Shown: positions 1-64,000, counted from the first letter of the stretch. The stretch: DNA of 64,000 nt from a virus (IMGVR_UViG_3300042691_018174), one strand, 5' to 3'. A program made the numbers and translations. The notes: generated from the letters alone by a model not told the origin.

Positions 1-1
1 C

Positions 2-289
2 ATCGGACTTAGCAAGTATACGAGGATCGCTCAGTGGTGTGCCCGTCGAGGTACTCTCCAGGAGGAACTTGCTAATGACATTGCTAGGGAAATCGAAAAA
101 GCCACAGGAGCAAAAAACCTAGGTGTCTACATACAAGCAACTCATGGGTGCTGTGAGAATCGTGGTATTATGGCACATAGTAGTCTTACACAAACTACAG
201 TTCTAAAAGGATCTTTTAAAACTGATCCTGGTGCAAAAAAAGAATTCTTTGATAACATTAAACTACAACAGGAATTTGCTCCTAGATAA
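2..289 (+). CDS. folE: GTP cyclohydrolase I, C-terminal part (5' end outside window)
   Basis: Manual translation of frame 2: IGLSKYTRIAQWCARRGTLQEELAND...ATHGCCENRGI...KKEFF; matches the FolE GLSK..R, LQE and H.C...RG motifs; TAA at 287-289. Confidence 0.92.
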   Translation: MGLSKYTRIAQWCARRGTLQEELANDIAREIEKATGAKNLGVYIQATHGCCENRGIMAHSSLTQTTVLKGSFKTDPGAKKEFFDNIKLQQEFAPR

Positions 290-297
290 GGAAAATT

Positions 298-792
298 ATG
301 GCTAATTGGATTGTTAAAACTTACTACAAAAAATCAATTGAAGAACACGAACATTTTGTTAAAGATGGTAAAGAAATTACACGCAAGACTGGTTGGCGTT
401 CTGGATCTTGGAATGTAACTACTAGCGACGATAATCTTCCAGAGTTTGAATTCACATATGTCCCTGGTGGCGATGATCGAAAAGATAGTATAGACATGAA
501 CAATTGTTATTATAATAATATTGAAAATGTCGAACTGATTGAAACCTGGGATGGATGTTGGGAAGATATTGATTTTCCCGAAGACATGGCGGAAGAAGAA
601 CGAGAACGCCTAATGGAAGTGATTGAAGAAGAAGGTTTCTATGCATTAGAGGATGAAGAAGATTGGTATTCTAGCGATACTGAATGCTGGATATGGGGTC
701 CTATTCTTATTGAAAGCTCAGAGGGAACTCAAGTAAAGATTATCTGCGCAGATGAAAACGGTAATGTAATTGACTTTAAGGAGGAAGAATGA
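298..792 (+). CDS. hypothetical acidic phage protein
   Basis: 164-aa ORF with AAGGA RBS, coupled to next gene by ATGA overlap. Confidence 0.75.
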   Translation: MANWIVKTYYKKSIEEHEHFVKDGKEITRKTGWRSGSWNVTTSDDNLPEFEFTYVPGGDDRKDSIDMNNCYYNNIENVELIETWDGCWEDIDFPEDMAEEERERLMEVIEEEGFYALEDEEDWYSSDTECWIWGPILIESSEGTQVKIICADENGNVIDFKEEE

Positions 793-1004
793 ACTCTGTA
801 AACATGGCTAACGATTTAATTAATCGTGCAAAAAATCTTAAACAGTTTGTTGTTCTAAGAGAATTTGATGAAATTCCACCTGGGGTGGTAAAATTTGATA
901 TTCAACATAAACAGGGCGAACTTGCTCAAATCTTTGTTCATGCACTAACACAAGATGAAGCAGAGAGATTGGTGGATGATTGGATGATCGGTGAAGATGT
1001 TTGA
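789..1004 (+). CDS. hypothetical protein
   Basis: 71-aa ORF, GAGGA RBS, ATGA overlap. Confidence 0.7.
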   Translation: MNSVNMANDLINRAKNLKQFVVLREFDEIPPGVVKFDIQHKQGELAQIFVHALTQDEAERLVDDWMIGEDV

Positions 1005-1158
1005 TATAGAAAAACAGCATGAATATTTGATCGAATATCAAATAGATAGTATAGAATTAGGAATATTGTGTGAAAAATATCCAGGATTGAAAAACAGCTG
1101 GGTGCAGTTTAAATCTATATACGAAATGTGTAAAGACCAGATGTTAATTGAAAAGTAA
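997..1158 (+). CDS. small hypothetical protein (53 aa, MFDIEKQHEY...CEKYPGLKNSW...)
   Basis: Manual translation; fills the gap in a tightly packed operon; below ORF-track cutoff. Confidence 0.6.
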   Translation: MFDIEKQHEYLIEYQIDSIELGILCEKYPGLKNSWVQFKSIYEMCKDQMLIEK

Positions 1159-1161
1159 CTT

Positions 1162-1293
1162 ATGAACTCATTCTATTTCTATTTTTTAAGTTTGATTTTT
1201 TCCATTGCTAGTCTAGTCGATCACAATATTTTATTAATGTTAATTGCACTAATATCTTCATTTTTAGGTATACTTGTAGAAAGAAAAACTTAA
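1162..1293 (+). CDS. small membrane protein (43 aa, two hydrophobic stretches)
   Basis: Manual translation MNSFYFYFLSLIFSIASLVDHNILLMLIALISSFLGILVERKT; TAATG stop/start overlap with next gene. Confidence 0.5.
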   Translation: MNSFYFYFLSLIFSIASLVDHNILLMLIALISSFLGILVERKT

Positions 1294-1733
1294 TGAAGTT
1301 GATGCCTTTAAAAAATGAACTGATGGTACAACAACAACTACCAGCAAAGCAAGAAAGAATACGTGCTTGGCAACACATGGTAGCAGTTATCATGTTAAAT
1401 CAGACAAATAGAATGTCTGTAAAAAAGATATTACCTAATTTTTTAAATCATTGGTCTAGACCTTCGCAATTCATACAAGCCGATGCTAAACAAGTTCAAG
1501 AACTAATTAAACCTTTGGGAATGGTAAATGTTCGTACTAAACGGTTGTTAAAAATGACCATAGATTTTTTGACTTGGGACGGAAATGATGCTACAATGTT
1601 ATACGGCATTGGAAAATATGGTTCTGATAGTTATGAAATCTTTTTCAAACAAAACTACACTGTACAACCTACAGATAAAGAACTAAAGAGATATCTTACA
1701 GAGGAGATTTTTGGTGTTGTTAAAACTGCTTGA
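1293..1733 (+). CDS. HhH-GPD DNA glycosylase, MBD4-like
   Basis: LMVQ..., W..MVAVIMLNQT, IKPLG, GIGKYGSDSY (HhH) and QPTDKEL (catalytic Asp) parallel the MBD4 glycosylase domain. Confidence 0.85.
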   Translation: MKLMPLKNELMVQQQLPAKQERIRAWQHMVAVIMLNQTNRMSVKKILPNFLNHWSRPSQFIQADAKQVQELIKPLGMVNVRTKRLLKMTIDFLTWDGNDATMLYGIGKYGSDSYEIFFKQNYTVQPTDKELKRYLTEEIFGVVKTA

Positions 1734-2148
1734 AAAATTAGGTCGTAAAAGAATCATATATGATCGTGTAGAAAACGAACCATATCTTGAGCGTTATTAT
1801 CTTTTTTTAAAGGAACGTGAACGATTTCCGTTCAATATATTCCTTCATAAATTTCTAAAAGGCGATCCTGATGATCTACACGATCATCCTTGGCCTTATG
1901 CTACACTTATTCTTAAAGGCGGATATTGGGAAACTACACCAGAAGGAACATTTTGGAGAAAGCCTGGCCATTTTAGAACATGTAAAGCAGAAAGCTATCA
2001 TAGAATCGATTTAGAACCTGGTGTGGAGTGTTGGACACTATTCATGCCTGGTCCTCATAAAAGAGAGTGGGGTTTTGACGTTAAAGGTAAATGGATAAAA
2101 TGGGACGAATATTTAAGGATGCGATATGAAAAAGCTAATATTAAGTAA
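1711..2148 (+). CDS. cupin-fold protein
   Basis: LHDHPW...GGYWE and YHRIDL...WTLF metal-binding cupin motifs. Confidence 0.7.
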   Translation: MVLLKLLEKLGRKRIIYDRVENEPYLERYYLFLKERERFPFNIFLHKFLKGDPDDLHDHPWPYATLILKGGYWETTPEGTFWRKPGHFRTCKAESYHRIDLEPGVECWTLFMPGPHKREWGFDVKGKWIKWDEYLRMRYEKANIK

Positions 2149-2683
2149 CAAAGAAATCAAAAATTTAACATCAAAAATTTGTAGAGAAATAGCCAATTTA
2201 AATTGGAAGCCGGAAATTATTGTAGGAATTAATCGAGGTGGGCTAATTCCTGGTATACTACTAAGCCAGTGGTTCAATGCTAAACACGTTCCTTTATCTG
2301 TGAGTTTACGTGACGGTGGGGATTGTGAAAGTAATTTATGGCTTGCAGAATATGCGTTCGGTTATAATTCAAATCCAGAAAATAGTGGAGTGAAAGAAAG
2401 TCGATGGGATCCAAGTCTAAGAAAAAATATTTTAATTGTTGACGATATTAATGACAGCGGTGCCACATTTAATTGGATTAAAGAAGATTGGATCAGTGGC
2501 TGTCTGCCTAATGAGACTAATGTTTGGAATAGAGTTTGGAATCAAAATGTAAAATTTGCTGTATTAGTAGACAATTTAGCAAGTAATTGTGAACTCAAAA
2601 TGGATTTCTGTGGTATGGAAATTAATAAAGCAGAAAATGATGTTTGGGTCGATTTTCCATGGGAAGAATGGTGGTCAAAATGA
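2126..2683 (+). CDS. type I phosphoribosyltransferase (xanthine/guanine PRT-like)
   Basis: IVGINRGGLIP and PRPP-binding ILIVDDINDSGAT; C-terminal WVDFPWE as in Gpt. Confidence 0.88.
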   Translation: MKKLILSNKEIKNLTSKICREIANLNWKPEIIVGINRGGLIPGILLSQWFNAKHVPLSVSLRDGGDCESNLWLAEYAFGYNSNPENSGVKESRWDPSLRKNILIVDDINDSGATFNWIKEDWISGCLPNETNVWNRVWNQNVKFAVLVDNLASNCELKMDFCGMEINKAENDVWVDFPWEEWWSK

Positions 2684-3069
2684 AAGATACAAATAAAGTA
2701 ATGCTAGGTCAACCTGCATTCATTGAAGACAGTAACGCTCCTTGGGATAATATGTTAGAAGAAGATTATCATATTAAAGTATTTTATGACAAATATCCAG
2801 TTACCGAGGGACATCTATTATTCGTGCCTAAATACAATACCGTTGCTGTTTTAATGGATTGTTTTGAAACTGCTGTACACGATGGCATTAAACGAGTACA
2901 AGATGGTGAGTGGGATGGTTTTAATGTAGGATTTAATTATGGTCAAGCAGCCGGTCAAACTGTTGAATGGCCACATGTTCATCTTATTCCTCGCCGTAAA
3001 GGAGATATGGAAGATCCTACAGGCGGTGTCCGGCACGTTATTCCCGAAAAGGGAAATTATAAAAAATGA
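2680..3069 (+). CDS. HIT family nucleotide hydrolase
   Basis: DKYPVTEGHLLFVPK, GFNVGFNYGQAAGQTVEWPHVHLIPR; start placed at the ATGA overlap at 2680. Confidence 0.88.
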   Translation: MKDTNKVMLGQPAFIEDSNAPWDNMLEEDYHIKVFYDKYPVTEGHLLFVPKYNTVAVLMDCFETAVHDGIKRVQDGEWDGFNVGFNYGQAAGQTVEWPHVHLIPRRKGDMEDPTGGVRHVIPEKGNYKK

Positions 3070-3278
3070 GCCCAAGTGATCATGAAGTAATTATAGATTG
3101 GACTCCGCAAAGAGGTACGATATGGTGGAACGAAATATGTGCGAAAGTATTAGAAGTTTTTGGGTTACCTGGTACCAGGTTTATTTTTACACCAACTGAA
3201 GATTATATGATCTTCACATTTAAATCTATTAAAGATGCACAATTATGTCGGATAATGTTCAGCGAAGTGATATCATAA
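3066..3278 (+). CDS. hypothetical protein
   Basis: 70-aa ORF, ATGA overlap. Confidence 0.65.
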   Translation: MSPSDHEVIIDWTPQRGTIWWNEICAKVLEVFGLPGTRFIFTPTEDYMIFTFKSIKDAQLCRIMFSEVIS

Positions 3279-3469
3279 TAATTTTGATAGTAGCAGTAGC
3301 AATGCTAGTTTTGATTTTTACCTCATTTGGGGAGAATCGGACAGTTATTTACGATTGCCGCATGTCTGAGATAAGTCCTGATTTTCCAATTGAAGTCAAA
3401 GAAGAATGTCGAAAGTTATTAAAACAACATATTGACAACGAGTCAAAAAGGGGTTATATTAAAACATGA
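3245..3469 (+). CDS. hypothetical protein with N-terminal TM/signal segment
   Basis: IIIILIVAVAMLVLIF hydrophobic run; ATGA overlap with queE. Confidence 0.6.
   Translation: MSDNVQRSDIIIILIVAVAMLVLIFTSFGENRTVIYDCRMSEISPDFPIEVKEECRKLLKQHIDNESKRGYIKT
3432..3460 (+). promoter_or_regulatory. sigma70-type promoter upstream of queE
   Basis: TTGACA(3432-37)-17 bp-TATATT(3455-60). Confidence 0.6.
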
Positions 3470-4326
3470 GTAAATTAAAAATCGCAGAGCTGTTTTACAG
3501 CATACAAGGTGAAGGACGTTATATGGGCGTCCCTTCTGTATTTCTACGTACATTTGGCTGTAACTTTAAATGTGCCGGCTTTGGTATGCCACGTGATGAA
3601 ATTAGTATTGAAGCCGATGACATTGCTTATACCCACGCAAACATCGAGTCTTTTCAAAAATATGAAGAACTTCCATTAGTTAGCACAGGTTGTGACAGTT
3701 ATGCTAGTTGGCATCCTGCGTTTAAGGATCTAAGTCCAATGCTTACAAGCGATGCTATTGTAGATCGCATTATGGAAATTATTCCTCATAAAGAATGGAA
3801 GGACGAACACTTAGTTATCACAGGCGGAGAACCGTTGCTAGGTTGGCAACGAGCTTATCCAGACTTGCTAGATCATCCTAAGATGAAAAGTTTGAAAGAA
3901 ATTACATTTGAAACAAATGGTACTCAAAAGCTAACTCCTGAGTTTAAAGACTATTTGTCACGTTGGGCTGGTTCAAAATGGGGTGTTAGAGAAATTACAT
4001 TTTCAGTTAGTGCTAAACTACCTTGTTCGGGCGAAAAGTGGGAAGATGCTATTTGTCCAGCGATTGTTAAAGAATACGAAGATGTAGGCACTGCGTATCT
4101 TAAATTTGTCATCGCAACAGAGCAAGACTTTGCGGATGCAGAGTGTGCTATTGCTGCGTATCGGTCTGCTGGGTTTAAAGGACATGTTTATCTAATGCCT
4201 GTTGGCGGTGTGGAAAGTGTGTACGCACTAAACAATAAGAATGTAGCATTGTTGGCTATGAAAAACGGATTACGATATAGTGACCGTTTACAAGTGCCAC
4301 TGTTTAAAAATGAGTGGGGAACTTAA
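3466..4326 (+). CDS. queE: 7-carboxy-7-deazaguanine synthase (radical SAM)
   Basis: ELFYSIQGEG...PSVFLRTFGCN, GCDS, VITGGEPLL, ETNGT, YLMP, RYSDRLQ. Confidence 0.9.
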   Translation: MSKLKIAELFYSIQGEGRYMGVPSVFLRTFGCNFKCAGFGMPRDEISIEADDIAYTHANIESFQKYEELPLVSTGCDSYASWHPAFKDLSPMLTSDAIVDRIMEIIPHKEWKDEHLVITGGEPLLGWQRAYPDLLDHPKMKSLKEITFETNGTQKLTPEFKDYLSRWAGSKWGVREITFSVSAKLPCSGEKWEDAICPAIVKEYEDVGTAYLKFVIATEQDFADAECAIAAYRSAGFKGHVYLMPVGGVESVYALNNKNVALLAMKNGLRYSDRLQVPLFKNEWGT

Positions 4327-4336
4327 GGAGGAAATT

Positions 4337-4699
4337 ATGGTAACTAGAAAAGCAACTACAAAGACAGAACCTGCGGTTAAAAAACCCAGAGCTAAAAAAT
4401 CTTTAACACCAAAAGAAAAAGCAACTGCTAAAAAAGAACCTTGGGTTTCAGTATTGGAAACACATGTTAATCCGGAAAATCCATCAAATGGATTCTTTGA
4501 GCTTGACTGGAATGAGTATTTTATAGTACTATTAAAGAGTCATGGTTATGATGGTCCCACTGAAGAAAGCATCGTTGATGCTTGGTTTCAAATACTCTGT
4601 AAAAATATTGGAAATGAGCAGGGTGTAGATATGGAACGACGAGGAAGTGGTTATATTAATGTTCAAAAAATTGGTAATAATAAATCAGAAGTGAGTTAA
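4337..4699 (+). CDS. hypothetical phage protein with Lys-rich N-terminus
   Basis: AAGGAGG RBS before ATG 4337; GFFELDWN core. Confidence 0.75.
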   Translation: MVTRKATTKTEPAVKKPRAKKSLTPKEKATAKKEPWVSVLETHVNPENPSNGFFELDWNEYFIVLLKSHGYDGPTEESIVDAWFQILCKNIGNEQGVDMERRGSGYINVQKIGNNKSEVS

Positions 4700-5686
4700 A
4701 TGAATTATATTCTAGTTGATACTGCTAATACGTTTTTTCGAGCAAGGCATGCTGTTAAAGGTGATTTAGAGACCAAAATTGGTATGAGTCTTCACGTCAC
4801 CTTTAACAGTGTAAAAAAGGCTTGGAAAGACTTTGATGGTGATCACGTAATTTTCTGTTTAGAAGGTCGTAGCTGGAGAAAGGATTACTATGAGCCATAT
4901 AAAAGAAATCGCAGTGACGCTAGAGCCGCACATAACGAAAAAGAGGCTGAAGAAGAACGAGTATTTTGGGAAACCTTTGATCAGTTTAAAGAATTCATAA
5001 ATGAAAAAACTAATTGCACAGTACTTCAGCATCCTCAGTTAGAAGCTGATGATTTAATTGCTGGCTGGATTCAGAATCATCCTCAAGATAATCATATTAT
5101 TATCAGTACTGATGGCGATTTTGCACAAATGATTGCTCCTAATGTAAAGCAATACAACGGGGTAAGCGAAGTTACTACAACACATGAAGGTTACTTTGAT
5201 GCTAAAGGCAAACGTGTCAAAGATAAAAAAACAGGAGAAGAAAAGCCTGCTCCTAATCCTGAATGGCTTTTATTTGAAAAATGTATGCGTGGTGATACTA
5301 GCGATAATATCTTTAGTGCGTACCCCGGAGTTCGTACTAAAGGTACAAGCAAAAAAGTAGGTCTTACTGAGGCTTTTGAAGATAGAAAAACTAAAGGCTT
5401 TTCGTGGAATAATCTCATGCTTCAGAGATGGACTGACCACGAAGGTAAAGAACATCGAGTTTTAGAAGATTATCAAAGAAATGTTTTATTGTGTGATCTA
5501 TCTGCACAGCCTGACGACATTAAAAATTTAATTAATCAAACTATTAAAATCGAAACTGATAAAAATAAAAATGTTTCTCAGGTAGGTATAAGAATGATTA
5601 AATTTTGTGGAAGTTACGACTTGATCAAAATTAGTGAAAATATACAACAATACGTAGATCCGTTTAATTCGAGGTATCAACAATGA
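4700..5686 (+). CDS. rnh: T4-type RNase H / 5'-3' exonuclease (FEN family)
   Basis: ILVD, SWRK..Y..YK..R, EADD, STDGDF.Q, GD.SDNI motifs. Confidence 0.9.
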   Translation: MNYILVDTANTFFRARHAVKGDLETKIGMSLHVTFNSVKKAWKDFDGDHVIFCLEGRSWRKDYYEPYKRNRSDARAAHNEKEAEEERVFWETFDQFKEFINEKTNCTVLQHPQLEADDLIAGWIQNHPQDNHIIISTDGDFAQMIAPNVKQYNGVSEVTTTHEGYFDAKGKRVKDKKTGEEKPAPNPEWLLFEKCMRGDTSDNIFSAYPGVRTKGTSKKVGLTEAFEDRKTKGFSWNNLMLQRWTDHEGKEHRVLEDYQRNVLLCDLSAQPDDIKNLINQTIKIETDKNKNVSQVGIRMIKFCGSYDLIKISENIQQYVDPFNSRYQQ

Positions 5687-6153
5687 ATTCAGTAGCAAAA
5701 CCATTAATACCAAATAAGGAATGGATAATTGAAAATAATGGCAGGAAAGTAGGTACACTGAGTAAAGAGAAAAAAGGTTATGTATTTCTTTCAAAAGGTG
5801 TTAAAGTTCAATTTCAAGATTTAAAAGAGGTTGAACAAATTATGGACTTATATTTAGAAACTCCCTATTCTAAATCTGCCAGTAAAGAAAAAAGTGTTCA
5901 TGGCTATGAAACAAAAACTGTACCACATAATCCTTTATATGATGTAAAAAGACGATTACCACTTTATACCAAGAGTGCTAAAAGCATTAGTAAACATTGT
6001 GCAGGACACTATATAATTAGATTTCCAAAAGGCTGGGTCAAGAGTCACTGTCCTAAATTAATCACTTTAGAAAGATATCCTTATAGAGGACCTTTTAAAA
6101 CTGAACTAGAAAGTAGACAAGAGTTAACAAAGGCACATCGTGAAAGAAATTAA
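5683..6153 (+). CDS. hypothetical protein
   Basis: 156-aa ORF, ATGA overlap. Confidence 0.75.
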   Translation: MNSVAKPLIPNKEWIIENNGRKVGTLSKEKKGYVFLSKGVKVQFQDLKEVEQIMDLYLETPYSKSASKEKSVHGYETKTVPHNPLYDVKRRLPLYTKSAKSISKHCAGHYIIRFPKGWVKSHCPKLITLERYPYRGPFKTELESRQELTKAHRERN

Positions 6154-6361
6154 TAACTATATTATAGAAGATTTTGCTGATAAAGTATATGCGGCTAAAA
6201 AAGCAAATAAACAACAAGTGGTATTAGATATTAAAGAAGCACAAATTCTAGTAGAAAATCTCACAATTGTGTTAGCTAGAGCACTATCAAACACTGAAAA
6301 AATGGTATCTTCTAATGAAGATGGTACGATTTCTGTTCAAGTAGATGGAGGATCTTTCTGA
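6140..6361 (+). CDS. hypothetical protein
   Basis: 73-aa ORF (GTG start) overlapping upstream gene. Confidence 0.65.
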   Translation: MKEINNYIIEDFADKVYAAKKANKQQVVLDIKEAQILVENLTIVLARALSNTEKMVSSNEDGTISVQVDGGSF

Positions 6362-6367
6362 TAAATA
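6361..6367 (+). promoter_or_regulatory. T4-like late promoter (ATAAATA)
   Basis: Matches the TATAAATA core at the start of an intergenic gap. Confidence 0.55.
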
Positions 6368-6396
6368 AGTACGTATAGAACATAACGTGCTTAATT

Positions 6397-6690
6397 ATGA
6401 GTAGACCAAAACCAAATATTATATTAGAACACGCCAACAAAAAAACATATAAAATAGAACAAGTGTTGGAAAGTGACGCCATTTGGGCAGTTTTTTACAT
6501 GGGTAAGCCAGTAAATTTAAAAACAAGTAGCCTTGTATCTAGCTATCCTGGACCAAAATATAAAAAAGTATCATTTTCAAATCCAGGACATGCGTTTAAT
6601 CTAGCCAAAAAATTAAACAAGCTGTTTAATACTGAAGACTTTCAAGTATTCAAACTTACTTCTGGCGAAGTAGTAAATGAACAAGATTGA
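6397..6690 (+). CDS. hypothetical phage protein
   Basis: 97-aa basic ORF (MSRPKP...GPKYKKVSFSNPGHA). Confidence 0.75.
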   Translation: MSRPKPNIILEHANKKTYKIEQVLESDAIWAVFYMGKPVNLKTSSLVSSYPGPKYKKVSFSNPGHAFNLAKKLNKLFNTEDFQVFKLTSGEVVNEQD

Positions 6691-7057
6691 CATAACTAAA
6701 AAAATTTTGTCATTAGACAGCGACTACGATCCAAAATATTTTAATAAATTTTACAAAGCCTGGTGGTATAACTGGCGTAATTCTGAAAATTGTAAATTTA
6801 GGTTAACAGATTCTGGTTACGAGTATTTCAAAAATGTTGCTGAAATAAAATTTTACGAAATTAGATATCCAAAAGGGTTAGTAATTACTAACAAAATCGT
6901 CATAGATTTGGACAGATATATCGACTGTCCATACTTCATAGATAAAAAATCATTAATGGTTTCCAGTGAAAAAGTTGCAGTTCAATTAGTATTATTTGAT
7001 GGTAATTTGGGCAATTTTGGCAAAGCGAAACGTAGAAAAATCCAAAAAGGTACTTGA
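6677..7057 (+). CDS. hypothetical protein
   Basis: 126-aa ORF overlapping upstream gene. Confidence 0.7.
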   Translation: MNKIDITKKILSLDSDYDPKYFNKFYKAWWYNWRNSENCKFRLTDSGYEYFKNVAEIKFYEIRYPKGLVITNKIVIDLDRYIDCPYFIDKKSLMVSSEKVAVQLVLFDGNLGNFGKAKRRKIQKGT

Positions 7058-7082
7058 CATTCTGGTTGCTGGTCAGTATAAT
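7054..7082 (+). promoter_or_regulatory. perfect sigma70 (early) promoter
   Basis: TTGACA(7054-59)-17 bp-TATAAT(7077-82). Confidence 0.88.
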
Positions 7083-7132
7083 AAACACACTGACACAGTA
7101 AATTTCTTCACTAAACTTTGAAAGGTAACCAA

Positions 7133-8215
7133 ATGAAGAGCGAAATGAGTACTAATCGAACTGTAACTCCCAATGAAGCAAAGAAGTCTTTGCGTAAGTG
7201 TATCAAAAAGCAACGCCCTATTTTCATGTGGGGGCCTCCAGGTATTGGTAAATCTGACATTGTTCGTCAAATTGCTGTTGAGCAAGATCGCGAAGTTATT
7301 GACGTACGTCTTCCTCTTTGGGAACCTACAGATATTAAAGGCATTCCTTATTACAATGCCAAAGATAATACTATGAGCTGGGCTCCGCCGGTCGAGTTGC
7401 CTAGTGATCCAAAATGCAATGCTATTTTGTTTTTGGACGAATTGAATGCGGCTCCTCCCGCAGTACAAGCGGCAGCATATCAATTGATTTTGAATCGTCG
7501 GGTAGGAACATATATTTTGCCTGAAGGCGTAAGCATTGTTGCTGCCGGTAATCGTGAAACTGACAAAGGTGTTACTTATCGTATGCCCGCTCCGTTGGCT
7601 AATCGTTTTTTGCATTTGGAACTACGTGTAGATTTTGATGACTGGAACGTTTGGGCTGCTCAAAATAAAATTCATAGTGACGTAGGTGGTTACTTGAATT
7701 TTGCTAAACAAGATCTTTATGATTTTGATCCTAAGAGTTCGAGTCGTGCATTTGCAACACCTCGCACTTGGTCATTTGTTTCAGAAATGATCGAAGATGC
7801 TGATCTTGATGACAACACATTGACTGATTTGGTCGCTGGGTGCGTTGGTGAAGGACTTGCTGTTAAGTTTATGGCTCACCGTAAGATTTCTGGTCAGCTT
7901 CCTAAGCCAGATGATATTTTGGACGGCAAAGTTTCAGAACTAAAAATCAAAGAAATTTCTGCTATGTATTCTTTGACCATTGGGCTGTGCTATGAACTAC
8001 AAACTAGGCATGAAAAGAAAGCCAAAAATTGGGATAAAATGGCAGACAATTTCTTCCGTTTTATGATGGATAATTTCCCGACTGAGATTGTGGTCATGGG
8101 AGCAAAGACTGCTCTTACTAACTTCCAATTGCCATTCGATCCTGCAGAAATGCAGAATTTTGATGAATTTCATGATCGTTTTGGTAAGTATGTTATTACT
8201 GCACTGGAAAAGTAA
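7133..8215 (+). CDS. MoxR/dynein-related AAA+ ATPase
   Basis: Walker A GPPGIGKS, Walker B LFLDE, AAGN, LANRF, TPRTW; start taken at ATG 7133. Confidence 0.9.
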   Translation: MKSEMSTNRTVTPNEAKKSLRKCIKKQRPIFMWGPPGIGKSDIVRQIAVEQDREVIDVRLPLWEPTDIKGIPYYNAKDNTMSWAPPVELPSDPKCNAILFLDELNAAPPAVQAAAYQLILNRRVGTYILPEGVSIVAAGNRETDKGVTYRMPAPLANRFLHLELRVDFDDWNVWAAQNKIHSDVGGYLNFAKQDLYDFDPKSSSRAFATPRTWSFVSEMIEDADLDDNTLTDLVAGCVGEGLAVKFMAHRKISGQLPKPDDILDGKVSELKIKEISAMYSLTIGLCYELQTRHEKKAKNWDKMADNFFRFMMDNFPTEIVVMGAKTALTNFQLPFDPAEMQNFDEFHDRFGKYVITALEK

Positions 8216-8231
8216 TTGCAATATTTCAAAC

Positions 8232-8258
8232 AAAAGGGGGGATTTTATCCCCTTTTTT
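8232..8258 (+). terminator. rho-independent terminator
   Basis: AAAAGGGGGGA-loop-TCCCCTTTTTT hairpin with T tract. Confidence 0.75.
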
Positions 8259-8259
8259 G

Positions 8260-8288
8260 TTGACTTTCACACAAGAATCAGGTATAAT
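8260..8288 (+). promoter_or_regulatory. sigma70 (early) promoter
   Basis: TTGACT(8260-65)-17 bp-TATAAT(8283-88). Confidence 0.82.
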
Positions 8289-8317
8289 TATACTATATTA
8301 AACAGAAAGGAAACTTT

Positions 8318-9583
8318 ATGACCACTACTGCTGTTATGAAAGACGAAAATAACAAAGGCGTTGTTGAAAAGAGAGATTATTCTTCTAAAGAGCAAAACGA
8401 TGCAGTTGAAAAATTGATTACAGCTCGTGTTGGATTGCTACTACGACAACCATTTTTCGGCAATCTTGCAACACGGCTTCAATTGAATAATGCCAGTGAT
8501 TGGTGTCAAACTGCTGCCACTGATGGAAGATACTTTTACTACAATATTGATTTTGTAAAGAAACTCAGTGCTAAACAAGTAGAGTTTCTATTTGGTCACG
8601 AAGTTCTACATAATGTACTCGATCACTTGACTCGTCGAGAAGGTAGACATCCAAGAATATTTAATTATGCTACTGACTTTGCAGTCAACCAAATCTTAGT
8701 AGATGAAAGAATTGGTGAGAAAGTTGATCAGGTACAAATTTGTTTGGATTCTAAATATCGTGGAAAAAGTGCTGAAGAAATATACGACGAACTGATGAAG
8801 AACGTCAAAGAAGTTGACATTGAAGATTTTCTTGATCAACTTGGCGAACTTCTAGATGATCATATTGATTGGGAAGAAGGAAATGGCAAAGGTAAGGATA
8901 AAGATGGTAAAGACGGTCGTCCTTCATATTCCAAAGAAGAATTGAAGAAAATTCGTGATGAAATTAAAGAAGCTATGGTAGCGGCAGCGCAAGCCAGTGG
9001 TGCTGGAAGAATACCGGCTGCTCTTCAACGTTATATTAAAGATCTAACTGAACCAAAAATGGATTGGCGTCAAATGCTACGCATGAATATACAAAGTATC
9101 ATTCGAAGCAACTACAGTTTCATGCGACCTAGTCGTAAAGGTTGGCATACTGGTGCAGTATTGCCTGGTATGATTAATGACGAAACTATTGATATTTGTA
9201 TTGGTTTAGACATGAGCGGATCTATTGGTGATTCGCAGGCAAAGGACTTTTTAACAGAAGTTAAAGGCATTATGGATGAATACGTCGATTATAAGATACA
9301 ACTTTGGTGTTTCGATACTGATGTATATAATCTAGCATCATTTACTGCTGATAACGGAAGTGACCTTTTATCATATCAGATCGCAGGTGGTGGCGGTACT
9401 GACTTTGATGCAAATTGGAAATTCATGAAAGATAACGATATTCAACCCAAAAAATTCATCATGTTTACTGACGGATATCCTTGCGGATCTTGGGGTGATG
9501 AGGATTACTGCGATACATTGTTTATTATTCACGGACCAGAAGATATAAAATCTCCATTCGGTCAATACGTACATTATAAATAA
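8318..9583 (+). CDS. HExxH metallopeptidase-like + VWA domain protein (DUF2201-like)
   Basis: TAATDG, HEVLH, MIDAS DMSGS, GGGGTDF, FTDG. Confidence 0.88.
   Translation: MTTTAVMKDENNKGVVEKRDYSSKEQNDAVEKLITARVGLLLRQPFFGNLATRLQLNNASDWCQTAATDGRYFYYNIDFVKKLSAKQVEFLFGHEVLHNVLDHLTRREGRHPRIFNYATDFAVNQILVDERIGEKVDQVQICLDSKYRGKSAEEIYDELMKNVKEVDIEDFLDQLGELLDDHIDWEEGNGKGKDKDGKDGRPSYSKEELKKIRDEIKEAMVAAAQASGAGRIPAALQRYIKDLTEPKMDWRQMLRMNIQSIIRSNYSFMRPSRKGWHTGAVLPGMINDETIDICIGLDMSGSIGDSQAKDFLTEVKGIMDEYVDYKIQLWCFDTDVYNLASFTADNGSDLLSYQIAGGGGTDFDANWKFMKDNDIQPKKFIMFTDGYPCGSWGDEDYCDTLFIIHGPEDIKSPFGQYVHYK
9575..9582 (+). promoter_or_regulatory. T4-like late promoter TATAAATA
   Basis: Exact T4 late consensus at the gene end, 16 nt before the next ATG. 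Confidence 0.6.
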
Positions 9584-9598
9584 TATGCGTAGATTACT

Positions 9599-9886
9599 AT
9601 GAGAATTAAAAAAGGCACATTAAACCCTCTCAATGTTTTAGGTATTAGATATCTAGAAAGGGCTCCGAAATATTTCTTTAAAATTTCGGTAAATTTAAAT
9701 TGTGATGATCGAACTGTAAAAAGATGGATCTATAATAATTTAAATGGGAGATTTAATGTGTCAAAAGATCTCATAGTAGTAGATAATAATCACATGATAG
9801 AAACGTCAAAAATTGGTTTTGAAGACCAACGTGAGGCAACCCTTTTCATGTTAAAATGCCCATACTTAGAAGATAGGAGAAAATAA
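9599..9886 (+). CDS. hypothetical protein
   Basis: 95-aa ORF. Confidence 0.7.
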   Translation: MRIKKGTLNPLNVLGIRYLERAPKYFFKISVNLNCDDRTVKRWIYNNLNGRFNVSKDLIVVDNNHMIETSKIGFEDQREATLFMLKCPYLEDRRK

Positions 9887-10149
9887 TGACTGAACAAGTA
9901 GAAACCCAAGTAGCACAAGATGCTCAAGTACAAGCAACTGCAAATGGTGCAGAAAATTCAGCACCTGCCGCACCTGATCTAACAATCAGCGATTTACAGG
10001 CACTTCGAACAATCATCGATGTTTGCACACAACGAGGTAGTTTTAGAGCAAATGAAATGGCTAGTGTTGGTCAAGTGTACAATCGATTAAACGCATTCTT
10101 AGACCACGTTGCTCCACAAAAAGAAACAACAGAAAAAACTAAGGAATAA
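9886..10149 (+). CDS. hypothetical protein
   Basis: 87-aa ORF, AGGAG RBS, TAATG coupling. Confidence 0.75.
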   Translation: MTEQVETQVAQDAQVQATANGAENSAPAAPDLTISDLQALRTIIDVCTQRGSFRANEMASVGQVYNRLNAFLDHVAPQKETTEKTKE

Positions 10150-10152
10150 TTT

Positions 10153-10770
10153 ATGAAACACGTCGGAAAAATGAAAAATAATGGTGCCCCAGTTGCTATT
10201 ATTTTTCGCACACTTCCGGGTGATCCACACAGTTGTCTAGTGGTGGGTACCCAAGGGCTGGGGCCCACCAATCATGATGCATTAATGCAAGTGATTGAAT
10301 CAAATGAAGCACAACAAAGTTTTGAGCTAGGGTCTACTCTTGCTGTTAGAAGATTCCCAGACAATGCAGATATGTTGGGCTGGTTGCATACTAATGGAAA
10401 ACTTAAAAAAATTCCTACCACAGAAGTTTTGGTAACTGCAACTCCTGCTGACTCAATTCCATTAAACGAACTCAATCTACTTATTGCTGAACAAAAAGGC
10501 ATTAAGTTAGAAGAACTCGCTGTTGGATCAGTAATTAGTAAAACACCAGCTGACAAATCAACTTCTGAAATTCAAGAAATTGCATCAGTAACTGAGATGC
10601 CGCAAGTCAAAAATGAGCCGCAGATATTAGGTGATTCAGATCTTGCTCGAAGTCTAAGAAGTCAAGCAGATTCAATGTTTAAAGAAGCGCAGAAACTTCG
10701 AAAACAAGCAGACGAATTAGACCCCCCAGCAAATAAAAAGGTCAAAAAAGTCGACGAAACTACTGCTTAA
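10153..10770 (+). CDS. hypothetical phage protein
   Basis: 205-aa ORF, AAGGA RBS, C-terminal coiled coil. Confidence 0.75.
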   Translation: MKHVGKMKNNGAPVAIIFRTLPGDPHSCLVVGTQGLGPTNHDALMQVIESNEAQQSFELGSTLAVRRFPDNADMLGWLHTNGKLKKIPTTEVLVTATPADSIPLNELNLLIAEQKGIKLEELAVGSVISKTPADKSTSEIQEIASVTEMPQVKNEPQILGDSDLARSLRSQADSMFKEAQKLRKQADELDPPANKKVKKVDETTA

Positions 10771-10781
10771 GGGTCAAACAA

Positions 10782-11126
10782 ATGATCCCTAGAAGAGTCA
10801 GAATTACATCTGCTTTAGACTCTAACTGGCAGGAAGTATTGGAAGATGTATATTTAAAAGCAATCCCTGTTAAATATATATCTAGTGTAGATATTAAACT
10901 AAAAGATAATAGGACATACTCTATTGATGTTTCTTCAAAGCTAAAAACTGATTGGAATAATAATTCAGAAGAAGCTTCTAAAAATTTAGAGCAAATTATT
11001 GAAGAAATACATGAAGCACATGGAATAAAATTAGTAGAGTATCTTTTAGATTTTGATATGATAAAAAGTGAAATATCTTTTACTTCTTCGAGGTTAGGAA
11101 ATGAAAATAAAAGCGATAACAATTAG
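10782..11126 (+). CDS. hypothetical protein
   Basis: 114-aa ORF in operon. Confidence 0.65.
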   Translation: MIPRRVRITSALDSNWQEVLEDVYLKAIPVKYISSVDIKLKDNRTYSIDVSSKLKTDWNNNSEEASKNLEQIIEEIHEAHGIKLVEYLLDFDMIKSEISFTSSRLGNENKSDNN

Positions 11127-11604
11127 TACAACAAACGGCGGTATTGGCTGGAACGATAAACTACCTTGGTTTTCAATCAGTATCGTTGATAAAAATTTTA
11201 ATGAATCGGCTAAAGACAATGTAGTTTTGATAGGCAGAAGTGCTTTTGAAAATCATACAAATCTTAGAGGTCTTGTAAACTATGTTTATACAACTAAAGA
11301 TGATATTCAAGAAACTGATACCATTAAAAGAGCTTCAGGCAGTGCTCAAGATATTATTGAACGGATCAAATCAGAAAATCCAGACAAGGATATTATAATT
11401 GCCGGTGGTGAAACTGTTTATAGAACATTTTATGATTTGATAGATGAATGGAAAGTTACTATCATAGACGAATTTGTACCTTATAATAAGGATATCAATT
11501 TAACAAATATACAGTATATTTGGAACAATAAAGTATTGCTTAACAGTGGCATAGATAACAATTTACAATTTAGAACATACCTTTATAGCAAAAAGAATGC
11601 ATAA
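11101..11604 (+). CDS. frd: dihydrofolate reductase (divergent)
   Basis: GIG...LPW, VLIGR, IAGGETVY; adjacent to thymidylate synthase. Confidence 0.8.
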   Translation: MKIKAITISTTNGGIGWNDKLPWFSISIVDKNFNESAKDNVVLIGRSAFENHTNLRGLVNYVYTTKDDIQETDTIKRASGSAQDIIERIKSENPDKDIIIAGGETVYRTFYDLIDEWKVTIIDEFVPYNKDINLTNIQYIWNNKVLLNSGIDNNLQFRTYLYSKKNA

Positions 11605-12469
11605 TTATCATCAACTGATTCACAAAATAATCAACGAAGGGTCAATAAAAGAGGATAGGACTGGTGTTGGTACTATTAGCTTATTTGGAGAACAACTTCG
11701 TTTTGATTTAAGTAAAGGATTTCCTGCTATAACTACAAAAAAATTAGCTTGGAAATCTGTAGTTAGTGAACTTTTATGGTTCATTGAAGGCAGTGGCGAT
11801 GAACGTAGACTAAAGGAATTACTTTATAATGATTCCACTATAGATAAAAAAACTATTTGGTCTGATAATGCACAGTCAAATTATTGGGTTGATCGTAAAC
11901 GTAAAAAACATTATCATGATCTAGGAAGAATATACGGGGTGCAATGGCGACAATGGCGTGCTCCTGTATTAGGTGTAAACAAAATGGGGATACGTCATAT
12001 TGATCAACTTCAAGAGTTAATCAAAGGTATTAAAGAAGATCCCAATGGAAGGCGACATATAATCACTGCTTGGAATCCAGGCGAGCTTGATATAATGGCG
12101 TTACCTCCATGTCATTGTTTTGCACAATTCTACGTTAATAATGGCAAACTTAGTTGTCAAATGTATCAACGTAGTGCAGATGTTTTTCTTGGAGTGCCTT
12201 TTAACATAGCGTCATACGCACTATTCACTCATATGATAGCACAAAGTTGTTCATTAGATGCGGGCGAACTAATAATTACTTTTGGTGACGTGCATCTTTA
12301 TAGCAACCATGTTGATCAAGCTAAAGAACAATTAGGCAGGAATGAATACACACTCCCTAAATTAAAACTAAATGAGAATATTAAGGATATAACTAAATTT
12401 ACTATGAATGATATTGATTTAGAAAATTATCAATGCCATCCTGCTATTAAAGCAGACATGGCCGTTTAA
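11597..12469 (+). CDS. td: thymidylate synthase
   Basis: DRTGVGT, ELLWF, YGVQWR, ALPPCH, YQRSADVFLGVPFN, GDVHLY; no intron. Confidence 0.97.
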   Translation: MHNYHQLIHKIINEGSIKEDRTGVGTISLFGEQLRFDLSKGFPAITTKKLAWKSVVSELLWFIEGSGDERRLKELLYNDSTIDKKTIWSDNAQSNYWVDRKRKKHYHDLGRIYGVQWRQWRAPVLGVNKMGIRHIDQLQELIKGIKEDPNGRRHIITAWNPGELDIMALPPCHCFAQFYVNNGKLSCQMYQRSADVFLGVPFNIASYALFTHMIAQSCSLDAGELIITFGDVHLYSNHVDQAKEQLGRNEYTLPKLKLNENIKDITKFTMNDIDLENYQCHPAIKADMAV

Positions 12470-14520
12470 AGTATTACACACTCAACTAGTTTTTCATTCA
12501 CATCGTTGTTAGTTTCTAGTGCGATGCCAAAACATTCTACTTGATTAGGCAAAATTAAACCTCGAGCTACTCCTGCATCAGTAGACACCATTCTTTGACC
12601 TTTGGTCACTGCTCCAATAACTCTCACTGGAACACGACCTTTAAGAGCAACATATACACCATTTTCTAAATTGCTGTTCATCATAAATGCAGGATTTTCA
12701 CTTATTACACCAATTGCTCTGTCACCTTCAGTGGCTGCGGTAATTTCTTTTTCTCCACCAATTGCTACAACAGTGCCTACTGGATAGTCATTGTCAGGAA
12801 TATACTTTTCTGCTAAGTCAGCATAATTTGCACTAGTAGCTCTGCCATGTATAATGTTTGCGTAAATATCTCCACCATTTGATCTTAGTACCAATGTTCC
12901 TGGCGTTGAGGGTTCTGCTTGCACATATCCGTTTAATTTAGCAGCATTAGAAGATGTTCCTGAAATATTACCTACATTAATAGATCCATCTGCTTGTCTA
13001 ACGACCAACGTGTATGGTGCATTGGACGTGGAAGCTAATCTTGCGACGTTTGTTTCATCCATAACCGCTTGTGCAGTGGAAGCTAAACCAGTAAATTGTA
13101 CAGCAGAAAGATTTCCGGATCCATCTCTAACTGCTACAGTATTTGCATAATCTGAGGATGATGATGTTGGTACTCCAACAAATCCTGGAGCAACTAACGT
13201 TCCAATTTTTATAGCTGCCGCTGAACTAGAAACACCAGTGAATGTTCCAGTGAATATAGTGGATGTTCCAGAAACATCTACTGCGATCTGATTTCCGGCA
13301 TTAATATTAACAACGTTTCCAAAATGATCTCCTGTAGTTCTTCCAAAATAATTCGCAATCTGTCCGGAAGTATTTAGGACTACGTTTTGATCTGCATTTA
13401 TTATATTACCTTTTACATTTCCAGTTAAATTACCAACAAAGCCTTGGGTAGCACTAACAGTTGTTCCTTCGACTCTTCCTCTAAAAGCAGAATTATTTGG
13501 AGCAAAATTTGGGTCATCAATCGCATAAAAATTATTAGCATATACATTTTTATACTTTAATGCAGACGATCCTAAATTAACAATACTATCATTGACAGGG
13601 TTTACAATGTTTACTCCCACTGATAATATATTTTTTTGAACACTTTGATCAGTTACACCGAAAACAATATTTGGTCCAGAAAGATTTGTTAGATAAGAGC
13701 TACCTGCATTATACCCTAAATAGAAATTGTCGCTGGCTCCTACAAATAAACCTCTTCGATTTGTAAAAACTCCATTTACTATACTAGGTTCAACTCTAAG
13801 TTTGAAATCAGTAGTGATTATTTGAGAAGAACCTGTATTTTGTACAAAGTTTGCTGCAGGGATTTCTTGAGTTCCTACCAATAAAGATTCTGAAGTTTTA
13901 GAAACACCACCAAATTGAATATTTGGATAATTTGTTCTAGAAGGTAATGTTATACCTTTATATATTTTATTAAACCCAGTTATTGGAGTTTGTTGGCTGT
14001 CAATATTAAATTCATTTTCACTAAAAACTGCTATGGTATTATTACCAAATTGTGCTTCTAATATAGTGTAAAGATTTCCGCCTTCTTCATCTATAACTCT
14101 TTTAGAAACTAGTTGAGCAGCATTAGGGTTAAGTAGCAAAGGTCCTATTAATTTATGTACGGTTCCGTCGAATACAAACAATTGATTAGTGTTTGTATTG
14201 AACCACATATCACCGGTTAATTGATTAGAAGGGGCTGCTGTACCGTATTCTATAGACCCCAATGTTTTAAATCCAATACCGTTATACACTTTAATTTTTT
14301 TAACAGCAGTATCAAACCAAAGTTGACCAGTAATCTTGTTTGCTGGTTCAATTGAATTAGCAAAATTTTCTAATAAATTAGTTAAATTCTGATTAATAGA
14401 AAATCCATATCCAGCGTAATTTTTTCCTGGAAGTTGTAATGATGTTGAAGAAGTGTCCAAAGTACCATCTTGGATCACTACTAAAGTTTGACCATTATAT
14501 TTTTTCAGTGTATAAGGCAT
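12466..14520 (-). CDS. tail fibre-like protein with putative C-terminal chaperone/autocleavage-type domain
   Basis: Shared N-terminal module (L.GKNY.GYG...LLENF...GQLWFD); G-x-x-x-G beta repeats; C-terminal YADLAEKY...GVISENP...GRVPVRVIG. Confidence 0.7.
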   Translation of the reverse strand: MPYTLKKYNGQTLVVIQDGTLDTSSTSLQLPGKNYAGYGFSINQNLTNLLENFANSIEPANKITGQLWFDTAVKKIKVYNGIGFKTLGSIEYGTAAPSNQLTGDMWFNTNTNQLFVFDGTVHKLIGPLLLNPNAAQLVSKRVIDEEGGNLYTILEAQFGNNTIAVFSENEFNIDSQQTPITGFNKIYKGITLPSRTNYPNIQFGGVSKTSESLLVGTQEIPAANFVQNTGSSQIITTDFKLRVEPSIVNGVFTNRRGLFVGASDNFYLGYNAGSSYLTNLSGPNIVFGVTDQSVQKNILSVGVNIVNPVNDSIVNLGSSALKYKNVYANNFYAIDDPNFAPNNSAFRGRVEGTTVSATQGFVGNLTGNVKGNIINADQNVVLNTSGQIANYFGRTTGDHFGNVVNINAGNQIAVDVSGTSTIFTGTFTGVSSSAAAIKIGTLVAPGFVGVPTSSSSDYANTVAVRDGSGNLSAVQFTGLASTAQAVMDETNVARLASTSNAPYTLVVRQADGSINVGNISGTSSNAAKLNGYVQAEPSTPGTLVLRSNGGDIYANIIHGRATSANYADLAEKYIPDNDYPVGTVVAIGGEKEITAATEGDRAIGVISENPAFMMNSNLENGVYVALKGRVPVRVIGAVTKGQRMVSTDAGVARGLILPNQVECFGIALETNNDVNEKLVECVIL

Positions 14521-14551
14521 TTTTCAAATCTCTTTATTTTAATATTTACCA

Positions 14552-15013
14552 TTAAATAACCTTCTTAGAATTCATAGCAAGTTCTTCATTTTCTGATAAC
14601 CATGTATATGTTTCAGGATTATTTGCATAAAATTCTACTTTTTCTTTATGTTCTTGTCGTATTGAATCTAAAAATTCTTTCATTTTAGCAAATTCTGTAG
14701 TTTTTTCTAACGAACTTTTATCCAACATATCTATCATAATATTCAATTGTTTATGAATTGGATACTCTGTTAGAGCTTTAACATTGGATGAATATTTTAC
14801 CATAGCCTCTGTTATCAATGGCTTTTCAATTTTAGAAACAACTTTTCCAGAATTAAAATCACCAATCCAGTATTCTGTATCAGGATCCATTTCTACAGTT
14901 TTAACATTAAACTTAGTCAAATCCAATACCGAAGCATCAGTGTCGTTAGTAATTTCACCAATTACAACTCCTGTAGATTTTAAAAACAATAATTTTCTAA
15001 TTTCTTTCGCCAT
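14552..15013 (-). CDS. hypothetical protein in tail operon (possible fibre assembly chaperone)
   Basis: 153-aa ORF; YPIHKQL motif; lies between fibre genes. Confidence 0.55.
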   Translation of the reverse strand: MAKEIRKLLFLKSTGVVIGEITNDTDASVLDLTKFNVKTVEMDPDTEYWIGDFNSGKVVSKIEKPLITEAMVKYSSNVKALTEYPIHKQLNIMIDMLDKSSLEKTTEFAKMKEFLDSIRQEHKEKVEFYANNPETYTWLSENEELAMNSKKVI

Positions 15014-15505
15014 TTATAATCCCCAACTTAATACAAGACTGTATTTTGGACGTTCGTCTTGCTCTATTTTTGTAACTTCATGTTCTAAATGTATTGGCAT
15101 TTCTAAATAACTTCCTGGTTTTTCATCAATCAAATGTCCAATTCCACTTTCATCATACCATTTAAAATGAGGTTTGTCACTTCTTAGGAATATCAATTTA
15201 AACTTATAGTAACTTCCCTGGCTATCTCTATGTCTTAATAAAAAATCGCCTGGATCATATCTATTAATTGTTATTCCATGTGCAGTTTTATCCTCATTAT
15301 TCAATCCATTCAATATTTCTTCTTTAAGATCTTCTGTCATGTTCCATAAAAAATGTGATTTCAATTTACTATCACCATATTGTGTATGGAAATTATACTT
15401 TTCATTTTCGCTTCTAACAAAAAATCTATCATTTTCTTTTTCTACTAATCTAAGTATATTATCAACATTACTGATATAATTTTCATACAATTTAACCTGA
15501 TACAT
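15014..15505 (-). CDS. 2OG-Fe(II) dioxygenase
   Basis: INRYDPGD..RHRD (HxD), HEVT, KYS (RxS-like). Confidence 0.75.
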   Translation of the reverse strand: MYQVKLYENYISNVDNILRLVEKENDRFFVRSENEKYNFHTQYGDSKLKSHFLWNMTEDLKEEILNGLNNEDKTAHGITINRYDPGDFLLRHRDSQGSYYKFKLIFLRSDKPHFKWYDESGIGHLIDEKPGSYLEMPIHLEHEVTKIEQDERPKYSLVLSWGL

Positions 15506-17516
15506 ATTCCCAACTTGTTTTTGAACTGTTAACTCTATAAATTAAATTATTGTTTCTAGTTGGGTTTGCCACGGTTGTAGTAACAGACACTGATCTTACA
15601 TATGTGATGCTGATAAAGTTTCTAGTATCAGTAGTAACTGTTGAACCAACATTCTGTATAGTTGATGATATTCTACATTGAAAATTAACAGGGAAGTTAG
15701 CTGGCGGTACTAATGCGTTTAGTACTTCTACTACAGACCCTGGTCCAGAACCAGTAGTAGATAGTCCTTTAGTATCTAAACTAAAAACTAACGGTCTACT
15801 ATCAACTAAAGCATCAACATATCCTTTACTAACAGCATGATAATTTTGAGTAGGGGTTGATGATAACACAAGATTTCCTGAAACTGCAAGATCGCCAGTT
15901 ATTGTGCCACCTGTTAAAGGCATTTTAGTGTTATCTTCTACTGTAATGTTTGAACTTCCGTCAAAACTTACTCCATTAATAGTCCTGGAAACTGCGAAAG
16001 ACGATGCTGTACTAGCGTTACCTATTAAACTTCCTGTGAAAGTTTTTGTTATATGGTTATACGCGACAGAATTGTCTGATGCTAACACATTACCCTTGTG
16101 TGATCCAGTGGTTTCACTGGATAACCCGCCGGTTACCGTCAAAGTTCCATTAATAATAACATCTTCTGTCACTGTCAAATCTGCATCTATAGTGACATTG
16201 GTACCATTAAAAGTAATTTTACTGTCGTCAATCAATTTTCCATTGTTTCCAACAAACACCAATCGTTGAGCAGTAAGGTTAGTACCGACTAGATTTGATG
16301 AAGAAACATCACCAATAAATTTTCCGTAAAATTCAGTAGTAGGTTTTGTTAAATCTACTGCTGTAGAAAGCCCATCTCGAGTCTGTAATTTATCGACTCT
16401 AGTATGATCTCCATTTAAATTTCCAGTAACATTACCATTCAAATTTCCTGTTACATTTGAAGTTACAGTAATCGCATGTATATCTTTAAATTTCTTTATT
16501 GTAGTACCTAAACTAACATTACTAGCTACAGGAGAAATTATTACTTCAGAATTTGATCCATCAAATAATAATATATCTCTATTGGTAGTGCTTTCTATTT
16601 GATTTAAAATTAGTTTTTTACCTGAAAAAGATATAATAGCATCTTCTAATGTTGAAAATGATCCGCTTCCGTTGTAATTTCCAAAATTTATCATTGAAGA
16701 TGTACTAATACTTCCTGCACCAACATTACCTAATATCTTAACTGAGCCTATGACAGTTTGTAAAGAATTTTTATCAGTTCTTAAAAAACTAGTTGTAGGT
16801 AAAGCACCGTCTACAGGATCCACATATTTTAATGCTTGCTCTGCTCTGCCATTTATTATAGAATCATTAGATAGCGTTAATCCTTTAGTGATTAATCCAG
16901 GAGTTTGACTATTAACATGTAGTCCTGGTATAGTTGTTGAGGGAATAAAATTAACTTTAGATATAATTCCTATTAAGCTATTATCTACATAAAGATTTAA
17001 AATAGGTATATTTACTGGTGGAGCGCCGTTAATGGAGCCTTGTACAACAGAACCTTCAAGCCTAGACCGAGCAAATCCTGGAATTCCTGTAGAAACTATG
17101 TCAAATATCTGACCATTAAAAATATATAACGACTTCGTATCTGTATTATACCACATATCGCCTAATTTAGCAGTTACTATACTAGGCTCTGTATTTCCGG
17201 AGTTTAAATTTCCTATCTCTTTCCATTCAGTAGCAAATGTTTCCGGAGTCACACCTATCGCAGAAGTTAAAACACTTGTATATACTTTTAACTTATTCTT
17301 ATTTGAGTCATACCAAATTTGACCTACAACAGGGCTGTCAGGTGCTATAGAATTTGAAAAATTTTCTAACAGTCTTACAAAGTTTGTATTTTGATATGTA
17401 CCATATCCTGATAAATTTTTACCGACTAAATCCAATGAAGTGGAAGCAGAATCTACAGCTCCATCAGGAATATCTGCTACAATATCACCATTGCTTAATC
17501 TAATTAAATAAGGCAT
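15492..17516 (-). CDS. tail fibre/baseplate-associated fibre protein (paralog)
   Basis: Shared N-terminal module; GNLNGNVTG repeats; INGVSFDGS.NI; K.YVD motif. Confidence 0.72.
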   Translation of the reverse strand: MPYLIRLSNGDIVADIPDGAVDSASTSLDLVGKNLSGYGTYQNTNFVRLLENFSNSIAPDSPVVGQIWYDSNKNKLKVYTSVLTSAIGVTPETFATEWKEIGNLNSGNTEPSIVTAKLGDMWYNTDTKSLYIFNGQIFDIVSTGIPGFARSRLEGSVVQGSINGAPPVNIPILNLYVDNSLIGIISKVNFIPSTTIPGLHVNSQTPGLITKGLTLSNDSIINGRAEQALKYVDPVDGALPTTSFLRTDKNSLQTVIGSVKILGNVGAGSISTSSMINFGNYNGSGSFSTLEDAIISFSGKKLILNQIESTTNRDILLFDGSNSEVIISPVASNVSLGTTIKKFKDIHAITVTSNVTGNLNGNVTGNLNGDHTRVDKLQTRDGLSTAVDLTKPTTEFYGKFIGDVSSSNLVGTNLTAQRLVFVGNNGKLIDDSKITFNGTNVTIDADLTVTEDVIINGTLTVTGGLSSETTGSHKGNVLASDNSVAYNHITKTFTGSLIGNASTASSFAVSRTINGVSFDGSSNITVEDNTKMPLTGGTITGDLAVSGNLVLSSTPTQNYHAVSKGYVDALVDSRPLVFSLDTKGLSTTGSGPGSVVEVLNALVPPANFPVNFQCRISSTIQNVGSTVTTDTRNFISITYVRSVSVTTTVANPTRNNNLIYRVNSSKTSWEYVSG

Positions 17517-17529
17517 TCATTTCACTCCA

Positions 17530-19302
17530 TCAAAGTATTAATTGATCTTGTCCTGTTTGATGTACCCAAGTCCTAATTCCGACCACTGCTTGACACTTGA
17601 AAATTTTCAATATTCTTGTCACTGTGGGTGCTGAAACTCCATTGGCATAAGATAAACATAAAACTCTAACAACATCTTCTAAATTCACACTAATCGCAGG
17701 TATTAACGCATCAATTTGCGCTACAGCACTGACATTAGGATTTACTAAACTAGTAATATCAATAGTTAAGTAATTGACAGAAGTTTTTACACTGTCAACA
17801 TAATTTTTATTTGACACATCATTAGCAAATAATGGATCTGATACATTAGTGATGCGCACTTGATTTTCTAAAGAAATTATTTGTCCTGAATCAACACTAA
17901 TTTCCAAATCGAAACCACTATCAACAGTTATTTTATTATCATTAATATTAATTTTGTCAACAGTTAACTCTATTAAATCACCTACTGATGTTAGGCTACT
18001 GTTAATAATAGTCGATCCTAAAGTTGTTGAATTAGCTAATAAGGAATTACCAATATAGTAACTATTTGATGCAGGAATTTTGATATTGTCGCTGAACGTC
18101 CAGGCAGAAATATTATTTGGTAATGCTATTACACCATTTAAATTCCAAATAATAGTTTTATTATTTCCAGTGCTGCCTAATACTGTAATACCTGCACCAT
18201 CTGCTGTAGTATCAGTAGGAGTATTAGTAACTGCTAATTCAATATTTTTATCTGATATCTGAAGTGTAGTTGAATTAGTAAAAGTTGTAGCTCCATTAAC
18301 AACTAAATTTCCTTGAATAGTTGTATTAGCATTAATATTAACCTGAGGAATATTTAATAATGTGGATTGCCAAGTATCGCCATCAAAAAAGACTACTGAC
18401 TTGTTTACAGGATTTAAAGTTATCGAATTTTGAAAAGTATTGGTTGTTTTTACCTGCAAAATCATTTTTGTATTTGAGGCATAATTTGCAATTACTGTTT
18501 TTTCATTGCCTGCGCCACCTGTTACATCAATGTAGGCAGATAAATTAGAATTAGGTCCAACAACTATGCCGTTTATACTAGAAATTGTCAAGCTACCATT
18601 AATACTACCAGATTTGTCAGATCGTATAAATTTATCAGTGGTTAAATTTCCATCAACTGGGTCTATTAACGATATTGCTGATTGAGCTGGAGCATTGATA
18701 TTGTTATCCGCAACCAATGAACTAAATGAAAACCCTGCTTTTAACGGATTGGTACCAGTTGTAAAACCATCTATAGCTAATAAAGGAACAAAACTAGTAG
18801 TATTAAAAATCGCAACTTTAGTACCTGCAACATACATCACTGCTAGAATTTTTGAATTTCCGCTTCTATCTAATATTTCTTCAACGATCCAACCAGTTTT
18901 TCCTTGATTGTTTGTGTAAATTGGTCCAGCAGTTATTAAATTATTGCCATCATAAAATTTTAATTGTTGACTTGACGTGTCTATCCAAAGATCTCCTGCA
19001 ACAAAATTTCCTGGATTAGCATTGGTAACAAAAGGACTTCCTACTGGTCTCCAGTTATTTCCATCAAACACATTCATTTTGTTAGTTGTAGTGTTATACC
19101 ACATCTGACCTGTGATTCTATTTTCTGGGGGTGTGGAATTAGAAAAATTTTCTAATAAATGTACTAAATTTTCGTTATAAAATTCCCCAATTCCTTTATA
19201 ATTTTTACCTATCAAAGTCAATGAAGTACTGACTCTGTCGACTGTGCCATCAGTTATTGTTGCTACAATACTTCCGTCAGTTCTATTAATGATATATGGC
19301 AT
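17530..19302 (-). CDS. tail fibre/baseplate-associated fibre protein (paralog)
   Basis: Shared N-terminal module; ISDKNIEL...ADGAGITV; NKNYVD. Confidence 0.72.
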   Translation of the reverse strand: MPYIINRTDGSIVATITDGTVDRVSTSLTLIGKNYKGIGEFYNENLVHLLENFSNSTPPENRITGQMWYNTTTNKMNVFDGNNWRPVGSPFVTNANPGNFVAGDLWIDTSSQQLKFYDGNNLITAGPIYTNNQGKTGWIVEEILDRSGNSKILAVMYVAGTKVAIFNTTSFVPLLAIDGFTTGTNPLKAGFSFSSLVADNNINAPAQSAISLIDPVDGNLTTDKFIRSDKSGSINGSLTISSINGIVVGPNSNLSAYIDVTGGAGNEKTVIANYASNTKMILQVKTTNTFQNSITLNPVNKSVVFFDGDTWQSTLLNIPQVNINANTTIQGNLVVNGATTFTNSTTLQISDKNIELAVTNTPTDTTADGAGITVLGSTGNNKTIIWNLNGVIALPNNISAWTFSDNIKIPASNSYYIGNSLLANSTTLGSTIINSSLTSVGDLIELTVDKININDNKITVDSGFDLEISVDSGQIISLENQVRITNVSDPLFANDVSNKNYVDSVKTSVNYLTIDITSLVNPNVSAVAQIDALIPAISVNLEDVVRVLCLSYANGVSAPTVTRILKIFKCQAVVGIRTWVHQTGQDQLIL

Positions 19303-19311
19303 TTCAAATCC

Positions 19312-21558
19312 TTATTCTGATACACCGGCTACACCGGCTCTAATTATGTAATTTAAAGTCAAATAAGGGCTTGTAGTCCCAATTTGTAAACTGGTATTAA
19401 TACTTTGTCCAGATCCTATACTAGTATATTGTCTGTTTGTTCCAACAGCAGTAATATCAACAGAAGTAATGCTATTTCCGCCCTCCCCACCCATGGAAGA
19501 AGGTGCATTACTAGTAGTTGTTCTACTTACACGATTGGGATCGTTCAACGGAATAGTTGATTTTGACAATACCAAAGTAAAAGTCAGCGTAGCTGTTATG
19601 GGAACTGTAATTGATTTGTCAACAGTAATGGTATTACCTTGAATACCTGTTACTAAAGTATTAGAAGGCACAGTTCCTTCGTTAGTAGTGACTACCATAC
19701 CAACAACAATATTAGACGAATTAATAACATCGAATGTAACTTTACTGTCAATGGACAATGGTACTAGAGTAGAATGAATTACATTTTGTAAGGAATTTGT
19801 CATTTCAACATTCCCTAAAGGAAATCTACCCCTCAAATCCGGAACTCTAAAGAAAGCGCCGCCGGCTGCAGAACCGTATGTACTACCTATTACTTGGAAC
19901 AAGAATGGATAAGATACTCTGGATACTAATGCGCCGTCACATAATAAGTATCCTAAGGGAACTTGTGTTCCAGCGAAAGGAAAAACTGTTCCAATAGGTA
20001 TAAATGCTTCACCTAATAAAAAGCTGGTTCTATTTACTCTGCGTAAACCAACATTTTGTCTATAAATTAATAATTCGTCATCACTTCTATTATCAACAAC
20101 TTCAGTTTTATCAGTAATAGCAGTATCATCAATTCGCGTGTTCAATGTTAATGTTCCACCAGCTCCACTAAATGAAGCAGGCTGAATAGTAACAACGTTC
20201 CCTGACATCTGGAAGTTAGTTGAATTAGCAAGACTGGATGCTGGGCCAATAATAGAACCAGTCACAGTTCCAGTAAATGCTCCGCTAAATGAGCCGTTAA
20301 AAGTTTGAGCATAAATTGTTCTAAACTTTAATGTCGGTGTTCCGATATCATATAAAAGATTAGCAGAAGGTACTATAGCAGTGCCAGAAATATTGTTTCC
20401 GCTGTCATCAATTTCACCTACTTGTATGTGCCCTTTGCTTACAATATTTTTTCCTACAAATAAATTTTTAGCGATACCTGCGCCGCCTCTGCTTTGTAAG
20501 GAACCAGTAGTAGTTGATGTGGAATCTAAAACTCCAGTCATAGTTAAATGGCCACTGATGAACGCATCACCAAACACGTCTAGCTCGGCATTCGGAGTCG
20601 CATGATTGATACCAACTCTCCTATTTTGTCCATCAATTTTTAAAATTAAATTCTGTGCGCCTTGTTTAGCTATGATTACATCAATTGACCCGCCATCTGA
20701 TGTATTTTTAATTACACTAGTTCCTTGAACTACAGAAAAACTTAAATTACTAGCTGCACCAATTGTTATTCCAACATCATTTAAAATACTTTGTTGGCCA
20801 TAGAAGTTATTTCCAATATCACGTCTAGCGAAATTGTTAGCATGTACTTCTGAAATAGAGGGCGATGTAACATTTAAAGAATCAGCAGCAGTAGCGGTTC
20901 CATAAATTTTAGCAATAGTATTTGCAATGGTAGTATCAGCTGGACCAATAAATTTCTTCTGACTAATATTGATACCAGCATTTATTTTTACAAAACCCTC
21001 GATCGTTCTTTGAGGAATAAACGATTCAGTAGCAGTTATTTTCATTGGTATATCATTATTGTATTCTACAGTTACAAAATGATCTACTCCCTGTTCCGCA
21101 TCCTTAATTTGCTCAACATAGACTCCTGTTTTGGATCCAGATAATGCTGCAGGTCCAACTAATATCCAATTATTACCATTATATAAACTTAACTGTTGGG
21201 TCAACGTGTTTACCCACAAATCTCCTAACAAAGGATTTTGAGGTTGTGATTCACTTGGACCAACATGAGTTCCGCCTGCAGGTCTCCAATTTCCAGCACC
21301 TGCCGTAGAATCATTTACAAATAATCTCTTTTTACTGTTATCATACCATAACTGCCCTTCAATACTATTATTAGGACTATTAGGACTAGAAAAATTTTCT
21401 AAAAGATGTACAAAATTTCTAGCGAAACTAGTTCCGTAATTTGAAAAATTTCTACCTACTAAACTTAAACTAGTGCTGGTGTTATTTTCTGTCAAATCAT
21501 TGACAGTAATAGGATTAGAAGCTTTTGATGGGTCACTAAAAGGTACTGTATATGACAT
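19312..21558 (-). CDS. tail fibre protein with tail-collar domain
   Basis: Shared N-terminal module; PIGTVFPFAG..P.GYLLCDG..YPFLFQVIG.TYG...FRVPDLRGRFPLG; C-terminal PYLTLNYIIR. Confidence 0.82.
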   Translation of the reverse strand: MSYTVPFSDPSKASNPITVNDLTENNTSTSLSLVGRNFSNYGTSFARNFVHLLENFSSPNSPNNSIEGQLWYDNSKKRLFVNDSTAGAGNWRPAGGTHVGPSESQPQNPLLGDLWVNTLTQQLSLYNGNNWILVGPAALSGSKTGVYVEQIKDAEQGVDHFVTVEYNNDIPMKITATESFIPQRTIEGFVKINAGINISQKKFIGPADTTIANTIAKIYGTATAADSLNVTSPSISEVHANNFARRDIGNNFYGQQSILNDVGITIGAASNLSFSVVQGTSVIKNTSDGGSIDVIIAKQGAQNLILKIDGQNRRVGINHATPNAELDVFGDAFISGHLTMTGVLDSTSTTTGSLQSRGGAGIAKNLFVGKNIVSKGHIQVGEIDDSGNNISGTAIVPSANLLYDIGTPTLKFRTIYAQTFNGSFSGAFTGTVTGSIIGPASSLANSTNFQMSGNVVTIQPASFSGAGGTLTLNTRIDDTAITDKTEVVDNRSDDELLIYRQNVGLRRVNRTSFLLGEAFIPIGTVFPFAGTQVPLGYLLCDGALVSRVSYPFLFQVIGSTYGSAAGGAFFRVPDLRGRFPLGNVEMTNSLQNVIHSTLVPLSIDSKVTFDVINSSNIVVGMVVTTNEGTVPSNTLVTGIQGNTITVDKSITVPITATLTFTLVLSKSTIPLNDPNRVSRTTTSNAPSSMGGEGGNSITSVDITAVGTNRQYTSIGSGQSINTSLQIGTTSPYLTLNYIIRAGVAGVSE

Positions 21559-22235
21559 TATCGAGTCTCACTAAAAGTCGTTAAAGTTTGTATTCTAACA
21601 GTATAATCTATCTGTATTAATCTGTTTAAACTTTTTTGTACTGGGTGAAAAATAACATGAGTTAATAATCTTCCAGCACCTTCGTTTCCATCTTGACTAC
21701 TGGCTCGAAGACCTATTTCATCAAAAACAAAATCGCTATTTAAATTTTGTGCGTTATCATATGCTGCCTGACCTGCTGGTTCACCGTAATCTAGTAGTAC
21801 GCTACAAAAAATATCAGTATAAACGGTACCACGAACGTGTCTAATTTCTGTAAAATTTCTTGTAGGATCAATATTCAAAACATTTTTTGGATCAATAACT
21901 TTATAATACGTTTGATTATAAAGACCAGAATTTGATCCAATATTATTAGGAGTTAGATAGGTTATAATACCATTTGGATCTACAGTACTTCCGCCGTTAC
22001 CAAAACTCATCCCCTCAATTATCCCGAAACCCTGATTTGCTAAAGCAGCGGCAAGAGAAATACTCATATTCTCATAATGAATAGCATTTCTTTTATCGAC
22101 ATACACTTCCTGTGTTTCTGGATTAAAAATCTTGATATGACCTTCTATATGGAAGCCTGCTGCTTCGTTGACCCCAGATTTTTGGTCTTTTTCGTTGTTT
22201 TTTTCATTCATTTCTTGGACCTTATCATTTTCCAT
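21558..22235 (-). CDS. virion structural protein (baseplate/fibre attachment-like)
   Basis: 225-aa ORF heading the fibre operon; FDEIGL...LTHVIFHPVQKS. Confidence 0.55.
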   Translation of the reverse strand: MENDKVQEMNEKNNEKDQKSGVNEAAGFHIEGHIKIFNPETQEVYVDKRNAIHYENMSISLAAALANQGFGIIEGMSFGNGGSTVDPNGIITYLTPNNIGSNSGLYNQTYYKVIDPKNVLNIDPTRNFTEIRHVRGTVYTDIFCSVLLDYGEPAGQAAYDNAQNLNSDFVFDEIGLRASSQDGNEGAGRLLTHVIFHPVQKSLNRLIQIDYTVRIQTLTTFSETR

Positions 22236-22240
22236 ATTAA

Positions 22241-22247
22241 TATTTAT
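22241..22247 (-). promoter_or_regulatory. T4-like late promoter (ATAAATA)
   Basis: TATTTAT on + strand immediately upstream of the minus-strand gene. Confidence 0.55.
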
Positions 22248-22286
22248 CTAGCATCTTTATCTAAGTAGTTAATTAAAATTTCATCA

Positions 22287-24968
22287 TTACAACGTTTTTC
22301 TTATACGTGTTCTTGGGTATACCGCACCTGTAGTCGGTCTAGCATTATAATTTATTTTAGGATACGTATTACCGTTCAAAACTCTTTCTTGCTTGTAATA
22401 CAAATATCTATTAGGGGAACCTTGTAGGTCTCTGGAATCTCCTGGGCCACCATTAGAAATTAATAACTGAGAACTTTTAGATATCTTTGTAATATATTCT
22501 TTGGCTTGATATTGATTCCAATGTGGGTAAATTTCTAAAGCACACGCCAATACCCCACAAACTTGTGGACTTGCCATGCTAGTCCCGCTGAGTTTTTCCA
22601 TATAATGCGATTGTCCAACAGTTCCTCTAGGATCAAAAGTATCACTTGAAGGATAAGAACTTAAAATTGCCCTTCCAGGAGCATATATATCAACTCCTGG
22701 CCCACAATCACTAAAGGTTGCTTTGGATTCATTACTGATAACATCCACAGCTCCTACACTAATTGCTGGTAATTCTCTTATTCCTTGAGGATGGCTAATA
22801 GTATCATTAGCTGTCGGACTTGTTCCCCGCATGTAGTAATATGGTTGATTGACGCTTTCAGGATATCTAAAAGCCATTTCAAATGTATTATTCCAATCTA
22901 AACCACCAGGGACATCATGTTTCCATTGTCCATTACCTGCAGCTCCTACCATTATGATGCCTTCTGAATATGCATCTTCAAGATCGGCATCCATAGGATC
23001 AACTCTGACTGGAATACGCTGACCTTCTATGAGACCCCAGCTAATTAGTTGAGCATTGGAAAACCCTGCGGTGGAGGTTCCTTTCTTATTATTTTGTTCA
23101 ATAGTTAGATCAACTATTCTCGGATCATTTTCATAGAAAGTTAATTCCATTCTCATTCCAGGTGATCCTAATACTCCTGAATAATAATTATTTCCTTCAA
23201 CTACTATTCTAAACTCTCTATTAGGTGTAATACCGGTGGCCCCATAATAAATTCTTTGCATAGAATTATCATCAGAACAAACCATAATTTTTGAAAAAGG
23301 TGGATTAGATGGACTAATGGCCGAATAAGTTGTTGATCCTCCGCCGAATGTAAAATAAAAATTAGTACCGACATATATCTTATCATAAATCGTTCCTAAA
23401 TAATTTACTGTAAAAGGTAAAGATACTTCCCAATAACCATCATCATTATTTCCTACAGTAGGAGTAGTAGATGAAGTTAAACTAGAAACAGAATCAATAG
23501 GAGAAAAAGTCAAATTACTAACTGTTGCTCCAGAAGAGGCGAAATTACCAAGACCAAACATAGACATATAAACTGCAAATGTGGGATTATCAGCAGATTG
23601 AACGTCAAATTCTGTTTTATATTTTACTGTATATATTTCATTATTAGGCAAGCTGATAAACGGTGGGTTTATATAACCTGCAACATATGTCTCACCAGTA
23701 TATGGCCCGTCTGTGAAAGTGTTTAAAAGATTATTTGAGGAGTCGTAAATTTCAACAATTATAGTTAATGAACAATTTCCAGAGTCAGAATAAATTTCTA
23801 CTGCATCTAAAACTTCAAGTGCTGCTGGTCCTTGTATCGTACAAACATATTCTGAAGAGGGTGCTTCTGTTATTTCTAAATAAGCATAATAATCAGCTGA
23901 TATTGTCCAAGATGGCGGAGCACTTACATTTCCAGACGAAGCATTATACTCTCCAAAATTCTCTATACGTTGCGTACAATTTTCCAAAGTGGTCGTTGCA
24001 AAGTTTGATAATAATGTGTCTGGCGCATAAACTCCACTTTCACCAATAAAAACTGGTGGGGCTTCAGGAGCTGTATATCGAGTTCCTCTATAAGTGACAG
24101 CTGTGATATCATTATAACTCCATTCTTGAGGGAAGATGCTCATTCCCCAACTATTATTACATATTGTAGGATTTTTTCTACCTGTTACTTGATTAATGGG
24201 TTTTGTTCTGTGGAATTCTCTGACGTAATCAAATACGTAAGGAAAATTATAATTATTGGTATCGCCTGCTAGATAATAGATATTATAGATATTAGCATCT
24301 CTGGCCCAACCTTGAGTGTTTCCAGCTGCGGTTCCGGCTACGTGAGTAGCATGTGTGCTTATTCCATAGGAATAGTTGGCTCCACCAAAGCCACCAACTT
24401 CAGTCTGATGTTCAAACCAATTATAAGGAAACGCTCTAGATCCACCAGTACCATTTGAATTCAACGCATACTCTGGATGATCGAAAACGATCCCATCACC
24501 GTCAACAATTATAATGTCAACATTTTTTCCAGTTTGTGTTAAAGTTATTGTTCCACTTGTGTTTGTAGTGTTATCAGATCCCCAGCCAGAAGTTTGTTGC
24601 CCTTGAAAACATCTCAATAATCCCCAATTTAGCATGTTGACGTTTTTAGTGAAAGATTTATTCCACTGAGTCGAGGTCTGAGTTACCGCAAATTCGCCTG
24701 CTCGAATTCCAAGGTATTTAGGACTAACTGTGATAGATTGAACTCTAGGATCATTCCTTAACTGAGCAGCTTCCCAATCAGTTAATTTATAAACAGTATT
24801 TCTACTAGAAGGTCTTCTTTCAACGCAACGCACACTCCTGGTTAACTCTGTATTAGATGGTGCTTTGCCTAAAGTTTCTAATTCATCATATATTGAATCT
24901 AAATCTTCTTTTTTAAAGACCGTAACAATATATTCTTTAGTTTCAACATATTTTTTTAATATTGACAT
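22287..24968 (-). CDS. subtilisin-like (S8) serine protease with large internal insertion
   Basis: IIIVDGDG (Asp), HATHVAGTAAG (His), NNSWG, AAGN, VDIYAPG, GTSMASP (Ser); I9-like prodomain. Confidence 0.9.
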   Translation of the reverse strand: MSILKKYVETKEYIVTVFKKEDLDSIYDELETLGKAPSNTELTRSVRCVERRPSSRNTVYKLTDWEAAQLRNDPRVQSITVSPKYLGIRAGEFAVTQTSTQWNKSFTKNVNMLNWGLLRCFQGQQTSGWGSDNTTNTSGTITLTQTGKNVDIIIVDGDGIVFDHPEYALNSNGTGGSRAFPYNWFEHQTEVGGFGGANYSYGISTHATHVAGTAAGNTQGWARDANIYNIYYLAGDTNNYNFPYVFDYVREFHRTKPINQVTGRKNPTICNNSWGMSIFPQEWSYNDITAVTYRGTRYTAPEAPPVFIGESGVYAPDTLLSNFATTTLENCTQRIENFGEYNASSGNVSAPPSWTISADYYAYLEITEAPSSEYVCTIQGPAALEVLDAVEIYSDSGNCSLTIIVEIYDSSNNLLNTFTDGPYTGETYVAGYINPPFISLPNNEIYTVKYKTEFDVQSADNPTFAVYMSMFGLGNFASSGATVSNLTFSPIDSVSSLTSSTTPTVGNNDDGYWEVSLPFTVNYLGTIYDKIYVGTNFYFTFGGGSTTYSAISPSNPPFSKIMVCSDDNSMQRIYYGATGITPNREFRIVVEGNNYYSGVLGSPGMRMELTFYENDPRIVDLTIEQNNKKGTSTAGFSNAQLISWGLIEGQRIPVRVDPMDADLEDAYSEGIIMVGAAGNGQWKHDVPGGLDWNNTFEMAFRYPESVNQPYYYMRGTSPTANDTISHPQGIRELPAISVGAVDVISNESKATFSDCGPGVDIYAPGRAILSSYPSSDTFDPRGTVGQSHYMEKLSGTSMASPQVCGVLACALEIYPHWNQYQAKEYITKISKSSQLLISNGGPGDSRDLQGSPNRYLYYKQERVLNGNTYPKINYNARPTTGAVYPRTRIRKTL

Positions 24969-24972
24969 TATA

Positions 24973-26385
24973 TTAACTCTCTAGTTGCAGTAGAGTCAAC
25001 ACTACATCGATAGCTTGAGTAACGCCGCTTTTATTAGTTACGGCGACAGGAATATCTGTTGTTGGTGGTGATTCATTACTAAAGCCAAGTGTAGCTGGAC
25101 TTATTAATATAGTCTCTCCTGGCCCAGTAGTAACTACTTCTGCAATTACACCTGAACTTGGAGAGGGATCAGTTCCTTCAAGTCTACTGGCGTCAGCTAG
25201 TCTAGAACTTGTATCAGTGTATATTCTAACCCATGCAGCATTGTCTACATATATTGACATCAACATATAAGATTTGAATCCAGGGATAGTAATATTACCC
25301 GTTGCATTATTAGCTAAAGAAGCAGTCGTTGCTCCAAAATTACCTCTAGAAACTCCACCAAGACCTAATCCAGAATAAGCAGTAGACTGTACAGTGCCAT
25401 CCGGGAATGATATTGTGCCGTTAGTGCCAAAAACCCAATCTTTTTGTTCTGAACCAAAATTAGTAACAATAGCAACTAACCTATCTGATGTCAATGTTAC
25501 AGATTCTAAATTAGTTTGTGACACAATGGATATGCCAGTATCTTTTTCCCAATTAGAATACATTGCCAAGCCGTCAAACCTACCTTCTATTTCGGGCGTA
25601 ATAATTTTTCCAGGAGCATCTAATGTACCATTGGCAAGAAATTGCCAATACAGTTCAGTACCTGTTCCATAATTAACACCCAGTGTTAATAAATTTGCTG
25701 CATACAATGTTGATGTAGTTAGAGTATTAAGAGTTAATTTTGATTCCTTATTATTTGTGCCAGGGGCGAGCAATGTCATTGTAGCACTTGTGGGAACACT
25801 TGCTTCACTGTTTGTAAATGTAAAGTCCCCGGTGTCAGCGTTTCCGCCACCAGATATATCCAACGTTACTGCATTTCCTGCTGAGGACAGTGTAATACCT
25901 GTGCCCGTGAATACCAATGTAGTAATATCTTCTATTTCAGTGTCATCAGGAGCAATAACAGTAAAGCCACTAATAACATTAGCGGATATAACATTATTTT
26001 GATCGATAGTAATTGTCGTTCCGTCAATTCTAACAATACCAGATACAGTAGTAGAAGCAGGAGGTACTGAAATCTCTGCAATATCCTGCCAAGCTAATGT
26101 AGTTCCATTGGTAGTTAAAATCTTTCCGTTATTAGTAGCTTGACTGGGAATAGGTGTCAATACGTTTAAGACTCCATTATTGTCAATGGTCAATGACGTA
26201 CCTACTCTAACAACTCCTAATGTCTGTGCGGACGCTTTTGAAGCATTGAGCATCAATGTACGCAAGTCTGATATCAATATATTTTTATTTCTTTTATTGG
26301 TTTCGGAATTTAATTCTATTAAAGGAATAATAGTATTCTCCAACCCTGCAGTGTTTATAACATTAAATTCACTTAATTTAGGCAT
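24973..26385 (-). CDS. tail fibre-like structural protein
   Basis: ASAQTLGVVRVG, GKILTTNGT.L.W, FPDGTVQSTA fibre motifs. Confidence 0.65.
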   Translation of the reverse strand: MPKLSEFNVINTAGLENTIIPLIELNSETNKRNKNILISDLRTLMLNASKASAQTLGVVRVGTSLTIDNNGVLNVLTPIPSQATNNGKILTTNGTTLAWQDIAEISVPPASTTVSGIVRIDGTTITIDQNNVISANVISGFTVIAPDDTEIEDITTLVFTGTGITLSSAGNAVTLDISGGGNADTGDFTFTNSEASVPTSATMTLLAPGTNNKESKLTLNTLTTSTLYAANLLTLGVNYGTGTELYWQFLANGTLDAPGKIITPEIEGRFDGLAMYSNWEKDTGISIVSQTNLESVTLTSDRLVAIVTNFGSEQKDWVFGTNGTISFPDGTVQSTAYSGLGLGGVSRGNFGATTASLANNATGNITIPGFKSYMLMSIYVDNAAWVRIYTDTSSRLADASRLEGTDPSPSSGVIAEVVTTGPGETILISPATLGFSNESPPTTDIPVAVTNKSGVTQAIDVVLTLLQLES

Positions 26386-26386
26386 A

Positions 26387-29300
26387 TTAATCTTGCTCCA
26401 ATGTATCGCCGTTTTCGTCTCTTAAAAGAACACCGTTCTCATCTCGTAAGTAGCTCTTTCCAACGTTTTCGCCAGTTGCGTAGTAATACTTATCAGGAAG
26501 TTCTGCAAAGAATTCTCTAAGGAACTTAGCTTGTGATGTTTCTTCTTGTTGCATGGAATCTTGTCCATCCAATGTATACCAAATTTTTCCAAGTTTCTGG
26601 ATTACTTTAATTTCTAAATTTGGTACTATTTCATAGTTAGGCATTCTTTCAAATGCGTCATTTTTAATCTTTAAGAGATATTGATTATTCACTTTTTCTA
26701 TAATAAAATCAGGAGTTATTTCAATATCACCTGTTTGTCCTGCACTATTAACTTCATTAGAAAACAATGTTATATTAAAATCGTGCCTAATGATAGGATT
26801 ATCTGAAGTTAATGGCTTCTGTAAAATTTTTCCAGCCAAATAAACAGTGACTTGATTTTCATATGGCACAGCATCATTGAACTTAAAGTCCTTTAATTCA
26901 TAGACTGCTAAATTGGTCACTGGATTATAAGTGTTAGAAGTATAAATTTCATATCTATTAAGTTCTGGGTTATATCTAGCACCTTCTGGCGTTTTAAATT
27001 TTTGTGTAATAAACCCTTCTCTATAAGGGATGGTTTCCGATTGTGCGAAATTGAATATCTTAGTACCGCTTAGATAAATTTCTGCAACGCCTGTTCCTTT
27101 GGTTCCGCGTGTTAAATTACCTAATAAATTACCATTTTTACTTCTATATTCAATACGTTCTCCACCGATATATATTACTCCTGGTCTTCTAGAATTTTTA
27201 GCAACGTCCTCAAAAATGGAAGGATCTTCAACTTCAATTTCTCTATCTAATGGTGACAATCCTTTAGATAATGATGTAGAACTCTTTTTACTTAATCTCT
27301 TATATTGAATATTATTTGTCATATCTTTGAATATTCTATAAGCAATTGGCGGACCAGAAACTATATCACTAATACTAGTTGCTACTATTCTATCATCGTT
27401 CGTTATCTCAAAAGTTTTAGAAATTTTAAAATAATTTTGATCTATGACCGTGTAATCAATATTAGGCAGCAACGGTTTACCATTTAAATCTATCCAAAGA
27501 TTATTGATAGAATAAACTGGTCTACTTAAACGGTATTCATTTCGTATTGCGTAGCCTTTGAATACTTCTCTACGCATTAAGTTTTCATCATGATTTGTAT
27601 ATGTAGTAACTATAATTTTTTGATTCAATTCAGGATTTGAAATTGCATTAAAAATAATCTGGCCATTTCTAATTAGATAATCAGCAGACTTTATTACACA
27701 TATAGCAATTACATCTCCAATTAATGCTCTATTATTAGATATTGTAATTTCATTCGTTACAAAATTAAATTCATAATCTTGACCGACTACCATCTTTGAA
27801 CCATTTCTGTAAACTTCAATATCAAACGAAGTTAATGATCTAGATACATAAGGAACATTCTTTCCTAAAGAAAAAACTTGATTATTTTCAGTTATTTCAT
27901 AATACTCAGTTTCTGGGGGTGACAATCTCTGTTTTGGAATTTCAACCCAATATCCATTAGCAACATCCTCATCAGGTCGATTACTTACATGCAACTTCCA
28001 GTAGGTCACATTAGTAGGATTGATGGTATTCAAATTAGATGTATGATTATTAATACAGATATAAATTTGATTTTCAAATGATACGATGTCATTTATTGTA
28101 TATTGTTCAGCATCTTGCCACATAGGGAAATTTAAATTAGTAATACTCTGTATACTAATATGTGGTACTATACATTCGTATGACTTGTTTCCATAAAATA
28201 CAGAATCGTTCACAAGATATGATGTATTTTCTTCCCAATTACCTTTCCAATTTACAGTTGACGGAGTTAATCTAGTAACTATGGCCATGTTATGTAAGGG
28301 TTCAATATTTCCTGGTGGTCTAGTTAGAGCATAAGAGCCGGACCCATCAATAACTATTTCTTGATTGAAAATTTCACTATAGGTTTTAAATATTGAATCA
28401 AATAAAATAATTGTTACCAAAGTACCTTGTGGTAGTTTTTGAGTTTGATGATTAATCAAAATTTTGGCTCTTTTTGACCTTCCGGAAGCCTTTATCAAAC
28501 TACTGTTAACAGTTGTATTGGAAATGTAAAAACTACCGATGTCATCATAATTAACTGCGGTGTCTATAACGAAAGAATCTGATTGATAATCATCTAAGCT
28601 AACAATGTATGAAATTTTTTGTAATAATCCTTCACCGCCAATAGAAGTCTTTTGAATAGTAACAGGCAATCTGTTATTAATCGAAGCATTGACAAGCCCG
28701 TATTCAGAAGTTAATAATGTAACCACTGTATTTTTAGCATCAATTGAGGAAGAATAGTCCTCCTTAGATAATACAAAATTATTGACGTAAACACTGATAG
28801 AGTCTTCACTTTCTATCAATCCTTCAATTTCAAACTGATTAGTCGAACCGTCATATTGGAATTGATAAGTTTCTATCTTATTACTACCTGTGCTTGGACT
28901 ATTAAAAACAGATATTGCTACTGTGTCAAAGATTTCTCCTCTAACAAGCTCTTCGGGAGCAGGACTATGTTCAACTGATAAAAACTGTCCTCCATCAATA
29001 GTAATGTCGTCTGCTTTAAGACCATTAGCAGTTTTAAATTTAATCTCACCTGCATCGTTGACAAAGGTGAAGTCCCCGCCGCTGATATTAGTATCTAAAA
29101 CAAAATCATCTGTTGGTAGATTTACTCCATCACTAATAGATTGTCTAATTTCAATCTTTATTCCAGCAGCAGGAACTTGTGGCAAGGTTATTGTTTCGTC
29201 AGCACCATTAGCAATAATAGTTGCAAATAGAGCATTTTTATTTTTTTGCTGCGCTGTACCAAAGTTCTCATCATCAACTCTTACTCCATTGAAATAAACG

Positions 29301-32300
29301 TTGATATTAGTTCCTATCTGTGGCACATACCCTAAATTATAAACAGTAGTTGTTCCATTTGAAATTACTAACAAGTCCTTAAAATCATTAGCAAATGTGT
29401 CCCACCCTTGAGTGAACCAAGGAAGACCATCCCAACCAGAACTTGTACTAAAGTTTAAACCTTGTATTTCCACACCACCAAATTCGACACCTTTTAATAG
29501 TTGTGTTATATCTTTTCCTGGCATTCCAGAAGTTGGTTCGTAACTAGAAATTATCCTATCTACAGCATTTTGTATATTGATATTTTTTGCATACTGTACA
29601 TAAATTCTAGATCCTAATTGAGGTATAGTTTTAAATTGCACATACCCTGCGTACTTAGAAAATCCTACTTTTTCCTGTTTTACGATTATTTTATAATCAC
29701 TAGACGGAACTTCTGATCCAGTATTATTAGAAGTATTGATAAGTTTAATCAATATTTTTTGAGGATCAAGTTCTGGAGGGAAAGTTAATTTAAATGTATC
29801 TAATAAAGAAGTCGTAGTTTGATCGAAGATATCTCGACTATATAGCATATTCTTAATGTACTCAATCCTTAACTGCTGGTTAGCAGCCAATGCCACATTA
29901 AAAATTATTATTGTTGATAGATCCTTTCTAAAAACTATTCTATACGCTTCTTTACCTATTTCTGAACCGTTTAGATAAAGTTTGATAGTATTTTTATCTT
30001 GTAAGGCTGGATAATTTTTATCGTTATCATCAACTGGATATGTTAATACATAACTTAATTTTACCCCGTCAGTGGTAAAAATTTGACTGTACACTTCACC
30101 TGTAAATAATCCCTTTTCAGAAGTTCTATCAAATTTGAATTCAATAGAACTAGTTCTAACATTGCTATTTTTAATTACAGCATAAGCAGATCCTTGAACA
30201 AATCCTTGTTCATAATTTCCCCCGCCAACCAATATTACCGAAGGTGTTTTGTAATAGCCTGTTCCTTTATTTGTAACATCAATTTGAATGAGTTTACCGT
30301 TATTAATTTTTGCTACGGCTGTTGCTCCTGAACCTGAATCACCGACTGCAGGTAATATAGTTACTGAAGGTGGAATTCTATAACTGTTTCCAGGATTACC
30401 GACAAGAATGCTATCTATATGGTAACTGTTATTATCGTACCAATCTTTAAAAGGATAAACATTCTTTAATGCGTCGCTAGAAGGCAAACTAATCTTGCCG
30501 CTGGAATTTACATATGCAGGTAAATCAAAATCTGTTACATTTACATTAACTTCTTCAAAAGAATTTTGTTTTACTGTCACATCTCTAAGTTTAGATTTAA
30601 ATGGTTTGATTTCTTTAATAAAATCTTCTACATATCTAAAATCATTAAATCTGTAAATAGATTTTTGGCTTAGGTCACCTGCATCTATTACTGGTGTAAC
30701 AAAACTAGTTTTGTATACCCAGTCTACAAATAGTTGTTCTGACAACACATATCTAACAGCTGAAAATACAAATTTATTCCAGTAGATAGTTAAATCATTA
30801 ATAAAAATATTGTCTCTAATAGTTTCTAAAATAATTCTAATTTCAATTGTTAAATTTTGATCGTAACCTGTTTGATCAAAATTTAAAATAGAATCATATC
30901 CTGTTCCAGCTAATGTTTTATTATATAATTTTTCACTGAAAAGAATTGTTCCTTTTTCTCTAAAAATTAAATCGTAACCTTGGATGTAATTACCCTCAGT
31001 TTCAGAAGTTTTTCTTAAAATTATTTTTCTACCATCGCCTGTATTTGTAATCTCAATTGTATCGTTAATATTATAAGTGTTCAAACTTAAATCAGTCACA
31101 AATCCAACTGTATATCTAGGTGGTATATCAGAATTAAAATCTTCAGAAACCCAGTCAACATATTGCCAATATTTTGTTACATCATATGTTTGTGTAATTT
31201 TTCTTGTGTATACTCTATCCTCAAGATAATAAATTGCCCATCTATCAATTTCTAAATCAAGATTCACTAGTACTGCAAAAGGACGCACAATAGCTTTAGG
31301 AGTAACTGTATATCCATATCCTTGATTTAAAATTTTAACGCCAATTACCGATCCTGCAATATCAATTACTGTTTCTATTTTTGCGCCGGCACCGTCGCCG
31401 AGAACTGCAACTTCTGGAGCAATTCGATATCCTAAACCAGGATTTAAAATAGTAGCATTTACTATTCTGCCATTTGTCACAGATAATTCAATGTCTGCCT
31501 TGATTTTATTATTAGTTCCAATTTCCGACAATTCGTCACTGGTATCTATAATAGTGTCATATTTTCCGTATTTTTCTAATGGCGGTAATTCGGCTTTTTC
31601 TAATCTAGAAATATCTGATTTACCAACAATATCATTTTGTCTTAATACGTTATTAACGAACGTTATCATTGTTTGTAAGGCAGCATCTCTATTCTTGAAC
31701 CAGGACTGTCTAGGCTTATTAAGAGTACCGTACTTTAATTTAGGTGATAAAGTTGGGTCTGGAACTAAATTTCCAGCAGCATCTTGACCAACTAAACTAT
31801 CAATTAACTTGTTTTCTAGAGATGAATCTAATCTAACATTAATATTGTTTTCATTGACTAATTGCCAATGACTATGTCTACTAATTTGATCGTCAACCTC
31901 TGAATAATATATATCAATGTTAATTTTATCTGAATCTAAATCTTGTTTAGTGTTGGTCAAACTTATACTTGAATCACTTAAGAAATTTGCATACTTAATG
32001 CCTTGGGTTTTTGGATCTTCGATAATCCTAGCGCACTCATAAGAGCTTAACCTTCTAAAATCTAATTCTGGAAGTGTAATTTTATTTTTAACCCAGAAAT
32101 AATAAACATTAACAAAATCATTAATTACAGGATCAAAATATTGATTTATTGATAATACAGTGTTATCAGGAAATCTAGGTTGCCCGGAAATTCCTTTAGA
32201 TAGTCCTTCCGCAGTGTCGGCTAACTCAGACCAATCACTTGGTCTAAAATCACTCTTTACCCATTCATATACATCAATTGTAGATCCTGGAAATAATTTA

Positions 32301-35300
32301 CCCCAGTTATTGCTTCTGTACTCAACCGATCCTTGTTCATACCAATAGTATCTCAGAACACTTGTATCAAACCACAACTCGCCAACATGATCTTCTGCCC
32401 ATGTAGTTTTATTATCAACTCTTTCTTTAATACCAGGATTTAACGCAACTGTATATATTGCAGGATCAAAAGGAGAAATATACTTGATTTCTCTTAATAC
32501 ATCTAATGGCAGCTTTCCTTTTACTGGGTCAAAGATTTCATAGTTTTCTACTATCTCTAAAGTTTCTTTATTATAAGAAAAAACTTTTTTAATTTTTTCT
32601 ACATCAACTAATGGTGTATTCTGATATCTAACTTTAGTCCAAGACCAAGAACTTCCGCAACCGCAATCATCTGATTTTTTATCAAATATAACAACATTAC
32701 CTGAATCAGTATAAGTCTGACCTAACTCTTTTAAATCAAACTTGGGAGAACCCACTACACAGAATGTTCCATCTGTAGCAATTCCTGATCCATAATTGTC
32801 AGCTGTTCCAGATTCTTTACTCACCAATAATTCACCAAAAGTAAATTTATTTCCTAACCTTTGGAATAGATAAACTGCTCCGGTGTCTCTTGGACTATTA
32901 ATGAATCGAGTACTATTATTATCAAATGTTGTTCTTGTGTTTCTTATTGAAGAATTAGGATTTAATACATATTCTGAACCATAAATTTCTACTGAATTCA
33001 CATACCTTTCAGTGTACGTATCAAAATACATAGGAGTATCTTGTTCACCGCCTTCTGCTGATACCAATAACGTGTCGCCATCTGAACTCAATTTAACTTT
33101 TCCACCAAAAAGTTCTCCTGGTTGTTCTTTAGGGGAATTAATCTTCTGTGATAGAATATATTGTCCGGCATTATTTTTTTCTAACACATATATCATTCCT
33201 GCATCTAATTTATTTTCTGAAGAATGATCACTAGAGACAACAATCGTAGTTCCGTTTCCAGAAATTGCAAGGCTATCACCAAATCTATCGCTTCTAGCAG
33301 TTCCTAGTCCTGTAATAGTAATATTGTTTAATACATTTTCATTATCAATAATAACAGAACTAGAAAATACAATAGATTCAGCAGATAAATCTGATATTAT
33401 ATAATCTCCGTTATTTTGCTGGGATCCTTGTATCGATATAGTTTGGCCAATTCTAAAACCATCTCTAATAAAATTTCCCACGTTTCTTGTTAAAGAATTT
33501 AATGTGTTATTGAATACTAATGTAACTTCATCTGTATCATATGTAACTACAGATCCTTTTAATAGTAAATCTCCTTCTGAAATAAAATCATCAGCATATA
33601 ATTTTTGTACTAAATTAAATCTTAGATTTACGGGATCTTTTCTAAAAATAAACACTGCACCAGCATGTGCTTGTGTTCTATCTTTCAGATATTCCGGTGC
33701 TGCGACTATCAAAGTATTTCCATCATCTGATAAATCTATTTCCCAACCAAAATAACTATTAACGCCTAATTCAGGAACTTCAGATGCAATGTTATAAGGC
33801 AAGCCATTCTTTAATTCTACTTTCCACGTATTATTATTGTCTAAATAAAATACAAATATTGCACCTAAATTTTGATTTTGTCCTGGGGCTGCTACCAATA
33901 AAAACGGCTTAGTAGTTCCTGCTAATTTAACTGAATAACCAAAAAATGCATTCGCTTGTGGGCTTGGACTAGATAGTACTACATCAACATAATAATATTG
34001 ATCCACAGAGTCAAACTTCATTATTTTTATAGCACCTTCATCAAATAAACTAGTAGCTGTAAAATTAAAGTTTAATACTCTTTCAAATGGCTGAGTTCCT
34101 AGTTGGCTATTGATAGACTTAGCATTTGAACTATTAGGAGCTCCTGATACAATGTATCTAGTATCTAAATCATCTGATTCCCAAATAGTCAAGCTCTTTC
34201 CATGATTTCTAGGATGCTCGGAAATAGCAACACCATTTTTAAGTGTTTGTATGGTTAATATATCACTGACATTTTCCTCTAATAGGAAACTTTGTTTTAA
34301 TTGTATGTCTTTTGGTTCAAAAACTTGTCTTTCATAGATGTATACACGCCCCTTCTGCAATGTTGTCGCAGAAACTAAAATATTTTTAGATTTTGGAGCA
34401 ACTAAAACTTCTTGGCCGAATGATTGATTAGCTTGTTCAGAATAAGGTCGTAGGTAAGTTGGAATAGTGACTAATTCTTTTTGTAGCACTGCCCAATTAC
34501 CAGTTCCGTCATCGTCAACCCATACTCTTTCACAATCTTGCCACCTAGCAAGACCTTTAATATTAGAAATATCATCAAAAGATTTTAATCGTACATTGTC
34601 AAAATAATATATTAGACCATTTAACAGACCTTCTGGTTCTAATACATCGTTAGCAGTAGTAGAAACCACAAAGGATGTTGGGCTAGAAATTCCAATGACT
34701 TCGAAAATTCCATCTAAACTAATACCGACTTGTCTAATTGCAATGAAATCTCTTAATGACAGGTTATGTGCGATGTCAGTAATGTACTCTATTAAATTAT
34801 TTTCCACATCTCCTACATAGTTAATAATCCTAGCAGTAGACAACGTGTACCTTTTGACTCCCCAGTCCCCTATCTTGTTCATGGCGATCCATACAGTGTC
34901 CCCTTCTTTAATAGAAGATACAGAAGTTAGTGATAATAAATTGTCTTCTTTAAATGCTGTAAATGTAACATCGTCAACTCTAACATAACCAGCTGTTGGT
35001 ATTTTTTGATACTGTTGATAATTATTTCCAGATTGAATAGATGTGTCTAAAGTTGGCCAGGGAGAACCATCAAAGAAATCAGGCTTAACTAAGATATTTT
35101 CTATAGTAATCTTATATGAATCATCGTATGTTGGTTCAACAGCACCGTAATCAAATTCAAATATTTGAGGGTTCTGTTTAAACTTATTTTGATCTAACGT
35201 GAATTCTACTTCTTTATAAGAATTTTCCCCACCAAAATTCCCTACTCTGAACGCCCATTCTTCTTGTAATTCAATATGAGATCCTAAATTCAAATTACTT

Positions 35301-38300
35301 GAAACACTGAGTTTTTCTAATGGTAGAATGGTTCCTTTTTCTCTAATATAACCTTGATAAAATTTATATTGACTATTTTCATCTGAAATCAGTGCATTTA
35401 AATAAGTTCTAGGCGTATATCCGATTAATTTTTGTGCTAGTTTTTGTTGCGCTGAATCAAAATTTAAGGAATCTAAACTGTAAAAGTCTTCAAACTGAGA
35501 AATTTTATATTCAAAGTTAGGAAGAATTTGTGCAATTGGTTCTTTGCCTAATTGTACCCAATTTTCATAATTAAACGAACTTGATGGTAACAATTTAGTT
35601 TTAGCTTGATAAAAATTAGTTTGATATTTTACTACATCGCCAATAGAATAGTCGATATCAGGTTGCCAATAATCAATATTCGCAGGATCATATATAAATC
35701 CTGGAACATAATAATCACCTTCCCACCCATCTGTTATAATGCCAGTTATCTTAAATCTAAGTTGTTTATATCCTGATATTGGTTCATAAATTAAATCATT
35801 AAAAAATGTCTTGTTATCAAAAACAACAATATTTTCTTTTTGTACTAATGTTAGTTTGACAAAATATACGCCGTCATTTGGAATGTCAGCTGTGTCAATT
35901 TTAAATTCTCCACCATTTCTTACAACATTAATTTTGCTTCTATCAATTAATGTTCCGTCAGATTTTAGTAGAGTATAATCATAAAAATCTTCCTGTATAT
36001 CTTGTACAACTGCATCAGGACTTATAAATTTAACTTTTGCTGCAAAGGGAGCGACACTGATAATATTAGAATTAGTCCAATTTTGGGATGCCCAGAATAA
36101 GAACTCTTTGCCAGACAGCATCCAATTAGCAGTGACTTCCAACTCATTTAATAATTCATCGAAAACAAATCCCTGCACTTCTAACCATTTCCCGTAACTT
36201 AAGATAAAATTAAATGTGTCCTGAACACTTTTAAAATATGTACCGTAAGGAATTAATATTTCAGTCTCTTCAAAATTAGCTGGTACTCTAGCCTCAATAC
36301 CTCCAATTTTTGGCAAGTACGGTAGAGGATAATATAAATTTTCATCAAAGGTAGTACTTGTTTTATGATCTGCTTTAGACCTATAAAAAGAAGTCCCAAG
36401 AGCTACTACTGTGCCGCCTGATATATTACTATTATCTGACCAAGTGATATAAGATTCGCTGGTAGCCCCAACACTTATCACGGTATCTCCAGGAGACTCT
36501 ATAGCGTTAAAAATTTTAAAATATGGTTTTAAACTATCATAACCTCGAACCTTAAATCCTTCTGGAGTTTTTTCAATGATTATTCCAGACATTGATAATG
36601 TTTTAATTGGTGAGCTTACGTTTAGATCTAGTTTATAATTTTCAAATGGAATATAGATTTGATTTACAGTTTTATTACTAGATACTGTTTCTAAAGCTAT
36701 TTTAAATTTTTCTTTAGATGAAAATCCGCCAACTTTGTAAAGTAAATTAACAGAAATATTGTTAATAAACTTTTTAAAGGTTGTTGCAGATTCCTGTGAC
36801 TTTGTTTTATTATATTCTACAATATACGGAGAATAACCAGTAGACAATACTATCGATCCATTTTCTTTAGTGGAAAATATTTTTAAATCTTTTGGCGAAA
36901 CTCTTAAATTTGTTTCGCTATAAACTAACTGATTAGCAATATTAAATTTGTTTCTATACGTATCAAAATTCAATGTAGCGTATTTGGCAGGCTTACTTAA
37001 AAATGCTACCATTTGCAATGCGAAAGGATAGAAAGAACTTCTTCTCCATGAATTTTCAGCAGGCCCTATATCACCAAAATCCCAATCTCTGTATTTTTTA
37101 TTTTGATCATATTCTTGTATAATACCAATAACTAATGGATCTCTTAAATCACCATAATCGTCAACTGGTAGAATATTTTTTAATCCTGGCCTAGTATAAA
37201 TCTCATGAAAACCTTGCCTATTTCCTAATCTAACAAACCCTTTTTCTAAATCGTCCCAAAGAATTTTGTTACCAGAAGTATAAGGAGCCGCTCCGTATTC
37301 TGAATCCCACCATTGAGGCTTTTCATTAAATCCCAACATCTCCCATGGTGATGTGTGAGGTCTATCAGTATCATAATAGAACTTAAAAATTTTCCTCCAA
37401 GACCCATTTAACACGATATTAGATGCTAAATTTCCAAATCCATTTGTAAAATTATAAGCGAAAGAACTTGTATAATATTGATTATTATTAGGTTTATAAT
37501 CGACACCGTAAGTACCAGTCCATCTCAAAAATTCTTCTTCCAAGATACTCTGGAATCTTTTGACATCCCCTTTATTATTTCTAAAAACTCCTGGCACTAC
37601 TTCATTGATATCAAAAAATCTTGGATCATACTTAACTTTGATGTTATTAAAAATTCTCTTTTCAATTTCTAACATAAACAAATCTCTATCATCACCGTAG
37701 GCAATTGATATTGATCCATCATGTCCTTGTAAAACTGTCTGAGTTTCTATATAAGTGTCATCTTCAAATATTTTGGGTTCAAAAACTGGGTATAGACCTA
37801 ACTTAGTTGGTGTAAATGGTACACAAGCTCCGTAAACATTATTAAAAAATACTATTTTTATATTATCATTCAATGATAAAGATTTAACAAATGTTACTAA
37901 CGAATTAGTATCATCTAATACATAATCATAATCAATTGTTTGCAAAATATTGTTTAGATACACTGAAATAGCTGTTTTACCTAATGCATTCCTATTATAC
38001 ACATTAGAAGAAACATAAGCATATGCCTTTCTATTCACATTTTGCACTTGATATGTAAACGCACGACTATCATACCCGTATGGTATCATATCACTATAAT
38101 AGAATATGTCAGTAACTGTTTTATCCTTAGCAATATCTGATAATACTGTATCAACTGCTTCGGATACTGATGTATAGCTACTAAGCTCAGTAAATTTCTG
38201 TAAAAGTTTTACTTTAAATTTTTGATATTCTACTGCTGACCAACGGAGTGCATTGATTAAATTAAAATCTTTATCAGTAATTAATGCACCAGCTAAACTA

Positions 38301-40690
38301 ACTAAACCCTCGTGCTGTACAAATCTTCTTCCATATTTTTTCAAGTCACCTTTGTCTCGTAAATTGCTTGATGTGATGACTTCATTAATGCCTTTAGATG
38401 CATTTAACAAAATAGAATTTAAATGGTCGTTAATCTCAGCATAGGTCATATTCTGAGGATATTCATTTAATGGATTATTAGTTAAATTTATAGGGGCTTC
38501 ATAATACCCTTTATCTTTTTTGTCATATACTGGCAAAGCTCTAACTACAACAACGTCATTTTCTGCTAAGTTAAAATTAAAATTTAAAAATAATGCATCA
38601 AAAGCCACATCAGAAGATAAATCAAAAGAATTTTTGTCTAATTCTTCACCGTTTATGAAAACTCTAATTGTTGCTTTAGATGTTTGGACGTTAAGTGAAT
38701 CCAGTTCAACAGAACTCTCACCACCAATAGCAATTTTTTGTTCAATTATTTCTTGAATAGAGTTAGAATCACATTTTTCCCAAGAATTTACGTATCTCAA
38801 TGTATCATCATTGATTCTTAAAAATCCATTTTTTGAATTAAGATTTAGTTTTACATTATTTGAAAAATAATTCCACTCACCTATCGATAAAAAATTCGTA
38901 AACTGATATCCGCCTACATTAGACACGTTGCCGTATCTTATAGGAAATCCTAATACAGGATCATCAACGCCAGTACCTGTTTGATATCCAAATATTGGTG
39001 TCCCGTAAAAATCACTACCGAAATACTCTGAAAACCCAACACCTGTTTCATCATATAGTTCAAATAAAGGGGTTTGATTTACTTTGGTTTTTATTTGTGC
39101 CTTAACCCATTGGCTATTTTTATAAACCCAAGAAGTTCTTCCGTTTTTTGTGCCACGTAAAACTAAAAGACCTTGTTCATCTGATGGGAATGAATCATCT
39201 GTTTGTTTTAAATGAATTTTTCTAATACCTTCAATATCTAAAAATTCAACTTCGTAAACATTATTTTTAACATCTGGATCTTTTTCATTTAAAAAAACAA
39301 TTCTATTACCGTGTTCTAATGATTGTCCATCAATGTAAAATCCTAATGATCCTTCAATTTTACTATACGCATCATCAATGGTTTCATCTAAAAAGTCTAC
39401 ATATTTTTTAGATGTAGATGCAAAATTATATAACTGTAAATTTTTTTCAAATTCTATAATAGGTCTTTTAGCTCTTAGATTTTCATCAAATAACGGTTCA
39501 ATATTATTGTATTCTGCAGACGCATTAATTACATCTATATGAAACCATCTATTATAGCGACTCCATGGATTTTTATCTTTGCTTGCTCGATTAATTACAA
39601 TATAATCAGGTGTTTCTGGATACATTGTAACTTCATCAAAAGGCAATTCATCAAAAGATTCTAAATCAAACGAAGTTTCAACTTTACTAGAATATCCTTC
39701 AACAGTAACTAATTCCTCATAATCTATTAGTTCAATTGCTTGTCCCACACCTTCAACAATAAAAGTTTTATTTCTATAATATTCAGGAACAACATTATCA
39801 GAAAAAGATACTGTCATTCCATTACTAAGACTAAATCCTTCTTTGATTTGATAAGTTTTTTTAGTTAAAATATCTTTTTCAACATCTAATTCAGTATTTT
39901 CTACCTGATCTCTTATTAAGAATTTTCCAAATATTGTTGAATCTGTTCCATCAACATAAAACAAAGAACTAGGTGTATCTTCTAAAACTTCAAATATAAC
40001 TTTGCCAGATGTCGCACCATTGTTAGTAACTCCAGCTGATTGATCTAACGATCCGCTAGTCCGTGAGTTTTTAATATAAAATTCACTAGTTAAGGTATCA
40101 ACTTCAAAAACATAAGTAAACCCTCTATATAAAGTTAGTGTAGGATTTACTGCGATTTCATTATTACTAAATTTCCATACCTTATCACCATTTTCTTCAG
40201 ATATAGAAACAGAGATAGTACTAACAATATTTTTTTCTCTTCCCGTAATTAAAACAGTCTGTGGTCCGCTAGGTACCCAAACATAACTTCTATAGTTTAC
40301 AAACTTATCAAGATCAATATGCGGATTCCAAGTATAACTCTGCTGTTTAAATAATCTATCTTGATTTTTGATATCTGAACCGAATAAAGAAAGACTATTC
40401 AAAATATCTTCATAAGATTTACTGAATTCTACTTTATCTGTAATAGGATTTCTTATAACAATTCCTGGCTCTAACTCATAAACATCTCGCAAAGAATTTG
40501 ATGAAACGTTGCTTAGATATGAATCAACAGATGGATCAAAAGTTTTTAATATTTTGCTGCCAACATATCCGTCAATCTTTTTTAAATTAGGCTTTTGTAT
40601 TAATTGGTCAACAGTCCCTGATAAAAACTTTTCGTTCGCATCAGTCCTAAAGATTACTGGAAGTAATTCAATTGATTTTCTTTTACTCAT
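26387..40690 (-). CDS. giant (4767 aa) baseplate wedge/structural protein, gp7 position
   Basis: Follows gp6-like gene; FG-GAP-like repeats, W..Y..GD.V.Y CBM5/12-like repeats, G.GY...P.V repeats. Confidence 0.75.
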   Translation of the reverse strand: MSKRKSIELLPVIFRTDANEKFLSGTVDQLIQKPNLKKIDGYVGSKILKTFDPSVDSYLSNVSSNSLRDVYELEPGIVIRNPITDKVEFSKSYEDILNSLSLFGSDIKNQDRLFKQQSYTWNPHIDLDKFVNYRSYVWVPSGPQTVLITGREKNIVSTISVSISEENGDKVWKFSNNEIAVNPTLTLYRGFTYVFEVDTLTSEFYIKNSRTSGSLDQSAGVTNNGATSGKVIFEVLEDTPSSLFYVDGTDSTIFGKFLIRDQVENTELDVEKDILTKKTYQIKEGFSLSNGMTVSFSDNVVPEYYRNKTFIVEGVGQAIELIDYEELVTVEGYSSKVETSFDLESFDELPFDEVTMYPETPDYIVINRASKDKNPWSRYNRWFHIDVINASAEYNNIEPLFDENLRAKRPIIEFEKNLQLYNFASTSKKYVDFLDETIDDAYSKIEGSLGFYIDGQSLEHGNRIVFLNEKDPDVKNNVYEVEFLDIEGIRKIHLKQTDDSFPSDEQGLLVLRGTKNGRTSWVYKNSQWVKAQIKTKVNQTPLFELYDETGVGFSEYFGSDFYGTPIFGYQTGTGVDDPVLGFPIRYGNVSNVGGYQFTNFLSIGEWNYFSNNVKLNLNSKNGFLRINDDTLRYVNSWEKCDSNSIQEIIEQKIAIGGESSVELDSLNVQTSKATIRVFINGEELDKNSFDLSSDVAFDALFLNFNFNLAENDVVVVRALPVYDKKDKGYYEAPINLTNNPLNEYPQNMTYAEINDHLNSILLNASKGINEVITSSNLRDKGDLKKYGRRFVQHEGLVSLAGALITDKDFNLINALRWSAVEYQKFKVKLLQKFTELSSYTSVSEAVDTVLSDIAKDKTVTDIFYYSDMIPYGYDSRAFTYQVQNVNRKAYAYVSSNVYNRNALGKTAISVYLNNILQTIDYDYVLDDTNSLVTFVKSLSLNDNIKIVFFNNVYGACVPFTPTKLGLYPVFEPKIFEDDTYIETQTVLQGHDGSISIAYGDDRDLFMLEIEKRIFNNIKVKYDPRFFDINEVVPGVFRNNKGDVKRFQSILEEEFLRWTGTYGVDYKPNNNQYYTSSFAYNFTNGFGNLASNIVLNGSWRKIFKFYYDTDRPHTSPWEMLGFNEKPQWWDSEYGAAPYTSGNKILWDDLEKGFVRLGNRQGFHEIYTRPGLKNILPVDDYGDLRDPLVIGIIQEYDQNKKYRDWDFGDIGPAENSWRRSSFYPFALQMVAFLSKPAKYATLNFDTYRNKFNIANQLVYSETNLRVSPKDLKIFSTKENGSIVLSTGYSPYIVEYNKTKSQESATTFKKFINNISVNLLYKVGGFSSKEKFKIALETVSSNKTVNQIYIPFENYKLDLNVSSPIKTLSMSGIIIEKTPEGFKVRGYDSLKPYFKIFNAIESPGDTVISVGATSESYITWSDNSNISGGTVVALGTSFYRSKADHKTSTTFDENLYYPLPYLPKIGGIEARVPANFEETEILIPYGTYFKSVQDTFNFILSYGKWLEVQGFVFDELLNELEVTANWMLSGKEFLFWASQNWTNSNIISVAPFAAKVKFISPDAVVQDIQEDFYDYTLLKSDGTLIDRSKINVVRNGGEFKIDTADIPNDGVYFVKLTLVQKENIVVFDNKTFFNDLIYEPISGYKQLRFKITGIITDGWEGDYYVPGFIYDPANIDYWQPDIDYSIGDVVKYQTNFYQAKTKLLPSSSFNYENWVQLGKEPIAQILPNFEYKISQFEDFYSLDSLNFDSAQQKLAQKLIGYTPRTYLNALISDENSQYKFYQGYIREKGTILPLEKLSVSSNLNLGSHIELQEEWAFRVGNFGGENSYKEVEFTLDQNKFKQNPQIFEFDYGAVEPTYDDSYKITIENILVKPDFFDGSPWPTLDTSIQSGNNYQQYQKIPTAGYVRVDDVTFTAFKEDNLLSLTSVSSIKEGDTVWIAMNKIGDWGVKRYTLSTARIINYVGDVENNLIEYITDIAHNLSLRDFIAIRQVGISLDGIFEVIGISSPTSFVVSTTANDVLEPEGLLNGLIYYFDNVRLKSFDDISNIKGLARWQDCERVWVDDDGTGNWAVLQKELVTIPTYLRPYSEQANQSFGQEVLVAPKSKNILVSATTLQKGRVYIYERQVFEPKDIQLKQSFLLEENVSDILTIQTLKNGVAISEHPRNHGKSLTIWESDDLDTRYIVSGAPNSSNAKSINSQLGTQPFERVLNFNFTATSLFDEGAIKIMKFDSVDQYYYVDVVLSSPSPQANAFFGYSVKLAGTTKPFLLVAAPGQNQNLGAIFVFYLDNNNTWKVELKNGLPYNIASEVPELGVNSYFGWEIDLSDDGNTLIVAAPEYLKDRTQAHAGAVFIFRKDPVNLRFNLVQKLYADDFISEGDLLLKGSVVTYDTDEVTLVFNNTLNSLTRNVGNFIRDGFRIGQTISIQGSQQNNGDYIISDLSAESIVFSSSVIIDNENVLNNITITGLGTARSDRFGDSLAISGNGTTIVVSSDHSSENKLDAGMIYVLEKNNAGQYILSQKINSPKEQPGELFGGKVKLSSDGDTLLVSAEGGEQDTPMYFDTYTERYVNSVEIYGSEYVLNPNSSIRNTRTTFDNNSTRFINSPRDTGAVYLFQRLGNKFTFGELLVSKESGTADNYGSGIATDGTFCVVGSPKFDLKELGQTYTDSGNVVIFDKKSDDCGCGSSWSWTKVRYQNTPLVDVEKIKKVFSYNKETLEIVENYEIFDPVKGKLPLDVLREIKYISPFDPAIYTVALNPGIKERVDNKTTWAEDHVGELWFDTSVLRYYWYEQGSVEYRSNNWGKLFPGSTIDVYEWVKSDFRPSDWSELADTAEGLSKGISGQPRFPDNTVLSINQYFDPVINDFVNVYYFWVKNKITLPELDFRRLSSYECARIIEDPKTQGIKYANFLSDSSISLTNTKQDLDSDKINIDIYYSEVDDQISRHSHWQLVNENNINVRLDSSLENKLIDSLVGQDAAGNLVPDPTLSPKLKYGTLNKPRQSWFKNRDAALQTMITFVNNVLRQNDIVGKSDISRLEKAELPPLEKYGKYDTIIDTSDELSEIGTNNKIKADIELSVTNGRIVNATILNPGLGYRIAPEVAVLGDGAGAKIETVIDIAGSVIGVKILNQGYGYTVTPKAIVRPFAVLVNLDLEIDRWAIYYLEDRVYTRKITQTYDVTKYWQYVDWVSEDFNSDIPPRYTVGFVTDLSLNTYNINDTIEITNTGDGRKIILRKTSETEGNYIQGYDLIFREKGTILFSEKLYNKTLAGTGYDSILNFDQTGYDQNLTIEIRIILETIRDNIFINDLTIYWNKFVFSAVRYVLSEQLFVDWVYKTSFVTPVIDAGDLSQKSIYRFNDFRYVEDFIKEIKPFKSKLRDVTVKQNSFEEVNVNVTDFDLPAYVNSSGKISLPSSDALKNVYPFKDWYDNNSYHIDSILVGNPGNSYRIPPSVTILPAVGDSGSGATAVAKINNGKLIQIDVTNKGTGYYKTPSVILVGGGNYEQGFVQGSAYAVIKNSNVRTSSIEFKFDRTSEKGLFTGEVYSQIFTTDGVKLSYVLTYPVDDNDKNYPALQDKNTIKLYLNGSEIGKEAYRIVFRKDLSTIIIFNVALAANQQLRIEYIKNMLYSRDIFDQTTTSLLDTFKLTFPPELDPQKILIKLINTSNNTGSEVPSSDYKIIVKQEKVGFSKYAGYVQFKTIPQLGSRIYVQYAKNINIQNAVDRIISSYEPTSGMPGKDITQLLKGVEFGGVEIQGLNFSTSSGWDGLPWFTQGWDTFANDFKDLLVISNGTTTVYNLGYVPQIGTNINVYFNGVRVDDENFGTAQQKNKNALFATIIANGADETITLPQVPAAGIKIEIRQSISDGVNLPTDDFVLDTNISGGDFTFVNDAGEIKFKTANGLKADDITIDGGQFLSVEHSPAPEELVRGEIFDTVAISVFNSPSTGSNKIETYQFQYDGSTNQFEIEGLIESEDSISVYVNNFVLSKEDYSSSIDAKNTVVTLLTSEYGLVNASINNRLPVTIQKTSIGGEGLLQKISYIVSLDDYQSDSFVIDTAVNYDDIGSFYISNTTVNSSLIKASGRSKRAKILINHQTQKLPQGTLVTIILFDSIFKTYSEIFNQEIVIDGSGSYALTRPPGNIEPLHNMAIVTRLTPSTVNWKGNWEENTSYLVNDSVFYGNKSYECIVPHISIQSITNLNFPMWQDAEQYTINDIVSFENQIYICINNHTSNLNTINPTNVTYWKLHVSNRPDEDVANGYWVEIPKQRLSPPETEYYEITENNQVFSLGKNVPYVSRSLTSFDIEVYRNGSKMVVGQDYEFNFVTNEITISNNRALIGDVIAICVIKSADYLIRNGQIIFNAISNPELNQKIIVTTYTNHDENLMRREVFKGYAIRNEYRLSRPVYSINNLWIDLNGKPLLPNIDYTVIDQNYFKISKTFEITNDDRIVATSISDIVSGPPIAYRIFKDMTNNIQYKRLSKKSSTSLSKGLSPLDREIEVEDPSIFEDVAKNSRRPGVIYIGGERIEYRSKNGNLLGNLTRGTKGTGVAEIYLSGTKIFNFAQSETIPYREGFITQKFKTPEGARYNPELNRYEIYTSNTYNPVTNLAVYELKDFKFNDAVPYENQVTVYLAGKILQKPLTSDNPIIRHDFNITLFSNEVNSAGQTGDIEITPDFIIEKVNNQYLLKIKNDAFERMPNYEIVPNLEIKVIQKLGKIWYTLDGQDSMQQEETSQAKFLREFFAELPDKYYYATGENVGKSYLRDENGVLLRDENGDTLEQD

Positions 40691-40700
40691 TTGTTATCCA

Positions 40701-43700
40701 TTAGTTGCTAGAAACCACAATTGGTCCGTTTGTTTTTAACAGTCCACTTGTTACTGTATTAATTATTTCTAAATTTTCGACACTGGCCGTACTTAAAAAT
40801 ATTTCATCTGGTTGGCAAAATACTTGAAATAAACTTCCAAAATATTTTTCAGGAGAAGTTGGAACTATTAAAAAGTTAACTACGTCTGGACTGAGTTCTT
40901 TAATAACATATGCACTCAACTCTCCAAAATTAAACGTATCTCCAAAATCCCAATTTTGTAAACTAAAAAATTCATTCATACTTTCAATTACTCTAACTTT
41001 AATATCATTATCATTAGTAATTGAACTTGGGTTTTTAACTATATAAAATTGTGCTTGTAGGTCTTGCTCTGCCCCATTACCAAATAGCAATTTATATTTC
41101 GCTGTGTGAAATACTACTTCATCACTGATACTTTTTACGCTACTTAATTTACTTCCGTATGTTTCAAATAATTCTAAAGATGTAGGCGCAGGAGGCGGAT
41201 CTCCTTCTTGATTTAGCACCCAAGTTCTAACACTGTCATCGTATGTTTTCGTTAATAGATAAACGTCGATTATATTAGATTTGGCAGGATCAATTCTGTA
41301 ATCTTGCGAAGCTTGATGTTTATATTGGAATGCTAAACTATCTCTACCTGGAAATGCTTCAATAGAATTTACAACAACTAAAGATCTTGAATCATCCAAT
41401 CTCTTAACTATGTTTTCTGTAGGGCTATAAAAATAAAATAACTGTCCTATATCATATGAATTTAAATCTTGTAGATCAAGTTCATTTTCAAATGTTAATA
41501 TTTGACTGTTATCAAAAATATTTTTAACAACTGTTCCTTCAAGTTGTAAGGATTCTAAAAATACGAAAGATCTAATAGTATTTGAGTCAGGATCGATAGT
41601 TGTAGGCTCAGTCACATTATCAAAAGAGTCAGGATCATCAACAATACCATCACCTGTTTTATCAGAAAAACTTATCTTAATTCTATTATTGTCTTTATAT
41701 CCATCTAAATTAGAAAACATGCCTGTAATTTCAAATTGATAGCTCTGACCTAAAGGTGTTCCGTCACTAACTTTGTCATTAATAGAAAGTATTACAATAT
41801 TATCTTTAGAAGTTCCGCCTAATTTTTTATTATATCTTTTATCTTCATCATTAAAATAAAAATTAATTTTTCTTTCACTTTGGAATATATAATCCAACCC
41901 TCTATAACGTACTATATAATTGTCCCCGTCAGTTTGAAAGGAAACTAACCAACTTGCGTCTAATCCTAAATTGCTTATGTCGCCAGAATAAGTTAAAGAA
42001 AACTCTGAAGTTAAATCTAAATTACTTAGATTAATAATTTTCCATTCAGCAACATCCCGATCGTATCTAATTCCAAAATCTCTTCTTAAGAAAAGTTGAT
42101 TAGCTATTTCAGACTCGAAAGAAAAAGGAATGTCTGTGACAAATAATGGTATAATTTGTGAAGGCACAGCCCCAGTAGGCACTTGATTAGTGATACCAAT
42201 TAAACCAATACCAGTTTCATCAGTTCCAGTTCCTAAATTACTTCCATCACCTGATTGATAGATAATTTTTGTCCAAATATAATCTTTTGTATTTTTAGTT
42301 TTAGTATTTGTGATTAAATTACTTGGGGAAAAATATTTTCCAGTTGGTGGCACAAACTTAATTAACGCTTCAGCTTTGACATATCTCAATGCTGATTGAG
42401 TAAATTGACCAACAGGTACTGCTGATTGAGTAGTATTACTTTTAAAATAACCAGTTGATTGATTTGGTTCAGATGAAATATTGTACCAAGCAACTCCTAA
42501 ATTTCCTATAGCTATTCTTTCAAAATTTCTATAATAAAAATCTCGCATTGCCTCGGTACTAATTAACGGTTCAATTTTAGTTTTGACTAAACCAAATACT
42601 TCATTTTTTGTATCAAATGTGAATATAAAAGAATTAGTATAAGAATTAAAATATAAAGCACCGTCATCTGCATAAAGATCTACCGAGCTAGATCTTCCTG
42701 TTGGGTCATTTATTTCAAAATATCTACTGATGCCGGAAGAAATTCTATTAACTGATTTAATTTTTATAATGTCTTGACTAAAACTTAGTGGTAATATGTT
42801 ATAGTCTTCGCCTGTTATCATCCTATTTTGTGTATAATATACCTGAGGGGCATTTTCTCTTATACTAGAATTAGATTCTGAAGATGCACTGGAATTAACA
42901 CTGGCTTGTAGACTTAAAGTCATACTAACAGTATTGATCTGACCATTTTTTGAAATATAAGGAATTCTAACTTGAACATCTGACATCTCTTGAGGGGAGA
43001 TAGAGTAACTTAGACCATTAGAAGTTCTGTAATATATCCTAAAATCCCCGTTTGGTACTCGGCCAAACACTCCGTCACTAAAATGTAAATCTATTTGATC
43101 ATTTTCTCTGCTGCTAACACTATAAAATGTTTTTATTTTGTTTTTCAAATTAGTGTAGATTGCGTTATTTCCGCTTACACTATCTAATTTGGTCCACAAA
43201 GTTCCCAGTGTATTATCAACGTTTAATTGATAAAGCCAGACATCAGTTTCATTAATGTTTTCAACATCAATTCCAATAATTTCATTAGAAACAGCATTGT
43301 TTACAGTAAAGTCGGCACTAGATAGCGCACCTTCTTTAAACTGCAAGAACCATCCACTATTTTTACTAGCACTACCTTTATTGTCATTTTTGTATATAAC
43401 CCCGAATTCCCCGCCCAACTTAGGTGAGGTCTCAGATATGGTGTCAGTATCAATAATATTAGAACTAACGATTTCAAAAGACATTGGGAATCCAGCTACA
43501 TTTTTAGTAAAAGAAAAAATAGGAACGTCTGATGTTACACTGCCTAAATTATATTGTTCTGTTAAAATTCCATTAATTGTTCTCCTACTATTTGGTTTTC
43601 CAAAAATAGCAGTAGACATTGCAGAATTCATTACCAACGTAAACTGTTGATACCAATCTTGGTTGGTGCCGTCGTTCCAAGAAATTATTTTATTGCTTAA

Positions 43701-44108
43701 ATTTGTTCCAGCAGCATCAATTACATTCTCAGTGGTGCTCACTGAAGTAACTTTAAGTAAACCAACTGATGTTTGAGTTCTTTTAGGACTATAACTGATC
43801 AGTTTTGCTAATTTTAAAATACTGTCTCGACGTTCAGCAGTATCGATAAAATTTTCTCTAGCATTTAGATCAACTCTAAAGCTAAGACTTTGCGCTAAGA
43901 ATGCAACAAGATCAATTAGTGCAATGTATTCGCTGCTATCAATATAGTCATTAAAATTTTCTGGATAATTTTGTCGAAGATACTCGACCATGCTTCTCTT
44001 GATAGTTTCAAAATCATAGGATTTGAAATCAGCATTTTGAAAAGTTTGATATATCTTTTTCCAATCTTCCCCAATTAAAAGGGCATTTTGTCGTTCAGTG
44101 CTAGCCAT
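40701..44108 (-). CDS. gp6: baseplate wedge subunit gp6-like
   Basis: YDFETIK..MVEYL, FNDY..SS, E.FIDTA.RR.SI..LAK...Y.P, QNRMITGEDY. Confidence 0.85.
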   Translation of the reverse strand: MASTERQNALLIGEDWKKIYQTFQNADFKSYDFETIKRSMVEYLRQNYPENFNDYIDSSEYIALIDLVAFLAQSLSFRVDLNARENFIDTAERRDSILKLAKLISYSPKRTQTSVGLLKVTSVSTTENVIDAAGTNLSNKIISWNDGTNQDWYQQFTLVMNSAMSTAIFGKPNSRRTINGILTEQYNLGSVTSDVPIFSFTKNVAGFPMSFEIVSSNIIDTDTISETSPKLGGEFGVIYKNDNKGSASKNSGWFLQFKEGALSSADFTVNNAVSNEIIGIDVENINETDVWLYQLNVDNTLGTLWTKLDSVSGNNAIYTNLKNKIKTFYSVSSRENDQIDLHFSDGVFGRVPNGDFRIYYRTSNGLSYSISPQEMSDVQVRIPYISKNGQINTVSMTLSLQASVNSSASSESNSSIRENAPQVYYTQNRMITGEDYNILPLSFSQDIIKIKSVNRISSGISRYFEINDPTGRSSSVDLYADDGALYFNSYTNSFIFTFDTKNEVFGLVKTKIEPLISTEAMRDFYYRNFERIAIGNLGVAWYNISSEPNQSTGYFKSNTTQSAVPVGQFTQSALRYVKAEALIKFVPPTGKYFSPSNLITNTKTKNTKDYIWTKIIYQSGDGSNLGTGTDETGIGLIGITNQVPTGAVPSQIIPLFVTDIPFSFESEIANQLFLRRDFGIRYDRDVAEWKIINLSNLDLTSEFSLTYSGDISNLGLDASWLVSFQTDGDNYIVRYRGLDYIFQSERKINFYFNDEDKRYNKKLGGTSKDNIVILSINDKVSDGTPLGQSYQFEITGMFSNLDGYKDNNRIKISFSDKTGDGIVDDPDSFDNVTEPTTIDPDSNTIRSFVFLESLQLEGTVVKNIFDNSQILTFENELDLQDLNSYDIGQLFYFYSPTENIVKRLDDSRSLVVVNSIEAFPGRDSLAFQYKHQASQDYRIDPAKSNIIDVYLLTKTYDDSVRTWVLNQEGDPPPAPTSLELFETYGSKLSSVKSISDEVVFHTAKYKLLFGNGAEQDLQAQFYIVKNPSSITNDNDIKVRVIESMNEFFSLQNWDFGDTFNFGELSAYVIKELSPDVVNFLIVPTSPEKYFGSLFQVFCQPDEIFLSTASVENLEIINTVTSGLLKTNGPIVVSSN

Positions 44109-44129
44109 TATAAATTATCCTTGATACAA

Positions 44130-44136
44130 TATTTAT
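44130..44136 (-). promoter_or_regulatory. T4-like late promoter (ATAAATA)
   Basis: TATTTAT in the intergenic gap upstream of gp6 and its AAGGA RBS. Confidence 0.55.
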
Positions 44137-44157
44137 TGTAAAAAATTATCTGTGTAC

Positions 44158-44592
44158 TTAACTGCTTATCAATCCTAACTCTCTATCAAACTGCAATTTA
44201 ATAACACCTGTTAAGTCATTAGTACGATATCTAACTGTTATTTCCAGTAAAATTCCTGATGCATACTCATCTACTTTTACATCTTGTACAATTATCCTGG
44301 GTTCGTTTGACAAAATTCCTTTTATATCATCAACTATCGCTTCTTTGGTAAGTTCGTTAAGTGGTTCAAAGATTGAATCCCAAATAATTGTTCCGAAAGT
44401 TGGATTCATTACCCTTTCTCCTTTTCTCGTATTAAATTGATTCAATACGTCCTCTCGAATACAATCAATGTCGTAGATTTTAAAGTTAGATTTTTTTTGC
44501 TTACTGCTAAATCCCTTGTAGACATATGTTGGATAGGGTCTATAAGAATTCAGTTGTGTATTTGGTTTAATACTTAATTTTTTAATTGCCAT
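44158..44592 (-). CDS. gp25: baseplate wedge protein gp25-like
   Basis: TRKGERVMNPTFGT.I...FEP...EPRI. Confidence 0.9.
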   Translation of the reverse strand: MAIKKLSIKPNTQLNSYRPYPTYVYKGFSSKQKKSNFKIYDIDCIREDVLNQFNTRKGERVMNPTFGTIIWDSIFEPLNELTKEAIVDDIKGILSNEPRIIVQDVKVDEYASGILLEITVRYRTNDLTGVIKLQFDRELGLISS

Positions 44593-46355
44593 TATCCGCC
44601 CCTATCTGTTTTTTCTGGTTTAAATTCCTCAGGAGCTATATTTTCATGATGATCCCAAGGTTCATGTGTTGGCACACGTTTCATAATACTTCTAATATCG
44701 GGCTGTCTATAATAATTGTTATTCTCCCAGCCTTTTTGCATATCTGCAGTAGCATTTTTGTCAGCTTCTCTATAAGGTAATACAAACGTATCTAGAACAG
44801 AAACATTAGTTGCTGCTTCAGGTAACAGTTGCAATAAATCCAACGCTGCTGCAATATTTGTTGCAGCAGTTACCGGTTGAGGTGCAGGAGTTGGGCCGTT
44901 CATATCAATGAATACTGCTCGTTCTATATGTGTTCCTGTTGTGTCAAACACATTAGCCACTCCAGATTTAATGAAATTAGATCCGATAGTATTAACACTA
45001 AAGGATCCTGCAGTAGAGAATGATGTAGATGTTCCAACAATAGCGTTTAATCCTAATGTACTTTTTAAATCTATGTTAGTTAAAGTCTGCATTTTAATTC
45101 CTCTAGTAGTATAGAGGTTAAAATTACCAGTTGTGGAATACAAGTCTATACCAGAATTTAAAGGATCTAAAGGATTGGTCAATGTTGTCATTCTAATCCT
45201 GCCTAATACACTGACGTTAAAGTGACTTTTTGCTGTCCAATTTACGTCTAGTCCTGCAAACCCTTCTATTAAAGAACCTGCTTCTAAGTGCATAGCTCCT
45301 CGAGCAGCCACTATATTAACATTGTTGCCTGCTTCCATGTTAATATCACGATCAGCTCTAAAATTAAAATCCTCTTCACTGTGTATGCTTACGCTATCAG
45401 CAGCAAAAATATCAATTTTTCCGTCGCTGGTAAATTCCAACCAAGCAGTTCCTCGACTATTACATATATAGATTAAATCACTACTGTTGTGTAAAAGAAT
45501 TTGATGTCCAGTTCTGGTACGAATTCTAACTAACTCATCTAAAATTCCTTCGGCACCAGTTCTTTCATCTTTACCAATGTAACCATCGTCCATAACAAAT
45601 TGTGTTCCACCATGTCTTTCTGCAGGAACTTCAAAAGTATTATTTTTTGGACCTACTTTTGCTTTTTTGGAATTCTTGCCTGTTACAGGAGGTCCTGGTG
45701 TTGATATTCCAAATACAGAACTTGGCACATTTCTTCTAGCTCCACTAGTTGTTACTCCCCTAATAGGATCTTTTAACAACCCTTGTGAAGCAAGTCTTAG
45801 GGTAAAAGGATGTAGTGGTTTTTTAATTTTGTCAATATCATCTTTAGTTTGCCCTTTTAATTTTCTATTAACTTCTGCAACAGGAACAAAATCTGTTCCT
45901 AATTTATTTTTTTCTTGGGGAGTTAATTCAACATTTCTGCTGGCAGCAATTCCTGGAACCATGTGATTAATTCCTGGTTCTGGAACACAAGCAAACCAAT
46001 AACCTGAACTTCTGTTTCCTTCCACAAACATTATTAGTACACGAGATCCAACGTCTGGTGGAACAAACCACATCCCATAACTGCTCTGTGTACTACTAGA
46101 CAATCTATTATTTGGATCTGTAGCAGTATAAGGCGTATTTCCAAAAAATGCAGGTGCGTAATCGACTGGAATCTTTGCAGAATCAGACAATTCAGTGTTT
46201 GCACCACCGGTGCGCACTAACACTACTTCTAAACGACCCATTTTTTGATTGTCTAGATGATTAACTATAATACCGATATATGGACCGTTACTATACTCTG
46301 CAAATTCTTTCTGCTTTTTACTTGATGACCCATAATCATTAATTCTTGTATTCAT
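44592..46355 (-). CDS. baseplate central spike, gp5/VgrG-like (no lysozyme domain)
   Basis: OB-fold GRLEV...PPDVGSRVL.MF..G; RTRTGHQI; beta-helix repeats; C-terminal VPTHEPWDHH. Confidence 0.78.
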   Translation of the reverse strand: MNTRINDYGSSSKKQKEFAEYSNGPYIGIIVNHLDNQKMGRLEVVLVRTGGANTELSDSAKIPVDYAPAFFGNTPYTATDPNNRLSSSTQSSYGMWFVPPDVGSRVLIMFVEGNRSSGYWFACVPEPGINHMVPGIAASRNVELTPQEKNKLGTDFVPVAEVNRKLKGQTKDDIDKIKKPLHPFTLRLASQGLLKDPIRGVTTSGARRNVPSSVFGISTPGPPVTGKNSKKAKVGPKNNTFEVPAERHGGTQFVMDDGYIGKDERTGAEGILDELVRIRTRTGHQILLHNSSDLIYICNSRGTAWLEFTSDGKIDIFAADSVSIHSEEDFNFRADRDINMEAGNNVNIVAARGAMHLEAGSLIEGFAGLDVNWTAKSHFNVSVLGRIRMTTLTNPLDPLNSGIDLYSTTGNFNLYTTRGIKMQTLTNIDLKSTLGLNAIVGTSTSFSTAGSFSVNTIGSNFIKSGVANVFDTTGTHIERAVFIDMNGPTPAPQPVTAATNIAAALDLLQLLPEAATNVSVLDTFVLPYREADKNATADMQKGWENNNYYRQPDIRSIMKRVPTHEPWDHHENIAPEEFKPEKTDRGG

Positions 46356-46358
46356 TGT

Positions 46359-47480
46359 TTAACTTAAATTTGGTTTACATAACAAATCGTCTAATGGACT
46401 AGACCTAGGAATATATCCTGCTCTACTTATATCTTTATTATTCAAAGCAGTCACAGTTGAAGATAACGAATTTCCTGCGGATATTAATCTATCTTGAACT
46501 TGTCTTGTTGCTGAATTAGTTGGCGATAACTGATTAGGATAATTACTTTCAACCAAATTCTCATTTAATTCTGTAGGGATGATACCCGAAGTATAAAGAT
46601 CATATGGATTGTAAGAACCTAATAAATTTTGAACCTGCTGATCCGAAAGTGCCAGATTTGGTCTTTCACCTGGGCCAAAATCAACAGGGATTACTGGAAC
46701 ATCAACATTGATCCTACTCGTAAATCCGCCTGGCGCAGTTATTACACTTGGTTCTACTTGTGCTACTACTGGATCTCTATCTAAATAGACCAGTGGGGGT
46801 CTTCCTGAATAAAATCCTGGAGTACACCCTGGTATAAACGGAATGAATGGTAATAATATTGGTGGTGGAAACTTATATTGTAACCACTCCCTCAACTTTT
46901 TCAAATAATCAGCAAGTGGATTAAAAATAATTATATTCAATCCTAGATTCTTATTAATTAGATCTCTTAATTTTTCTAAAGCCTCTTTCATCGCTGGTGG
47001 CATTTTAATCCAACCTTGTCTTATTAATTTTGCAATGATTGATGCTGCAATTAGAGGATTTTCTAATAAACATTTAAAAAGATTAGTTATACTAGTAACT
47101 GCTGCATTGATATAATTTTTTACTTGTTGAATTTTTCCTTTTAACACTTGAACTAAAAAATTAACTCCGGCGGCGGCTCCGAATAAAGTTCCCAAAGTAA
47201 CTCCTGGATCAATTGTTACAGTTCTAAATTGATCAGGAGGCTCAGGTCCTGTTTGACTTAGCCCAAAAATTCCTAATATTCCTGTTATGATCGCAGAGAC
47301 TTGTGCTAGTTGAGGAATTGCTGATAACGATCCGTTAATATTAAGACCAAAATTACCATCAGCATTAATAGAAAAATTAATAAAATTTCCAGTAGTATTA
47401 CGCTGTAAAGCAATGTTATAAGGAATCGATCTAGGATCAGTGTTAATAACTAGATATTTTCCTGCGTATATATTAGACAT
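46359..47480 (-). CDS. hypothetical protein in baseplate operon
   Basis: 373-aa ORF with hydrophobic and Pro-rich segments. Confidence 0.65.
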   Translation of the reverse strand: MSNIYAGKYLVINTDPRSIPYNIALQRNTTGNFINFSINADGNFGLNINGSLSAIPQLAQVSAIITGILGIFGLSQTGPEPPDQFRTVTIDPGVTLGTLFGAAAGVNFLVQVLKGKIQQVKNYINAAVTSITNLFKCLLENPLIAASIIAKLIRQGWIKMPPAMKEALEKLRDLINKNLGLNIIIFNPLADYLKKLREWLQYKFPPPILLPFIPFIPGCTPGFYSGRPPLVYLDRDPVVAQVEPSVITAPGGFTSRINVDVPVIPVDFGPGERPNLALSDQQVQNLLGSYNPYDLYTSGIIPTELNENLVESNYPNQLSPTNSATRQVQDRLISAGNSLSSTVTALNNKDISRAGYIPRSSPLDDLLCKPNLS

Positions 47481-47481
47481 A

Positions 47482-49491
47482 TTATTTTCCTATACCGTTT
47501 TTTAATTCTTCAATATTTTTACTAAGTCTCTTCATATCTGTTCTTGTTAATCGATAACCAGACAACTTTTGTCGGAATGTTCCATCCATAAAATAACTTT
47601 CAACGTGAGTAACTATAAAATATCCACTCCATGTAGCAAGTAATCTTTGTTGAGTAGAATCTCCGACAGCTAAAAATCCATCTGCATTAAAATCTTTAGG
47701 ACCGTATGCTAAAACTCTAACACAAGGATCTATGGTTCTAAATGCGATGCCCCCATCATTAGTGAACAATGCACTTTTTGCAGGATCTACAAAAGAAATA
47801 TTATCAATAAACTGTGTTCCTAACCACATAGGATCCCCTAATATTTCCATTTCAAATGTTGAATTTTCAAACGGACTATTAATGGCTGAAAAAATATCTC
47901 GAGCCATATTAAATGCTGGATTTGTTTCAGTCGAAGATCTAACACCAACATCCGAGGACTGTGCAGTGCTTTCTCTTGTTTGATTTCCTGAATTAGTTTC
48001 TGCGTCTGAAGGACCAGAATCAACATTAGAAAATTTAGGAACAACAACACCTTCGCCAGTCACTGCTGATTCTTGTCCAGGAATTCCTGGCGAAGATCCA
48101 AAATTTCTAGAAAGTATCCTAGTTAACAAGTAATCTAAATTTAGTCTAAAATTTAATATGTCTTTATTTTTACCAGTATAACTCCAATCATATCTTCTTA
48201 CAGTGAAAGGCTCGTAGTCTGAAACTTCTGCCTTTGTATCAGGGAAAAATATACTAGCAAGTTTTTGCCAAGGCACTTTTCTAGGAACTATTTGGTAAAT
48301 TACCCTAAATGCTGGCATGTTTTTACCGTTATCAAATTCTAAAACTTCAACTTTAGGTATTACTCTCCACCATTCAACCATTCCTTTGTCGTCATATCCT
48401 GAACGCCAATTGTTTAAAATATTGCTGACCACATACATACTATCCACTATAATATCATCAATTACTTTAGAAATTCCTTTTTTACCGTTAACTGTAAAAG
48501 TTAACTGCCTATTTTCAGCAGGGGCAACTCTTTCATTTAATGATCCAAAAAGATATTTGTTATTAGTACCTTTGGGTATTTCGTATCCTCTATGACCCGC
48601 GTCTGTATCAGGATTATACATTTCAGATGTTGAAATTTTTTCAACGACACCGCCCTTATCTCCAAAATCAAAAAATTCTATTTTGTATTCATTTGGTATA
48701 AATTTTGACTCAGCAGCTTGAGTTTTTATTATTGCGTTTATTTTAGTTTCTAAATCTTTGAACATTTCACCTACAGTTTTGCCTGTGATATTGATATCTT
48801 GGGGAATTTCATTTACATCATTATATCTTCCCATGTCATTTAAAGGCGCACCTTTAATTTGATATACTGTTCCTTCTTTAGAAAGGTCGGCTTTAATTTC
48901 AGAAATAATTATAGGGTAATGTCTAGTAGAAAAAGGAATTACTTCAGGTTCTTCTTTGTCATCTCTATAACCAACAAACTCTAATTTAATAACAAATGCA
49001 CTACCTTTTCCCACAGCTTCGTAACCTTTAACCTTCAATCCTCGATATATTGATGTTAAAAATGTTTCAATTCCATATGGTTCTAAAATTTTTAATCTAA
49101 ATTCTGTTCCTATGTCTCTATTTTTAGTTACAGCATTTTTAATGTAAAATTCTTGTAGGAAGAAATCATAATCTAATTCTGAAACAGACTGTATGATGTT
49201 GGATATTGTTCCAAGAGTACTGCTGCCCCCTTTAGGTTTAGACCTTCCAAAATCAGCTAATGGTTTACCGTGACTTTGAAAAACAATATAATCTAATCCT
49301 TTTGTTCTATATGTTCCATTTTTAAATTCATCTTTAGATACGATTCCAAGAGTTACAACATAATTAAATGTCCTATAATTATGTAAGACATTTTCTTCTG
49401 GGAAGCTAGATCCCGTACTAGTTAAAAAATCTACGAATGCTTTAGTGACTTGAGATTTAAAACTATCTGTATTTCTAAAAACAACTGTCAT
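47482..49491 (-). CDS. baseplate hub-like protein (gp27 position)
   Basis: Lies between gp53-like and gp5-like genes; EILGDP and GYFIVTHVES.F..G.F.Q.L C-terminal motifs of hub proteins. Confidence 0.5.
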   Translation of the reverse strand: MTVVFRNTDSFKSQVTKAFVDFLTSTGSSFPEENVLHNYRTFNYVVTLGIVSKDEFKNGTYRTKGLDYIVFQSHGKPLADFGRSKPKGGSSTLGTISNIIQSVSELDYDFFLQEFYIKNAVTKNRDIGTEFRLKILEPYGIETFLTSIYRGLKVKGYEAVGKGSAFVIKLEFVGYRDDKEEPEVIPFSTRHYPIIISEIKADLSKEGTVYQIKGAPLNDMGRYNDVNEIPQDINITGKTVGEMFKDLETKINAIIKTQAAESKFIPNEYKIEFFDFGDKGGVVEKISTSEMYNPDTDAGHRGYEIPKGTNNKYLFGSLNERVAPAENRQLTFTVNGKKGISKVIDDIIVDSMYVVSNILNNWRSGYDDKGMVEWWRVIPKVEVLEFDNGKNMPAFRVIYQIVPRKVPWQKLASIFFPDTKAEVSDYEPFTVRRYDWSYTGKNKDILNFRLNLDYLLTRILSRNFGSSPGIPGQESAVTGEGVVVPKFSNVDSGPSDAETNSGNQTRESTAQSSDVGVRSSTETNPAFNMARDIFSAINSPFENSTFEMEILGDPMWLGTQFIDNISFVDPAKSALFTNDGGIAFRTIDPCVRVLAYGPKDFNADGFLAVGDSTQQRLLATWSGYFIVTHVESYFMDGTFRQKLSGYRLTRTDMKRLSKNIEELKNGIGK

Positions 49492-49796
49492 CTGGAGGTT
49501 CCTAAACTATTAAGCAATGATGCTTTTTGTGGTATATAAATTTTGACTCCGGAAACTAAATCATATATAGGATCTTTTAGTACTGATGGATTCCTAGCTG
49601 CAAATACCCACCATAATCTAGCATCACCATATGCTTCATGCGCCAAAAGATCTGGTCTAAATTCAAACTGTGAAGGTAACTCAACTAAAACATCATCATT
49701 TAATACTGGAACATCTCTGGGAACCCATATATCTAAGTATGTTCCAGTTTGAGGTGTGTCTTTATATGGTGAGTATATATTATAATCAACTATCAT
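49488..49796 (-). CDS. baseplate wedge gp53-like (LysM-like)
   Basis: RPDLLAHEAYGDARLWWVFA.RN...I.IP. Confidence 0.8.
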   Translation of the reverse strand: MIVDYNIYSPYKDTPQTGTYLDIWVPRDVPVLNDDVLVELPSQFEFRPDLLAHEAYGDARLWWVFAARNPSVLKDPIYDLVSGVKIYIPQKASLLNSLGTSR

Positions 49797-50566
49797 ACGT
49801 AACCTACAATTTTATTGGTTCCTTCAACGAACCCAGTAACACTAAAATTACTCATTTCTCTTCTGCTGTACACTGGGATTAAATCAACGCTAATTGTGCT
49901 TAATACAGGAACCTTAATTTCATAATTATCCATATTGACCGTAGTCATATAATCAACGTCGTTAGGTAAATCTATAGAAAAACTTCCTATTACAACCGGA
50001 ACATTATGATATACATCTGGCCCATATGCAAAAAATCTGCAAACTGGAGGCGGGGCTCCTGGCAAAATGTCATTTCCTGTTCTCATTTTTGTTAAAGATC
50101 TTAAAGCATGTATCGTTGCTAGCCAATTTGCACCTTCAAATATAGTTTGAACTGGAAATTGTCCTGTAACTGAAATTTGTCCAACATCGCTGTTGTTGTA
50201 GGAGTAAACGGCATAATTAGTATGCTGCACATTAGCTGCTTGCCAGTTGGCTTTATAATTCTGTTTAATTGATGGAGTGACTGGAAAATAAATTCCGCCA
50301 AACCCTTTAGTTTGATCATCTGAAAGGAGACGCAACTTCGATATTCCTGAAATATACTGCTTGGGTATTTTAATATACACTCGATTTTTAATGGAGTTCT
50401 CTGTTCCTAACGAAGTAAACCCAACATTAATTGGGCCAGCAGTTGGTCTTCCATCTGCGGCTCGCTGTATCAGTGCTGATCCATTTGAAACGTTTGCCCA
50501 TCCAAAAGTATCTTGGAATGTAGAAACTGCAGAGTAGTTAAAGTATTGTGAAACATCTATTGTCAT
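49793..50566 (-). CDS. tail tube initiator/baseplate protein (gp48/gp54-like)
   Basis: FPVTPSI, GAPPPVCRF.AYG, VPVVI..F...LP; start at ATG 50566 with GGGAG RBS. Confidence 0.5.
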   Translation of the reverse strand: MTIDVSQYFNYSAVSTFQDTFGWANVSNGSALIQRAADGRPTAGPINVGFTSLGTENSIKNRVYIKIPKQYISGISKLRLLSDDQTKGFGGIYFPVTPSIKQNYKANWQAANVQHTNYAVYSYNNSDVGQISVTGQFPVQTIFEGANWLATIHALRSLTKMRTGNDILPGAPPPVCRFFAYGPDVYHNVPVVIGSFSIDLPNDVDYMTTVNMDNYEIKVPVLSTISVDLIPVYSRREMSNFSVTGFVEGTNKIVGYV

Positions 50567-50585
50567 TTTGGTTATCTCCCAACAA

Positions 50586-50592
50586 TATTTAT
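50586..50592 (-). promoter_or_regulatory. late promoter (ATAAATA) for the baseplate/tail operon
   Basis: TATTTAT about 20 nt upstream of ATG 50566. Confidence 0.65.
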
Positions 50593-50621
50593 TTGACAAA
50601 ATAATGTGCATATATTATAAT
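50593..50621 (+). promoter_or_regulatory. perfect sigma70 promoter for gp55-47-46
   Basis: TTGACA(50593-98)-17 bp-TATAAT(50616-21), AGGAG RBS downstream. Confidence 0.88.
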
Positions 50622-50647
50622 ACAACGTATAGGAGTCTATAATAACA

Positions 50648-57074: not shown

Positions 57075-59528
57075 ATGGCAGACGTAACTGGTAATATTGG
57101 TAATGAAAGTGTAAGATTACGGGGCATGGCCCTAGAAGATACCCAATATCGGATGCAACAGGATATTGAGGACTTACTCGACGTCACTAAAGCCATGGCG
57201 CAAAAGCAAGGTGCCAATTTAGGACAGTTAAACGCTCAAACTGGAAGATTAGGACAAGCATTAGCAGGAGCAGCTACAGCTGCCGGCGCAGCTGGTGCGC
57301 AATCTGGTAAGCTAGGTGGATTACTGGCTAAGCTAAATTCTGGCGGAGAAAAATTTAAAAAAGTAATGGATGTAGTTGGTGGTTTGAATAGAATTCTTAG
57401 AAATATGGATTCAAATATCAACGACGCATCCTATACCATGAGAAGTCTAGGTGCCACTATACGTGGTCCTATGGGAAAATTTATTGAATATACTGCAAAT
57501 TCTGTCAGTCAATTAGAAGATCAATTTCAAGTATACAAAAGATTGAGTTCTATGGGTGGTGCAGTTGCAGATGATTTTGATAATTTAAGAGTCAATGCTG
57601 CACGAACTGGTGTGACTATGCAGGAATATGCAGGGTTAGTGGCAGAAAACTACAACAACTTAAGATTGGGTGGTAGAAGTGTTAGAAACACTATGCAAGA
57701 TTTGACTAAAGGTGTAGAATCTTTAATTGAAGATCAAAATATTCCATATATAATGCAGAGATTAGGTATAAGCACTGATCAATACGGTAAAGTGATGTTA
57801 CAACAGACAGCATTGATGGGGGGGTTTAGTAAAGTATATAAAGATCAAGGCAGTAATTTTAATAATTCTCTATTACGTGCAGTTAAGACTACTACATTAT
57901 TATCAGAAGCATTTGGTGCTCAACGTGATCAGATTATGGAAGCATTGAACGAAGCATCTAGAGATGCAATATTTGCCCAGCAATTTGAAAATTTATTACC
58001 AGAACAAAAAGAAGTAAAAAATGCAGTGTTTCAAGCTGTGTCTGCTATGGGGTTGTCACCAGAAGAAGCTAAACAACTTACTATTAGTATGTTGTCAGAT
58101 GTTCCTACTCCGTTTTATACTGAAATGATGGCAGCAGGTGGTGAGCCAATATTAAATTCTATTAGAACTCTTGCTGACAGGATGCAAGCTGATCCTGCTA
58201 ACATAGATAAAATAATGAAGCCAGGTTTTGAAGACTTAAAGAAAAAGTTTCAAGATTATGCTAAAGAGTTTGGAAATGAAGGAGCATTATCTAGATTCTT
58301 TGCTGATCCAAATTCTCCACTAAAGAGAGGTACAGAAGTTTTATTAGGTGGTGCAAGACGATTTGCCACTGAAGGAATCGATGCAATTATTACGTCAACA
58401 CAAAATTATACTGGTGAAAATAAAAAGAACATTGATACACTTTTAGATGTACAAAAACAAAACATCAAACTGGCGATAACAGCAGCTAAAGCTAATGTCG
58501 CGCTCAATGCTTTTGGTCTAACAGCAGCTACCGGAGTACAACTTTTAACTCAAGCATTAGTAGGTAGTACTGGTACAGTAATAGGTGAATTGGGAAATAC
58601 CTCGGAATTCAAAGATTTACAGAATTTGATGAGAGAATATACCAAAACTGGAAATGATACTGTAAATGAACTACAAAAAGATTTAGAAAATTTAATAAGA
58701 ACACAAGTCAATCTAGCAAGATCGGGAGCAAATCCCCCAGCCAGTGGCGGTAACGGAAGTGGTAGTGGCGGAAATAGAACTACCACTGGAGTAGATGCAG
58801 GAACTGCAGAAACTCAGGTACAAGTTAAAACAACTCCTGGTAGAGATGGTAAAGTAGAAACAATGACCATAGGTGAGTTGGATAAAAAAGGTGGACAAGC
58901 GACTGCAGGCGGTCCCACTCCTGTGAGTACGCAGCAGTTAATAGCTGCTATTACTAAAATTACTAGAAATTTTATTCTTACTGCGGTTGATGACCCACAT
59001 CATAGAAGTTCTTCCCCTGGTTCAACTCACACAAAAGGAAATGCGATTGATATCTCTATTCCCGGCGGTACTGCAAGAGATTACGAACAAAGAACTGCAG
59101 AAATACGTTCAATGTTAGAAAATTTTGGTTTAAAAGCAGGCAAAAAACCAGGTGAAGGCGATTTCTATCTACAAGACGAGATGAAAAATCCTAGTCCGGG
59201 ATCAACAGGACCACACATACATTTAGAACTAACAAACCCAAACAGATTCAGCGAACAATTTCAAAGAAGTGTTGATTCTTTAAGATCGAATCAAAATTCA
59301 TCACAAAGCTCAAATGGTTCTAACCAAACTAGCAGCGTCAGCGGAGTATCTTCCACTGCCAGTTCCAATGTGTTGCAGTCGCCTGCAGTGGTAAATAGTA
59401 GTAATAGCCCAAATACAGATACTATACTGTCTCTATCACAAGTGATGGGTGATGTAGCCACTGAAATTAGGACTATGAGAATATCTATACAAAATTTAGA
59501 AACTACAATGGAAAGAGCTGTTTCATAA
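57075..59528 (+). CDS. tape-measure-like protein with C-terminal peptidase M15-like domain
   Basis: Long Ala/Gly-rich helical region; S.HTKGNAID...HIHLE zinc peptidase motif. Confidence 0.65.
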   Translation: MADVTGNIGNESVRLRGMALEDTQYRMQQDIEDLLDVTKAMAQKQGANLGQLNAQTGRLGQALAGAATAAGAAGAQSGKLGGLLAKLNSGGEKFKKVMDVVGGLNRILRNMDSNINDASYTMRSLGATIRGPMGKFIEYTANSVSQLEDQFQVYKRLSSMGGAVADDFDNLRVNAARTGVTMQEYAGLVAENYNNLRLGGRSVRNTMQDLTKGVESLIEDQNIPYIMQRLGISTDQYGKVMLQQTALMGGFSKVYKDQGSNFNNSLLRAVKTTTLLSEAFGAQRDQIMEALNEASRDAIFAQQFENLLPEQKEVKNAVFQAVSAMGLSPEEAKQLTISMLSDVPTPFYTEMMAAGGEPILNSIRTLADRMQADPANIDKIMKPGFEDLKKKFQDYAKEFGNEGALSRFFADPNSPLKRGTEVLLGGARRFATEGIDAIITSTQNYTGENKKNIDTLLDVQKQNIKLAITAAKANVALNAFGLTAATGVQLLTQALVGSTGTVIGELGNTSEFKDLQNLMREYTKTGNDTVNELQKDLENLIRTQVNLARSGANPPASGGNGSGSGGNRTTTGVDAGTAETQVQVKTTPGRDGKVETMTIGELDKKGGQATAGGPTPVSTQQLIAAITKITRNFILTAVDDPHHRSSSPGSTHTKGNAIDISIPGGTARDYEQRTAEIRSMLENFGLKAGKKPGEGDFYLQDEMKNPSPGSTGPHIHLELTNPNRFSEQFQRSVDSLRSNQNSSQSSNGSNQTSSVSGVSSTASSNVLQSPAVVNSSNSPNTDTILSLSQVMGDVATEIRTMRISIQNLETTMERAVS

Positions 59529-59540
59529 AAGGATTATTTA

Positions 59541-61253
59541 ATGAGCTGGAAAAAATATTTCACACCAGTGAAAACTGGAAATTCTGGTACGATGAGTCCT
59601 ATGACTAATACTGGAAATTCTTACAATGCTTTTAGAAGCAACTATAGTAGCTTTTTGCCTGATGTTTATAGTGGTCATCCTAATAGATTAGAAAGATATC
59701 AACAATACAATACCATGGATGCAGACAGCGAAGTTAACGCTGCCCTAGACATTCTAGCTGAATTTTGTACACAAAAAAATAAAGATAATGGTACCTGTTT
59801 TGAAATAAGATACAATGAACAGGCTACTAATACCGAAGTTAAAATTTTAAAAAAATCTTTACAACAATGGTACAAATTAAATCAATTCGATGTTAGAATT
59901 TTTAAGACAATCAGAAATTTATTTAAATTTGGTGATGCTTTCTTTGTTAGAGATCCAGAAACTCAAAAATGGGTTTACATTGATCCTAGCAAAGTAGATA
60001 AAATTATTGTAAATGAAAGTGAAGGTAAAGAACCTGAACAATATGTTATCCGTGATTTAAACATTAATTTACAAGATTTAGTAGTCACACAAATTAATCC
60101 TAATGCTCCTAATGCTACACCAGGAAATGCTGCATATGTTACTGGCGGGGGATTTCAAAGAGGAATGGTCGGTGGATATCCACAACTAACTGGCAGCAGA
60201 TTCAGTAATAGCCAAGATCAAGTAGCTATAGATGCTAATCATGTTGTACATTTAAGTTTAAGTGAAGGATTAGACAGTAATTTTCCTTTTGGAAATAGCC
60301 TGTTAGAGATGTGTTTTAAAGTTTACAAGCAAAAAGAGTTACTTGAAGACGCTATTATTATATATCGTGTAATGAGAGCCCCTGAACGTAGGGTTTTTTA
60401 CGTTGACGTTGGAAATATGCCTAGTCATTTGGCTATGAGTTTCGTAGAAAGAGTTAAAAATGAAGTCAATCAACGTAGAATTCCTAGTGTTACAGGTGGT
60501 GGACAAAGCGTTATAGATAGTGGTTTTAACCCATTATCTATCAATGAAGATTACTTTTTCCCACAAACTGCAGAAGGTCGAGGCAGTAAAGTTGAAGTAC
60601 TTCCTGGAGGTTCAAATCTAGGTGAAATTGAAGATTTACGCTTCTTTACAAACAAATTGTTTAGAGCGTTACGCATACCAAGTAGCTATTTGCCCACAGG
60701 ACCAGATGATTCAAACGCTAGTTTCACTGATGGAAGAGTAGGGACTGCATATATACAAGAGTTAAGATTCAATAATTATTGTGAAAGATTACAAAGTATT
60801 TTCACTGAAACATTTGATTTAGAATTCAAATTATACTTGAAAAGTAATGGAATCAATATTGATCCCAATATTTTTGATCTAAGATTCAACCCACCACAGA
60901 ACTTTGCTGCTTATAGACAAACTGAACTCGATGGACAACGTGTAAGTACTTTCCAAGCAGTTGCAGAGATTCCATATATGAGTAAACGATTTGCTCTAAA
61001 ACGTTTCTTAGGTTTAAGTGCAGAAGAAATGCAAGAGAACGAAATGTTATGGAGACAAGAAAATATTGTGGGAGATACAGGTTCAGCTCAAGCTCCTGGA
61101 CAGGAAATGAGAGGAATTGGTATAACTCCAGGCGGATTACAGCAGGATATGGATTCATTAGAAAGTAATGAAATGAATCCAGAAGAACTACCACCAGGTA
61201 TGGAAGAGCAGCAAACCACTGGCTCTACCCCAGAAACACCGCCGGCACAATAA
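59541..61253 (+). CDS. gp20: portal vertex protein
   Basis: LLEDAIIIYRVMRAPERRVFYVDVGNMP, EDYFFP...GRGS.VE.LPGG.NLGEI.D. Confidence 0.95.
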   Translation: MSWKKYFTPVKTGNSGTMSPMTNTGNSYNAFRSNYSSFLPDVYSGHPNRLERYQQYNTMDADSEVNAALDILAEFCTQKNKDNGTCFEIRYNEQATNTEVKILKKSLQQWYKLNQFDVRIFKTIRNLFKFGDAFFVRDPETQKWVYIDPSKVDKIIVNESEGKEPEQYVIRDLNINLQDLVVTQINPNAPNATPGNAAYVTGGGFQRGMVGGYPQLTGSRFSNSQDQVAIDANHVVHLSLSEGLDSNFPFGNSLLEMCFKVYKQKELLEDAIIIYRVMRAPERRVFYVDVGNMPSHLAMSFVERVKNEVNQRRIPSVTGGGQSVIDSGFNPLSINEDYFFPQTAEGRGSKVEVLPGGSNLGEIEDLRFFTNKLFRALRIPSSYLPTGPDDSNASFTDGRVGTAYIQELRFNNYCERLQSIFTETFDLEFKLYLKSNGINIDPNIFDLRFNPPQNFAAYRQTELDGQRVSTFQAVAEIPYMSKRFALKRFLGLSAEEMQENEMLWRQENIVGDTGSAQAPGQEMRGIGITPGGLQQDMDSLESNEMNPEELPPGMEEQQTTGSTPETPPAQ

Positions 61254-61264
61254 ATAGTATTACT

Positions 61265-61522
61265 ATGTTTTTAAAAGAATTCTTTTATTTTAATAAAGAT
61301 TATAAGAAAGATGATGATCTTGACGGTGATATTATCGAAGATAAACGATATAATCCTGAAGATGATAAGGATGTTCTACGATTGTCAGATACTAGAAAGA
61401 CTAGACTCACACTGAAACAAATCAATCAGATGCGTAAAAACTTTGAAGCACACATGTCAGAAGTTGCTATGGAATCTGAGCTGATACAAGCTCAATATGC
61501 TACTCCAGTTCAACAATCATAA
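61265..61522 (+). CDS. small head-region hypothetical protein
   Basis: 85-aa ORF after ATAAATA (61250-56); DTRKTRLTL.QIN.MRK. Confidence 0.7.
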   Translation: MFLKEFFYFNKDYKKDDDLDGDIIEDKRYNPEDDKDVLRLSDTRKTRLTLKQINQMRKNFEAHMSEVAMESELIQAQYATPVQQS

Positions 61523-61528
61523 ATAAAC

Positions 61529-61571
61529 GTCTAAAAAAATTTGACTTTTTAGACAAAAAGACGTCTTTTTG
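61529..61571. repeat. inverted repeats: 9-bp hairpin and perfect 18-bp palindrome
   Basis: GTCTAAAAA/TTTTTAGAC (61529-54); CAAAAAGACGTCTTTTTG (61554-71). Confidence 0.75.
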
Positions 61572-61647
61572 ACGTATTTCTGCTATAAAAATTATCTACG
61601 CTGTAAATATACTCGACAGCCTTGCCTAATTATAAGGAGACCTTGCA

Positions 61648-62400
61648 ATGCAATCAAAATTTGAACAATTACTAGACTATCTAGTTAATGAAGAAACTGA
61701 CAAAGCCAACGAGCTTTTCCACGAAATTGTAGTGGAGAAAAGCCGACAGATTTATGAAAATCTTCTAGATGAAGAAAATGAAGGACAAGAAGTTGAAGAA
61801 GCCAATGATACTGATGAGGATGATTCAGCTGTTGAAGAAAATTTTGAAGAAGAGAGCGTTTATGAAATCGGTGGTGACGAAACTGATGATTTCGTAAATG
61901 ATGTAAGTGGTATGGGTGACGAAGAAATGCCCGTAGATGGTGAAGAAGGTGAAGATGGTGAAGAAGGTGGCATGGAAGATGACATTTACGACATCAAAAA
62001 CGACCTAGAAGAACTCAAAGCTGAAATTGAGAAATTAGTTGCAGCTACACCAGGTGCAGACTCTCAGGGTGAAGAAGATGAAATGAAAGTTTCTGAAGAA
62101 GACGATGTTCTAAGAGAATATGTTGATAAAGTAGCAGCTCCTAGCAACACTTCAGAAAAAAGCAGCAGCCCTGTAGCAGGTAAAAATGATATGGGCGGCG
62201 TAGCAGTAAAGACTGGTAGTGGATCACCAGAAGCAGGCGGCAAAGTTACAGCCCCAAAAGAAGACAATGCCGGTAACGGTAATGTCCCAGGTGGCAAGAT
62301 GGGAATCAAAAATCTAAGCAAAGTATCCGGTGGACATGGCGCTGAGAAGAAAGGTTCCGGAGACGGCGCTAGCGGCAAAAGCAGCGTAATTGGTAGTTAA
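61648..62400 (+). CDS. acidic prohead core protein (gp67/gp68 position)
   Basis: Very acidic, low-complexity ORF between portal and protease; AAGGAG RBS. Confidence 0.65.
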   Translation: MQSKFEQLLDYLVNEETDKANELFHEIVVEKSRQIYENLLDEENEGQEVEEANDTDEDDSAVEENFEEESVYEIGGDETDDFVNDVSGMGDEEMPVDGEEGEDGEEGGMEDDIYDIKNDLEELKAEIEKLVAATPGADSQGEEDEMKVSEEDDVLREYVDKVAAPSNTSEKSSSPVAGKNDMGGVAVKTGSGSPEAGGKVTAPKEDNAGNGNVPGGKMGIKNLSKVSGGHGAEKKGSGDGASGKSSVIGS

Positions 62401-62414
62401 TTTAGGAACGATCG

Positions 62415-63041
62415 ATGAGCCTTATTTTACGTGAAAACTTATCATTTGACCAAGCTCGATGCATAGTTGAGTCTGATGATGCAGATGGTAAGACCCTTTA
62501 TATGAAGGGAATTTGCATTCAAGGCGGAATCCGAAACGCGAATCAACGAGTATACCCTGTTGATCAAATTGGCAATGCTGTCAAAACATTAGTCGATCAG
62601 ATTAAAAACGGATACAGTGTTTTAGGCGAAGTCGATCATCCAGATGATTTGAAAGTTAATTTGGACCGTGTTAGTCACATGATCACAGATATGTGGATGG
62701 ACGGTCCAAATGGTTACGGTAAATTTAAAATTTTACCAACACCAATGGGAAATTTAGTACGCACTATGCTAGAGTCTGGCGTTAAGCTAGGTGTATCTAG
62801 TAGAGGTAGCGGAAACGTTGACGACAGAAACGGTGAAGTCAGCGATTTTGAGATAATAACAGTTGATGTTGTTGCACAACCAAGTGCTCCAGGAGCATAT
62901 CCTACAGCCATTTATGAACATTTTATGAATTCTAAAGGTGGTTATAGGGCTATACAAATAGCGCATGAGGTTAAAGAGGATCCAAAGGCCCAAAAATATC
63001 TTAAGGAAAATATCCTTAACATTATTCAAGGTCTAAAATAA
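62415..63041 (+). CDS. gp21: prohead protease
   Basis: N.NQRVYP, GEVDHP, RVSH, LPTPMG, GVSSRGSG, D.VAQPSAPGA. Confidence 0.95.
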   Translation: MSLILRENLSFDQARCIVESDDADGKTLYMKGICIQGGIRNANQRVYPVDQIGNAVKTLVDQIKNGYSVLGEVDHPDDLKVNLDRVSHMITDMWMDGPNGYGKFKILPTPMGNLVRTMLESGVKLGVSSRGSGNVDDRNGEVSDFEIITVDVVAQPSAPGAYPTAIYEHFMNSKGGYRAIQIAHEVKEDPKAQKYLKENILNIIQGLK

Positions 63042-63059
63042 GCCCGAGGAGAAAAAGAG

Positions 63060-64000
63060 ATGTTGGACGCATTTAAAAAACTTTTCGAGAGCGGAATGAT
63101 TTCCGAGGAGATCAAAGCCGATATCGAAAATGCTTGGAATACAAAACTCCAAGAAACTCGCGACCAACTTACTGCTGAATTAAGAGAAGAATTCGCACAG
63201 CGATACGAACATGATCGTGGTGTTATGATCGAATCTCTTGATAAAATGGTAAGTGATAAAATGGAAGCAGAAATTGTTGAATTTGTGGAAGATCGTAAAG
63301 GTCTAGCGGAAGCAAAAGCACAATACGAAGCAAAAATGACTAAAGATACTGAACTACTTGAGTCATTTATTCTACAAAATTTAGCAAAAGAATTAGGTGA
63401 GTTTCAAAAGGATAGACAAAAAGTTGCAGAAAACTTTGCAAAGTTAGAAGCATTTGTTGTCGAAGCATTAGCCCAAGAAATTACTGAATTTACAGAAGAT
63501 AAGAAAGATCTTGCAGAAACTAAAGTTCGTTTGGTACAAGAAGCAAAAAATAAATTTGCTGAAATTAAACAAACGTTCATTAAAAAGAGTGCTGCTATTG
63601 TTGAAAACGTTGTTAGCAAAAAACTTAACAGTGAAATTGTACAACTACGTGAAGACATTGACAGTGCTAGACAAAATGACTTTGGACGCAAGATTTATGA
63701 AGCATTCAGTTCAGAATTTATGACTAGTTACGTTAATGAAAAGTCAGCTACTTCCAGACTTTTGAAAATCATTGACAAAAAAGAACTAGAACTTAAAGAA
63801 GCAAAAACTGCATTAGATCAAAAGCAGAAAGTTGTCGAGAGCAAAGAGCGTGAAGCTCGTATTGCTCAAGATTTAATGGAACGCAAAGAAATGATGCAAG
63901 AATTACTAGCTCCGCTCAGTGGTGATAAAAGAGCCGTTATGAATCAACTTTTAGAAAGTGTAAAAACTGAAAAGTTATCATTGGCCTTTGACAAATATCT
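63060..64000 (+). CDS. gp22: prohead scaffolding protein (3' end outside window)
   Basis: Manual translation MLDAFKKLFESGMISEEIKADIENAWN...LREEFAQRYEHD; coiled coil; GAGGAG RBS; follows gp21; no stop seen before window end. Confidence 0.8.
   Translation, partial: MLDAFKKLFESGMISEEIKADIENAWNTKLQETRDQLTAELREEFAQRYEHDRGVMIESLDKMVSDKMEAEIVEFVEDRKGLAEAKAQYEAKMTKDTELLESFILQNLAKELGEFQKDRQKVAENFAKLEAFVVEALAQEITEFTEDKKDLAETKVRLVQEAKNKFAEIKQTFIKKSAAIVENVVSKKLNSEIVQLREDIDSARQNDFGRKIYEAFSSEFMTSYVNEKSATSRLLKIIDKKELELKEAKTALDQKQKVVESKEREARIAQDLMERKEMMQELLAPLSGDKRAVMNQLLESVKTEKLSLAFDKY

Follow-up and report, generated by a model that had tools for sequence, protein, structure and literature searches.

The dDG system of Cellulophaga phage phiST comprises FolE, QueD, QueE, DpdL and DpdA3 (Cui et al. 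NAR 2023, PMC10516641). Its DpdL is a QueD paralogue proposed to decarboxylate 7-carboxy-7-deazaguanine (CDG), and the motif LxxxHRHxF, which replaces the CxxxHGH of QueD, has been defined as the DpdL signature (PMC10516641). The Pseudomonas jumbo phage PA5oct has been credited computationally with a deazaguanine synthesis and incorporation system (Iyer et al. 2021, PMC7824862). The DNA of this phage, a syntenic relative of the virus described here, resists five restriction enzymes that cut at G sites (END-nuclease preprint, PMC12191111). Outside phages, TubE, a purine-type phosphoribosyltransferase (PRTase) biochemically proven to be CDG-specific, provides a precedent for deazapurine bases as PRTase substrates (PMC6112128).

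The window, a stretch of 64,000 nucleotides from the virus IMGVR_UViG_3300042691_018174, carries at positions 2-4326 the 3' part of folE, followed by genes for an MBD4-like glycosylase, a cupin, a Gpt-like PRTase, a HIT protein and a divergent QueE, all on the + strand and densely packed (Table 1). The preliminary description had named these six genes, and family or profile matches bear out each of them in place and orientation. Neighboring genes share 1-40 nt at their ends or are spaced by 3-8 nt (ORF list, window 2-4326), which is compatible with the coupled translation that had been put forward. This segment can be read as the downstream half of an island for 7-deazaguanine DNA modification that is conserved in giant T4-type phages resembling PA5oct; together with the mechanism proposed below, this is our preferred reading, held tentatively and at a little less than an even chance.

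Table 1. Features of the island segment and its right border, in window coordinates.
Feature	Position	Strand	Evidence
GTP cyclohydrolase I (FolE), C-terminal 95 aa	2..289	+	PF01227 1.2e-22; phrog_2197 5e-23
Unknown acidic ORF, 164 aa	298..792	+	no Pfam/PHROG match; poor conservation, homologues in only 6 loci
Three small ORFs, 71, 55 and 43 aa	789..1293	+	ORF list; no family matches; present in 0-10 loci
MBD4-like HhH-GPD DNA glycosylase	1293..1733	+	PF00730 3e-8; PDB 4ew4 MBD4 glycosylase domain 5e-17
Small metal-binding cupin	1711..2148	+	phrog_4786 ('cysteine dioxygenase' annotation) 6e-40
Gpt/XGPRT-like type I purine phosphoribosyltransferase	2126..2683	+	PF00156 4.5e-9
HIT-superfamily nucleotide hydrolase/transferase	2644..3069	+	PF01230 1.7e-8, above cut-off; PDB HIT proteins 1.6e-8
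Two small ORFs, 70 and 74 aa	3066..3469	+	ORF list; no family matches
Sigma-70-type promoter, near-consensus TTGACA-17-TATATT	3432..3460	+	11/12 matches; 6 nt upstream of queE start
Divergent QueE (7-carboxy-7-deazaguanine synthase, radical SAM)	3466..4326	+	phrog_2076 2e-49
Conserved 139-aa ORF, always after queE	4280..4699	+	phrog_13349 1.4e-15; 66 loci; PA5oct 5e-23
T4-type RNase H / 5'-3' exonuclease	4700..5686	+	PF02739 1.6e-20, phrog_107; syntenic in PA5oct

From its upstream to its downstream end, the full island is formed by a TGT-fold DpdA-like transglycosylase, a 177-aa ORF, DpdL, a GT-B glycosyltransferase, FolE, the glycosylase in some loci, the cupin, the PRTase, the HIT protein, QueE, the 139-aa ORF and RNase H, the last of these placing the right border in a replication-gene context. 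The folE gene starts 476 nt upstream of the window, and its full 254-aa version is found on an identical IMG/VR contig (L003:2738-3502), where the product matches the NCBIfam FolE model at 4e-37. Among 80 related viral loci from IMG/VR, the PRTase is present in 80, folE in 75, QueE in 70, HIT in 69, the cupin in 51 and the glycosylase in 18, an arrangement far above chance expectation; the linkage of a Gpt-like PRTase to FolE and QueE is real and conserved. Promoter-like sites across the region do not exceed shuffled sequences in total, and the near-consensus site ahead of queE is a single-site observation.

QueE matches five NCBIfam QueE models at 1e-10 to 3e-15, every one under its cut-off, and NrdG2 at 3e-4. 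It harbors the motifs ELFYSIQGEG and C32xxxC36...C76DSY, with an insert of ~39 aa separating the second and third cluster cysteines, and is 48% identical to the QueE of BUCT-ZZ01. Searches with DpdA1-4, the TGT-like family described below, QueC and QueD found no match anywhere in the window, in agreement with the earlier observation that dpdA/tgt, queC and queD are missing from it. In the wider search for queC and queD that had been advised, two of the five large related contigs gave QueD (PF01242) matches at a distance from the island, and the other three, which are incomplete, gave none. For QueC there were only weak matches and no canonical form.

As the window starts inside the island, the absence of dpdA from it is uninformative. 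Upstream of the cluster, a protein of 510-560 aa with a TGT fold and the TGT catalytic motifs is encoded in all 37 related loci that possess enough upstream flank to be counted. It is also found in G002-G004, in Pseudomonas phage PA5oct (EST35_0316) and on metagenome contig L172, which is 99.1-99.4% identical to the window's upstream flank and from which, rather than from the window's own assembly, the gene is known; there it lies ~3.4 kb ahead of window base 1. The DpdA-independent route suggested from the window is thereby contradicted, a dpdA elsewhere in the genome having been named in advance as evidence against it. The TGT-superfamily transglycosylase (DpdA) expected of phage 7-deazaguanine DNA-modification systems is supplied by this gene, located outside the window.

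The family alignment (A6) displays LGDSGGFQ (DSGGFQ), VLQG, HFLGT and FDCASP (FDCxSP). An AF2 model (pLDDT 80) submitted to Foldseek retrieved tRNA-guanine transglycosylases as all of its top 50 PDB matches (E ~2e-8). HMMER comparison of the family with DpdA1-4 (phmmer --max, 8 DpdA sequences and the DpdA3 HMM) found no link; the same DpdA searches, whose positive controls cross-match, returned nothing in the window, L003, G002-G004, PA5oct or BUCT-ZZ01. A profile search against PDB sequences linked none either, and hhalign against DpdA3 gave a weak match of 11% probability. Given these results, it is the genomic context that points to DNA, not RNA, as the likely target.

The DpdL orthologue and the GT-B glycosyltransferase are situated between the TGT-like gene and folE. 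DpdL, at L003:927-1382 and hence outside the window, bears the LxxxHRHxF signature in FLANPHRHIFHF, and its family HMM matches phiST DpdL at 9e-18. With no canonical QueC found and DpdL present, the product is likely a 7-deazaguanine-type base, perhaps decorated further.

The analysis establishes the gene identities, the fold and motifs of the TGT-like protein, the signature of DpdL and the conservation of the linkage; which base is finally formed, that DNA is the target, and what the PRTase, HIT protein and cupin act on are inferred. FolE, QueD (encoded elsewhere) and QueE would convert GTP to CDG, which is probably decarboxylated to 7-deazaguanine via DpdL and without QueC, as proposed for phiST. 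The TGT-like enzyme would then exchange 7-deazaguanine for guanine in phage DNA after replication, and the adjacent GT-B glycosyltransferase may decorate the base further. The PRTase would be a pathway-coupled accessory, its likeliest role being to return the expelled guanine via GMP and GTP to FolE, and the HIT protein may act on a nucleotide by-product. The HIT gene adjoins that of the PRTase, and its motif WPHVHLIPR, compared with HxHxHxx, retains the second (nucleophile) and third His, the first being Trp.

The PRTase profile matches archaeal, yeast and E. coli 6-oxopurine PRTases (1vdm 5e-14, E. coli XGPRT 2e-5). The acidic PRPP motif ILIVDDINDSGAT, NRGG and VWVDFPWE align with Gpt D88, D89 and D92, R37-G39 and W134, with conservation of RGG, DD, DTG/DSG and the stacking Trp. 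The position of Gpt Lys115, which we take to be the residue contacting purine O6, is occupied by Asn in the window lineage and BUCT-ZZ01 and by Lys in phiST, immuto and MaInes, in an alignment of low identity. The enzyme is homologous to phiST CGPG_00045 (1e-12) and has more than 8000 relatives in metagenomes. At least six phage lineages show its linkage to the deazaguanine pathway, among them all three groups for which complete G replacement has been reported. Homologues are found in phiST, in Flavobacterium immuto (inside the cluster, in the QueE-FolE interval) and in all 15 Campylobacter Firehammervirus records. A TGT-type gene or candidate accompanies the PRTase in every PRTase-bearing lineage examined, and the PRTase therefore never substitutes for TGT. 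Its role may be to recycle the guanine that base exchange expels or, in the manner of TubE, to produce deazapurine nucleotides. Recycling is just one reading, and the Asn at the Gpt K115 position, the CDG specificity of TubE (PMC6112128) and the P-loop kinase-like and MazG genes beside homologous PRTases in phages with complete G replacement are counterpoints to it.

The foremost alternative is that the PRTase is TubE/ToyH-like, joining PRPP to CDG or 7-deazaguanine; after phosphorylation and reduction, the resulting 7-deazapurine nucleotide would be built into DNA by the phage polymerase. The route would be wholly or partly pre-replicative, the TGT-like enzyme topping up, proofreading or taking another substrate, and HIT editing the pool. 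TubE itself belongs to a FolE/QueD/QueE cluster without QueC (PMC6112128), and an ADG nucleoside has been reported, in work cited by PMC10516641, from the cytoplasm of cells infected with CP220. P-loop kinase-like and MazG genes stand beside the homologous PRTases of complete-G-replacement phages, RNR, dNMP kinase, FolE and PRTase are consecutive in Brevundimonas phage MaInes, and the occurrence of PRTase homologues in all three complete-replacement groups and the Asn in place of Lys115 in the window lineage point the same way. However, the TGT-type gene is present in every PRTase lineage, the kinases and PRPP chemistry are equally compatible with guanine recycling, and the enzyme keeps the catalytic Asp which in 6-oxopurine PRTases acts on N7, an atom that a 7-deazapurine lacks. 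Moreover, the restriction pattern of PA5oct has been read as modification at specific motifs (GA and/or GG), in keeping with an enzyme that acts after replication (PMC12191111). This alternative is possible but doubtful. A broader version, which we also consider rather unlikely, is that the Gpt-like family common to the window lineage, BUCT-ZZ01, PA5oct, phiST, immuto, CP220-like phages and MaInes is deazapurine-specific and opens a pre-replicative, nucleotide-level route for 7-deazaguanines into DNA; in the window lineage, the long TGT-like enzyme and the GT-B glycosyltransferase would in that case build a further, possibly glycosylated, deazaguanine. If true, such a specificity would account for complete G replacement, and the pre-replicative route would revise the published view of all such modifications as post-replicative.

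It is improbable that the genes for PRTase, HIT, cupin and glycosylase serve general nucleotide salvage, repair or auxiliary functions and share an early operon with folE and queE without any mechanistic tie to the deazaguanine pathway. Some observations speak for this reading. The cupin, whose ligands H46, H57, H59 and H97 are invariant (alignment A3) and which weakly matches TM1459-type Mn cupins, belongs to a family common across phages, including one genome without Que genes in the cupin neighborhood. The glycosylase retains its catalytic Asp (GIGKYGSDSY aligned to GIGKYGNDSY of MBD4) and is accessory, with a position that varies among the few loci that have it. Neither looks like a core pathway enzyme. 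DHFR and ThyA lie close by, indicating a nucleotide-metabolism region, and the PRTases of phiST and CP220 do not adjoin Que genes. Against this, the PRTase adjoins FolE/QueE or stands 1-2 genes off in five separate lineages (window lineage, BUCT-ZZ01, PA5oct, immuto and MaInes), and in a tblastn search of 50,697 records with the phiST PRTase most matches are deazaguanine phages.

Least probable, and remote, is a pathway serving RNA or cofactors, with the TGT-like enzyme acting on tRNA (queuosine/archaeosine-type) or FolE feeding pterin/folate synthesis for DHFR and ThyA: tRNA-guanine transglycosylases are the closest solved folds, FolE is also the first folate/pterin enzyme, with DHFR and ThyA 7 kb away, and a pterin glucosyltransferase is among the GT-B fold matches, but DpdL without QueC leads to a base not known from tRNA (PMC10516641), the island lies amid replication genes including RNase H, G-site restriction enzymes fail on PA5oct DNA (PMC12191111), the window has no tRNA genes, and folate synthesis does not involve QueE.

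Compared with known systems, the PRTase aligns with E. coli Gpt in the type I motifs R37-G38-G39, D88-D89, D92-T93-G94 and W134 (profile match 2e-5), but is only ~23% identical to it, with extra stretches of ~40 residues following the flexible loop and ~17 residues preceding the hood, and with Asn at the K115 position. With TubE/ToyH the resemblance is one of gene context alone: a purine-type PRTase is encoded with GTP cyclohydrolase I and CDG synthase, without QueC in the tubercidin cluster, whereas that bacterial secondary-metabolite pathway leads to a free nucleoside (PMC6112128) and includes two enzymes for which no counterpart was seen in the present island, a UbiD decarboxylase and a homologue of GMP reductase.

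The island resembles that of phiST in having FolE and QueE without QueC, a DpdL with LxxxHRHxF, a homologous Gpt-like PRTase and a TGT-superfamily gene. It differs in its transglycosylase, which is 510-560 aa long instead of about 260 aa and invisible to DpdA3 profiles, in the additional GT-B glycosyltransferase, HIT and cupin, in the MazG and P-loop kinase-like genes of phiST, which were not found here, and in the QueD that relatives of the window phage encode away from the island. As for PA5oct, FolE, HIT and the cupin were not seen in the 18.7-kb stretch examined, but it shares a portal protein of ~50% identity and, in synteny, the TGT-like gene (EST35_0316), GT-B, DpdL, PRTase, QueE, the 139-aa ORF and RNase H.

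The gene block at window positions 2-4326 probably represents the downstream half of a conserved deazaguanine DNA-modification island of PA5oct-like giant T4-type phages. All the genes listed in its preliminary description have been found, each with its coordinates and family match: folE, an MBD4-like glycosylase, a cupin, a Gpt-like phosphoribosyltransferase (PRTase), a HIT-superfamily protein and QueE. The ends of these genes overlap or nearly abut. No relative of DpdA, QueC or QueD occurs within the 64 kb, in agreement with the same description. Its observation is thus confirmed. Its interpretation is partly supported: the linkage of the PRTase to deazaguanine genes holds, and the possible DpdA-independent route to DNA modification is not supported. 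The assignment of QueE is based on five NCBIfam QueE models (1e-10 to 3e-15, versus 3e-4 for NrdG2), a QGEG motif and the cluster cysteines C32xxxC36 and C76, separated by an insert. A 164-residue ORF, orf164, was considered as a QueD or QueC relative and ruled out, being acidic, motif-free and poorly conserved. To note, a near-perfect putative sigma-70 promoter (TTGACA-17-TATATT, 3432-3460) lies within the small ORF preceding queE, 6 nt before the queE start, and may serve queE as a separate early promoter.

Location of the features discussed in the window and in related phages and contigs
Feature	Location	Remarks
folE C-terminus	window 2-289	
MBD4-like glycosylase	window 1293-1733	PDB MBD4 5e-17; catalytic Asp retained
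Cupin	window 1711-2148	phrog_4786 6e-40
Gpt-like PRTase	window 2126-2683	
HIT protein	window 2644-3069	
QueE	window 3466-4326	phrog_2076 2e-49
MoxR-type AAA+ ATPase, then DUF2201 metallopeptidase/VWA-like protein	window 7118-9583	downstream of island
4767-aa single ORF	window 26387-40690	- strand; among virion genes
SegE-type GIY-YIG homing endonuclease	window 55007-55453	PF19835, 6e-34
up151, DpdL orthologue	L003:927-1382	HMM matches phiST CGPG_00067 at 9e-18
up363, 363 aa	L003:1620-2711 (502-1593 nt upstream of window base 1)	GT-B/GT4 glycosyltransferase fold
416-aa hypothetical protein, BUCT-ZZ01	L001:13114-14364	directly upstream of DpdL
MaInes operon	L173:2654-7468	RNR beta, RNR alpha, dNMP kinase, FolE, Gpt-like PRTase
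Genes of the P-loop kinase-like (AAA_18, AAA_28/dNK) and MazG-like pyrophosphatase group, phiST	L095:46381-46860	beside DpdA3
Genes of the same group, MA9V-3	L129:7525-7995	beside DpdA3
Genes of the same group, immuto	L130:9371-9895, 11570-12094	beside DpdA3

The source of the window (~34% G+C) is an uncultured T4-type myophage. The gene products of the window include a gp55-like late sigma factor, gp46/47-like nuclease subunits, a prohead protease and a T4-type portal, the latter with ~50% identity to those of the giant phages Atu_ph07, PA5oct and GAP32; no match to the window was obtained when the phage collection was queried by megablast. CheckV-style estimates for related contigs of 145-237 kb imply a genome of roughly 350 kb, of which the window would represent less than a quarter. 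An IMG/VR contig identical to the window, L003 (G001; 14,291 bp), extends beyond window base 1 by a further 3,213 bp on the upstream side. The giant-phage lineage concerned, freshwater and marine, is very abundant, and the metagenomic relatives of the PRTase number more than 8000.

A query with the PRTase yielded 169 IMG/VR stretches, from which 80 loci were retained. Gene-by-gene mapping reveals a stable order: up151, (up111), up363, (cupin), PRTase, HIT, folE, QueE, orf139 (139 residues) and RNase H, followed by orf156, orf97, orf126, the MoxR ATPase and DUF2201. As many of the 80 loci are incomplete, the counts are lower bounds: PRTase 80, folE 75, QueE 70, HIT 69, up363 64, up151 55, cupin 51 and glycosylase 18. 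The MoxR ATPase-DUF2201 pair is kept in 37-45 related loci and in PA5oct.

The identification of the base-exchange enzyme is less straightforward. A search with the tRNA-guanine transglycosylase (TGT) profile PF01702 detected nothing in G001, BUCT-ZZ01, five large contigs or PA5oct, but it was equally blank on five phages with annotated or published DpdA (CP220, phiSM, HVTV-1, nt-1 and immuto); in view of this failure on positive controls, PF01702 negatives obtained in this way on phage records carry no weight and were discarded. Authentic sequences were used instead: DpdA1 (phage 9g), DpdA2 (Rosebush), phiSM DpdA and DpdA4 (HVTV-1), together with DpdA3 from phiST, immuto, MA9V-3 and CP220. 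For CP220, CPT_0021 was ruled out as DpdA3, being Campylobacter-only; the true DpdA3 is located at 54669-55439. When phmmer --max and a DpdA3 HMM were applied, the DpdA controls cross-detected one another, and the window, L003, three large related contigs and the complete PA5oct and BUCT-ZZ01 genomes yielded none of DpdA1-4. The DpdA3 HMM did produce consistent sub-threshold matches (E 0.15-5) to a single family of ~540-residue ORFs located upstream of DpdL.

The landmark motifs of TGTs are DSGGFQ and the FDC segment containing the nucleophile Asp. An alignment of 25 members of the ORF family (510-560 residues) exhibits the invariant motifs LGDSGGFQ, VLQG, HFLGT and FDCASPF, which match these landmarks in order. 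Profile searches of the family against PDB sequences, and of its PA5oct member (EST35_0316) against Pfam, returned nothing, and hhalign gave a weak collinear alignment with DpdA3. Its AlphaFold model (pLDDT 80, pTM 0.84) retrieved the Z. mobilis TGT as all top 50 Foldseek hits (E about 2e-8, probability 1.0). The family is thus recognisable solely by its motifs and predicted fold, and it is a long TGT-fold transglycosylase outside DpdA1-4. It is present in 37 of the 37 loci whose flank ahead of DpdL measures 4.5 kb or more, and also on G002, G003 and G004 and in PA5oct. Close to the window itself, the metagenome contig Ga0315909_10093116 shares 99.1-99.4% identity with the 5' end of L003 over ~1.07 kb (one metagenome scan). 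It carries a 5'-truncated member of 442 residues (E 1.5e-161) ending ~220 nt before the L003 start, which places this end ~3.4 kb before the first base of the window. The DpdA-independent route is therefore not borne out: the search for a dpdA elsewhere led to a TGT-fold gene on a 99%-identical contig and in every informative relative. A further divergent TGT-like protein may exist in BUCT-ZZ01, where DSGGLQ, ITQG, HVLGIG and YDS motifs are visible by eye in a hypothetical protein of 416 residues; its hhalign match is weak (E 0.039), and HMMER gives no match. As searches with DpdA1-4 miss this TGT-like enzyme, 'DpdA' surveys will undercount deazaguanine-modified phages.

Two other genes precede the window. 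DpdL, a QueD paralogue, is the proposed 7-carboxy-7-deazaguanine (CDG) decarboxylase of phiST, with the signature LxxxHRHxF (PMC10516641); this signature is found in up151 as FLANPHRHIFHF. The second gene, up363, always adjoins DpdL, is 60-76% identical across the lineage and has counterparts in PA5oct (EST35_0317) and BUCT-ZZ01. The GT-B/GT4 fold of its AF2 model (pLDDT 83.5) rules it out as a hidden DpdA/TGT; the deazaguanine base, or a precursor of that base, may be what it glycosylates.

The PRTase belongs to the Gpt-like type I purine PRTases, with profile matches to the P. horikoshii purine PRTase (5e-14), Sulfolobus GpT-2, yeast HGPRT and E. coli XGPRT. It retains R37-G38-G39, D88-D89, D92 and W134 of E. 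coli Gpt, from which it differs by two insertions and by an Asn aligned with K115, the residue in contact with O6. It is homologous to phiST CGPG_00045 (1e-12), and tblastn with the phiST PRTase matches mostly deazaguanine phages: the phiST group, Flavobacterium immuto phages, BUCT-ZZ01, Brevundimonas phages MaInes and StAshley, and all 15 Campylobacter Firehammervirus records. In immuto the gene lies between QueE and FolE, in a cluster that also contains MazG, DpdA3, DpdN, a P-loop kinase-like gene and QueF; the order in BUCT-ZZ01 is QueE, PRTase, a hypothetical gene, QueD and FolE, and in PA5oct the PRTase is immediately upstream of QueE. The 14 kb examined in MaInes yielded a further FolE-PRTase pair and no QueE, DpdL or TGT-like gene. 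The suspected linkage between PRTase and deazaguanine synthesis is real and conserved, the PRTase being found with FolE/QueE in six phage lineages or more, among them all groups for which complete G replacement has been reported. It is also under-described; the word 'phosphoribosyltransferase' is absent from the two principal papers about deazaguanines in phages.

Two roles may be envisaged. The guanine expelled at each base exchange would be converted to GMP by the Gpt-type PRTase, and then to GTP, the substrate of FolE; such recycling fits both the conservation of the Gpt catalytic residues and the fact that a TGT-type gene invariably accompanies the PRTase. Ranked slightly below, the PRTase would perform a step of nucleotide-level deazapurine chemistry similar to that of TubE, a CDG-specific purine-type PRTase from a FolE/QueD/QueE cluster without QueC (PMC6112128). 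Besides this precedent, the family is found in precisely those phages whose G is completely replaced, and an ADG nucleoside has been reported from the cytoplasm of CP220-infected cells (cited in PMC10516641). The kinase-like and MazG-like neighbours, together with the PRTase, make the published DpdA3 clusters look like a nucleotide-level pathway. Guanine recycling is slightly preferred; the choice between recycling and deazapurine nucleotides decides the fate of the 'always post-replicative' model.

The HIT protein, the cupin and the glycosylase are candidate members of the pathway at most. The HIT protein, confined to the lineage of the window, keeps the nucleophile His and the third His, the first being replaced by Trp, while the MBD4-like glycosylase is sporadic among relatives. 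Many phages carry members of the cupin family, and its neighbourhood in the one other genome opened, Pseudomonas phage SS2019XI, has no Que genes; a pathway-specific tailoring function of the cupin is thus not supported.

As to the product, two large related contigs carry QueD away from the island. Canonical QueC was not found, with weak QueC-like matches on some related contigs; ORFs of 206-234 residues on G003-G006 (L088-L091), far from the island, give weak partial QueC-profile matches (E 6e-7 to 0.04) and may be divergent PP-loop, QueC-like enzymes. Some relatives harbor variable genes for 2OG-Fe(II) oxygenases, Gfo/Idh/MocA and Zn-dehydrogenase proteins, which, with the always-adjacent GT-B enzyme, suggests possible further decoration of the base. 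Together with DpdL, these genes hint at a hypermodified guanine. A Pfam scan of the ten commonest unassigned families of the island did not turn up guaC. PA5oct has been credited by Iyer et al. with a deazaguanine synthesis/incorporation system (PMC7824862). The island shares the gene pattern of phiST, whose DNA contains 2'-deoxy-7-deazaguanosine (PMC10516641): FolE, QueE and DpdL, with QueD elsewhere in relatives and without canonical QueC. Its distinctive features are the long TGT-fold transglycosylase outside DpdA1-4 and the accessory set of PRTase, HIT and GT-B proteins.
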